Assembly (NCBI GenBank): GCA_000934665.2
Contig: JYFJ02001928.1
Location: forward strand, 1-64,000
From: Catajapyx aquilonaris
Taxonomy: Eukaryota
Length of the DNA: 64,000 nt
Direction: 5' to 3'
Shown: positions 1 to 64,000 of the stretch, piece by piece
Layout: every line of letters begins with the position of its first letter
Numbering within the stretch: position 1 is the stretch's first letter
The notes under the pieces: generated by a model
What the model saw: only the letters and a program-made list of their open reading frames with translations
Databases searched by the model: none
What the model was told of the DNA's origin: nothing
Translations under genes and position numbers: made by a program

Positions 1-116
1 CTCGCACACTTATCACTAAAAACATGGAAACTTGTGACATGCCTCAAGTACCTCAGACCACCATCAACTGGCTTCAAATAAAAATTGCATGACGTCGAGA
101 GGCAACTGTTGCCTTA

Positions 117-227
117 GATGAGTTAATACTCTAATTATTCAGAATTTACTCGATGATGATGAGTTAATACTCTAATTTACTCGATGATGATGAGTTAATA
201 CTCTAATTATTCAGAATTTACTCGATG
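117..227. repeat. Short tandem repeat (about 3 units, gatgagttaatactctaatt[attcagaatt]tactcgatgat) in a DMXL intron
   Basis: Three direct copies visible; the middle copy lacks an internal segment. Confidence 0.85.
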
Positions 228-334
228 CATTCATAACACTACCCCACACATAGCATGAAACGTGTTACAAAGTTTTTGGACAGTGTAATTTCAGGGACTC
301 GTATTGACACAGTGCTACAAAATGAGCTGCTTAC

Positions 335-3300
335 AGGAAGGGAGTGTTGTGAATGTCCAGCAGGCAGCGATATTTCTGTATGGAAGGTCCACTGGTGACG
401 CTCTCGACAAAGCTTCCGGGAAGGAATCCCGTTGGTGGTTGTCCCAAGCAGTCCATGTGCTTGGTGAGGGATTCCTGCCAGTGGGAGCAGATGCGCAGAA
501 TCACATGCATCAACGGACTTGAGACGGGAAGCTCTGAAATTCAATAGATGCAAGTTCTTGTTACAAAGACGATTTCTGTGGCTTTGTAAACAGTTCTGCC
601 CATCGAAGCACACCTTTAAATATTCTGCATAAGCCATAATTACCTTGCATTTCAAGTCCAGCCATGGAAACAAAGTTCTCAAGATGCTCCTTTGAAAGTT
701 TGACAACGGCTAGTCTCATGAGGGACCAAGCGAAGGAAGATGGGTTGGCATGCTCATCTGTCTCTGGCGGAGGTTTTCCATAGTCATCGAAAATGTCGTC
801 GTCTCCCATGACATCGTCGTCATCCTGGCTCGACTCACTTGAATCGTAGTCAATTTCAGCACTGTCGCTTGGAAGTTGGGGCTGCAATAATGAATGTACA
901 CAGTGTTACACACCATGCAAAAGGCACAAGGTCGGCCCGAGATTGAGTTTGTTACCTTGCTCATGAAGTAAGCCACCATAGACATCTCCGGAGGCACAAA
1001 CTGCTCTCTGTAGGTGGGCCTGTCTTCCTTGATGCTCGGGGGACCGGCCTGGCTCCCAAACTGGCTCAAGATGCGCATGTTGAATCGCATCCTCTGCTTG
1101 GTCAGGTTAGTGACCGCGTTCCACACTCCCTGCTCCACACTCTCTGCTGGCTCCTTGTCTACACTGGTCTGCGACTGATGGAAACAATGTGAATAGGTTG
1201 TCATCGTCAACAAGAGGTGAAGCAATGCACACTTTCTCTTTTTTTTTGCTTATTTTTCGCACAAAGGAAGAAAATTGATCATAAAAAGTGCACAAATATG
1301 CTCAAAAATGTGGGGTGGATGGGTGGAAAAGGATTTTGAATAGAGAAAGCAGCAGAAGGTGAAGACAAAAAATCTCTGAGAGCGACGGAGAGGAGTTGAA
1401 ATATTCACTCGACAGAAACTCCAGGAGCGACTCTCTGCTTAAAATCCACACAACTTTTGTATTACCTGCAGAGAAGGTCCTGTGGCTGCAACCTTGAGCA
1501 GCTTCTTGACTCCCCCGCCAAACAGTACGGCCCAAGACTTCTCCGAGAAGCTTTGCCCTGCCAGCCTGTACAGGATGTGAGAATCGCAGGTGGCCAGACC
1601 ATATACCAGCAGGGACATGTACACGGCGAAGAAGGTCTCGCACAGGAGAATGTTCAGCTTAGGCGTGTCTTCATCCTTCTCACGAGCAAGCAATGCCCGA
1701 AGGTTTGTCACCCCTGCAAATGAATTAGCGGTTAACCACGGAGAGGCAACAGGCACAACAAAATGTAACTTATTCCATACAGTTGAAAGTACAGGTCATG
1801 ATAGTTGAACTTAAATTTAGTTAGCCGCATCTGACTACTCCACAGTGCAGTGTTGCATACAATAATGCTTTACTCATCTGGGCCAGGGAGTGAAAGTAAA
1901 CTTTTATACAGTAAGAAAATTTAGTGGCTCCTAAAATGATGCTCGAGTGTCTCTAACCTTCATATCGTGAATAAAGACATGTGATCATGTACACTGCTTA
2001 CCTGGCCATTTGCTGGGACTAGTTGTGACCATAACTGGCTCATCGCTGCTGAAGCGCCGCCTTCTGGAGTGGCCTGCCAAGAGATGGCTGCTGTTGGGGA
2101 ATGTCACACACAATTTGGCGAGGCTCTCCAACCCTGACACTGGAAACCCATCTTGCTGCTGCTTCACCCTGAACGAGTCAGAGTCACACAGGGACTGGTA
2201 TATGCATGCCGACAGAGCAATGGCCAAGTCCCGAAGGACAAACACCTCCATGAAATTTACATGGTATGGCATGGGTGGGGAACGGTGCTCTGCTATAGTC
2301 TGAAGCATGTCATATGCGAGGCTCTGAAGGTGCTTCACTGGGTCAGCAACTACGGTTTTGTTGCTGGCTACACTAGCAGAAAGGAGCGGAAGGGTAGTAG
2401 GGAACGGCAGTGGCGACAACAGCTGCTGCTGGGTCTTGTCTTGTTGCAACTCCTGCAGCAACAGGATCAGCTCCATTCGGACTGATGCTAACCCTCCACC
2501 GTTGGCACCATGTAAACTGCAGTAGCTGAACAGAGTTCGCAGCAAGGTTTGGTTGTCCTTCAGCCACGACTTACGCTTAGAAGCACGGTGAACTTTGGCT
2601 TCAAAATCCATCTTCTCTGCCAGGAGTACCTCATGCAGGGTGGGCTTCTCTACAAACTTGGCTTGAAACTCAGGCTGCTCTGCATTAGTCTCAGTGGAAT
2701 TATCCCTCGACTCATCGCTTGATCCATAATTGCACAGCTCACGGAGTGCTTCAACCTCACGCTCAATCCAAACGTACAGCTGATACCTCAACTGGCCACC
2801 ATCCACTTCAAATCCAGTAGCCAGGGTGGACAATTCCTCCATCATTATCTTAAGGCAAGCAATAAACTTGAGTTGCTGTGCCATTATGTCGATTTTGGTC
2901 ACTGCTGCCTTTTCACTGTCAGTTGTACCCTGCTTCTTTAAAGCTGGTCTAACAGCTTCCTCTTCTTCTTCCTCTTCCTCCTCCTCCTCTTCCTCTTCAT
3001 CATCGTCCCACTTCAGATCCAACTGATCATCAACATTGTTATGCATCGAGGCGGACCAGTCCACAGCACCAGTCGAATCCAGTGTGCCAGTGTCAATCCG
3101 AGAATCTAGTTTGACCTGCCTGGTAGGACTGTTCAGTAATGCAGGAGGCTCCTCTCCATCCGCAGTCTCATACACACGATTGGGAAGCTTTGAAAGGACC
3201 TCTAGAGACAGAGCAGGGCATCCAGCCTTGAAGTGTGCATGTGCTGTGGTGAAGTACAGTCTGCGCTCCAATGGAGTGATGGAATCTTCGTACACAATCT

Positions 3301-6300
3301 GTCTGTCTGACACAGCATTGTTTTTGGGCTCTGTACCGTAGCTGAAACCTGCAAGCATCACAGCAGGAGCCTTCTTCTTGTCCTCCGCTACAGCAGAGAT
3401 GTACTGGCGAATCAGGAGCGGGTGTGTTCTCAGGTAGATGTAGAAATTAAACACACTTGGATGAGCTAGGAGAGAGAAAAAAAAAAAAAGTAATAATTTT
3501 ATAGATTGCATGCATGTTGCACTTTAAAAAGACATTATCTGAAATTCACTGGTTTGCACTTGTAAAATGTGTTGACAGCAAAGAGATGCAATGCACAGCA
3601 TGGCAAAGAGTATAAACTGATTCTGATTGGTCACTTTTCATAATTGCACTTCAAATTCTTGGAAATCGAGAAATACTTATTCTCAATTCTCAAGTGTATG
3701 TGATGCTCACCTGAAGTCATCTCAGGCTTGTCCTCCTCTGAATATTTTGGATGACAGTGGCCCACTTCACTCTGGAGCAAAGTACCCAGGCTACCACTGT
3801 AGTCGTTAAGCATCCACAGAGCCATGGAGCGAAGGAAGGGATCAGGATGAGCCCGAGACATTTCCTGCTCCTTTCCGTCCTTGTTGCAGCCCAGGATCTC
3901 GTCGTATAACAGCCGTTTCAAACTGGGAGGGGTAGGGTCCAAGTCCCCTTCGTATAGTCGGGTGATGACCATGGCCAGTTGGAGGTCGTCCAGCTTGTTG
4001 AGGCACACCTAGTGAAAGAGGACTCCGGGTTAAATTCAATCTGATGGATCAGATCATCGGAATGAATGTTCTGGTATGAACAGGCATCAGCATGCAGGTC
4101 AGGTTGAGGTATGTTTAATTCAACAATACCACAGCCATCTGGCCAGCATGTGACGTCACTGCTCCTGCCTAACCTCAATAGCATCCTTGAGTGCTCCGGC
4201 CAACAAGAAGAATGCAGCTGCATGCTCAAACCGTTGCTTCCCAAGCAACACAAACGCATTCTTAAGGGCAGCTTTTCTCCATCGCTCCTCCGCAAAATTA
4301 TTGGCAAAGAAGCTGGTCATTTGGGCTTCCCTTTTTGACCTGTACAAGCCCCACACTAAGCTCTTCTTTCTCATTGCCAGGTAGAACAGGGCAGCATCCA
4401 TAGGCTCTTGCTTCGCTTGGAATGCTGCTTTTCCCAGCTGAAGAAAAAGGCACATTTCAACCACTAAAGTGACATCATACGTAGAAGTGTAATCTGAACT
4501 GCAAAATGACATGCAAGAGTATGAAAGAACCCAGTAAGGTATCTGAAATTACAAAGTATAACAATCAGTTTTGTGTAAATGCTGCAAAATTGTTGAATCC
4601 TTTGACCCATGTCGCAATTCTGACACGACTGTGACATGATTTCAAGGCAGAAGTAAAAAACCATTTGCGACTGCAGTAAGTAATGGTGCTGCTAATATTT
4701 TGTGTAATAAAACGGTTTAAAAATATATATATATCGCAATACCTTTTCAATGCATTTCTTGAGAATGGTGTTGCTTCTAACCCACCAGCCAACACCTAGT
4801 TCCTTCAGCTCGCTCCACTTCACATTCCCCTTGACGTACGATGGTATGAGGTTGAGCAATTCCTCGTCATTCTCAGAATGAAAGGCCCAGACCAAGTTTG
4901 AAGTCGCAATCCCTTGCTTCTGGAGCTGGCCTCGTTGACCAAGGGGCAGGCATCGTATCAGATACGTGTAGTGCTTCATTGCCATTAAAAACCGCAGCCC
5001 ACAATCATCCAGTGTGTCCGTTGAAGGTCCCTGGCCATCTGAAGGCATCCCTGTCAAATTCTCTTTTGCAATGGCTCGTTTGGCCGCATCAATGGCAGAC
5101 CTCTCTGCAAAATCCATGTTGCAGGTGGCAACAGTGTCAGCCAGGGCCAAGAGGTGCATCTGGTCCAGACTTGTCAGTCCAGGGAGGTGAGTGTGAGTGA
5201 GCAACCGAGACAACATGCGTGCCTGCCTTGGGCCAAAATATGACAAGTTTTGTTTCGTGTCCCCACCACTTAAAGACCTACGCCTCTCACGAAGACGAGG
5301 CGAACCAAAATCCATTTCTAACAGTTCGTCAAGGTTGTCCTCACCTACAACAGATACAATAATATTTTAGGCATTAGTGGCTTATAGTATGGGATTGGGT
5401 TCTTACCTCGGGAGTCAGGATTAAACAAGTCCGTATAATCCTGCTTGGAGTCAGTGGACTGCGGAGCCACTACTGCACTCTCCTTATCTGCTGCCAGCAA
5501 CAGCCAAAGAGGTAGTGGTGGGATTGAAGATATTTCCGCATAACCCAGTGTGAGCTCCTCAGGCATCACCATGGTTGATCCCCGCTGCTCTAATGGACTG
5601 GAGGGCACTGGCCCTCCGTAGCTCACTGACAGAGTCCTAGACCTGGACCATCCTTTGGGCCTGCTAGCTTCTTCATCCTCCTCACTGGCCCGGTTAAAGG
5701 AACCTTGGGGTTGTAGTGTGCTTGCACTTGAGATACATCGGACTAGGTGAGCCAGTATGGCCTTGACCCATCGGATGCGACCAGAGTTTAGCAGCTCCAT
5801 AAGCTGCTTTGGATGATATTGAGGTAAAACTGGGCAGGCGATGCGACTTGCCTCAAAGAGGCCAAAGTCAGGCATGTAATCCTTGTTGCTTTTGGTCTCG
5901 GCTGTAATGTGCAGAGATCAGGGAGGAATGTTAAAGATAATCAAGTTCACTTTGTGTCAGGTGATGTGGAAAACATTCATGCATACAATTGGGCTTCAGT
6001 GTAATCACTTCAGGAAAAATGGGGGGCCTTCTTCAATACTGCACATGGGAAAAAGGGATAGGAAGTGGGCTAACACAATGTTATTCACTCTGACACAAGT
6101 ACCCACATTGTCTTGTACTAATACCTTTAAACAATGACTTCAAACTTGTTCTGCGAAACTTATTTACAAAAAAAAAAATCACGATAAAATGATGAAAAGT
6201 ATGGGTTAAGCACTCCTCAAAAGGAACCTGCGAAAATGCAATCCGGTTAACATATTCATGTTCTCTGCGAGGACATATGACATCACATCTGTTTGCATGT

Positions 6301-9300
6301 GGCAGTGTCAGTATCTCTGACTAGTCTTGCAAGTGACAAGTAGGGCTTGCAATAATAACCTTCTCATTACTGAAGATAGCCCGAGGTACGTACATCCCAA
6401 TGCCCACTGATGTGACCTAGTGGTTATGTTCCTGAACAAGTGACTTGTTTGCTCTGAATTATACATTTTTAAAAAATTCGTGTAATAAAATCACTCTCAG
6501 GATCAGTATGTCAAAATTTAAGTTTCAAAACTACCTGTATCAAATTTATAGCGACAATGCATGAAAAATTCAATCCAAACGTGCTAAGTGCAAAATTCTC
6601 ATATGCATTAAGAAGGACAAATTGGGACAAATGTCAGATTTGGACAGGTTATAATCAGACCCCATTCATACTTCCTCAAAATTCATATTCCAATCTCCCA
6701 TCGAGCTAAATGCAAAAGATAACTACAACTGGACTTTCCTATCTCTCCTACTACCTTCCCACCCACACCATATTTTGCTCAATTAGATTTGTAATCAAGA
6801 ACGACATATTAATGTCATCAATCAAGAGATATACCAATAAATGCCGTTACAAATGCAAATACAAAATGCACTACACTTTAGTCCCTTGATAAATTACAAC
6901 TTAACTTGCTCCCCAGTGGCACCTGATATAATTTTCCTACAATTTAAACACAATTCAAGGTCTCAAATGTTGACTTAGATCAGCACTGAAAGTCCGATTC
7001 ATTACCATTACGCAAGGTGACATTCTCAGTGAAAAAGTCGAGTGCACTACTCGTCTTATCCAGGATGTCGACTTGAGTTTGATTTCCATTAATGGCTAAG
7101 CTCACATTTGCAACAATAAACAATTTTTATACAACTCTTTCTCTTACTGCTAACTACAGCACTTGTGGACTAAGAGTGATGTAAAATGTAGCCATGGATG
7201 ATGTATGTGCCATGCATCAAACACGTGTTGCACTGAAGATGACCCAAGAGTTGGAGAAAATACAGACATGTTGCATGTGCTGTTATGAATATCAAATAAT
7301 TAGTGCATTTTATTTTCATGTGGTGCATTTGGAGGCAGAACAAGCAAATATACAGAATATACTGTGGTTGAATATTTGTTTTAAGTCATGAGCAAAAAAT
7401 GGCAAAGCAGGACAATACGACAACAATGAAACTGACAGTGTTACAAGACAACAACCACATACACAGCAAACGTACACTTGTCTTGTATGGGGCGGCATCT
7501 TCCGAGGGCTTTCCACGCTTTGTAGTGCGAGTGGACTGAACATGCAAGAAAACCAGGCCCATGCAAGAGACGAGAGCGTGAGGAAAAATAAGCTCTATCA
7601 GTGTAAAAAGGGCAAAGTATTTGTAAGGGGGGGGAGTGTTGGGGGGAGGAAAAAAATAATACAACTCTACTCTAATGCACATGGGTGAAACAAAATTACT
7701 GAAGTATCTCTCTCCACTATAGGTAAGTGCCAACCCATGTGCTGTGAAACACATTTTTAAACTGGTCCCCCCTGGGTTAAACAGTATGCTAAGTTAAATT
7801 ATCAGCAGAGCAGTGTGAGACAAACAAGTTTGCTGTTCAGTTGCGCTAAGCCTTGGTGCAATGGGGAAAAAAAAAAAAAAAAAAAAAAAAACATTGGCTG
7901 CTTTAGTGAGAAAATGTGTCTGCATCTGCGGAATTGAAACAAATCTACTGGTATCCTACTACTGCTGCCCTTCATTTTGGCTCATGCGTGTGAACCAACG
8001 CTCCTAAGAGTTGCAATAAAGTATGTGACGTGTCGCATAAAATAATTCTTTGATAACAAACACTACAATACTTCATTAGCTATTTCAGTTTTCCAGTGAG
8101 GCCGTATGGATTTCACTGGATTTTTTTTTCTATTCCGCATGTACCAAAAAGAGAACAACAGCTGCAACTGCAGAATGCTCCTGTTCCACTTTACACTTAC
8201 CATTGTCGTTGTTTTTCTTCTTCTTCCCGTCAGCGATGAGCAAATTGAGAGAGCTTCCATAGGACAAGTGTGACATGGAGCTGACATTTCTGAGCCTCCT
8301 CTGGGTGTTCTCTTGCACCAGGTTTCGAATGTCTTCATCCCTCAGAACCCTGGAACTTGCCATCTCCTCCACTTCCTCCTCTCCTCTTGCAGCAGCTCCA
8401 TACTCTTGTTCAAATGTAGGAGTCTTCCACTGGGAGTACACGTGCATCTCATTGTCCATCCCTACCACGAAGATCCCATCACGAACCCACGACATCTGCA
8501 TGGGGAGGGGAGGAAGACCATCCGCTGTCCGGAGCTCAATCTTCCGCAGCTTCATCCACCGGATCTCATCCACTATTGGTTGGATGGCCAGGGAGGATGC
8601 TTTCCTTAACATGGGCCTGTTGGTTCCAGCCTAACCAAAAGAAAGAGGTAGAAATGTAAGGAACAATCCCACTGACATATTAAAACCTGGTTCACACATG
8701 GCCAGTTGCTGCCACTAAAAGTGGCCACATGTGAACCAGGCCTAAAAAAGTGGCATATGACAAAATTGGCAGACTGGTGGCACAGCATAATGATTATTCC
8801 CTCTTTAGTGCAATTCAAGAGCTACAGGAAATTATAATTTGAAAATGTTCCTGGTTCAGAACTTATAGGCTTTGATTTCAGAGAGGTCAGCATTCATGAT
8901 GGGTATTTATATAATGGAGTGGGTGCGATATCTCTTTAAGATCGGTTCTCTTGAGATTCTTTATGAGGGTATGCTGCCTTTGGGATTCAAGAAATTACCA
9001 ATGCAGACTCACGTCACTTGCCTATGGCTCCAATTCTAGTGTCACATTCTGCTATTCACAAAACTACATGCATATGACAATATAGTCACTTTCAATTACA
9101 AAGCCTAACGCTGCGAGTGTACTTATGCTGCACTCTCCTGCCATTAGCATTTTTGCTGATGTGCAATAAGCTTCATGATTCACTAAGCTAGCAGTGTGCA
9201 CTAAATCACCAAGTTCTACATGCCAAATATCTCCTTTCATGTGAGTCACAAGTGAGTAAACTGAAGGCTGGTTCTACCAACAGTGCTCGAGTGCTCACAT

Positions 9301-12300
9301 TGGCCAAAGCACTTATGGATAAACCACCTCTTAGCTCCAGAAAGGAATGGAACAACAAAATCGTGTGTCCTCCTCCTCCCACCTTCAAAAGTACTATTAT
9401 TTTATTGCCAATGTCAAGGATAATGTGTATACAAAAATTTGGAAATTTAAACAAAAACGATCATTATTTGCACAGGTTATCGAGCTCCAACTGTATCAAG
9501 CCTATTTTGCATTTTCTATGTGTAGCTATGCATCACAAAAAAATTAAGATTTAAAAATGCTAGAGGCCTAATTATAAATCGCTCAATTTATAGGCGAGGA
9601 GGGCAGCAAGTCCAAACATCCTCATTTGAGGAAACCCTCTGGCAAACATGCAACGCTGACGGACCAAGCGAAAACCCTGTATCTTCGAAATTCACGGAAA
9701 TGGAGATAAATGCCTCATTGCACTCCTCTTTGTAAACCACACCTTTTGGTACAAAGCCTGTAACTGTAGGAGAAACCCTTGGAAAGTTTTGGCCACATTG
9801 AAATCATGCCCTTCCATATATCATAATGGAAGCAAAACACTTCAAACATGAAGATCTTGAAATGACAAAAAGGAGAGATGCAGGGTTTTCACTTGGGCTG
9901 TCAGACCTGACCACACTATGTCATGTGCTGTTCACTCTCTACGTCTCTGGCTGTGCTTGGGTCCTGATGCAGCTAACGTGGCATTCTGAAATTAGACTGG
10001 ATTTTGCTCACCACAGTTCTAACCTGCGACTCTCTCATTGCCTTCATGTTGGCCTGGGCAATGTCACTGGACACTGGAGTGAACAGTAGAATTTTGTGTC
10101 CCACCCCAACAGTCAAGATGTGAGATCCATCCTCGGTGGACACCCAGTCCAGCTGAACCAGGTGCTTCTGGGTCAAGGGGCAGACGTTGCCCTGTTCGGT
10201 TATTGACTTCTTGAGCGATTGGAGTGTGCTGAAGCTGGGAACTGCAAGCAGGCCTTGAATATCAGCATCTTTTCCAGTAACGTCCTCATGTGAGAAGACT
10301 TTAGCCATCTGGTGTCGCTTAGTGGCTAGGCTTCCATCGTACAGGAAACTCAGGTCAAGGTCACTGTCCATCCGAATTTGGGGTAGATGGATGTTCTTCA
10401 GATGGATGATATCTTCACGAACCCACTCAGAGCCTTGAAAAGCAATGTTCACATTAATAAGCATTACTATTTACTATTTCATGATAGTTCTCATACATGA
10501 AATGCAGAAAAAGGTCTGATATAGTATGTACTATCAGTCCACCAAGAATTGTCGCAGCGGCAGCGCACGAACTACTGTCTACGAGCACTTCTCCATTGAC
10601 TTCTCCCCCCGGAAGTGCTCGTAACTGTAGTTCGTGCGCTGCCGCTGCGACAATTCTTGGTGGACTGATAGTACAATGTAACAACTTTCATCACTTTGTA
10701 AGTCATCTACACTGGCAGTGAGAGCTCTCATGTTGTCACTCAACATTTTAAAATGTTGCTTCAATTCAAACATGAAAAAAATGCTGAAGAGTGTTCATGT
10801 AAAAATCTTCCTCACTCCCTTGTGAAGGAAAATATAGGATGATTTTACCTCCAGTAGATTCACACTCATATATAGCCACACACAGGTTAACGTATCGGGC
10901 TGATGGGTCATCGCTGGTGGGCCTGGTGAAGGACTGCCCATATTTATAAGCGCATGCTATGCGCCCGTTATATGCAGCACTCACAGTCATTGGCTGGCCT
11001 GCAATTTAAAAAATTGAATCAATGAGATGTACAGGTGACACTGAATCCCTCTCACAGCCATCACTTATTATTTAAACAAGTGATTCATGTTTTCATATCT
11101 TGCTATCACAGTTACAAAGGGCCCATGAACTAACCTGGAATATCAACAAGTGAGGTTCCTCCTCTCCGAACCATCTCCCACTCCGTCCACCTGTACTTCT
11201 TTTTACCCTCCTCCTCCACGTTGCATCTCCAGAAACGTATGGTACTGTCTGAGCATGCTGTGCAGATCACGTAGGGAGCAAAACATGCTGGATAAATAGA
11301 TGCTGAGCTGAGATGCCCCGCTGCTGGTGAAGTGTGCACAACCTCTATTTTGTCAGGCAATGGTAATTGCTGCGTGCACACTTTGGTTGTTGTAATGGAC
11401 ACGTGTGATGCCTGCACATGTGGCAATGGCTCAGCTTCCGGAGTGTTGCTTCGTGTGGACCCACCCCCATCTTGAACCAGGTTGGAATCAGGAACATACA
11501 TCATGCTTCCTGACATCTCATTTGGGTTTGGCTGCGAAGCAATGACCAGACGCCACATGTGCACTACTGTCCTGGAACCATCCTTCTCCAGCACAACAAT
11601 GTAGAAAGGCTCCTCAAACACTGCTGTTTGGTGCAGGTCAACAATGGCACCCATACTGGATTCAAAGAGACCTAGGTTATCTGTAGCTGACAGGTTCACG
11701 TCTGCTTTTGTACGCTCCCCAGTGATTAGTTGCTCCTGAAACATATAATCAATATTGCTTATTATGCATTATACAAGGCGCATCCAGAAAGTAAGGGAGA
11801 AATGACTTGCATACAAAATATGGCGTAACTCAATGAAAAATGCCCCAATTTGGCTGGACACTATTTTGAAAAAAAGTAGACAGTTGTTGATTTCAGATGT
11901 GTGAATAAAAATTCTGGGGGTGCATTGTGGTTTTTCTATTTAAAAAACGGAACTTACTTTCTGGATGTGCCTCGTATTTCATTCATTCACACTTTTAATA
12001 AGTTGCATAAAATTAAGTTTATTTGTGACAACTGCGCCAATGAATGACACATTGAAAAGTGAAATGTGGTTTTTTTTACGTCACTGTGAAGGATTTGATA
12101 TTTCATGTGAGGTTTTTTCAATAACAGCTACTCCTAAGAAGCGCCCTTTTGTTGCTCACTGTTTAAATTTTTCACATGATGCCAAACTGATATGAATTCC
12201 AGAAAGAATTAGCCATTATTTCTAACCTGGAACACATGAAGAAACTGGGTGTTCTGCCAATCATGCGTGGCATCTGAGATGGCATCAAGTTGTATAATAC

Positions 12301-15300
12301 AACCTGGACGAGCAGTAGATTGCTGCGAGACAATGTGTATCCGGCTATTGAATGATGGGTGTTTAAACCCTTCCTCCATTGAGCTCACGGAAGACAAACT
12401 AATCATGGAGTCCATCATCTTGCTCTTCCTCTCAGCAGTTGAAATCTCAGCCAGTAGAGTTCGAGCATCTATCACCGCTTGGTAGACACGAAGACTGTGA
12501 CCATCCGAGGCCACAAAACATGCACTAGGAGAGTTGGACAGATTGCCCAGGGTCGTGCTGGAAGAGAGAAGCCACATGTATATTGATACAAAATCATAGT
12601 CCCCTCTGAGACTACATTTGGGAACTGGCTTCTAAAAAGTCGTTAATTACGTTTCAATGTTGACAGCATTGAAAGTAATTATTGTTATCACTGGCATGTT
12701 AGTATCCAAGTTCAAATGCTGCTGTTATAGGTTTTGTCTGAAATGATTGTTGTACTGTACCTTGGGAGTAAAGTCGGAATCCAGGCTACATTGGAGAAGG
12801 CAGATATCTCCGGTGAGTTTATCCGAGCCAGCTCAGTCACTCCGCCTGACTTGGAAAGAGGACCCACAGGATCCACTCGCCATAAGATCAGTTCACTGCA
12901 GAAACCCTGTAAAACAACAAGTATCATTTAGTCAGCTGCATACCTGAGCCAGTTATAACACGCCATAACTACAAACTTACATGTTGCTTGACCATCTCTT
13001 TGACTTTGATGAGTGGAGTCATCCCTTCCTCGCCTAACTTGCTAACGTCACTGGCAGGAGTTGCAATCTCAGGAATGTTATGATGAGAGGTGGTCAGCAG
13101 CAAAGGCAGAACTGGGTGGCAAGTGATGTCGTTGACTCTGAACCTGTGACCCGACGCTCTGGAGGCGTGGCTGATGCTCAGTATGTGACTAAACTTGCTC
13201 TTCTCATTGAAGGTAATGTGCCACAAGTTCATGGTCCCATTGCTGTGCTTTGAGATCATCGAGATGACTGGGGAAGGCTCAGCTTTCCATGCAGAATCCT
13301 CCTCCTCCTCTTCTCCCTCGGCTGGTGCTGGTGATTGCTTTGATCCATTTTCTTCTCCGTTTTCTGCCCCTGGGCCATCCTCTTCATCCTCCTCAGGTAT
13401 TGGGGAACCACCACCTCCCCCAGCTTCATCTGCATCACCACCACTTGTTTTTGACATGCTGGCATTACGATCGTCTCTACCTTGCTTTAAGTCTGCCAGT
13501 AAGTGGCAGGTGTTGTATATGGCAAGTTTTGTGGACATGGTCATAGCATCACCTAACGGAAGGGCATTGGGGATGCGGGCAGAGAAGGACACTTGCGCCT
13601 GTCTGAACGAACCTGGGAAGAACTCGTCCAACCATTCCACAGACCTGAGGAACAAAAAATATGGAGAGATATGAAAAGTGTCGGCTACTCACGTAATCTG
13701 ATGGTCTCAGGATAAGTGTTTATATCAGCATCCACATTCTATCATTACAGTATTGGTCATTACACAGACTGTTAAAATCATTAAATATTTGCACCATGGT
13801 GGTGAGGCTCATACTGTTTAGTTATGATGTTCTAGATCATTCTGTATATTGCACATTTGATGACCTTATAATGAATAATTGATCATTCAACTGACCATAC
13901 TAAGAAGCTTCCGTCTACAGGGTGAATGGAGACTAGAAGGTCTGGGTTGTGGTGCCAGTCCCTCAGAAGGATCTCAATCTTGTGGTCCAAGGCATCCCCA
14001 AGAGGTGCCCCTGTCCCTCCCCCTTCCTGATTGAGCGATGCAGTGGACGTCGCATTGCTACTGAGCGAGTGTTGGCTGGATGCCTGGTAGCCATCTTCAC
14101 CTTCATCTTGAGATACAGCACGACTCGACCTGGTCATGCCCTTGCGTTTCTTGGGGGGTGCCACAGTCACAGGCTCTTCCTCAGTGCCGCCACCATTGTG
14201 AGCATCATGCTCTTCACGTTCAATCACACGGCGACTAATATCCTTGATGATCTGCTCAGCCTGCCAAGTAATAAAAGTATGTGGGTGATTCTCCAAAAAA
14301 CTTGCCAATACAAAACACACCTTTCAATAATAATAGGAACACCTTGTTTGATAACAGAGGTTTAGCAAAATCCACCATCAGGATAGTAACAAAGGTTATG
14401 GACAAAGGGCACTTGCATACCTATGATCAACATTCAGATAATTATCATGAAACAAACCTGCAAAGTGAAATGCATCTCCTTGTTGTCGAGCCAATGCAAC
14501 ACAAAGCATGGCTCTCTGTCTGGATCACCTGCTGCCATGCTTGGCACCAAGGGAATGTCGGTCTCTGCATTCACACTTGCTGCTAGGTGGAAGTGTAGTC
14601 CTGGCGTTATACCGGTACTATGGAACCCATAGCTGTGAAAATCATGCACACTGTATGTGGAAGGCAAGCTTGGAATTGGGGCTGCCATCCAGTTGTTATT
14701 GGTGGACTGCTGCCCTCCAGTCTTTGCGTGGCGTCTAAGGTGAAAGCACGTCTTGACATGTTTCAATCGCTGCATGAATCGATGCTTGTGGCGGTGGGTG
14801 CGGAACTTTGGATTCTGAGCTGCATGTGGGTCGTACTGCTGCATGTTGACCAGGCCATCATCAGGAAGCACAGTCTCCACCCACACGCGACATATGTTGT
14901 CTCGGCATGATGTGACAAGCATGTTTGAGACTGCTCCTTTTGGCATGTACTTGCTGGTAGTGCGCCAGCAGAGTCCATTGACAGCACGCGGGTGGGCAAT
15001 GTATACAAACCCGTAGCTCACCTCGTTGTATGTAGTCTGATTGAAGGATATCGTGCGATCCAGTGTTTTATTGGGGAATAACACTGCAAAAAAAGGCACA
15101 TGTGAGATAACCTGTCAACATATTTCCTGAGCTACATGCCATCATATACCTCTGTTTTTGTATTGTGTGGTGGTTTGAACAGAGTCAATATTCATGAACG
15201 AGCACAATTAATCTCACTGGTCAACTGTATGCAACCAAGGTTTTGATAACATTGCAGAACAAATATCAATACGTCTCAGTGTCTGGGTTGGCATATGCGC

Positions 15301-18300
15301 AAAAGCAGTTTCAGTATACAGTAGACAGAAGGAGGGCATCGCTATTTCCTCAGATCAGAATTTGGCCCACTGTGGAAGTCTCAGTACCTCTCCTTCATAA
15401 ATTCCCTGAATTAAATATTCATTGATTTCAATACTCACAGTATTTGTTCTCGTACCAAATCTTGACCAGCCTGTCTGCCTTTCCTGCAGTTGCAAAGAGT
15501 GTCCCATCAGGTGAGAAGGCAAGGTAGACCACGGGTGTGGCCGTGTGGCACTTCCAAATGCAATCCCATCCTTTGTCTTCTTCAACAGGTGGGGGCTGGG
15601 TGGTCTGTCCGCCAGCATCCTCCCCAACCTCAAAATGAACCCCATCTGCAGTTGCATTAGCTGCAGCCGTTGGAGAGCTTGGTGGGAGGCGGCACTTCCA
15701 CAGTTGCAGGGCATCCCCGCCAGTAAGGAGGCGAGTGCCTTCCAGATTCCAAGACAGTGTGTTGATGAAGCATTCGGCCTGGAATGTCCCTGTCTGTACC
15801 CAGCGGTAATCCAACAACTGAAAGAAACAGCATTGCATGAAGTGAGTGAAGGACCAAAGCACAAGCAAACGAATACAAAAGCTGAGACACTGCACATTTT
15901 GGCTATCACTGATGTTTGAATAAACCATGTGCAGTTGACCCCTGGTTATTCACACATGCAAATAATACTACGTAGTATTCAGTGTAACTGTCGTATTTTT
16001 TGATCAAGTAATTCATCTGCTTAGATTGCCTTGTAAATGAACTCATTATTGTTACTGAAGTGCAGTGGAATAAATGAGATATATGTGCTTGTGCTTGTAG
16101 TCATGGTTTATCCTTTATTGCGCCCTTCACTTTCATCTTTCCTCTGTAGTGATTTTTGGTTTAGACACTCATACACTGTGTAAATTGATTCCAGACACTC
16201 CACTATCAAGTTTTGCTCAGTAAACAAAATTACTCAATTGACATCAACAAATACTAATAGATGATTCAGATCCAGCATCAAATTATTCTATTTCTGGGTC
16301 CTCTGTGTAACCACACTAAAGTACTCATTCCCACAATTTAAATAACTTGATTCGCTCTAACAAGAGCACTGCACTCATCATAAACACTATGAATTGAAAC
16401 AATAAATTATTTCGACTCTGCTAATGCAACAGATTATTGAATGTGACCTTTGAGAACCTTTGCTGGACTGTGATAGCAGAGAAATGCTATGAAGTGGACT
16501 TTGAGAGGCTTCCTTCCTGCTGAGACTCTCATCTTCCAACTTTGTGGGAAGGCACAAGAGAGGTTTTGTCCACCTAGGGACACCCACTTACTGCAGGTCT
16601 AATAAGTACCTCTCATGAATCCATATGCCAGAGACCACAGACCTCCTTCCTCAAAGTTGGTACCACTCTTAACTCATGGAGAGGGAAGCAGATTTCATTG
16701 CAGTTTCACGGTGAATTTAGGTGTATGAAATTAGAGCTATCTGTCATGTCTATTAATCATGAAGATTAAGTGCAGAAAAATCCCTTCTTTACTACTCAGA
16801 ATAATGTTAGCTCTGGCTACTTTGGATCAATTTTCAGCCTAATATTACCGCAGTGGCATTATTATGCTGCAGATAAGTTAGATGATTCCCAACTTTGAAA
16901 AAGTAGAAATGTGACTCATTTTGGTATTTTAAAAAGAAATGATAACCTACACTGGCAAAAGAAACATGTCATGTATCGCTTCGAGACTTTACCGGAAATC
17001 ATTAGAAAATGTGATTTGTATAACAGTCTGCAAGTGATGGTGCTATGGCTAGCATGCTCATCTATTATTCCCATGAATGAAGGCTTACTTTGCATGTGCA
17101 AATAGGTTCAGAATTGTTACAGGTTGCACCTGTGTATAAGTTACAAGGTCAACTAGATTGCTTCCTGAATGGCGGCCTGGGCTGTGCATATCATTTGCAG
17201 TATGGGAGGTTGTATATAATGAATTACTGATAAGACCAGGGCTTTCCCACATTGACAGGAAGTGGGTGTCACACATTGCTGACTATCACCTCAATAGCAG
17301 ATATGTCCATTTCATGCTAGCTGACCTGAACTGCTCACAGAGCATGTTTCATAACACCCAGATATTGACACTTGCAATTGATCTCTACTCTGCCTCATTC
17401 ATTGCATGAACCCTGTTGACGAGAATTATTGTAACTATATTTTAATGGCAACGACAGGAAAATAATACCAACAAAATGTGGTCTCTAAACACGTAATGGT
17501 CAAGTAAACTTTCACTTTGCAGAAAGTTTTGTTGCTTGCTACTTTATAAGTATGTCATAAATCATGGGTATATTTCAGGTCTAATCAGTTACAAGATGCT
17601 AAAATTTATGATAATTTCATATCTACTTTCATGAACTGAAATTCCTATTGTTATTTACAAGCAGCCTTTCTCATTTATGTGCAATCACTTGCATCCCACA
17701 GCTATTAATACCTCTATGTTGTATCCCTTATAGTTACACTAATAATGTATACATATTTATATTCCACAAGTCTGGAAATGTATCCATCATCAGCATGTGC
17801 AAATCAAAATTTATGAAATAATGAATTGCCCAGTAGGAGTGGTGCTGAATAAAATCAGTCCTATAATCTAAGAACGAATTATTTTTCTCAAAGCAAAGTT
17901 AAAACCATGTACTTGTGTATTTGCACAACCTCTCTCTGTTCATATCTCAAATAATTTTAAACTAATTTTCCAATACTCTTTGATGTAAAAAGTAATAGAA
18001 ACTGAGAGAGATACACAGAATTTATTTATTAATTTCATTCCAACGGTTTTAGGCAAGCCTTAGTGAGTGCAACATACCCAGATAATAAACCTGAGCCATT
18101 CTGATATGATTTTTCAAAACACTACTCAGAGCCTAATCTAAATAGAGTACATTGTGTGCATCACCAAGGTGCCGCGCAGTCATAATGTATCCTGACTGGA
18201 GTCTCATTCATCATCCTTTGGCATATGACATGCTCATACACAATGAATCAGTACAAAACTCTGAAGCACATGGGATCTGACTCAGCTTCTTGTCAGACTT

Positions 18301-19542
18301 CATTCACAACAAATTATCAATAATTCCATCATAAATTAACTAACCTCATCAACAGCTATAAATAGAATACTCAGCTGAAAATGAAGGTTTTTTTTCTAGG
18401 TTTTCGTATGTTCTTGGTAAACAAAGAGGCACCAAGTGGTGGGTTGTCAGAACTTCTACTAGTCTAGCCCGACCAATAAATTACAGATAAAGAGTCGACC
18501 TACAGTAGCACAATATTTCCTTGCGTCCTATTTACTCCTCCAAAAAAAGTTATTTGTGCGTCAGATAAATGTTTTAAATTTTTAGCTGCTTTTTTGCAGC
18601 TTTCTGCAAATTACATTGTTAGCTGCCAGTTATTTACACAAGTTATTTTTTTGATTGTTCACTGGCATGGTAAGACCGCTGGAGTAATAGAAGATCTTTC
18701 GCTGAATTGTCACATGCCTTCTCCTACCATCATCAGCATAAAGTGAAGCTTGCCAGTTACTGGTTAGTACTAGAAGTGTCTTTTGGCTTCTCATGAGCAT
18801 GAAAATACCACAGAGACAACCAATCCAATAAATGGAGTGGGATGAGTGGGCCAAAACGGCAACAATTTCCATCTATCCACCACTTTAATAAGGGGCTAGG
18901 TCCAACAAAGAGAGATTGGTGATAAAGGAACTAGTTCAGTGGTGCTTGCATCCCATCAGTGGACTTCCCTTGGCCAAAAACTTAGTAGTCTTTACCATAG
19001 ATTTTCTGGTGCCTGGAAATTTTCTCACACCAAAGTGAGCAGGATAGGGAAGCAGCACATGACAGACAGAACTGCACGAGCAAGCGACCAAGTTTTCAAT
19101 TAACCCACTTCCATCTGGGAAAGTCTAATTGGCTCTCATGTGAGAATTTGTGAATTACAGCTGCTGCTTGTGAAACGGCGAGGGTTCAACTCACATGATT
19201 GCTATCCCGATGGATGAGCGGGGTCGGCTCAAATATGCATATTTGGTTCTCATACGCAGCCGCAATCTTCCCAGTGTCGGTGGAGCAATCGATGCAGCTG
19301 ATCTGGATATTGTTGTGACACACACCCGGGATGATCTGCACCCTCTGGAAAGTGCTGGCCAAGATCACTATGTTGCATCCGGCAGCATAAGCCTGCAAGA
19401 CAACGTACATGTTAAAAACGAGCTTCAATTGAGCAGATTGTGCCCTAGGATGTACCGTGAAGGGTATTCCCTCGACGCTTCCGACAGCAAAGCAGTGGTC
19501 TCCAGCATTGCAGGCCCCAGTCAGAATCTGGTGGCAGTTCAT
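335..19542 (-). CDS. DMXL2: DmX-like protein / Rabconnectin-3 alpha (WD40 + Rav1p_C), 3' end runs off the left edge of the window
   Basis: N-terminus [15 protein letters not shown]..., WD40 segments, [43 protein letters not shown]. Phase-consistent GT-AG exons (minus): 19456-19542, 19195-19392, 15439-15817, 14458-15083, 13896-14260, 12981-13644, 12761-12906, 12227-12557, 11135-11735, 10849-10998, 10024-10433, 8201-8630, 5407-5901, 4743-5344, 4174-4437, 3711-4008, 2002-3465, 1466-1713, 956-1174, 644-881, 335-533; C-terminal WD40 exons not in window. Likely co-orthologous to vertebrate DMXL1/DMXL2 (fly Rbcn-3A). Confidence 0.96.
7476..7535 (-). other. Candidate 60-nt cassette exon of DMXL
   Basis: ttcttgcatgttcag acceptor, gtacgt donor, phase 1-1 matching the flanking exons (8201 and 5901), no stop: (V)[19 protein letters not shown](S). 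Confidence 0.5.
10527..10675. mobile_element. Hairpin MITE (Tc1/mariner-like, TA-flanked) in a DMXL intron
   Basis: About 49-bp perfect inverted arms tgtactatcagtccaccaagaattgtcgcagcggcagcgcacgaactac, a further inner stem tacgagcacttc/gaagtgctcgta, TA at both ends. Confidence 0.85.
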
Positions 19543-20468
19543 CTTACGCTGATGGGTGTTCCAGCCCCTCTCCTCCGGTTACTCTCCAGAGTGCCCCGAT
19601 GGCCGAGGGAGAGTCAGCGGCCCTTCGCTGACGGATCGGAACGTCTTCCAGCACTTCGGAACACCAGAACATTATCGGCCATTTTTTTTACCATTTCGGC
19701 TGCTCCAGGCGGAGGTGGCGACCTCTTCAATCGATTTGTGGGCGGGTGACCTTTCAGACGGGAACTGACCCCATCAGAGGTCACATCAGATGGTGGAAAT
19801 AAACAGAAACCCGGGTTTGAATGATTGATTGTTAAATTAATTAAAATTTAGAACAGCGCCAGAGCTATCTGATGACAGTGCAGTGTAGGAATATCAAAGA
19901 TGGCTTCCAATTTTGTCGACATGTAGCAGCGCCTCTTGCGGCAATCGACTGAACTCTCAGGGAGGGAAGTTTAAACTCAGATTAATTTTCCAATTTATTC
20001 CTGATCCATTCTAAATGTAATTATCTACGAAATACAGGGCGTGACATCAACTATGGGCGAGGGATTGTTAAAGTCTGCAGGAAGGCAGCTGGGAAGAACC
20101 TCAACTGCTCTTCTGCAAGTGGAAAAATCATGTTCCGGATGTTTAAAATATTATTTTATTGTGCAGCTGATTGTGTGGTGGCTAATCCCAAAACCAGTTT
20201 GTCCACCCTGAAACACTTACCAAAACAAGCATTAATTAAAGGGAAATCAGGAATTTGCATCAGAAGGAAAGTCCCAAGACAACGCACATGTGGTCAACAA
20301 ACATTCGCACATAGCCCTAGTGCAAATCACATCATTTTCTGCATTTTCTATACATGTATCTCATGACCAAAAACCAACTGTAGCAAAGGCATAATACTGA
20401 AGACCATGTGCCTTGCATTCTAACAATTTCTTCATACTGCGATTCGATAGAAAAAATATTAAACTGTC

Positions 20469-23400
20469 CTACGACCCAAACCAACTCAGGCTGGCTTCAA
20501 AAAATGCGGCCGCACTCGAACGAGTCGTCGGCATAGGAGATGCATCTTCTTTGGTTTTTCCACTTGACAGGTCAAGGGTCACCTGGAAAACAAGAATGCA
20601 TATTGAAAACATGGCATTTTCATGGGTCATATACAAAAAATGCAGGCCTCTCACAAATTACACACAAAAGAGTCACTGAATTATTCACTGCAAGCTAATT
20701 GCAAAATATTAGAATCTAGTCACGTTTGATATTTAAACCAGTAGCAAACTTATTCGTAAGTAACCAAGGGACAAAATAATCACACTTCATACGTTCACCT
20801 GGTTTACCAGATTATGTTAAATCAGATTCAGATAAATCGCTGCTCATACGTTCAGGATAACATGGCTAATCATAGGTTTTTCATTAAGTTTTATTCACAC
20901 AACTATCTGATTTTTAACATTAGTGTTGCATAAGAATACTGTCAGCCTAAAAAATGTTAGCAAATCACGTTACTGCAAAACATTAATTATCACACCCAAC
21001 TCACTTATCACGAACACTTCCTCAACGTTCTGAAAAAGGGCGAACATTACTGGAAAATTGCAATGAGACAGATGGTGAGAAGACCCTACCTTTGGTTCAT
21101 CCATCCTTTTCGACTTGACCTCACGTCCAGACGGCAAGGTTGCGAGAGGCAGAAGGGGAAACCAAGGCACTCCAGTGGACACTGCCAAAATGTTGGGCTT
21201 GTCCGGGGCGCTACCAGATTGCGGACGTGTTGCAGCCAGCAGGGCAAGCTTCTCAGGTGGTATCAATATGCCTACCACCAGCTGTAAAGACAACTTTAAA
21301 GTGGGAGGAATCCAGGAGTAGCCCATCTACATACCTGTGTGCGCTGTATGCATTTCTTCAGGTTCTGCTGAAGGTAAGGTGAAAATACGTCCAGGTCAAA
21401 TGGATCCACTTTGGCCTCAAACCTCTCACAGAGGGTCTGAATTCTCTGAGAGCCGTTCCTCACATAAAAGAGCTGGTCCAAGTAGCGCACGTCAAACAAA
21501 AGTTGCAACGCCTGGGCCTGCATCTGCACCTCCAAAGTCTCGTAGTGAGACAGCAGCCGGTCCAGCAACTCCATGGTTAAGCTGGCCTGGATTTTTCTGC
21601 AAGCAAGACATGTCACTTTCTTCCCTTGAAGTCAACACCATATGGTTTACAACTTGTAAGTATTAATTGTGATGTGCCTTACCTGGGAAGTGCATGGGGA
21701 ATGACCTTGTTCACCTCCCTAACTGTGTAGAAAAGTGCGGAGGTCAGGGAAAGAGAGATGTGGGCAGGGATGCGAATAGACGATTTCACACTTCCTTCCT
21801 CTCCTTCCTCCTGAATCTGAACAACCTCCCACTCCTGGAAGGAATTTTTTTGCCAAGATGACATGTCTGGAATTGTACTTTCACTTCAATACTTACAGCC
21901 ATCATTGTTAAGGTAGCCTCAAGCGTTGTGCTGAGTCCTTGCACCAAACGGGCATGTCCAGATTCAACCACGCCTGACTTCCACTTCTCGTACATCACGC
22001 TGCTACAGTCACGGAACTCAGACTTGAGCCTAGTCCACTCAGGCAAGTCGGTCTTTGCATCCAACGAGGCACATGTTTGCAAGTGCAGGCACAGTTCGCA
22101 AGTAGCTAACAAGAAACGTGAGAGGAGCAGCAACTTGGCCGGATCTGATGACTTCAATTCTCCAGATTCCGACTGGACAAACTGGAGTAGACTGGACATT
22201 GCTTCTGTTACGCAAGCCCTCACTTGTGATCGAACCTGGGCTGCATCAGCATACTTGTCAAATGGTGGGGCATGTTCAGTAATAGTCAAATCAAAAGGGG
22301 ATGAATCTGACTCCGTATATGCAGACATGTCGTCAAGGAGCACTTTCAATTTGGTGTCCAGTGTGGTACACAGCGACTGAACACGTGGCGAGTACCCTTT
22401 AGTTTTCATCATTAGACCAGCTGACTTACGACTTGACATCCAACCAGGGCTCTCGGGTAAGTCTGAATCTGATTCAGACCATACAAACCACTGCAAGTCA
22501 TGTTCAGGTTGCGTAGTTTCACGCTGTGCCTCACGCATTGACTTCACAATTGCACTTCTCATACTATCGTCAATTAACCTGACTGACGCTTTGACAATTT
22601 CCAACACTCTTTGTGTAACACTCGAACGAAAGAACTCATCCCATACATTCACCTCGTTGTCAGATTCAGACAAGGCTTCCCACACTGTATCACGAACTGC
22701 TGATAAGCCACGTGCAGTGTCGACATACCGCAGCAGCTGAGGAAGTTCAGCATCCAGTTCAGACTTGAGGTTGGACAGCCATTGTTTAAGATGAGCCGAA
22801 TCAATCAAAGCATCAGGTGGAAGTGATGGCCTGTACTCAAGCACAACATTAGGCAGATGTTGTGGTCTCCATGACTCCAAGGCACCCAACAACGAGAGTA
22901 CTGGTGACGAATCAGCTCCCGAAACCAACTTCAAAAGGTTGGAAATAGCACCTGTTTGAAACACACGTGTCAAATGCACCGTGTGTGCAATAACCGCAGC
23001 CATTTCAGATGCTTGCATCCGAATACCAGCATCCGACTTGAGCACATGCCGCACCGCTTCAGTCCGTGACGGCAAAAATACGTCTCTGAACACATCATCA
23101 GGTGATGCTCCCTTCAGTAAAGCCACGGCTGACATGCAACCAGTCACCGAATCCTCTTCGGCATGTCCCACCTGCATCTGCACTCTGCAACCCTGAAGCA
23201 CCGCATCGCCAAAATGCTCCAGCTGACTCCACTGCCGTCCCAGCACAGGGAAAATCCGGGTAAGCGGCAACTCGCCCCAAGACTCCAGGGTGAGACCGGT
23301 GTGTACATGACGTGCCAGCAAATACAGTTGGGATGCCTAGAAGGTGATGGCGATTAGTCGCTTAAACTTATTCAGTGCTGGGGCATACCTGGAGGTAATC

Positions 23401-23787
23401 CAATCGCTCGACAGCAGCCCATATCCTCTCGGGGATATCAAGGAGCAGCCTGATCCTGACAGCCACGGAGTAGTACCTCCCTTTGTCCGCTCGCCTTGCC
23501 CCTTCCGATGCGGCACTCCCTAGTCCGCCAGCCCCCAGCAGCTTCCCTTCCACCTGCCCCAGATGCACGATGAGACTGTTGGCCTGATCCCGCATGTCGC
23601 TGATGGTGTCTGCGGCCTCTATCAGATCCCTGTACCTCTCCCCGACGGTGACCCGCAGCTCCTCCTTCTTCCTCTCCACCTCCGACCGCAGCCTCTTCCT
23701 CACCTCCTGCACCTCAGCCACGGACCGCTCCTCCAGCAGCCTCTGGGGGTCCAGCCCCAGCAGATCAGACGGATGCAGCCACGACAT
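20469..23787 (-). CDS. COG1: Conserved oligomeric Golgi complex subunit 1
   Basis: Vps51-like N-terminus EVERKKEELRVTVGERYRDLIEAADTISDM; ALQLLFDVRYL and VDPFDLDVFSPYL motifs. Exons: 23389-23787, 21897-23336, 21683-21834, 21335-21596, 21090-21281, 20469-20582, phases consistent. Confidence 0.95.
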
Positions 23788-24195
23788 GACCTACAACATG
23801 TGTCAACGGCCGACACTGAAACTATATGGAAAGCGCAATATTAGTACTGCACACCACTGCTCTGTGTTTACACCGCTTATTAACATATGTACCATTGACG
23901 TAATGCGATTCATGAGCATCTAATGGCCCAGTTAAACCATGGAAAACATTAATATGAGGCCAACTCACCTCCTTCCTGACAAGTAAAAGAGATGCAAAAA
24001 TTGACTGAAATGAAGGGCTGCCAACGCGGACTGGAACGACTCCTCTCCCGGGAAAAAGTCGCGGTAGTTTTGCGATACATGAGGCGGGATATTCAATTGA
24101 CTTCAACACGGACGATGACTACAATGACGAGTAACAAATGACTTGAGTAAGAAAGAAATGAATGGCAAATATTAACTTGCTTTATTGCCATGCAG

Positions 24196-24577
24196 GGACA
24201 AAGGTTGAGAACTTGGGAAGTGCTGTTCTGACTTGAAGCTAAAGGAGGCTGAAGACGCACTTGCCTTGTCTTCGACATCAGAACGAGTCTGCAGCCTAAT
24301 GGATCAGCTATGTCAGGCCAACCTCCGTCTGGATGAAGTGGAAAGTGATTGAAGCCCACCAGAGAACTGAGGAGGCACGTATTCAGTTGGCTGCTGCTGA
24401 TGCAGTTGCCCCGGAAGCTCAGCACTCACTTGTCAGTAGAGTGCATTAAGAAGGAAGCAGAAGGATGACATGAAAAAGAAAATGGACCTGCTTTCTAAGG
24501 ACAAGGAAGCAGTAGAGGAGAACATGCGCTTGAGTGAGGAGGCTAAGGAGAAGCTGCGGGCGGACCTCAGTAAATAA
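24196..24577 (+). pseudogene. Decayed coiled-coil coding fragment (frameshifts/stops), parent unknown
   Basis: After a catgcag acceptor-like site, successive frames read LKLKEAEDALALSSTSERVCSLMDQLCQANLRLDEVESD*, EAHQRTEEARIQLAAADAVAPEAQHSL, RKQKDDMKKKMDLLSKDKEAVEENMRLSEEAKEKLRADLSK*. Confidence 0.4.
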
Positions 24578-25015
24578 GGTGGTTGCAAATCACAGAGGTG
24601 ATTTTAAAATCTCGTGCCGCACGTACTGCATGATTCATATGCACACAAATATTGCAACACAATATCATACACTTCCAAACCAACCTATGTAAGAAATTTC
24701 ATTAATTTTTATTGATACTGAATCTTGGTATTTCAAAACTGTTTTGAAAACTGTGACTGGCTCTCCTGTAAAATTTAGAAACATTGACTTAGCAACTTCT
24801 GATGTGTCTCACAACGTCATAGATGCTTGAATATAATTTTTTAACATTTTACCACATTGTCATAAAATAGCTCCAATTGCTAATACATTAATGAGGAAAT
24901 GTTTAAATATTTGCTGTGAATATTGCCATGTGCACTTACACAATCACAGTAACGAGATAGAACCACTTAAAATATGACCTGATGTTGGATGAATCATGGC
25001 ATAGTTGTTACTAGA

Positions 25016-25305
25016 GGCTCATTCACACGAGCGACCCTTGCCCAGGAATTCCTGGCCAATACGGAAACGTGGCCAGCGGCTGGCCAGGAATCGAAAGTAC
25101 CAGTTCACACGAGCGACGTTGTTGGGGGACAAGTGAGCATCGCGAGGCGCTTGGGAGTGCCGCTACTGCGCATGCGTTACTCCTGGTTACCTTCGCTGGC
25201 CATGGCTAGCCATCTTCCGGAGCATGGCCAGCTCAGCCACCTTTTCCTGGCTCGGGTGGCAACCTTCCCTTCCTGGCCGAACCTGGCCACTAGCGTGATT
25301 GGGCT
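25016..25305. mobile_element. Probable PIF/Harbinger-type non-autonomous element (degenerate)
   Basis: Left end ggctcattcacacgagcgac, internal repeat ttcacacgagcgac, imperfect right end tagcgtgattgggct; GC-rich island with repeated tggcca in AT-rich flanks. Confidence 0.45.
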
Positions 25306-26237
25306 TTCAATGCTTTGGAGATTGCACATGTGCTGATAAAAGTAATGATTATAGAGATGGTGACAATGCAATCTGATAACTTGACCAACTTAAGCATAAG
25401 ACCAAAACTGCTTATTATTCAAAATAATTATGCAATAATGTAGTGTGCATGCTGTGCCTTCACTTGCTCATGCATCTGAAAGTGAAGGAGCCTGCTATCG
25501 TACCGGTACTCTTAATGTCATGATCCGAGTCTTTCAATAATATTACGCCCTGGTCCTATTTTTAAAATAATAACATGGGTGTTATTGTGAACAATGGGAT
25601 AACTGGCCTAGAGGAGTTACTGCAAGAAATGCAGAGGGAGGGGGTGAGAATGGATATTTTTTTGCAAGCCAAATCCTAAAACCGAAAACAAACCCTGCTT
25701 CTCGCGACCTTGTGATGCTATCTGAAGGACTTGGACCATCATTTTTAGGCGTTTCTTCAATTATTCAAAGGTGATTAAAATCTACTGACTCTTTCACAAT
25801 TAACCCAGCATATTATTAATTGTGCAATAAGAACAGAATATGCCTTAGAGGCTCTTGAAATGCTTCTAAATCTGGGCCAAGTGACGTAGTAAACTTTCAG
25901 GTAGTCGTAGCCCCAGTTACTTTAATTCCCATTTTAGCTCCTGACTTAACCGAAATCGTCACATTACCAGCATAAATGTCATACTCAGGAGAGCATCAAC
26001 CATGAAATGACCTTGCATGCAATATTTGTTGCCTTATTGTTGCCTTCTGATGCGGCTTGGAACATTTAATTTATTTCAAGACTGGACTGAGATGAAACAA
26101 TAAAAATACAAAGCCTGAAGAACACATGATATGATCCTTACACCTCTGCAACAATACTGTGGTGTATCTGGCCTGTAAAGCAGGTAAATAAAATGCCAGA
26201 AATGACCAAGTCCTTTTTTTTATATCACCACAAGTTT

Positions 26238-27565
26238 TTACATCCTCCTGCCGTAAGTGCTGGAGGCAGGCTGGGTGAGCTGAAGTCCACTGATGGTGTG
26301 GAAATCAAGCATCTTAAGCATCTCCTTGGTCTCAGGGTCAACCTCGATGATGTCCTGCTCCAGGGCAGACACCTCTGGAACGTAGTTCTCCCTGCGCTCC
26401 CTCTCCTCCTCCTGCAGCTTGATCGAGATGCCTCTCACGGGGCCATGCTGCACACGCTTCATTAAGTGGGTCACAAACCTGCGAAATTAAGAATGACATT
26501 ACCCACTCGTACTCACACGAGATGTGTGCAGGCCTTCTCATACTCACCCTGCGATCTTGTTCCGGAGGCGCTTGCTGGGTATGATGGCAATGTCCTCGCA
26601 GATACGCTTGTTGGTCTGGAAGTCCAGGGTCAGCCGCGTGTAATACTTCTCAATGATCACACGCGCCGCCTTCTTCACCGTCTTGGTGCGAACTCCTCCC
26701 TGTCACCAAAACCACTAATTACTTTCACAAAAATTCACGCATCATGCTCTTTAAACACATCCATCAAGTTAATTAATAAATAGGTTATGACATCAGCCAT
26801 CATTTTAACTAATAAATTACGTTAATAACATACAGGGTGTCCCATAAGTCTGGACCACAAGATACATCTTACTCCCAGAACGTCAATCAGGCACTACACA
26901 ATGAACATACACCACTAATACACGTCTCATCCAGGTCCAGACTTACGGGAAACCCTGCATATTATATCCATTAGCATAAAAGGCAACGTTTGTCGTCTTG
27001 TTTGTCCAGGCTTGCTTACCATGGCAACCGGTTAACATGCAACCTTATTTCCATAACATCAATGACGATCTGATTGTTGCCACAGGTTCCACTGCTAGTT
27101 AATAACATGTTATATATTATTTCGATTGATAAATTAGCCACGATCTAACTAGCCTTTTGCTTTTCATAATAATGTCTGTTTGCTTGTATGTCCAGGTTTG
27201 GTAACCACGGGGTTATGCTGCTAACGGCATAACAACATACAGTATAATTATGTATTAAATTAATGATACATAAATATACCCAGCACTTTTCCCTTTTTTA
27301 GATTGTTTGCTTGTTTGTTTGTCCATACCATGGCAACTGCTGTATGCTGCGTATTATTTTACGCATTATAATTAAATTAATTAAAGCACATTTGAACCGA
27401 CCATTTTCCGGACCGGCCCGTGACATGTTAGGGCCTTCGAATGTGTTCCATCCCCCCTGGGTCGAGTCCGGCTGGTTTATCCTTCACCGCGAGCTGGACC
27501 CGGACGGCCCGATGGCCCGACCCAGGGGCGAATCCCCCTAGATTCCCCAAGTCAGAACTCACCAT
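26238..27565 (-). CDS. RpS17: 40S ribosomal protein S17 (eS17)
   Basis: ATG-only first coding exon 27563-27565, exon 26548-26699 ([51 protein letters not shown]), exon 26238-26478 ([41 protein letters not shown]...). Confidence 0.98.
26831..26959. mobile_element. Tc1/mariner-type MITE in RpS17 intron 1
   Basis: TIRs tacagggtgtcccataagtctggacc / ggtccagacttacgggaaaccctgca (about 26 bp, few mismatches). Confidence 0.8.
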
Positions 27566-28029
27566 GATTGAATCGAACTTTTTTCCCTGATTCCAAAGGA
27601 AAAACAACGAGGCCTACTACGCGGACGTGACGTCACAACTAAACAGCTATGCTCGTTTCCCCTCCCAAAAAAGCAGCTTACGGTTCAGTAACCAGTTGAT
27701 AAACGCGATGTGATTTGCGTCCCTGCGAAGGATCAAAAGGAATATTTTTTTTTAAGGTCTGGATCAATCGAGAGAGTGTCCCGATTGATTTGTTCGGACA
27801 CGTTTCGTCCCGGTGCACGCTGGGGGGGTCGTACCGTGTCCGGTTCGGCGTTGGCTGGACGGTGAGGGCTATGGTGAGGGACTGAGGTGAGTTGGGCAAG
27901 AAGAGGGAGGGGTAGGAGGTAGACAGGGACAGAAATTCCATGCACATTAGAACAATACTGACGTCACGAACAATGGAACACTTCAGCAGTACTAAGGGTA
28001 CCCCTCTTTCCAGGCATAACGCGGCTGGG
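27566..28029. promoter_or_regulatory. Divergent promoter region RpS17 / DCAF12
   Basis: Start codons about 465 bp apart head-to-head; pyrimidine tract (gtttttcctttgg on minus, about 27593-27605) resembling a TCT/5'TOP start; CRE palindrome gtgacgtcac at 27627-27636. Confidence 0.65.
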
Positions 28030-30760
<2,731 letters not shown>

Positions 30761-31832
30761 GACTTGCTGGAGTGTTTAATAAGTCAAAAGCGTATATGTG
30801 TGTTTCCATATGCTGTGCATAAATCGTGGAGGACAATTTATATAAGTGAGTGGATATTTATGTTCATAATTGTGAAGACGAGTACATGTACCCACCCCCC
30901 CTCATCAACGACCCTTATCTCCCTTATTGTAATAAAGCTTCCATTTTTTAGCTTTTGTTTTGTGTCTCACTGCACCAATTTTGTAATTTTTTCCCTGATA
31001 TTTTTCAGATTATTGTCATGTAGAATTGGCTAGGTGTGACTTTGTCCCTTGACTAATCACCTAGGTGCATGTATCAACCATAGTTGCCACGTGGAGAATG
31101 TGTGCCAACTGGTAGTGGCATGTACTACGTTCAAGCGTGAAGAGGGCCGGGCATTGGGCATTTAATTTTTTGACAATGACACTTTTCTTCTCATTGCAAT
31201 GTATTGTTGTCAGGTGGCCATGTACAAGCTGCTGGACTGCAAGGATCTCCGGCCCATCAGCCTCCAGCCATGGTCAAGAGGGACATTTACAGGCGAAGCT
31301 GATGCTCGAGAGGCACAAGTAGGATTGCATCTGGTAACTGCCTTCATTGTTTTTTAAAAATATGAATTATTTGTGCCCACAGCAAGCAACAGCACATGAG
31401 GTAGGCGATGCTTCTGAAGCAGCAGAAGGAGGAGCAGCTCAGGAAGAGACAAGAAGCCATGGAGGAGAGGAAGAGGTAGAGGAGGGAGACGCACATGCAA
31501 AGTGAAGATGTGCAGGGAGAATAAAATACTTATTATTGTGTAATAATTGCAGGATCTTAATGTATTTTGCTGGTGTTGCTCTTCGTTTGAAGGGCATGTG
31601 TCAAGTTCAAGTTTTTCGGATTAAGGCTCGTGCACACAACCAGGCAGACCTCCCGAGAAGAAAAAAAAAACTCTTGGAAGGAAGGAAAAGAAAGTTACAA
31701 CTTGGATGCTGGGGGTCGAATGATAAGCAGACTGCATTGATGAGAAGAGACAGGTAGCGGCTATTAATCCTAACTGATATCTTGTTTACTCTCTGTTGCC
31801 AGTAAAAGGTGTGCGAGTCCTCTTAGATTTGA

Positions 31833-31870
31833 ATAATAATAATCATCATAATAATAATAATAATAAATAA
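31833..31870. repeat. (AAT/ATC)n microsatellite
   Basis: ataataataatcatcataataataataataataaataa. Confidence 0.7.
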
Positions 31871-32976
31871 ACCCTAATTTTTCACTCAAACCTCTGGTGT
31901 CTCTTCATACCAATGAAATGAAAGCCTCCAATCCTTAATCATTACAAACATTATTTGTTTTCATTTCATACTCATACTCTCTGCCCTTCAACGTAAAAAG
32001 GAGCAACAATGACTCAACAATTATTATTCGACTTTGCAACTGACAAAGGTTCGTTATGCCAGGACTTTGGGATCCTGATGGATCCGAAGCATTCCAGAGT
32101 GGTTGTCAACTGATTCGTAGATGTGGCGTACAAATCTTATTAATTTCATTTCCAGTTTGACACCTACAGAGGCATAAAGGCTTCACACACACCCTACAGC
32201 CTGAAAACGGGGGGGGGGGGGGGGGGGGGGNGTAATAATTTGAATTGTCACATTTTACTGACAGGAAAAGACACTTTTATTTTCATAATTATACCTGCAT
32301 TTCACACTGAAATTGGGACAGCTTTTTCCAGAGAAGCAACTGTCTCGCAGTGGAAAACTCATTAACATTAAACAAAAGAAAACGAAACTGAAAGTAAAGA
32401 AGAATAAATAAAGGCAGTGCGGCATGACGGCGACAGCAACAGTCCTTATACATGTTACGTACAATATGCCAAATCATGCGACTCACTCTACATTAATTAT
32501 TTTATTCTGTTTGATGGCATATTAGCACGTGCTAAACTTTTAATATAAATGACACCGTTGATGACACCAACATAAATGAACTTTTCCATTGCACTCCACA
32601 TGGGTTGGGGGTCACTTATACCTGGGGATTTAACTGCCACATGTTCTTACTTACATGTGTCTTTAAAAAATTGAGTGCATCCCAATGAATCAGCTGAATG
32701 ATTATTAACTAAGCTCTTTGGAGCGGGCCAGGCGATTCTTGCCAAATTTTAGATTTTCGCGCGAATTCTTTTTTTTCTTCTTTTCCTTGCTTTGAGCAGC
32801 ATTGATCGCCATCTGTTGTCGGGGAGTTGAGCATCCCTTGGTTCCACCTATCGGTTGGAGGCTCAACTAGGCTGCGCTTCCAACAACAGAGGCCCTTTAC
32901 CTCTCTTTTTCAGTTAATAATTCCTCTTTTTTTTGTTTGCTTTGGAAATATTTACACAAATTGGAATCTTGCAAAG

Positions 32977-35900
32977 ATGGCGTCGTCTCAGGACGCCTGG
33001 TACCTGTCCCTGCTGGGTCTGGCGGAGTATTTCCGCGTGACGTGCACCCCTCCGAACATCAAGCTGTGCATCCAGTGCCTGCAGGCCGTCTTCAACTTCA
33101 AGCCCCCTCCCAGGGTGGAGGCCCGCACCCACCTCCAGTTGGGGAACATACTCATGATGCACACCAAGAACATTGACCTCGCCAAGAACCACTTGGAACA
33201 GGCTGTCAGTGCACTCCCTCTCTGGTCTTTATGCCTCGGAATGGCTGGGTGGGGCAGGCGCATTGCCGGGGCGGGGTTGTGGCCGATGACACTTTGCCTC
33301 GGAGGGCATGCAATTGCGTTGGGCAGTGGAGAGGGTTCAAGTCGTACGGGTCTTAGCTGTCATCAGTCAAATGACGACTAATAAAAGCATTGAGTTGTAC
33401 AGTAATAAAGCGGAAAGAAGCATCGTCCTCATACTTTTAAAAAGGGGCAATATTTTGAATGTAATTCTTTCAAACGCAGAGAAGATGTCACAAAGGGCCA
33501 AGTGTTTGAAACCACCGAACATGTATATGCTCGTGGTGTCAATACCATTAATTGATTGGATCAGTAATATGTTACACGTTCAACAGTAATAAAATTTAAA
33601 ACCCCAAAATTGCTTTTATGGTGCTTCCGTCCCATCAGATTTCAATGCATAAAATATATCACCTGAAGCATGAGCTCACTATTATATTGGGAGATATTTA
33701 GAAGATGCTCTGTCTTGTGCTAAGATGTTATTTCATTTTTAAAAGCTTCTTCATGTACAAGCCTTGTACAAGAAAGTTGTGGGAGGTGCCATCCCATTCG
33801 ATGAGATCAGCAATTATGAGTGCGAGAGTAGTAGAGAGGCATGATGTCATGCCATTTTTTACAAGTGCAACAGAGACATGTTGTGAGAATGATGCAATTC
33901 TTTGCAGATCCAAGTTTTGACTTTAAAATTTACATTTCCCCATGGCACTGGTACAGTGTCCAATGTGGGTTTGTGCATTAATTAGCAGTGCTTATAATCA
34001 TCGCAATTTATTAGTGTTTTATAAGACCGAAGAGTTGTTAAGTAAAAAGCGTTACTTTCTCATGTGCTAGAAGTATTAATGTAATGGGCAGTTTATCTAA
34101 CGAAAGTACTGCTAATGAAAATAGATTAAAAATCAATTTAATGACTCGCATTGGATGGATTCTAACAGCATTGTGTATTCCAGTGGTATCTGTCACAAAA
34201 CATCAATGCATTTGACGACGTGAAGTTCGAAGCTGCCAGTGTCCTGGCAGATCTGTATGAGCAGCAGAACCAGTCCAATACTGCCAAGCCAATCCTCAGG
34301 AAAGCCATCGAACTCTCACAGCACAGCGTCTACTGGCATTGTAGACTCATCTTCCAGCTTGCGGTAGGTGACAGGTTTCAATGAACGGAACGAGGAATTG
34401 GAAAGTGTGATATTATGAAACAGAAGGATAGGATAGGATAGTTAAAAAAGAAGCACATGTATTCTGTAATGACTCATAAGTGTGTTCTGATGTTGCAGCA
34501 AATTCATGCCAATGAGAAGGATTACGTTGTAGCCTGCAGCTTGCTGGGTGTTGGAGTCGATTATGCCCATCTCTCAGGAGCAAACTACACCAGGGTGCTT
34601 TTCCTTCTCAGTAAAGGGATGGTGAGTACATCTTATATTACCTGGAATATTATGATTTACGCAATCTGCACAGGTAACATTCTTGCTGCACTTAACGATA
34701 ATGGTTTACATTATATCTGCTGTACCACCGAAGCAAGTTGGTGTGGTGGTTAACGAGCCCGTCTGCTAATCAGGAGGTCCTGGGTTTGAATCCCAGGGCC
34801 GGCAACCCTGACTGTGGTTTTCTGTGGTTTTCCACGGTCTATCTAGGATAATCCCGGGGTTGTTTCCGTATAATAGGCCACAGTCGCCTCCTTCCTTCCC
34901 TATCCTTGGCCCCATTCAATGGTGGTACTCAACCCCCCTAATGGAGTGCCGATTCTCCCAATGGGGTCTAAATAAAGAAAAATAAAGAAAACAAGAAATA
35001 TCTGCTATACCTGTTTGTAGCAGATGGACACCATCATCGATTTTCATACATGCTAGAGTCCATTCGGGATTATTTATTTATAGGAATTTTGCTAGGTATG
35101 GGACCAAATAAGGTTTAAAAGTTAATATGTTTTTGTTTTTTCATAGCTCCTCCTGATAGACAAGAAGTTCCAGGAGGTGCACCCATTGCTCCAACAAGCA
35201 GGCCATCTAGTGGAGACATGGCAAGGGAACCAGCATCAGAAGGAATACCTGAAAGTGTTCTTCCTAGTGCTGCAGGTGTGCCACTACCTGATGGCCGGAC
35301 AAGTCAAAACTGTCAAGCCTTGCCTCAAGCAGCTCCAGCAGAGCATCCAGACCATCACCCAGCCAGCATGGCCAGCGGATGAGGAGCTTAGCTCGAGCAG
35401 CGTGGGTGACATGTTCATATGGATGCCCAAGGAGCACTTGTGCGTGCTTGTTTACCTCATTACTGTCATGCACTCCATGCAGGTGAGCAAAATCCATGGC
35501 CTCAGAAAAAGAGTGTATCCATTTTTTAATTAGAAAGGATGGGAAAGCTAGTGATAATTTAATGTTACGTACAGGGTAGTCCAACTGAAATGGGTTACAA
35601 CTGTATAGATGATTAATTATATTTGAAAAAAATTGTGATTGACGAAAAGCTCTTTCTTTGCAGGCCGGCTACATGGACAAGGCGCAGAAGTACACTGACA
35701 AAGCCCTGATGCAGATAGAAAAGCTCAAGATTGTGGACAGCAAACCGATTCTGCATACTTTTCAGCTGCTGTTGTTGGAGCATATAATCACTTGCAGACT
35801 GGTGATGGGGAACAAGACTCAGGCACTCCAGGAGATCAGCCAGGCTTGTGCCCTGTGTCAGAGTCATCCAAGGCTGTTCAACTCACACAGAGCACCCTTG

Positions 35901-37297
35901 CACACTCTTCTGGGTCTATATGCCATGAGCATGAATTGCATGGAGGCAGCAGAAGCACAATTCACAGCTTCATTGCAGGTAATTAGGGACGTAATCAGAA
36001 AGATGATTGATCAGTGTATGTGGGTGCACATGACTGTATATGTGCATGCTTGCTTCTGTACCTCTGTGGCAGTACTAGTGAAAAGTCAGGACTAAAACTA
36101 GTACCATTCTGTGATGGAAAACATTAGACCTGTGACAGTATGTACCTAGAAAGAATATTAAAGCAAATGTTCGTAAGTGCAATGTGTCAAGAAATGAGGG
36201 GCGTAGTTAAATATCCTTGCTAGGATAGCAAATGGCACTACCTCCACCCACCACCACCCCATCTTAGTCGATTACAACTGATGAAAAAACATGCAAAAAT
36301 GTGTTTGAAAATCAACCCACATTTCATTCCCAAAGACATTTCACTTAAACTTATTTGGGCAGTATTTACATGCGAGTGATTTGCTCAGCAATGAAACTGA
36401 TTTCAATCGATTTTTACCCCAAACAATTGGCTTCCTTGCTCGATGATGCGAATCACTTGCATGTAAACTGTAAACTGAAATTGATGTAACTTTTCTCGAA
36501 CCTATTCACAAGTTGATGTTGGATTTTTTTCTAGACATCCCAGGAACGGGAGCTGTGGACGTTTGTGAACCTGAATCTGGCCATAGTGTACCTGCGCACC
36601 AAAAGAGAGCAGGAGTTCCAGCATCTGTTGGAACGAATCAATCCAGAAACATTGCCTTCCCATTCTCACAGCCTTAGGGCAGCAGCATACTATGTCCAAG
36701 GCTTGCAGTCCTTCTTCCAGGCCAGATTCAATGAGGCCAAGTACGTTATCGTATACGTGAGAAGTTCTTCATAAGAAATTACACGATGCTTTATTTTCAG
36801 GCGCTACCTGAGGGAGACCCTCAAGATGGCCAATACAGAGGACCTGAACCGACTGACTTCGTGCTCCCTGGTTCTGCTAGGTCACATCTTCCTCTCCCTT
36901 GGCAACAGTCGAGAGAGCATGAATATGGTCACCCCTGCCATGCAGCTAGCCAGCAAAATCCCTGATGTCCATGTGCAGCTCTGGGCTTCAGCCATTCTCA
37001 AAGGTAACATGACTTCCCTTACGCTCCTCATGGACATTCAAGATAATGTAAACGTTGGTCACCTTTCCCTAATTGTGCTTTCTTTCACTAGACCTGTACA
37101 GATTATCTGGTGACCCCACACGAGAGAATGATGCCTTCCAGATGCACTGCACCTACTCCCAAACCCTCCTGAAGGACCACTTCCAGTCTTCTCAGTTGAA
37201 TGAGCATAACCTCATCAATTGGACTGATGGAGATTTCCCTTTGCCTGTGGGAGGAGTGACTGTAGGGACTCCCTCGACTTCGGGGCCCATTATGTGA
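32977..37297 (+). CDS. MAU2: MAU2 cohesin loading factor (Scc4)
   Basis: [20 protein letters not shown]...[66 protein letters not shown]. Exons 32977-33204, 34184-34363, 34499-34621, 35147-35482, 35664-35978, 36535-36740, 36801-37003, 37092-37297. Confidence 0.97.
34727..34997 (+). mobile_element. tRNA-derived SINE in MAU2 intron 3
   Basis: A-box-like tggtgtggtggt, B-box-like ggtttgaatccc, A-rich tail, 14-bp TSD atatctgctRtacc (34713-34726 / 34998-35011, one mismatch). Confidence 0.88.
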
Positions 37298-39538
37298 AGT
37301 GAGTTAAAAACAGCAACAATGCAATCAAACATAAAGGACCTTCAGAAGTGTACATGTGCGAGAAAAGGAAGTTGAGGTTTCGCAGTACACCGTCTCATTG
37401 GATGATCTCATTAAGTTCCAAGGGCGGGGGGAAACTTTCGTTTCACGAGAAGCCATGATTTAGAGACTGGAGTTTTTTTAAGTTATGCCAAGATTGCAGA
37501 CTGGTGTTTTTTTAAAGTTTTAGATATTTTGTGTGTAGCCAGACAATAGCTTGTGTCGTAATAAAATGGTAGCAGCCAAGCCTTGTTCAAGCATGAACTA
37601 GCAAATCTAGTCTGAATTATTTATTTTCAGAGTTTATCACAACAAGGGGTACAAAAGAATTTCTCTGGAATGTCAATTCTTTTAGAAATTATTTGAATTT
37701 TATAAACATTTGCATTTTTCCCCTCGTGCCGAATCTGCTGGGCCACATCCATGCTGTATCACTTGTAAACCCACACTATAGAACGGACATAATCCAGTGA
37801 TCAATCACATGATGAGCCATTACTGATGCCTCTTGGTCACATTTGGGAACCTTCTTTGAGCATGTAACAAAGCGAAAGTGTAGGCCCAGCACAAAGCTTT
37901 GCATGTTGAAATGACTCAGGTTTTTACACAGGTTCGGAGCTTTATTTTAAATCGTTACCTGTGTTTCTTATCTTACACACTTCGTCACATTATAAAAATA
38001 CATTTATAAAGATGGAACTGGGGTGAGTGATAATAATACATACACTTTTGCTTCGAAGCTTATTTTCAAACATCCATATCACAAACCCTGTAAAGCTGAT
38101 GTAAATTTAAATGGGCTTTTCCATCAAGTTTTGGTAACAATAGAGATCAAGAGTTAATTTGTCACATTGAAGCTGATAAAAAATATCTTACCACTGTAAA
38201 ATGCTTGTAAGGTTATGTAAAAGTTTAAAGGTGCTTGGACATGCAAACATAATGTATATCATGTACAATTTTCACACCACCGTGATATGTTTGGTTGGAA
38301 ATGTTTGAAAATAGTGCAGGCGACTGATACCTTCGGTTGTGTTGTTTACAATCAGAAGCAGTCACATGAACTACTTCAAACTGTGGGACTGAAAAATCAT
38401 CTCACAGGTGAGACAATTGGTGGCCAATTTGTGAACCTGCCTTAGGTATGGTAGTACATTACATTTTGAAGAAGAATCTGGCATTTGCAATGCATTTTGC
38501 ATTTACACAGTGTCCGAGTTACGGTGACCTGACCATAAAGGCCTGCGCCAAAAATTTGCATTTACACTTGGACTAAAACTTCAGAGTCAAACGCCAGCAT
38601 TATGATTAACAGAAAGTTCCCAGAATGTACTGATTACTTGAATATCTTGATAAGTATACAGATGCACTTCAAGGTGTAACTGCATACAATCCTAATGATC
38701 AGTTTACCAAGTGGAATTGTCGTGTGCACTCCTGGATGTGTGCTGCAAATGCTTTTGTGAACACATGTTATATCTTAAAGGTAGCCGAGTTATCTGTAAG
38801 TTGTGGGAACTTTTTGATAGCACTGGATGCAATACTTTACCTTTCTTTTGTTTAGGGAAGAGCGAGCAAAACGCTAATCGGAGACTTGATTTCTGAAATG
38901 TGTAAGTGACAAAAGGTAATGCTGCAGCATGGACACTGCTAAAACTGACTGAGCTTCTATGACTTTTGAAGATTCCATATTTCTTTTGCAGCAGTGCTTC
39001 CTGTTGAGAAACCTCACTAACTGCCAATTGAAATTGTAAAAAGTCTTGAGACTCGAAATGTGGCCTGCACAGGATGAGATTTTCGTTAGGTAATCATCTC
39101 AGTAGCAACAATGCTTAAAAAGACGTGCTACACTAACAAGCAAGATACATCCAAAGCATGCACTTTATCAGATTTCATTTTCTTAATAGTATTTTCTTCC
39201 TTCAGCATTATAATGGAAGTGAGATTTGCCATGGTTTTTAATGGGATTCTATGCGTTCAGGTCTTGGTCACTTCTTTTATCAAATTTTCCATCCCACTCA
39301 AAACACTGCTATCTTTCAGACACTGACTGCCAGTTACTGTTACTGGTATTGTATCTTGTCTTAAGTCATTCTGCTACAGTAGTTACGGTGTCAGTAGTCA
39401 CTGTGTACGTGTATGACTAGTACACTTCAACCCTCGGTCAGAATACCATACCAGGTGTGCCAAGACCATAACTTGCAAGAAAGCGCATCAAGCCTTTTCT
39501 TGTAGCTTCATTATTTTAAGTCTGCTCCACCCTGAGCA

Positions 39539-42311
39539 CTACAGATGCACAGACATAACTTCCATATCGAGCCTCCTTATGACGTCTGGAGTGTCACAAG
39601 ATCTTGGCCTGAGGCTCATGCAGACAGGGATGTGGTCTGTGAGTCCATTGAGTGCAGTCACAAAGGAGTATCCTGTCACTTCTGTGGGCACTTTTCTGCT
39701 ACGTGCTATGCGATCTATCCGCCTCATCCCACCCCAGGGTTCTGCACGCACTTTACCCTCCGGGTCAGTCTTGGGCTTTGCTGAGGCCAGGGCCAGTGTT
39801 TGAACCTGTGGAAGTGCATGCAAATCAATGTATTGTAGAGGGTGTTGGCAGAAATGTTAATCAAAGCATCCTCTGGGAAAACCATGCCTACTGGGCTAAC
39901 GCAGCAAGAAAAAATGTGCATTGTAAACAAAGATGCCATTCAAAGCTCAAATGCAATTAGTAGGAACATGTAATTGCAGTTACATGAAATTGACTTATGG
40001 AATGTACTCATTGCAAGAAAGACTTATTAAACCAGCCTCTTACAGTCAGCTCACCTCGACATCAGCATCCACTATAAATATTCTCCTCAGCTCATCATCT
40101 ATGAGGACCTTACGGAAGTTTTCAGGGGTGTCCAGACTAGCATCATACAGTGTGAGCTGCCTCAGCTCAGTCCCCACTGCCCATCCATGATCCTGACCTG
40201 CCTCCTTGCAGCACACATCCTCGTATTCACAAAATAGCTCATGGGACTGGCATGAGCTGTCACCTGAAAAGGAGCCAGAAAATATCGAGATACAATTTAA
40301 ATCAATTTGTGATGCTGAGTTTACTACAGCAAAAAAAAAAGAGAGACAATCATTAAATTGTGTGAAGCTCACTATTTCATGTAACAACTCAACAGAGGCT
40401 GATCGTAAATTGCGTGACGTCAGTGTTTCTCATTACTGAGAGGTAGGAGTTTTCGAATGGGTCCGGGTGCACTGTTATGTAACATGTTTTTTTCTTGGTG
40501 CATTCTAGCTGTGAAATTTTTACGAGGAAAGAGGAGCAGTGGCGAAGTGACAATAAAACCGGCAATGTGCGCACGAGATGGTCTCAGGGTGTCTCACTGC
40601 CAAGGCATTGCATCAACTTAGCTTACAATCAGGTCTCTGATTCGGTTATTATGTGCTGTGTTGTGAGGGATTGGAAATGTAACTTTTTTTGGACTTGATC
40701 TTTTAAGATGATTGTACTCATATTATAATTATTAATATTCAAAACAACACAAACCTGGTGACATGTTGTCAAAGTTGAAGTCACCTGAAATGACATCGAA
40801 AAGTACATTGTCCGAGTCCTGCCTAGTCCTCTTTATGAATCCTTGGACAAACTCCTGCAGTTCTGAGAGCTGTGAGTGGACAACGGGATCCTGCCCCTGG
40901 TAGGCTTGAGTATGGACATTAGCCAGATAGCCCACTTGTTGATTCTGTTTGGAGGGTGAACCTAGGAGAAGCTTCACGCAAAGAACACCATTGCAGATGT
41001 ACTGCGCAAAGGAGGTGCGGTACGTGAATGTGTGGAAGTCCGCCTCCAGGATTGGGAATTTGCTCGCCAGCATCAGTCCACTGCCTTCAAAGAGAAGAGC
41101 AACACAGCAACATGTGAAAAGTTCTTTGCAGTTATGCTTATGTTTATGATGTATACGTATATGCACATCACATATTGATACAATTTGCTCCTATTTCTAT
41201 ATATTTCCCAATAGTATGTGACACATTGCAAGTTGCTACCCTAGATGTTCTTATGAGTGATCAGATAGTCAGGTGAATTCGAGGGAAAATATGAGCCAAT
41301 ACCAGGGATGGAAAAAGAACTGAAGAAGCGCATAAAGGCATATGGAAAAAGAACCGCTTCTTCGGTTCTTTTTCCATCCCTGGCCAATACCAAATGAGTT
41401 TTGATAAATCATAGTACATCTCTTGTGGTTAAGCTCAAAAAATGTATGACCTCTCGACAAATATATACATATTTTGCACTTAAATAAAGTGTAGGTCCAT
41501 AGCAATACGATTATGCAAAATATATTAATGTGGAATAATTGTCTAATGATGTGCAGTGTTGTGTAGTACACGTACCCAAAATGCATCGATTTGTGCGCAG
41601 CCCATATTCCCCAACGTCATACACAAAGTAGGGGAACTCGCTGCTGAGCTGCTTCATGAGTACGCAGGAGAAGTACCTCTCCCACACCTCCTGGAAGCAG
41701 ATGAAGTCCATCACTGGGAACTGCGTGTGCACACTTTCTTCCTTCTGTCCTGAACCTGACAAGCATTCCATGTTTTCAAGTGACTTCCCACTGTGACTCA
41801 AGAGCTTTCGTGCTATTTCAAGCAAGCGGAAGTGAACCCGTCCATTGTTGTTGATCCTACTCAGGAACTCGGGTGCTAACAAGACATTAGCAGTTGCGAA
41901 TGTGAATACACGGGACGACACATCACCCACAGGCAGGTCTGGTGGTTCTTCAACGCATGGCTTGTTCTCATACTTGGCATAGACCAACTTCTGTTGCCTC
42001 CCTAGAGTGCAGAGTATGACCCACAGCACCATACCGCACAGGCCACACGGCAGGAGTGCTAATAGCAGTGCCACATGTGCAGGTCCTACCAACAGGTACC
42101 GGTACATCCTCCTGGTGGGTTGCTGCTCTGAAGGGGTGACGGTGAGGTAGCTGGAGATTGTGAGGCTCAGTGCAGTAAGCCATGGGTACATCAATATGTA
42201 CGCAAGCTTGTCCAGAAAGCTCTCCAGGCGCGTGTGGTAGCGGCAAGAGGTGCTCATTTGGAGAAGGCGAAGTGGGAACAGGACGCCAACCATGCAGCGG
42301 AGATCCCACAT
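39539..42311 (-). CDS. Neutral sphingomyelinase, SMPD3/SMPD5-like (EEP fold, two N-terminal hydrophobic segments)
   Basis: ATANVLLAPEFLSRINN, DFICFQEVW, GSGLMLASKFPI, HTQAYQG, GDFNFDN, RRIDRI, GLTDHIPV. Exons 41576-42311, 40755-41084, 40055-40263, 39539-39805; an acceptor near 42400 suggests an upstream non-coding exon. Confidence 0.9.
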
Positions 42312-42909
42312 GATTGGGTGAGAAGGAGATAAGGATTAGTCAGAGGATACTGTTGATAAGGATGTGGATAAAATTACATGTCCGGCACTTTCAGCCTTTC
42401 TGAGAAAGAGAGATAAGGCCAGTTGTTAGCATTACCTACATTTCATTCCAGTTTATTTACTTGTGTCTACTATGAATTTGCCAATGAAATGTACCTTCCC
42501 CTGGGAAATAACTTTCTCGCTTTAAAACTTAAATTACTCATTTGCATTGTGAATGCTACTCACAGGAACATATTGCTGTGTTCTTGTTATTAATTGTTGT
42601 AGTTGTTGCCAACTATTGAAAACAAAATTATCTCTGTACACACCCCTGATCATACTCATCAGCATACATCATATTGAATAGTGAAGATAATATCCGAATG
42701 GATGTCATGACCAAGAGGTTTACTAATGAGCCAAAAAAGAATAAGTCTAGAAGTAAATTTCCATTTTTATAACCAGTGTGCCGATTCTTTGTCATGAAGA
42801 CATCAGTTCACGTTTCAGGAGAATTTTTCTCTCCCTTTCTTACTATGTCAAGGCTTTTGAACCCATTTTCTGATGTTTGAACTCGCTGCCAAGAAAATAA
42901 TACTCTGAC

Positions 42910-43057
42910 CAAGGGGGTAATCACTCGACTGATAAGTGTACACTGGAGTACCAAATTCAAGGAGTATTTAGGAGTACTAAAGAGTAAGGTACCTGAGGAG
43001 TACCTGGGAGTACCACTCGCAGGTGTACACCGGAGTACCGAAGTGGTTACCCTCTTG
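42910..43057. mobile_element. 148-bp MITE with 8-bp TSD (P-element- or hAT-type)
   Basis: TIRs caagggggtaatcact / agtggttaccctcttg; perfect TSD actctgac (42902-42909, 43058-43065); internal ggagtac repeats. Confidence 0.85.
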
Positions 43058-45861
43058 ACTCTGACTGTGAGCCATTACGTGACTATACTTATTTGCGGGT
43101 ATATCTCGCGTGTTGGGAGGGATATTTTTTTCCTCGGTCTCGATTGGGTAAGACATAATAAGTCGAAGAAATTCACCTCGGAAACCCTATTGACGAAGAA
43201 GTAGCTCGTATAGCATTCGTTATCTTCCGGGAATCGCAGAAGAAGAAAATAAGATATGGGGCCAGGGAACAAAAAATAATAATGGATCTATAGGATTCCC
43301 TTTTTTTTATGAGATCCCCTTTTCTGTTCATTACGTCGTCTAAATCCTTTTGGAAGGGTGACCTCTACCATTTGATCTCCGCAGATGGATCTGGGTTGTT
43401 TGTGTCAGCAAAAGCTCCCAGATGCCAGATCGATTGGTAAGACGATAAACCGCGCAAAATCAACCATAACCTATACCGCGAGATTTGGATGGTAATACAA
43501 AATTAGGCTTGATAATTTTTTTAAATTGCCAAGTTAAACATAGATATTTTTGAAATATTAAATTACACTCCGACTAAAATAGTTTGATGTCGCTTAAATA
43601 CACCGGTTATAAATGGTCCTTACACTGTCTTATAAATATTAATCTATTAATCGCAATGTGGTTAAGTCTCAATACCACTTTGATTCATACCGCGAGTATT
43701 TTATAACAAACTTTGCAAAACATGAAGTAAATTTTGACCTTTGCCATTAGCCTGTGAAAACGTCGATACATTTGCAGGTCATACTTGGCTTTACCTTTTT
43801 TATTTGTGGGGAGATGGGTAATGCGCGTGCTTTAAAAAGTCAAAGTGAAAGCCCGTGCCATAACTGACTGCAAACAGTAAACCGCAAGAAAGCTTTCTAT
43901 TTCTAACGGTTTTTTGAGTGACTTGCCATGATTACGGGGCCAAATATTACGAGTATATTGCGAGGGGAAAAAAAATAAAAAAAATCAACGGTTGAGTAAC
44001 CTTTTCCTTCTTATTATGGCATTTATTAATGTCTTACTTCACCGTCTTTGAAACTGTAAGTGTTCACTGCCCAAATCAATGGGAAAAGTGGATTATTCAC
44101 TCCAGCAACCTGCTTAAAATACGTAAATGTGTTCCTACATCAAAGGATTGAAAATGTGAGGTTGCTGGTATGAACAATCAATATTTTTACAGGACTTATG
44201 CCACTTATGCACCACTAGTTATAGCAGGGCAATAAAATGTAACACAAAATGTGTCGCATATTAATTTTTGCACTATATAGACGCAACAATCAGGAGGAGA
44301 ATTATTGCGGATGGTCTTACCTTTTTTAAAATTGCGAAACCTGATGTAGGACACCCCAAGTTCTCGCTGTATACAGAACACTTCTCTGGATATGTATAGT
44401 TGTGTTCCCTGCCTGATCTGCCCCAACTATGGAGCCATATAAGATCCGGCAGAGGTTGATGTATCCCCCCCAAGTGTGGTCCGCCGACCATGCGTGGGAT
44501 TATCGACCCCTTTTGCGCATGCACCTTTTGCTCTTCCAGCCTCCATCCAGCACATACTCATTGTTGAGATGCTGCTGGACCGTCAAACTTATTGCCCGCC
44601 CACGCAACTTGCTTCCCACGTCTTCGCGTCTTATTACACGCATTTTCGAAGGAGAAAATGAGTTATGAAAATACACTGGCTGTTGGGAAAGAGAGAAAAA
44701 AATGTGCGAATTTGCATGATTTGCGAGTGTTGGTTAATGCTAATAAAATAACTAATTGTGAATGTCAGCTTGCATTGGGATCTGTCAACATTTGGCGTGT
44801 ACACTCGCGCATGAACAATTAAAAGTCAACAGTGTCGACGAAATGCAAACACATTGCTAACAACCACAGAGTCAATACATGACTATTAATTATCGCCGTA
44901 GTTCGTTGCCTTTTGCTGAACAATGATATTAATGAAATTATTACCGAATCCGGTAATTGGGATACGTCTACAAGTCGCAATTATTCATTACATCTTTCTA
45001 AATACAATAGAGGTCGAATTTTCTTCCCACTGCTAGTTACTGCTAACTAAGCAGTACCATTGCCAACACTGGTACTGATAAGTTAGCAGTAACTAGCAGT
45101 GGGACGAAAATTCCACCCAATATGTATCCAGTGTCCACAGCGTTGTGCTTTAAAAACATGCAAATTGTGTACATTAGATACATTTGTGTACACAAACTGT
45201 GTCTTCACCATACCGCAAGAGCTGCCATACACTAGTACGAGTACAAAGAATAATACACAGCACATGATGTGCGTATCAAATTTGTACACAATACTTTTAG
45301 AGAGATTGTGTATCTTAATTATTCATTATTTAGCTGTTCATTTAGGTCTGCCTATTGTTCGTTTTTTTAAATTAGTTAGGTGCACATTTTCGCATTAAGT
45401 CTAATCAGGTATTCTGGTCATATGGTGTTGCAATAAGTGGCCTTCCGTGACAAATGTCTTTCTGCTGCAGCTGTAAAACATTTTTTGCTGCTGAATGTTG
45501 ACGAAACTTGAGTTAAATCCGGTGCCATGAAATGTGGGACGGGCCACGCACCATAGCACTTTCCATTTCCGGTGTTACAGATATAGTCAAGGAGAAATAC
45601 GGAGTTTCCGAGTTTGACAGCAGGAGAGTTCATTTTTTTCAATATTTTTTTTCTTCACAAAAGGCGACTATTTACGGGGAAAACTGGAGCTTTCTCGATA
45701 TTACGCGGTTGGAGGAACTCGACGGTTCATGACTGGCATGCTTTTTTACAACAGAACATACAGGGTGGTACATTTTGTGTCTGGTAATCAAAATTGTGGA
45801 CCGGGTCTAGACCTGGCCCATCAGTTTACTCGGGGATATGTAAACGCTTGTTTCTCTAAAC

Positions 45862-45895
45862 CAAGGTGAGGTGTATAGAAGATCTATACACCTTG
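45862..45895. mobile_element. 34-bp TIR-only remnant between 8-bp direct repeats (possible excision footprint)
   Basis: caaggtgaggtgtatagaagatctatacaccttg flanked by ctctaaac (45854-45861, 45896-45903). Confidence 0.7.
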
Positions 45896-48800
45896 CTCTA
45901 AACCAGCAGATACGGGCGCAGTCCATTTGAAAAATGAATTATATTCATTACTGTAGTTACGCGCATGTCGCATCATATTCAGCTGTAATTCAATTCCCTA
46001 TTAATTTCCCAATTTGTGTCATTCACATTAATTGACTTCGCAATTATTTCAATTCACGTCCAATTTTCACTAAATTCAGCTGTCAGTTCATCCGAATTTA
46101 ACTGTGCCCTCAACTGCTTTTAGCTGATGGTTGCTTGAGTGAACAATCCACAATTTCTTCTTGCACTGTGGGCAGTGCACCACCCTGTATGGAAAGCAGA
46201 GTGCAAAATTGCGCTTCAATAAATTCGCCTGTCAAATCCATCTCTGAATAGAAATTCAGCAAGGAGCATTCAGACAAAATGGCATAACACTATTGCATTA
46301 TTGCTGATTATGAAGGCTAATTACGACTCGCTTTGCTTTACGAAACGGACTTGTTACGCACGTAGTAATTTAAAGGCGAGGTCGCAACATAAATGTGGCA
46401 AGTCATAAGGTCGTGTAATTATGCGCAAGTAGGCTTAAATAACGCATGCTTCCCAGAGTGAGAAATTATAAGGGAGAGCTGGTTGTAATTATTAAAACCG
46501 GGCTTTGGCCTCGGGTGTAATCCCCGCTGTCCTATAATCCTCATTTTTTTCAGTGTGGTTCTCTCATTTTGTGCAGGTGGCATATAGCTTTTAATAATAA
46601 TAATCTCAGGAGTTGCCTTAGCACCAGGCGGTAGGTCTTGATTAACCAAGCGTATGCGAAAACACAGGCAAGTTAAGTTGGGCTTTACACATTTCCGCAT
46701 CAGAGTCGGCGGAAGGAATGCTTAATGAGCTCGCTTCTTGCATCCAGAGAAAGAATTTTTTAAGTTTTTTTTTGGAGGCCAACCAACTGCGAAAGTGATT
46801 CCCGTGGCTTCACTGCACCCTGAAAGTTTTATACCTTGCCCTATTTTTGTTGGAAGGCTTTCTAACTTAATTTCGTCAACTTCGCCGACACATTTTTTGG
46901 GTGTTCAAAGCACAATTAGTCGAGTTCAAAAATATGCGTGCGATATGCATTTGGCAGAAAAAAAACTGATAAAATGTCATTTTACACCGCTCTATTAATT
47001 TATTTTGAAACGATTACCTGCACAATTTGCTTACATTTATGATTAACTAAATTTTTAAGACAGGTCATTATGTCACCCATCCCTTCAAATATGGACCGAA
47101 CACAAAAACAATGGGAAATGAGTCAATAACCGCAATGAATGTAATGAATTTATTGCGTCTTTTTCTGGCGTAGTATTTCAGGCCAAGAAATGCGCCAAAC
47201 CAAAACAATCGCCAATTCAGCCACACTATTTTTGTCAACCCTGCCCTGTTTTTTAAGCAGTAATGCAAACAAAAAGCTATTGTCAACTCCACAGGGCAGC
47301 CTTTTATCAAACGGAAAATACCTATTGAATGTTCGCTTCATTTTCTTAGTTCTGTCCCTTATGACGCTGTACGAGACTTTGACAAATTAATATTATGGGC
47401 TTTGTTTTACACTTCCACACTCACTTGTCAGTAAATATCTCTAACGAAGTTAACATGTTTGATTGAATAAACAGAAAGCAATAATTCAATGTACAAACGT
47501 TGGCGTGTTCGAAACACTTGCAGCACTTGCGACACCTCTAAATATGAAATGTTAACTCGGCTTTTTTTTTGTCAGCAGTTACATACGCAATATATCCAAA
47601 TAACCAAATTTCAAGGCGTTTATAAGCTTTTGAAGTGATACAGATTGGCATGACTGCTTTTCAAATGAATTTATTGGCGACTCTCTTTCCGCCAAGTAAA
47701 CTACACGCCCAATATCATTATAGAGATCAGACGCTCTGGCAATTTACCCTTATACCCTTATACCCCTTTTACCTTTATTACAGTGCATTATTTCATCGCT
47801 TTTTCCCCCTTTCAAAGTTCATTTTACGCAGACCAGCGCACTCATGCACTTAAATAAACCGTTGCAACGATTCAAAACAATTCGTATTAGATTGGAAATG
47901 TTTTCTCATCCATATCTTCAAAGGAGTTGAGTCTAATTGGAATGAGCTTTATATTCCAATATTGTTAGCAATATCAGTTTTCTGGGGCTACAATCATAGT
48001 AGAGTAATTGCACTTGACCCGTCCTTATACAAGTAGGTTTATATCCACGTATACGTGCTCCATACTGCTGTAGCCTACTACAAAAGAGGGTAAAAACTCA
48101 CCCCAGAGGCTGAGGCTGGTCTCACGTGTGTCCTGAATGGTCTCAAGCCAAGAAATGCGGCTTCTCGGTTGGGGACATGTCTCCAACCGAGGTTCACTTT
48201 CGTAATGTCTCTCTCTCTCTCTTTCCCATTTAAATTTTTTTTAAACCAATTGCGTTGAGACAGGCTGAGTCACAAATAATCCTCGCTGTGAATTGATCTG
48301 ATGTGATGGCGGGATGGGTATGGCTTGACGTCTAAATCTCCGGGAAAAGTGTGAAATTAGATGCTTTTATTCACGTCACGTGCATGTTATTTTTGGGCGT
48401 CTTTTTTTGCGGAGGGTCAAAGCGTGACAGGAAGAAAGTGCGCGTAAGCAGCATTGAAATTATTTGTTTCCAAAATGCAAAAACATGGATGCATAATGGG
48501 CGAAAAATGTGCTGTTTTTTCCGATATGACAAATATTTCAGTCGTTTTTTTTTAAATTTGGAAGATATGGCGGACTTTGCAAGCTAACGGGGAAATCATA
48601 TGGAATATATTTAAGAACATTGACGGTTGCAATGAACGTAGGAAAGGAGGTCAATGTGACAGTCTCTCTATGTGATGGATGGCAGTAGTAAACGGCATAA
48701 TATGCGGAGATCCATCCATTTTTGGGGACAGAGAGCAAAAGGTTGCAGTTGTAGAGAGTGACATGGATGACTGATGACCGTCATGTTATTTTGGAACTAG

Positions 48801-49653
48801 GCCAAAGAATATTTTTGAAATATAAAAAATGACAAACTTACTCATATGAATACTGGTGATTTGTTCGTTTTTACAGTTATATCTCATTATTTATTTCATT
48901 GTTTGTCATATTTATTAATTTGTAATATTTATTAATTTGTTTGTAATATCCTTCATTCATTCATTCATCGCTGGTAACCCCATCTTGGGAATATGCCTTG
49001 AGTGTAATGAATGAATGAATGTTTGTAATGTTTAGAGCTCTTTATTATTATTTACTTATGCGTAGGCCTACTATTTATATATTTATTATTTACTTATTCG
49101 TAATTTTAATTACATTATAAAATGACCTCACTGGTCATCACCGCTTCCACATCCGTCTCCATGCATGTCCCATTAGGATTATACTGTACATCTTCCTCCG
49201 CATCAGACTGAAAACGTACGGCGACTTTATTTGGCTAATAATATATTGTGTCTCTTTTCAAATCTCATTCCACTGCCTCGACGACCATGTTTGCCGTAAC
49301 TATACCCGAGTCTGAAATGAGTGTTGGCAGTCTTGAGGCATTACGCAGTGTTTTCGGCATGGCCGGTATGACATATATACTGCGGGTTTACACTTCAGAC
49401 ATCTTGTATTGTCACAAAAACAATGGCTGCATCGAATGGAATGGATCATGACTGTCTGGTGCTGTCTGGCCGGATTTAAAGGAAATATTGGACACTAAAA
49501 ACCTCGCTATAAAAACTCAAAATGTTTTTTCTATACTTCTTGATTTAATAACATGCTGAATTCTGTAACATAAGTGGACATACCGCAGAATCTACCAACT
49601 GGTACGACAAAGAGCGCAGCACGCCATCAACATGTGTAGCAGAGAGTGAAGTT

Positions 49654-52600
49654 TTAGAGGTTCTTGATGAGGACCATCAGTGGAAGGATGATCAGTCCGG
49701 TGAAAAACGTCGGTCCCATGCAAGCGGCGCACTTATCCTGCACAAAACAAAACGAAAAAATTAATCATGGGAACTGCACGAGCGATGACATAAATGTACC
49801 CACAAGGACAGGAATTGCTTCGCTCCAAACAGCAAGCAGATGCGAATATTTGCAAAAATCAACGGTTCATGACTTCATGCATAGGAAATTGCAAGCACCA
49901 AGCAATTTTATTTTTGTCCGTCATGCCATTAGGCAAGACCCAGTCGGTGTACCTATACAGTACATGACTGTACTATACAGGAACTTATTGCTGCTTGCTT
50001 ATATTATTCCTTTCATGATGCACAAAATTACATAACCACGACATATAGTGCGGGATGTGTTATGTCAGCGCAATGCGGAATAATAATATTCCACAAATTA
50101 GTAGGCATGTAGTGTACGTTATATTGAATTACATGAATACAACTGTAGGTGATTGCCGGCTTCTACAAGTACTTCGGTATAACCATAAGGATAACACCTT
50201 GATGACACTAATGTAACACGTTTTTTGTCCATGGGAATTCATCCCCATTTTCGTGTTCGCTTAGGTCACTCGTTACTCGTAGTGACCTTCATTTCCGTCT
50301 GAATAACCTTGTGTTTGACCTCGGGGCAGTCCAAAAATTTATTGCTCAAAATATTGGGGGATCTGTTGTAGGGGGGGATACAACAGATCGCCCAATAATT
50401 TGAGCAATAATTTTTTGGACTGCCCCGAGGTCCTGCGAGTACTGCGACTTTTCTGCGAGTACCTGACCAGGATCTTTTTTTTTTTTTTGTAACGGTCATG
50501 CAAGGGCAGCCGGGTCCTGCTTCTTATTATCCTCTGGCACCCCAATAATTTGTGAAAATCCGTGATGTACGACGACGATGATGATGATGATTTAGAATCA
50601 TGTGGGCCAAAATATTGATCGGCCTTTGCGGCCAAAAGCGGACAATACCCCACCCGTTGGCCATATTGAAAGTGTTATTTTCAATACCTTGGTATTTAGA
50701 TTTTTTGATAGCCTATCTACACTAAAATTACATTTTTTCATAGATATTTTTATTTTAAAAGTCACTATTAATTTGACGTTTATTGTCCGCGCGTACAATA
50801 TACCTATTAGACTTGTACCCCCAAAACCTGCCCAAAACCCTCCTGTATACGGACAAGCGACAAAACGGGGCAAAGTGCAACCCCCTCCCCCTTCCCCCCT
50901 TCATTTGTCCGCGCGGATTATGGACTGCCCCTATGTTCAAATAATTATTATATTGCTTTGTTATTTGCAATTTGTTCAAAATTCTCCGATTTAAAACATT
51001 TTTAAAGGTAATTTGAAAGCGGCGTAAAATGAAGGGACGTAAAATGAAGGGGCCTAAAACAAGCAGTAGCCTACCTGTAATTTGATTTTTAGCAAGGGGC
51101 GGTGACTCATCTTCCCAAGGTCACTTTTCACCTTTTAAGCAACTGATGACACTTTGTGCTGGCAGCTAAGTGACACCAGACAAGTGAAAAGTTTTAGTTC
51201 TTTTCTCTGTAAGTTACTATATAAATAAGTCACTTACTTCGATCTCGGCTTTCTTCTTCTCAATAGATTCCTGGTAGGTTTTCTTGGTCTTGTCGTCTGG
51301 AAGTTCTGAAAGGTTATTTTCGAGGCATTTTTTGTAGTCAGGGTAGTACCTGTCGGCAGCTAGAACAAGGCACATGTTTAAAAATGAGAAGTTGTATATA
51401 CCACCGGCACACTCTCTGATTTCATTTCATTGTCAAAAGTTAAACGGTTAAAGGAATGCCAACTGTTCCCACTGAGGTCATATTCATTTCCGTAGATGGA
51501 CGTTGAGTATTTCACACACAACTTACTTGCACATGTCTGCTGTAGTTAGGTTCTTCGTTCCTCCAGCAGTTGCCTCCACAACTTTTTTGACGTCCTCGGG
51601 GCAAATAATCGGCTGCGGGGCGCCAGTCTTTGGGGGGGGGGGGGGGGGGGGGGGNNNNNNGGGGGGGGGGGCGTCTTCTTCCGAGCAGACATAGCACCCT
51701 GCTGGGAAAGAGTCAAACCGTCATAATCATGTCTACATTCATGTCTTTCTGGGGCAAAGCCTAAACTACTCTATGTCGGTAGTTTAGTTAATATCAGTAC
51801 TTTTTTCGTTTCCTATATACGCCTCTGTTGCTTTTTCCTTGAAAGGTCCTCCCTTCTGTTCTAGTCAACGAAAGTAATAAACATTGTCAACAATAAAGCA
51901 ATAATTCCAAGGGTGCTTCACTGACAGATGCGAGTGTCCTATTGTTGACACTGTTTACTCATAAAAAGCCAAAGTGAGGTCCAGGAAACGGTAAAGTATA
52001 CCGAAATACTATCTTGTGGGCCTATATACTGTATAAGGTATGTAAGTTTCTTTGTTTTTCAAAATGAGCTTGGACGCCACTGCAGTTTAGTTCAGCCCGA
52101 CGATTATGTAGGTAACTTGGAGTAAACCAAAGAGTTCTGCTATAATATGATATAAGAGAAAAAACTTTCCCTTCAGTAAAAACTCTTCAGTAAGACCTCA
52201 GTGGCGGAAAGGTACTGAAACAAGGCAGGCTCACGTAAGACCTTCACCAATTAAGATGTACCATATAGGTCTTACTCAAGCAATTCTGAAATTAACGCTC
52301 ATAAAGTAGCCTATCCTTTCTGAAAACAGTTCCATGAGCCAATGTACTTTCTGAAATTAGGAACCGGCTCCAATATATATTAAGTTTAGTATTTTGAATT
52401 TCTCTATGATTGGAGAGAATTTATTGCCATAAAACATTATGCACAACCGTCGTCTCTCTGAGTACGGTACTAGTTTTTAATGATTGCAATGTTAAAATTT
52501 TGTAATGTATTGTCATAAATTTGTTAATTATCTAAGGTCCTTTTCTCGATGGGATTCTGCATTTTCAAGAGCGAACAAAGTCTGTGAGGATGGGCAGAGT

Positions 52601-53294
52601 TCCCCCCCATAAATGTAACTCTGCCTACTGATATAATAAGTAGTTTGCATTATTTTGTACAATTTTTTTACGAGCCATTCAGCACAATACTCTAACGTCA
52701 GGATCTGTTGGATCTTGTTGGTTTCCAGTTGTGCCAACTAGCAGGTTGTTGTCCAAAGCGTTGTTGTCAGTCAGTAAAGTTTGAGTAGGCACAATTTGTA
52801 CAACTGGAAACCGACATTACAATCAAATTACCTTATGTATCCTGACTTTAGAGTCACCCTGTATTGTGCCGAATGGCTCGTAAAAAATTGTACAAAATAT
52901 AATGCAAACTACTTATTATATCAAGATTATATCAGTAGCCTAAAGGGGGGAAACCATTAAGGGAAAAGCAGGTGGAACGTGGGTGGAACTGTGAGGTTTT
53001 GAACACAGATTCGCAACGTCCTATTACACATTCGGCCCCTTGATTAAGAAACGGAATTCCGAATAGTTATTGAGCAAAAAAATAAAAAAAATGTATTTTT
53101 AATGGTTTTGGATTTTTTTGCGGATTACTGAAGAGGAATGAAGTAAAAGTGTAAATGGTAGGAAATCAATTCACGACAGTGCGGATCTGTGTTCCAAATT
53201 TGGAAGCTCTTATTACCTGCAGCATAATCTGAGCTAGGGCGAATGAAAATAATAAACGCGTAACAACAAGAACAAGCTGAAAAAAATAAATCAT
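49654..53294 (-). CDS. Small secreted, probably GPI-anchored Cys-helical protein with poly-Pro linker (neuritin-like cysteine spacing)
   Basis: Exons 53217-53294 (MIYFFQLVLVVTRLLFSFALAQIMLQ), 51527-51698 (GAMSARKKTP(P)nKTGAPQPIICPEDVKKVVEATAGGTKNLTTADMCK, contains an N gap), 51238-51349 (YYPDYKKCLENNLSELPDDKTKKTYQESIEKKKAEIE), 49654-49737 (DKCAACMGPTFFTGLIILPLMVLIKNL*). Canonical donors gtaata/gtaagt/gtaagt and cag acceptors; phases 0/2/0; frame across the homopolymer gap needs a 1-nt adjustment. Confidence 0.75.
50317..50933. mobile_element. TIR element remnant containing a 116-bp hairpin
   Basis: Hairpin 50317-50432 (54-bp arms gacctcggggcagtccaaaaa...gatctgttgta); a further copy of the terminus tggactgccccta ends at 50933. 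Confidence 0.65.
51632..51671. other. Poly-G tract with assembly gap (N)
   Basis: G-run, 6 N, G-run; a similar G-run ending in N lies at 32209-32231. Confidence 0.9.
52599..52954. mobile_element. Foldback/MITE with long imperfect inverted arms
   Basis: ctactgatataataagtagtttgcattattttgtacaatttttttacgagccattcagcacaatac... mirrored by ...gtattgtgccgaatggctcgtaaaaaattgtacaaaatataatgcaaactacttattatatca; inner arms ggtttccagttgt / acaactggaaacc. Confidence 0.8.
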
Positions 53295-53782
53295 TGTTGA
53301 AATATTGCATATTCCGTCTCTCAAATAAAATGTTAACGTATGAAGAGCAGAACAATAGTTCGCTGAACCTCTATTTCTAGAAGATCAGTGACCTACGGTG
53401 TTGAAGTCACTAATAGTTGCTCCATCGGGGGGCGATCGGGGGTATAAATATAATTATTGGCCCAAGTAATGACGTCAGTCTTCATGACCCTTATTATTTT
53501 GATGACGGTGACATTGACATTTGCATTCTGATGAGTATTTCCGGCCTCCAACGTCGACGCAGATTTGAGAGGCTGCATCCAAGTATCGACTAGTAGTACT
53601 ATCGGTAATCTCATCAACTGTCATTATAAGTATCGACTGCGATTGCTACTTGGGCATCGTCCCATCCGCCATAATAATTATCAAGGACGACTCGTGGCCT
53701 TTTCAGGTGCGTGCGTCCCCTTTTCGAAGCCTCAGCGGGCCGCCCCTGGACTCTGCCCCTCGTTCCAACCCTAGAGTGAGCC

Positions 53783-56700
53783 ATGAGGAACCTGCACGTG
53801 CATCGCCTGCTGGAGGTGCCCGACCCTCGCCTGGCCCAGGGTGTCCAGGCCATGTGCGTGGACACGGACACCGGACGCGTCTACTTCGCAACTCAACAAG
53901 CCCTCGCCGCCATCGACACAAGAGGTGGAAAAACCTCTGTTCCAAGAAATACACAGCATAATTAATCATCATCGACGCCACCACCACCATCATATTATTA
54001 TTATAATATTTAAATGATATGCACATAATGCATTAATATTTACATACAAACATTCAATCACAGCATTTTCCCAAGATGGGGTTACCGCCATTAATCTGCT
54101 GTTAATATTAACATTTAAATAGTATGAGATATATTAACATTCAAATAGTACGTGATATATTAACATTTAAATAGTACATGATATATTAACATTTAAATAG
54201 TATGTAATAATTATATTAACATTCATTACACAATAATGTTATTATTATGAATATCATCATCCATCACAGAGTTTCCCCCACCAATATTAATATAACTCTA
54301 ATCAGTCTAATATAATTTTGGGAAAATGCCTTCATTGTGTGTGTTGTATAAATTAATTAATTATTTTTTGAAAATTATTATCATTGTCTACTTTAGGTGA
54401 AGGACCCCGCACTTTGGAGGTGCTGCATGAGTGGGAGTATTCAGCGGGACGTGTCGTTGGGATGGCTTACATGCTGGATCAGTACAGCTTGTGTCTGGCC
54501 TTCTCGGAGGGTGATGTTTGCCTGTACTGTACGAACACGGGGTCGGTGGAGACTGTGGGGGTGGTCGAAGCAGGCATAGAGGCCGTCCAGTGGAGTCCGG
54601 ATGAGGAGCTGATGGCTGTCATGTCCGGGAAGGGAAACCTGGTGCTAATGACCAGGGAGTTCGACGTGGTGGCGGAGGTTCAGGTGCATCAGAGCGGATT
54701 CGGAGAGTGTGTGCCTGTCGCAATCGGATGGGGGAAGAAGGAGACACAATTTCATGGGTCTGAGGGAAAAGGGGCTGCCAGGAAGGTCGGGGAAGCTGCG
54801 ACGAAAGTATGGCCATGGGATGACCTGAAGCCCAGGATCACTTGGAGGGGAGATGGACAGATGTTCGCTGTTGGAGCTGTTTGTCCGGAGATGAATTGCA
54901 GGAGGTATGCTTCCATTTTGTTGATATAATTTTAGTAGGAAATTCAATGATTGTTACTTTACAGGTTGCGTGTGTTCTCGCGTGAAGGCCACCTGATGTA
55001 CACTGGCGAGGACAGCTCTGGACTGGAGCAGCCCTTGGCTTGGAGGCCATCAGGTGCCATCGTGGCCACGTCTCAGCGCTTTCCAAACAAGCACGTCGTC
55101 GCCTTCTATGAAAAGAATGGTCTTAGACATGGCGAGTTCAAGTTGAGGTTTGAGCCGGAAGAAGCCACCGTGTCTGACATCAGCTGGAGTCCAGACTCGT
55201 CCGTCATGGCCCTTGTTTGCGTTGGGCTCGACAAAAAGTGGACCAAACTGCAGCTGTGGGCAGTGGGAAATTACTATTGGTACTTGAAGCAGGAGGTGGA
55301 GTTGGCAAGCGACGAGGTGCACCTGCAGTGGAGTGACACCACTCTTCACCTGTTGTGTCACCAGTACATGCAGTTTGGGTGGCACTGGCAGGTTGATCAC
55401 AGCAACACGGGCATAGTGGCCGTCATTGATGGGTCTACAGTTAAGGTGACGCCCTTTAACAAAACTGTAGTTCCGCCACCTGGATCCGCGTATGAGGTAC
55501 AGCTGGCCTGTGCAGTGTCTCAGGTTGTGTTTGCACCTGGGCTGCTGCGTGTTCCAGAACAGAGCGTTGAGGACTCTGGATTTGTTGAGAGTGTCGACCC
55601 GCCTGGAAATGACCCCAACAACATGGCTGTCATTACATGCGACGGACGTGTTACATTTTTCAGTATTGTAAACAACACGCATGTCACAATGGGGACGTAC
55701 GCAGTCGAGGGCGTCCATGGTCGGCTGTACAACTGGGCTTGGGTAATGCGGGACACTCTGGTCTGTTCATATTCAGCTGGGTTAGCCATCTTGGAAGCTG
55801 AGAATATCGGGACTGAAACTGGCCGCCTTTATGTGAAGTCACGAGTTGTGATGCCAAGATCCGTAACAGGTGTGAGTTGCCCATTTGAAGGTACCGTAGC
55901 AGTTCAGACAGACGGTGGAACTGTGCACTTGCACAACATGGTAGACTCATCCAGTAAGGATGTTGGATGCTCCGGGGAGTGTTGGACCAAGATGGAATTG
56001 GCCAAGGTCGGAAGCGAGACTGCCCTGTTTTGCCTGGGTTCCAGACAGAGGCTGTACGTCAATGGCACGGAGATTGTTAATGGCTGTAGCTCATTCGAAG
56101 TGAGCAACGGTTTTCTGGTGTTTGTGACCACCAAGAACAGGTTGCACTGCTGTCAACTAGAAGAAACATGTACAGGTACGTCATGCTTCAGCCACCATTG
56201 GCCAGAATCAATCTCATTTGTTTAACAGGCAAACTTCAGGAGGCATGTGCATCAAGTGAGGCTTCAAGACGCATAGAGCGTGGCTCTCACTTGGTGGTAG
56301 TCATCGACACCAGAGTTGTGCTGCAAATGCCCAGAGGCAACCTGGAAGTAGTTCAACCTCGGACTCTGGCACTCCATGGTATCAGCAATTTGCTTGATAG
56401 GTGAGTTTGGCCGCATAACCTTACATACTTTGTATAAGCCTAGAAATGCATCTGGTTCAGCTACAGTTTTTGTCATTTTCAGCGGTAAGCACCGTGATGC
56501 GTATGAAATAATGCGCAGGCAGAGGATCAACCTGAACCTCTTGTTTGATCATGATCCGTCCCAGTTTTTGCGGCAGACAGAAGAGATTGTGAAGAAGATT
56601 GATGAACCCACATGGCTCTCCCTGTTCCTATCCGACTTGAGGTAAGAAAGATTATTATTTTTATGGGTTTCATAGATAAATAACATTTGCATTTACAGTG

Positions 56701-58585
56701 AGTCGGACGTGACAGAGACTATGTACAGTGTTGAGTACAGCGGCAGACCTCGTCCGTCAAAGCCTCTTTGGAACAGCAAGATTGACCTAGTATGTGACGC
56801 TACACGACGCGCACTGGAGACGGTAAATCCAGACAAATACATGCTTCCCATCCTGACCTCGCATGTGAAGAAGGCAAAGCCAGAGCTTGATGCTGCCTTG
56901 CTGCGGATAAAGTCTCTGAAGGAATCGGCTGGTTACAGCACTACACCTGATGAGTGCTTGCTGTACCTCTCATTGTTGGTGGATGTCAACGAGCTGTATG
57001 ATGTTGCTCTTGGAACGTATGACTTTGATTTGGTTCTGATGGTGGCGCAGAGATCACAAAAGGATCCTAAAGAATACCTGCCATTTTTGAACTCTTTGAA
57101 ACAAATGGAACCTGAGTATTGCCGATACACTATTGATGTTCACATTCATCGGTATGACTCAGCATTGGTGCACATCAGTCGATGCAAGACCAAATTTGAC
57201 GAGTGTTTACAGTTGGTCAAGTCGTACAGGCTGTACGCTCAGGCAGTGAAGCTTTTTGAGCGTGGTACCGCAGAATACAATGCGATTTGTAAGGCGCATG
57301 GGGAACATCTGAGAAGTATTGGACGCCACTGTGATGCAGGACTGGCTTTTGAACGTGCTGGAGAACTGCAGGCCGCACTCGAGGCATACACTGCTGCAGC
57401 GGAATGGAGACAATGTTGCATCATTGCCGAGAAGCTTGGGTTGAGCCTTGCCAATTGCCAGCGAACGTATTTGCAACTTGCAGCAAAGTTGAAGTCTAAC
57501 GGGCGGTAAGATCTAGTCAGATATCACTCTGCATTTCTATGAAAGATCCTCAAGCACTTGTACTTATTTCTCGTTAGGAATATTGATGCAGCACGTCTAC
57601 AGGAGGAGTACCTTAAAGACGAGGAGGAGAGCATAGCTTGCCTGCTTGAGGGACAAGCTTGGGAGGAAGCCGTGAGGGTGGCGTCAAAGTATGGTCGACT
57701 TGACCTTCTGAAGACGCACGTGGACCCGCAGGTCATGGACAGGTATCACAGCGTCGCAGAAGGGCTGCAAGACATGAAGGAATCCTTCCTCAAATATGCT
57801 GACAGACTAATCGTTGTGAGGGAAGCTGCCGAGAAGGAGATGCTGGAGCTGGCAGGTAATGGATTAAAATCTCGTATGCTATTCACATTGCTGAGTGGTA
57901 TTACAAGTTAACCTTCAGGTTATTTTATATTTTCACAGAACAAAACGTAGAGCTTGTGGATGACATCTATTCCGACACAAGCAGCATTGCAGGATTATCT
58001 GATTTGAGTGGTGTTTCTCGCACAAACTCACGGGTGTCCAGGTGAGCCTGCTTGCCATTGTACGAATGCGTCCAGTTGATTAAGACTTTCCTCATCCCAA
58101 GCCGTACCTACCAGTCGAGCAAGAGCAAGCGCAAGAGAGAGCGCAAGAAGCTGAGCCTGAAGGAAGGCAGTCCGTACGAAGACTTAGCGCTAATGGCCGC
58201 CCTACACCAGCTGGTTGCAAAAGCGGATGGCATGAAGAACGACGTCGGCTTACTCTGTAGAGCCCTGGTACGAATCCAGAGAGAGGCAGAGGCAGAAAGC
58301 CTTCAAGGCGAAATGGAGTTGCTCCTGAAAGAGATGGTCAGCCGGAAAGAAGTGATTTGGTCCAGTCAGGAGACACAATTTGGACCTGAGCACACGACCA
58401 ATGCCATTGTCGACAAGATGAGGCAACGTAATCCTGAAGCTTCTCTTGATTTTGGTGAGTACGCAACATGTGATCTCCACTTGCAGCAATGACGAGTCAT
58501 TATCCGCCTTTTTGCAGATCCAGCGTACTTGAGGCCGCCAAAAATTCAGGATGATGTTGACTGGAAGTTAAGCATCTTCAGTTGA
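53783..58585 (+). CDS. ELP1: Elongator complex protein 1 (IKAP/IKI3 family)
   Basis: MRNL N-terminus, GWGKKETQFHGSEGK, ITWRGDGQMFAV, EKNGLRHGEF, LQMPRGNLE, ALGTYDFDLVLMVAQRSQKDPKEYLPFL, basic patch SKSKRKRERKKLSLKEGSPYED. Exons 53783-53924, 54397-54904, 54965-56175, 56229-56400, 56483-56641, 56699-57505, 57578-57855, 57939-58041, 58102-58454, 58518-58585. Confidence 0.97.
54105..54223. repeat. 26-bp minisatellite (about 4.5 copies) in ELP1 intron 1
   Basis: Unit atattaacatttaaatagtaYRtgat repeated in tandem. Confidence 0.85.
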
Positions 58586-60126
58586 TGGCATGCAAAAATT
58601 GAGCCATATATTACCACCAAATCCATTTATTGGAACAAGGGATTATTATTATCACAATACAAGTTTTACATTTAAAAAAAATTAATGGTTTTTTTTAATG
58701 GGGAGGAGGGGGGGTATTCAAATGCATTAGGAAACTGACCTACAGAGAAAATATCAGTGAACAGGTGACACTTATTGCACGTCTTTCACTCAATATGTAT
58801 CTGTCATTTTTATTTAGAAAATTCCAACCCATGTCCCCGACTCGGGGAAGTGCAGTCTATTAAATGCATAACTATCTCCGATAGACTTGGAAACCCAATA
58901 TGCGCATACATTCTCACAAACACACGTGACCAGATATGCAACGTCACATTACTGAGTTGTGTATGGAAAAAATTGGGGGTACTTAAAATCTCGACAGACT
59001 AAACAATTGGGGGCGGGGGCAGGGAAATACATGGGGTTGGAAGATGAGATAAATGCAACACGCTTGTGATGTGAATTCACATACGCACAATGACATGCAC
59101 ACGTTCATTTGATCCTCCCCCTTTGTTCGAGCAAAAGCACATAAAACTTCCGCATAGCTTGCTTTGCCTGGTCCGCTACTACCAGCCCTTTTTTGTATAC
59201 TATTAATCTCCCTTAAATATTCCGGGATGTCGTTTATATTCTTCTCTAATTCCCTGGTCCCACTGAGATTCACTGAAGGCGACTCCTGTTGAGATTCCCA
59301 CATTAAATCAAAAAGATCTGGGCAATTACAATGAGCAAGTTAAACTAAATAAACGCAAAATGCACTATCATTATAATATCAGGGACTATGTTAAATGCTT
59401 CAAGTCCTCTCGTAATGGAAGTCAGATCTATCGATGTTAGCCGCTACCCTGATAATAATTACAGAAATTACAAGTACGCAAATGTACATAGCATTTCTAC
59501 ATGCTGATATTATTACAAAACATCTGTGGTAACAAAAGTGGTCTGGCAAGAAATACAAATGAAGTAAATGCAGCGCAATAATGACAGAAATACTTGTAAA
59601 ATATTATGGGCGTCTGAAATGCCTCGCTGGAATGAAACCGGGAACTGCCTATAAACTTTTCAAGACACGAGACACCAACACTCACCTCAACCACAAGACC
59701 TTTGACACCAGACATTTATAAAACCAAAGTGCGCAAAAACCAGTCGCCAGTGCAGGAAAAATTCGCAGATTATTATTATTTTTTTACCCTGGGATCAAAT
59801 CACCAACGCCGTTCGCTTTGTATGTACACCACACACTCACTTGCACACATACACACACACACGTACATTCTGCCATATGTGCATCAGACTTGGGAGATAA
59901 GGATGGGGGTTTTTCTTCAGAAAAAAGTGATGACACAGATTAACTGGGGGGGTTACCGGTACTGTTATTATTTTTTTTGTGGAAAAGTGTCCTCTCTTGA
60001 GCAAAATGGGATGCCTCACTTTCGAAAGGTCAAATCCGACCTAACAAGGATTAAAATGAGATGGTGTTTCAAAAACAGGATATCCCATTTTGCAAACTTT
60101 AGCTGCTCTTGTCTTTTCCGTTAAGC

Positions 60127-62091
60127 TTAGATGTGAGTATTGATGTCTGAAGAGGTATCAGAGGAAGAGGAAGATGAAGGACTTGCGGTTCGTCTTTCTG
60201 GGCTTAAGGTGAGGCTTGAGCTGCTGGAGTCGGACCAGTCTAGAACCAGCTGGAGGGAAAAGCGCTGGACAGCCGCCTCTCGGGCACCACCCGACAGAAG
60301 AGCTCCCTCTCTAGATAAAGAGAAAAGCAAGCTCAACATCTCGTTGCGAACATGACAGCATGTGGCAGTTATTCCTGAACGCTTCCAACAAAGGCACAAC
60401 ACTTGACATTTTGCCAAATTCATATCAACAATGTTCTCTTTGCCTTGAGCCTTCAAGATGCTGCAAAAGAAAAGAGAGATCCATAAGATGTGAGGCCTAC
60501 CTACCTGTGCCTCCTGGCCTGACTGGGAAGAGTGAGGCTGGTTCTGTACCCATGTGCCACGCTTCCAGCTAGGCCCCCTGCCCTGCCCCCAGGTGGTCTG
60601 CGATGCAACGTCATTGTCTCGTGCGGAGTTATGTTGGGCTCGTCCAGGTAGCGGCTACCCCTAGCTGACTTGCAGTTCTCGCATTCTGAGCGGTAGTCAT
60701 CGTTGTCATCCACGCAACTGCAGTTGCTCTTGTTCAAGTCGTTCATGGCAGTTAGGTTGGTGGACGTCGATGGTAAAGGGGCAGGAGAACTGTTTGCGAG
60801 GACAGATGGAGGCGGCGGGATCTGAGTTGGCAGTGGGGGTGGCAGTGGGGTTGTGGAAAGAAGTGGCGAAGGAGCGGCTGCACCCTCGGGTGTAGTTGCG
60901 GCTGGGTCTGGAAGCAGTGATGAAGCTTCACCAGCCAAAGGAGCCGGGGCAGCATGAACCACTAGGAAACCATTTATTATTATTATCCTGCATCAAAAGA
61001 CCATTTGTTTGAATAGTTTGAACATCACATCGCACCTGCAGTGGCACCGGATGACTCCTCAATAAATGCCACAGTCGTCGTCGGTACTGCGGCTGGTTGG
61101 TTTGCAGCGGCACCCTCCACAGCCGCTGCCTCCTCCGTTCCTGCGGCACCCACCTCAGCCGCTGCCCCTTCAACACTAGCACATGCTGGTGCTGCCGCTT
61201 GAGCAGCTGCTGCTTCCGCCTGGGCCGCAGCCACAGCCTCTTCATAAGGCGGTGGAGCTTCCCCTCTAGGGAAATAGTTTTCTGGCGGTTTCCACCAGGA
61301 GTAATGCGAGGAGGGCTCATCATAAAGGAAGTCAACCCTTTCCTGCCCCTGCAAGCAAGTGACGCTCCCAGGCAGATATCCAATACTGCCTGTGATGTAC
61401 CCGACACTCCCTAAGCTCCGCTGATCCTCATGAAGCTGGCGGTTTTGACGCCCCCGAATGCGCCGCTGCCTCAGGCGATGGATCAGGAAAAACAGGAGTG
61501 ACAAGGACAGGATAGCGGTCACCCCACTGGCCACCAAGCGCAGACCCAAGTCCGCAGTACTGTCGCCGTTACCCCCATCCGAAGTAGGCGGTACAGGCAG
61601 GGTGTTGTCGAGGCAGATAAATTCGCAGCAGAAGTTTCCCATAATAAACGTCTTGCAATCCTACGCAAATGGAACAATTAGACTATGCCGCTTCGGTTTG
61701 AACATGAGGAATACCTGAGGCGGTGAGCAGAGGACAGCCTTGCAGAGCTTGGGGCCGCCATTGTCACAAACGCAGAGGGTGCAGGCGTCAGGCCCCGGGA
61801 CGTAGTGGATCCCATGTGGAATGCGACGGCCGTGAAGGTCCGTGCACTCACCAGTCGACACCGCTTCTGCAATGGAAAACGGCAAGGGTGCAATTATAGT
61901 GTACGTCGACGGACTGCGACCGGACTTCACTTGCGGCTTAACCCCTCTGAAAATGTTAAGTAAGTCCTCCATGGTGCTGCCCCGTGTAACGTACCAGCGA
62001 GGGCCATGAAGACGTGTCCTCCTCCTCCGAGAAGGGTCAGGCCTAGGCTGCAGCTGGCCAGGAGGGAGCTGCCACCAGCTCCAGCGCTCAT
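60127..62091 (-). CDS. DGCR2/IDD-like integral membrane protein (VWC domain, single TM, PPxY, C-terminal PDZ-type motif)
   Basis: VWC CTDLHG...PGPDACTLCVCDNGGPKLCKAVLCSPPQDC...CCEFIC; TM GLRLVASGVTAILSLSLLFFLIHRLRQRR; EAPPPYEEA; ends NTHI*. Exons 61995-62091, 61715-61866, 61036-61660, 60505-60961, 60127-60310; start exon less certain. Confidence 0.85.
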
Positions 62092-63153
62092 CCCCTGCCG
62101 CTGCTGGCCCTCCCTGATCCGGCCCTCCTCCACATCCGACCGAGGGGCCGCCCCTAGATCAGGCCCTGGGGCCAACCACACTTGGGATGACGAGGGAGGC
62201 CCCGAACAACAAGGCCGAATATCCCTTCATGACTGATTGATTATTAGCCAATTACTTGTTGTTGCCAGGTTCATGACGGGTGCCAGGTACGAGACTCATT
62301 TTTTAATTAGATAAAATGTGGGGGTAATTAGATGGGTGATTAGGCGTCTTGTTTGGTTTGTTTCAATTGTTCTAATTCAATTGTTGCGTTCGATTTTATT
62401 TGATGGATTTTAGTGATTCTGCGGATGTGGTTCTGGGATTGGCCGCACGTGTGCTGCGGCGCTGTTACGCACCTTCAATGAGCGCGTGATTCAAATAATG
62501 TTTTGTGTAATTGTATGTGCCTGTCAACAGATATGCATTGCGCACACATACCTGACTGGACAGCTTCCACACTTAACCAAGAAGCTAGAAAATAACTACC
62601 ATACACTCGCAGTACTGCACACATACACAGCCGACACACAATTTGGCATGACGGGGCAAGACTAATAAAAAGTCATGAAATGCACTTACAGCACAGTGTA
62701 TGTGCAATAAAAATGGGTAATATTTTGCATGTTCATTTTTTAATACCCTTACATGAAAATACAGTACTTGTACATGACTGGTTCATGTTGACCAGTCCCT
62801 ATTTGAAAATGTTGTCCCTGTTAACAATTCATAAATGCATACAAATATTGGTGGCGGGAACTACAGTATTTGACCATCATTTAAATGCCCTGCAGAGTAT
62901 TCATGTTTTTCTTCTTAGATGTCGGCTCCTATTCGCAATTTATTACGCTGGACAGTTCAGCGTATGTAACAATGAAATGGAAAGGGGGAAGAAGGCAGGG
63001 TTGTCATTTAAGGCAGTATCACTATACGTACAAATTGTTGCTCTGGCAGAGAAACGAGTTAAACATAACCAGAAAAAAAATGAGTTCATGGAAATGCCCT
63101 CACATTCACCAAGTACAAAATGAGTATTATTCCAAAAGCTCCATGAACGTGCT

Positions 63154-64000
63154 CTATGAAGAACTGTTCTGAGCTCTAAGTTCTTCTTTCAGCTTTTCTA
63201 CCTGGGCCTCTGCCCGGTGCTTGCTTTCCATAGTTGCTTTATGTCGCTTCCTCAGCATGTCAACAAGTGCTTTCTGCCTCGGGGTAAGATCGAGAAAAAT
63301 GTGTTTTGGATCTACGTTCTTCTTCTGTCGGCCCTTCCTTTGGACCAATGTTTTTCTGAGACGTTTGCATGGTTCACATCGCTTACTGCCGTCCACTATC
63401 AATGCGCACATCTTGTGCCTCCTGTTACCAAGGCTGTCCGTGAAAGATATAGCAGAGTCAATATCCTCAAGCTCTCCAGGCAGCAAATTCCCTTCACAAA
63501 CACTGACTTTGTCGAGTTGGTAAATTAATGTGTCCAACTGTTTATATGATTGGAGTGTGTCGCAAGGAATACCTAACTTTTCAGTGTCTAGGGGCATACC
63601 TAGAACACTGCATGTAATATTTCCCATTTCAGTGACCAGTAATTTCTTGTAGAAAGTAAGTCCAGGGTAACTAGCATCTCCTTTAGTGACAAACTGAGCA
63701 TAAAACACACTGCGAGGTCCCTTCACAGGAACAATGCGATTCCAAGAAAATGGGAGCTTAACTGCTTCGGCATTTTTGTAAAGTTGTATAAACAGAGGCG
63801 ACACCCTCCCAACAACCACTTCTTCATTGTTTGCACTGTCAGGTGGCACATCAGTTACGTCTTCAACAACTGAAACAGCATCTCTAATTTCATCTGCTGT
63901 ATATGCACGATCTGTCAATGGCAAGGCAAGAGCATTGTACTCATCTTCAATGACTTCAACTTCATACTTGAATGGTAGGTCCACAGGTGCATGGGCTGGC
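63154..64000 (-). CDS. Uncharacterised ORF, possibly N-terminal region of a THAP/P-element-type transposase; 5' end outside window
   Basis: 276+ aa uninterrupted ORF with C...RHxxC...CxxCxxLRxxL metal-binding-like motif followed by a basic coiled coil, as recalled from arthropod P-element-related proteins; no catalytic domain seen downstream. Confidence 0.45.
   Translation of the reverse strand, partial: PAHAPVDLPFKYEVEVIEDEYNALALPLTDRAYTADEIRDAVSVVEDVTDVPPDSANNEEVVVGRVSPLFIQLYKNAEAVKLPFSWNRIVPVKGPRSVFYAQFVTKGDASYPGLTFYKKLLVTEMGNITCSVLGMPLDTEKLGIPCDTLQSYKQLDTLIYQLDKVSVCEGNLLPGELEDIDSAISFTDSLGNRRHKMCALIVDGSKRCEPCKRLRKTLVQRKGRQKKNVDPKHIFLDLTPRQKALVDMLRKRHKATMESKHRAEAQVEKLKEELRAQNSSS

Follow-up and report, generated by a model that had tools for sequence, protein, structure and literature searches.

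A probable unannotated minus-strand gene for a small GPI-type surface protein of predicted helical structure beside ELP1 in Catajapyx aquilonaris

The window considered here is the whole stretch of 64,000 nucleotides taken from contig JYFJ02001928.1 (positions 1 to 64,000, forward strand) of the Catajapyx aquilonaris assembly GCA_000934665.2. Four short minus-strand segments between two ordinary genes make up a candidate gene, which lies head-to-head with ELP1 at a distance of about 490 nt (Table 1). A preliminary description, made from the letters of the sequence, had placed these segments among MITEs and joined them into a protein of about 148 residues with a signal-like start, a poly-Pro linker, a helical domain and a GPI-type tail, which was compared with vertebrate neuritin. 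On direct reading, the four segments and their GT/AG sites coincide with the positions given there, and the junctions claimed (53217/51698, 51527/51349 and 51238/49737) were borne out. Two of the donors are perfect GTAAGT sequences, the acceptors are of the CAG/G type, and a branch-like TTGAC site, with its A at 51713, precedes the acceptor at 51698. MITE-like inverted repeats are indeed present and are restricted to the introns of the candidate gene. The gene is single copy in the window, since tblastn with the script-joined model returned self-matches only (next best E = 0.38).

Table 1. Features of the candidate gene and of the DNA around it, in window coordinates (a slash marks the splice site)
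Feature	Position	Strand	Remarks
ATTAAA polyadenylation-signal-like hexamer	49544..49549	-	105 nt past the stop; motif match only
Exon 4	49654..49737	-	long T-rich tract, then tgtgcag/GAT acceptor; ends TAA
MITE-like palindrome, intron 3, non-coding	50317..50432	.	54-nt arms, 94% complementary
Exon 3	51238..51349	-	acceptor acag/G; donor GAA/gtaagt
Exon 2, core coding part	51527..51627	-	starts at 51627 (aaag/ACT) or 51612 (ccgcag/CCG)
Exon 2, model of the preliminary description	51527..51698	-	acceptor cagcag/GGT; donor AA/gtaagt
Poly-C run	51632..51671	-	11 C, 6 N, 23 C; true length uncertain
Start of exon 2 in that model	51672..51698	-	coding, 5'UTR or intron; strong acceptor cagcag/GG
Nested MITE-like inverted repeats, intron 1, non-coding	52629..52923	.	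pairs I2, I4, I6
Candidate exon 1	53217..53294	-	ATG at 53294; donor CAG/gtaata; 26 codons, hydrophobic product, cleavage motif of A-x-A type; weakest exon of the model

Coding potential was assessed with log-likelihood scores that compare coding with non-coding codon usage; 17 ORFs of the window, with 4,404 codons in all, served for training, and 409 non-coding ORFs of the window as the null. All three downstream segments rank within the upper 1% of this null. The part of exon 2 past the poly-C run has 8.8 bits over 33 codons and exon 3 has 10.9 bits over 37 codons, each in the best of its six frames, for exon 3 by a wide margin; exon 4 reaches 7.9 bits over 27 codons, with one antisense frame scoring above the sense frame (11.0 versus 7.9). 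Expressed per codon, the three segments amount to 0.27-0.29 bits, within the range of the training ORFs (0.09-0.35). Exon 1 scores -1.7 bits and is indistinguishable from non-coding DNA, 44% of the null ORFs scoring equally high or higher; T-rich DNA yields hydrophobic peptides in two frames.

It is unlikely, on this evidence, that there is no gene at all and that short open frames merely happen to line up as a chain in the repeat-rich DNA separating ELP1 from the next gene. Such chains do arise: when the same splice-site rules were applied to 12 control segments of 2.7-4 kb, three of them gave open ATG-to-stop chains of at least 110 codons, and stop-free ORFs of 100-130 codons lacking a Pfam match are abundant in the same 5 kb. 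Among eight other ORFs of the region searched against Pfam, including one of 125 aa antisense to exon 4, the only match was to UBAC1 (E = 0.052). The non-coding appearance of exon 1, the frame as assembled, which is broken, and the failure of searches with short peptides to find a homologue would also suit a chance chain. Against it stand three adjacent segments, each ranking within the upper 1% of the null in codon usage and lying in frames that are joined by the splice sites, two of which are the perfect donors mentioned above, and products that form a coherent succession of start, helices, cysteines and tail. In addition, exon 3 (10.9 bits) lies above all seven open AG..GT pseudo-exons found in 36,412 nt of control DNA, whose maximum is 10.73; this null is conservative, because at least one of the seven is probably a genuine exon, belonging to the adjacent WD-repeat gene. 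Model B of the candidate reaches 0.216 per codon; the top-scoring chains of the three controls that had any lie at 0.04-0.07. An exon chain by itself is not rare, and it is the codon usage that sets the locus apart.

The 5' part of the gene is complicated by the poly-C run. The assembled exon lengths (78 + 172 + 112 + 84 = 446 nt) leave a remainder of two on division by three, and the reading frames before and after the run, which contains N bases at 51655-51660, differ as assembled. Hence, of the proposed protein of 148 residues the exons and splice sites stand and the open frame, as assembled, does not; that length is obtained only with a homopolymer one base longer (modulo three), because the frame breaks at the C run, a problem in exon 2 that had already been flagged in the preliminary description. 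Acceptors at 51627 and 51612, just past the run, join exon 1 in frame without any repair of the sequence and give proteins of 124 or 119 residues, respectively, that have no poly-Pro. The length of the protein is thus 119-148 residues, as set by the 5' model chosen, with the hydrophobic start and tail present. Another start, the ATG at 53310, lies upstream of the 53294 start, out of frame with it and in frame as assembled, and the codon score of its frame is -8.7 bits. Strongly hydrophobic ATG-to-donor candidates in 51700-54000 arise only from the ATGs at 53294 and 53310. The strongest acceptor, at 51698, lies upstream of the poly-C run, which argues against the shorter forms of exon 2 and for a C run inside the mRNA; no YTNAY motif is present between this acceptor and the run. 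In the nine codons of 51672-51698 the three frames score 4.6 (frame of the ATG at 53294), 2.4 and 0.2 bits.

The proposed poly-Pro linker is doubtful. It would require about 13 or more consecutive CCC codons, and CCC is a minor proline codon in the 17 confident coding ORFs of the window (32 of 209 proline codons), in which the longest poly-P run is three; the linker is also dispensable, because two in-frame acceptors follow the run. The run is more likely to be non-coding (intron or UTR) than to encode such a linker. For the front end of the gene, the two acceptors or the upstream ATG are alternatives to the start first proposed, and the case illustrates that N calls within a homopolymer can conceal a gene or distort its model.

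The first two cysteines, together with an N-L-T sequon, lie in the core part of exon 2, and the third cysteine, with an N-L-S sequon, in exon 3. A script count gave cysteine spacings of 23, 8 and 31, exactly as described before, followed by 2, so that there are four cysteines in the domain and one in the presumed anchor signal. The C-terminus consists of C-A-A-C-M-G, about 15 hydrophobic residues, three further residues and the stop, the Kyte-Doolittle mean over 11 residues peaking at 3.0 in the tail. The signal and GPI features were judged by rule-of-thumb sequence rules, and on these the tail agrees with the GPI-type layout that had been suggested for it, while the N-terminal signal part of that layout depends on the candidate exon 1. 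Single-sequence AlphaFold2 predictions were made for exon peptides folded alone. The exon 3 peptide is predicted with a pLDDT of 83 to form helices at residues 3-15 and 19-36, and the exon 2 peptide, with a pLDDT of 66, a helix at 12-21 and another starting at 30-33; the helical look ascribed to the domain was upheld to the extent of these two peptides taken separately.

The same features bear on a second alternative, namely that the gene is real and its product not secreted, being instead a small helical cytosolic protein held on an internal membrane by a C-terminal tail anchor. Exon 1 and the poly-C run would then be 5'UTR, or translation would start within exon 2, with either the ATG right after 51698 or the Met ahead of the second cysteine as initiator. 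The acceptor at 51698, a strong one, fits such an arrangement, as it places the C run in the mRNA, and a run of nothing but C would hardly be translated; so do the lack of a coding signature in exon 1 and the out-of-frame ATG upstream of it, and a hydrophobic C-terminus followed by three residues suits a tail anchor as well. On the other hand, the 31 codons that separate this Met from the C run score 8.7 bits in frame as compared with 5.3 and 1.8 in the other two, and without their cysteine the count would be odd. The hydrophobic segment of some 15 residues, which has a proline at its centre, would be short for a helix that spans a membrane, and two N-x-S/T sequons together with four spaced cysteines suit an extracellular protein. 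A non-secreted product is on balance improbable.

Relatives were sought with various sequence searches and with look-ups in the ESM Atlas. The queries in the search for homologues were exon peptides taken one at a time (35-40 aa) or, in a metagenome scan, a 69-aa ORF that runs from stop to stop around exon 3. With hmmscan, the exon 2 and exon 3 peptides, which are short and have little power, matched no Pfam family at E <= 10, and the exon 1-4 peptides taken singly (26-43 aa, likewise of little power) gave no NRN1 match at that threshold, the sole match of all being VirB7 with the exon 4 peptide (E = 0.15). A word-indexed protein search, covering proteins of 71-2000 aa, produced eight candidates for exon 3 and four for exon 2, none of them at E <= 10. 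When 1.84 billion representatives were searched by phmmer with the 37-aa exon 3 peptide, one match was obtained, P0121 (730 aa, E = 2.1e-07, five stretches); it was rejected as a summed repeat artefact, being a five-fold repeat that matches residues 12-33 of the query only. The metagenome scan with the 69-aa ORF yielded 593 pattern matches, and tblastn confirmed none of them. In the PDB sequence search the exon 3 peptide had no matches, and a designed TIM barrel found with the exon 2 peptide (E = 1.7) was taken as noise. In the ESM Atlas, the exon 2 peptide found unnamed short clusters only, recognition being under the useful level, and the exon 3 peptide found no usable named match. As a calibration, an ELP1 exon matched 971 proteins at E <= 1e-20, the best matches belonging to malacostracan crustaceans and insects, in keeping with an arthropod origin of the DNA, and the best of all being only 34% identical. 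The blanks are thus weak evidence, because the database contains no close relative.

These searches are relevant to the fullest reading given in the preliminary description, that of a divergent arthropod member of the neuritin / RGM-N / DUF19 three-helix group, a GPI-anchored neuritin-like ligand that carries a poly-Pro linker and has lost one of its disulfide pairs. The NRN1 family has six conserved cysteines in the mature domain, as compared with four in the domain of the candidate, and the two that are missing had been acknowledged as missing when the kinship was proposed. In each of the two proteins the domain that bears the cysteines is probably helical, and three helices are predicted here, in separate pieces. 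The C-x8-C segment, with its aromatic and acidic residues, is the one short motif that looks alike, having been likened to the neuritin core in the preliminary description, and no profile match accompanies it in the exon peptides. Of the frames before the C run, that of the ATG at 53294 is the best of the three, over nine codons only. According to an excerpt of PMC12715718, neuritin (CPG15; NRN1, PF15056) has 142 aa, a signal peptide and a GPI anchor, and the candidate resembles it in its overall layout, in that both are small (about 120-150 aa) and the signals at the two ends of neuritin, the C-terminal one of GPI type, have putative counterparts in the candidate. This layout is common to many unrelated small GPI-anchored proteins. 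The linker would take the long series of CCC codons discussed above, neither NRN1, RGM_N, DUF19 nor any other family was found with the exon 2 and exon 3 peptides at E <= 10, the PDB and Atlas look-ups gave nothing, and the literature search found nothing on invertebrate neuritin. The kinship is thus unsupported, and it appears very improbable that the candidate belongs, as a far-diverged arthropod member, with the GPI-anchored three-helix ligands of the neuritin type found in vertebrates. The chemosensory proteins of arthropods (CSP / OS-D) are small, helical and secreted, as the candidate is predicted to be, and their four cysteines likewise end in a C-x2-C pair. Kinship with them was rejected, as their cysteine spacing is about 6/18/2 compared with 8/31/2 here, only a hydrophobic tail follows the C-x2-C of the candidate, and the exon peptides gave no match to them in Pfam.

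The reading we favour, and consider reasonably probable, is that of a real, unannotated and lineage-restricted minus-strand gene for a secreted, GPI-type, small helical surface protein. The gene itself is probable in view of the codon usage, the consensus splice sites and the phase fit of the three downstream segments. Its core, the firmest part of the model, running from 51627 or 51612 to 51527, from 51349 to 51238 and from 49737 to 49654, would encode about 95 residues, with a short N-terminal stretch carrying the first cysteine, three predicted helices with three more cysteines, the two sequons, the small residues C-A-A-C-M-G and the hydrophobic tail of about 15 residues. The sequence features, the coding-like codon usage of this core and the helix predictions for two exon peptides are observations; from them we infer that the segments are spliced, that exon 1 is used, that the signal is cleaved and that a GPI anchor is attached, as well as the disulfides and any role as a ligand. 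Exon 1 (53294-53217) would furnish a signal-like start for entry into the secretory pathway, two disulfides may form in the secreted product, and a GPI anchor would most likely take the place of the tail. The cell surface would then carry a helical domain of about 75 residues, a possible binding or coat protein.

A link of the candidate to neuritin-type ligands in a comparison of whole-protein folds would give it greater import, and no such tie was found; if the kinship were true, the neuritin-type signalling family would gain an invertebrate root. The candidate is plausibly an orphan gene of an ordinary kind. If real, it would be another small surface protein overlooked by gene callers, which miss such genes because their exons are only 80-170 nt long and set among repeats.

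The four minus-strand segments and their splice-like sites were found exactly where the preliminary description had placed them (see table), and the intervals of 23, 8 and 31 residues between cysteines, after which comes C-x2-C, likewise proved exact. MITE-like inverted repeats, said to surround the exons, occur in introns 1 and 3. The stop codon is followed, 105 nt further on, by an ATTAAA hexamer, and no second copy of the model is present elsewhere in the window. Overall, the locus probably represents a real small gene, at least as regards the three downstream exons.

Candidate exons, with boundaries from direct reading and codon-usage scores, and MITE-like elements of the introns
Feature	Positions	Strand	Boundaries or structure	Score (bits)	Codons	Rank against 409 non-coding ORFs
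Exon 1	53294-53217	minus	ATG ... CAG|gtaata	-1.7	26	44% score the same or higher
Exon 2	51698-51527	minus	cagcag|GGT ... AA|gtaagt	8.8 (past C run)	33	top 1%
Exon 3	51349-51238	minus	acag|G ... GAA|gtaagt	10.9	37	top 1%
Exon 4	49737-49654	minus	long T-rich tract, tgtgcag|GAT ... TAA	7.9	27	top 1%
MITE-like palindrome	50317-50432		near-perfect; arms 54 nt, 94% complementary, 8 nt between			
MITE-like element	52629-52923		roughly 295 nt; inverted repeats nested			

Codon log-likelihoods were trained on 4,404 codons from 17 long ORFs within the window, with some 18 kb of DNA presumed to be non-coding, on both strands, as the background, and were ranked against 409 non-coding ORFs of at least 28 codons. 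At 0.27-0.29 bits per codon, the three downstream segments score like the training genes (0.09-0.35). Exons 2 and 3 each score highest of all six frames in the frame proposed, whereas for exon 4 one antisense frame outscores the sense frame (11.0 versus 7.9 bits). On the plus strand, a stop-free ORF of 125 codons (49658-50035) lies opposite exon 4 and the intron that precedes it; it lacks a Pfam match. By codon usage, exon 1 cannot be told from non-coding DNA. The four-exon gene is therefore upheld in part, its three downstream segments being probably coding and its first exon not distinguished.

For an exon chain to count, its donors had to agree with MAG|GTRAGT at 7 or more of 9 positions and its acceptors to be YAG with a pyrimidine content of 60% or more; the frames had to be open and the chain to reach 110 codons. 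The region yielded 34 such chains, with exon 2 common to all among the 30 listed, and none on its plus strand; since 3 of 12 control segments also yield chains, an exon chain alone is not rare. A short model joining the ATG at 53294 to an acceptor just past the C run of exon 2 scores 0.216 bits per codon, compared with 0.04-0.07 for the best control chains. The control sequence (36,412 nt) contains only seven open AG..GT pseudo-exons of 80-400 nt, the highest scoring 10.73, below exon 3. Of these seven, at least one (30233-30384, plus strand) probably belongs to the neighbouring WD-repeat gene as a genuine exon, which makes this null conservative.

The 5' end depends on the minus-strand C run (51632-51671), composed of 11 C, 6 N (51655-51660) and 23 C, on either side of which the reading frame differs. 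As assembled, the exons total 446 nt, two more than a multiple of three; hence, although the exon coordinates hold, the reported length of 148 aa presupposes one base more in the run. Four readings survive. In the one originally proposed, the ATG at 53294 is joined to the acceptor at 51698 and the run is translated as poly-Pro; this acceptor is a strong one, preceded by a branch-like TTGAC (its A at 51713), and the nine codons ahead of the run score 4.6 bits in this frame versus 2.4 and 0.2 in the others, but a run length different from the assembly is required. Within coding sequence, long runs of a single nucleotide are unstable. The poly-Pro linker itself is doubtful, CCC being a minor proline codon (32 of the 209 proline codons of the training ORFs) and the longest poly-P of these ORFs being 3. 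The same acceptor may instead be used with an ATG at 53310, which is in frame as assembled, but exon 1 read from it scores -8.7 bits. This ATG lies 16 nt upstream of, and out of frame with, that at 53294, and its peptide is also hydrophobic; were 53294 the true start, it would form an overlapping upstream ORF. In the two remaining readings the ATG at 53294 is joined to aaag|ACT (51627) or ccgcag|CCG (51612), giving 124 or 119 aa in frame without repair and without poly-Pro, but no YTNAY branch motif occurs from 51698 to the run. The sole other long G/C run of the window is at 32209-32230, where 22 G are followed by a single N (32231), outside the 17 training ORFs, a further point against a translated C run; the two runs together suggest that G/C homopolymers with N calls recur in the assembly and can break gene models.

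The window DNA is animal-type, with three Pfam-named neighbours, namely ELP1, a cohesin-loading-factor gene and a DCAF12-like WD-repeat gene. ELP1 is on the plus strand, crustacean ELP1 being aligned across 54435-58423, and its first coding exon is taken from frame reading to begin near 53783, which places candidate exon 1 about 490 nt off, head to head. The minus strand also carries long, exon-like ORFs belonging to several further genes (1-15950, 21300-23800, 40000-42340, 61000-62160 and 63150-64000); they look coding, but Pfam returned no match for them at E <= 0.001. The closest ELP1 matches in a collection of 5.8 billion proteins are from malacostracan crustaceans and then insects, so the arthropod origin is reasonable. 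Their identity is only 34%, and the collection contains no close relative of Catajapyx aquilonaris, which weakens every homology negative for the exon peptides.

Word-indexed protein searches with the exon 2 and exon 3 peptides gave no match at E <= 10, PDB sequence searches with both found nothing and the ESM Atlas nothing usable, while a metagenome scan produced 593 pattern matches with none confirmed. Pfam searches of the separate peptides (E <= 10) returned no family for exons 1-3 and only VirB7 (E = 0.15) for exon 4. When the exon 3 peptide was searched exhaustively by phmmer, a single protein was retrieved, P0121 (730 aa, E = 2e-07). Its C-terminal half consists of five copies of a motif some 40 residues long, which matches query residues 12-33 only; the hit was rejected as a repeat artefact, and shows that a K/E-rich 37-aa query can attain such an E-value through summed repeats.

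Exon peptides were folded separately rather than as the spliced protein. That of exon 2 (35 aa, mean pLDDT 65.7) has a predicted helix at 12-21 and a second beginning at 30-33, and that of exon 3 (37 aa, mean pLDDT 83.0) has helices at 3-15 and 19-36. Since each is predicted to be helical, three helices in series are plausible; of the helical domain described earlier, the helices are thus predicted piecewise and the bundle is not among the predictions. An extracellular protein would be in keeping with the two N-x-S/T sequons and with the even count of cysteines in the domain, which is four provided that the attachment site falls among the small residues that follow the fourth. The C-terminus consists of about 15 hydrophobic residues and three more. 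For a membrane helix this stretch would be short, and a proline lies at its centre; by rule of thumb, it therefore suits a GPI signal more than a transmembrane segment. On balance, the product is more likely than not a secreted, GPI-type-tailed helical orphan protein.

Kinship with neuritin, the family first proposed, is unsupported and very improbable. The neuritin family has six cysteines, whereas the domain of the candidate product has four, and no neuritin profile matched the separate short exon peptides. The motif likeness near the C-x8-C segment spans too few residues to carry weight. A review gives neuritin 142 aa, a signal peptide and a GPI anchor (PMC12715718). The candidate product would resemble that description in its putative signal-type start, small cysteine domain and putative GPI-type tail. 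Such a layout is common to many unrelated small surface proteins. The candidate is an ordinary kind of missed gene. A link to chemosensory proteins, raised by the terminal C-x2-C, was rejected on spacing and absence of a match.
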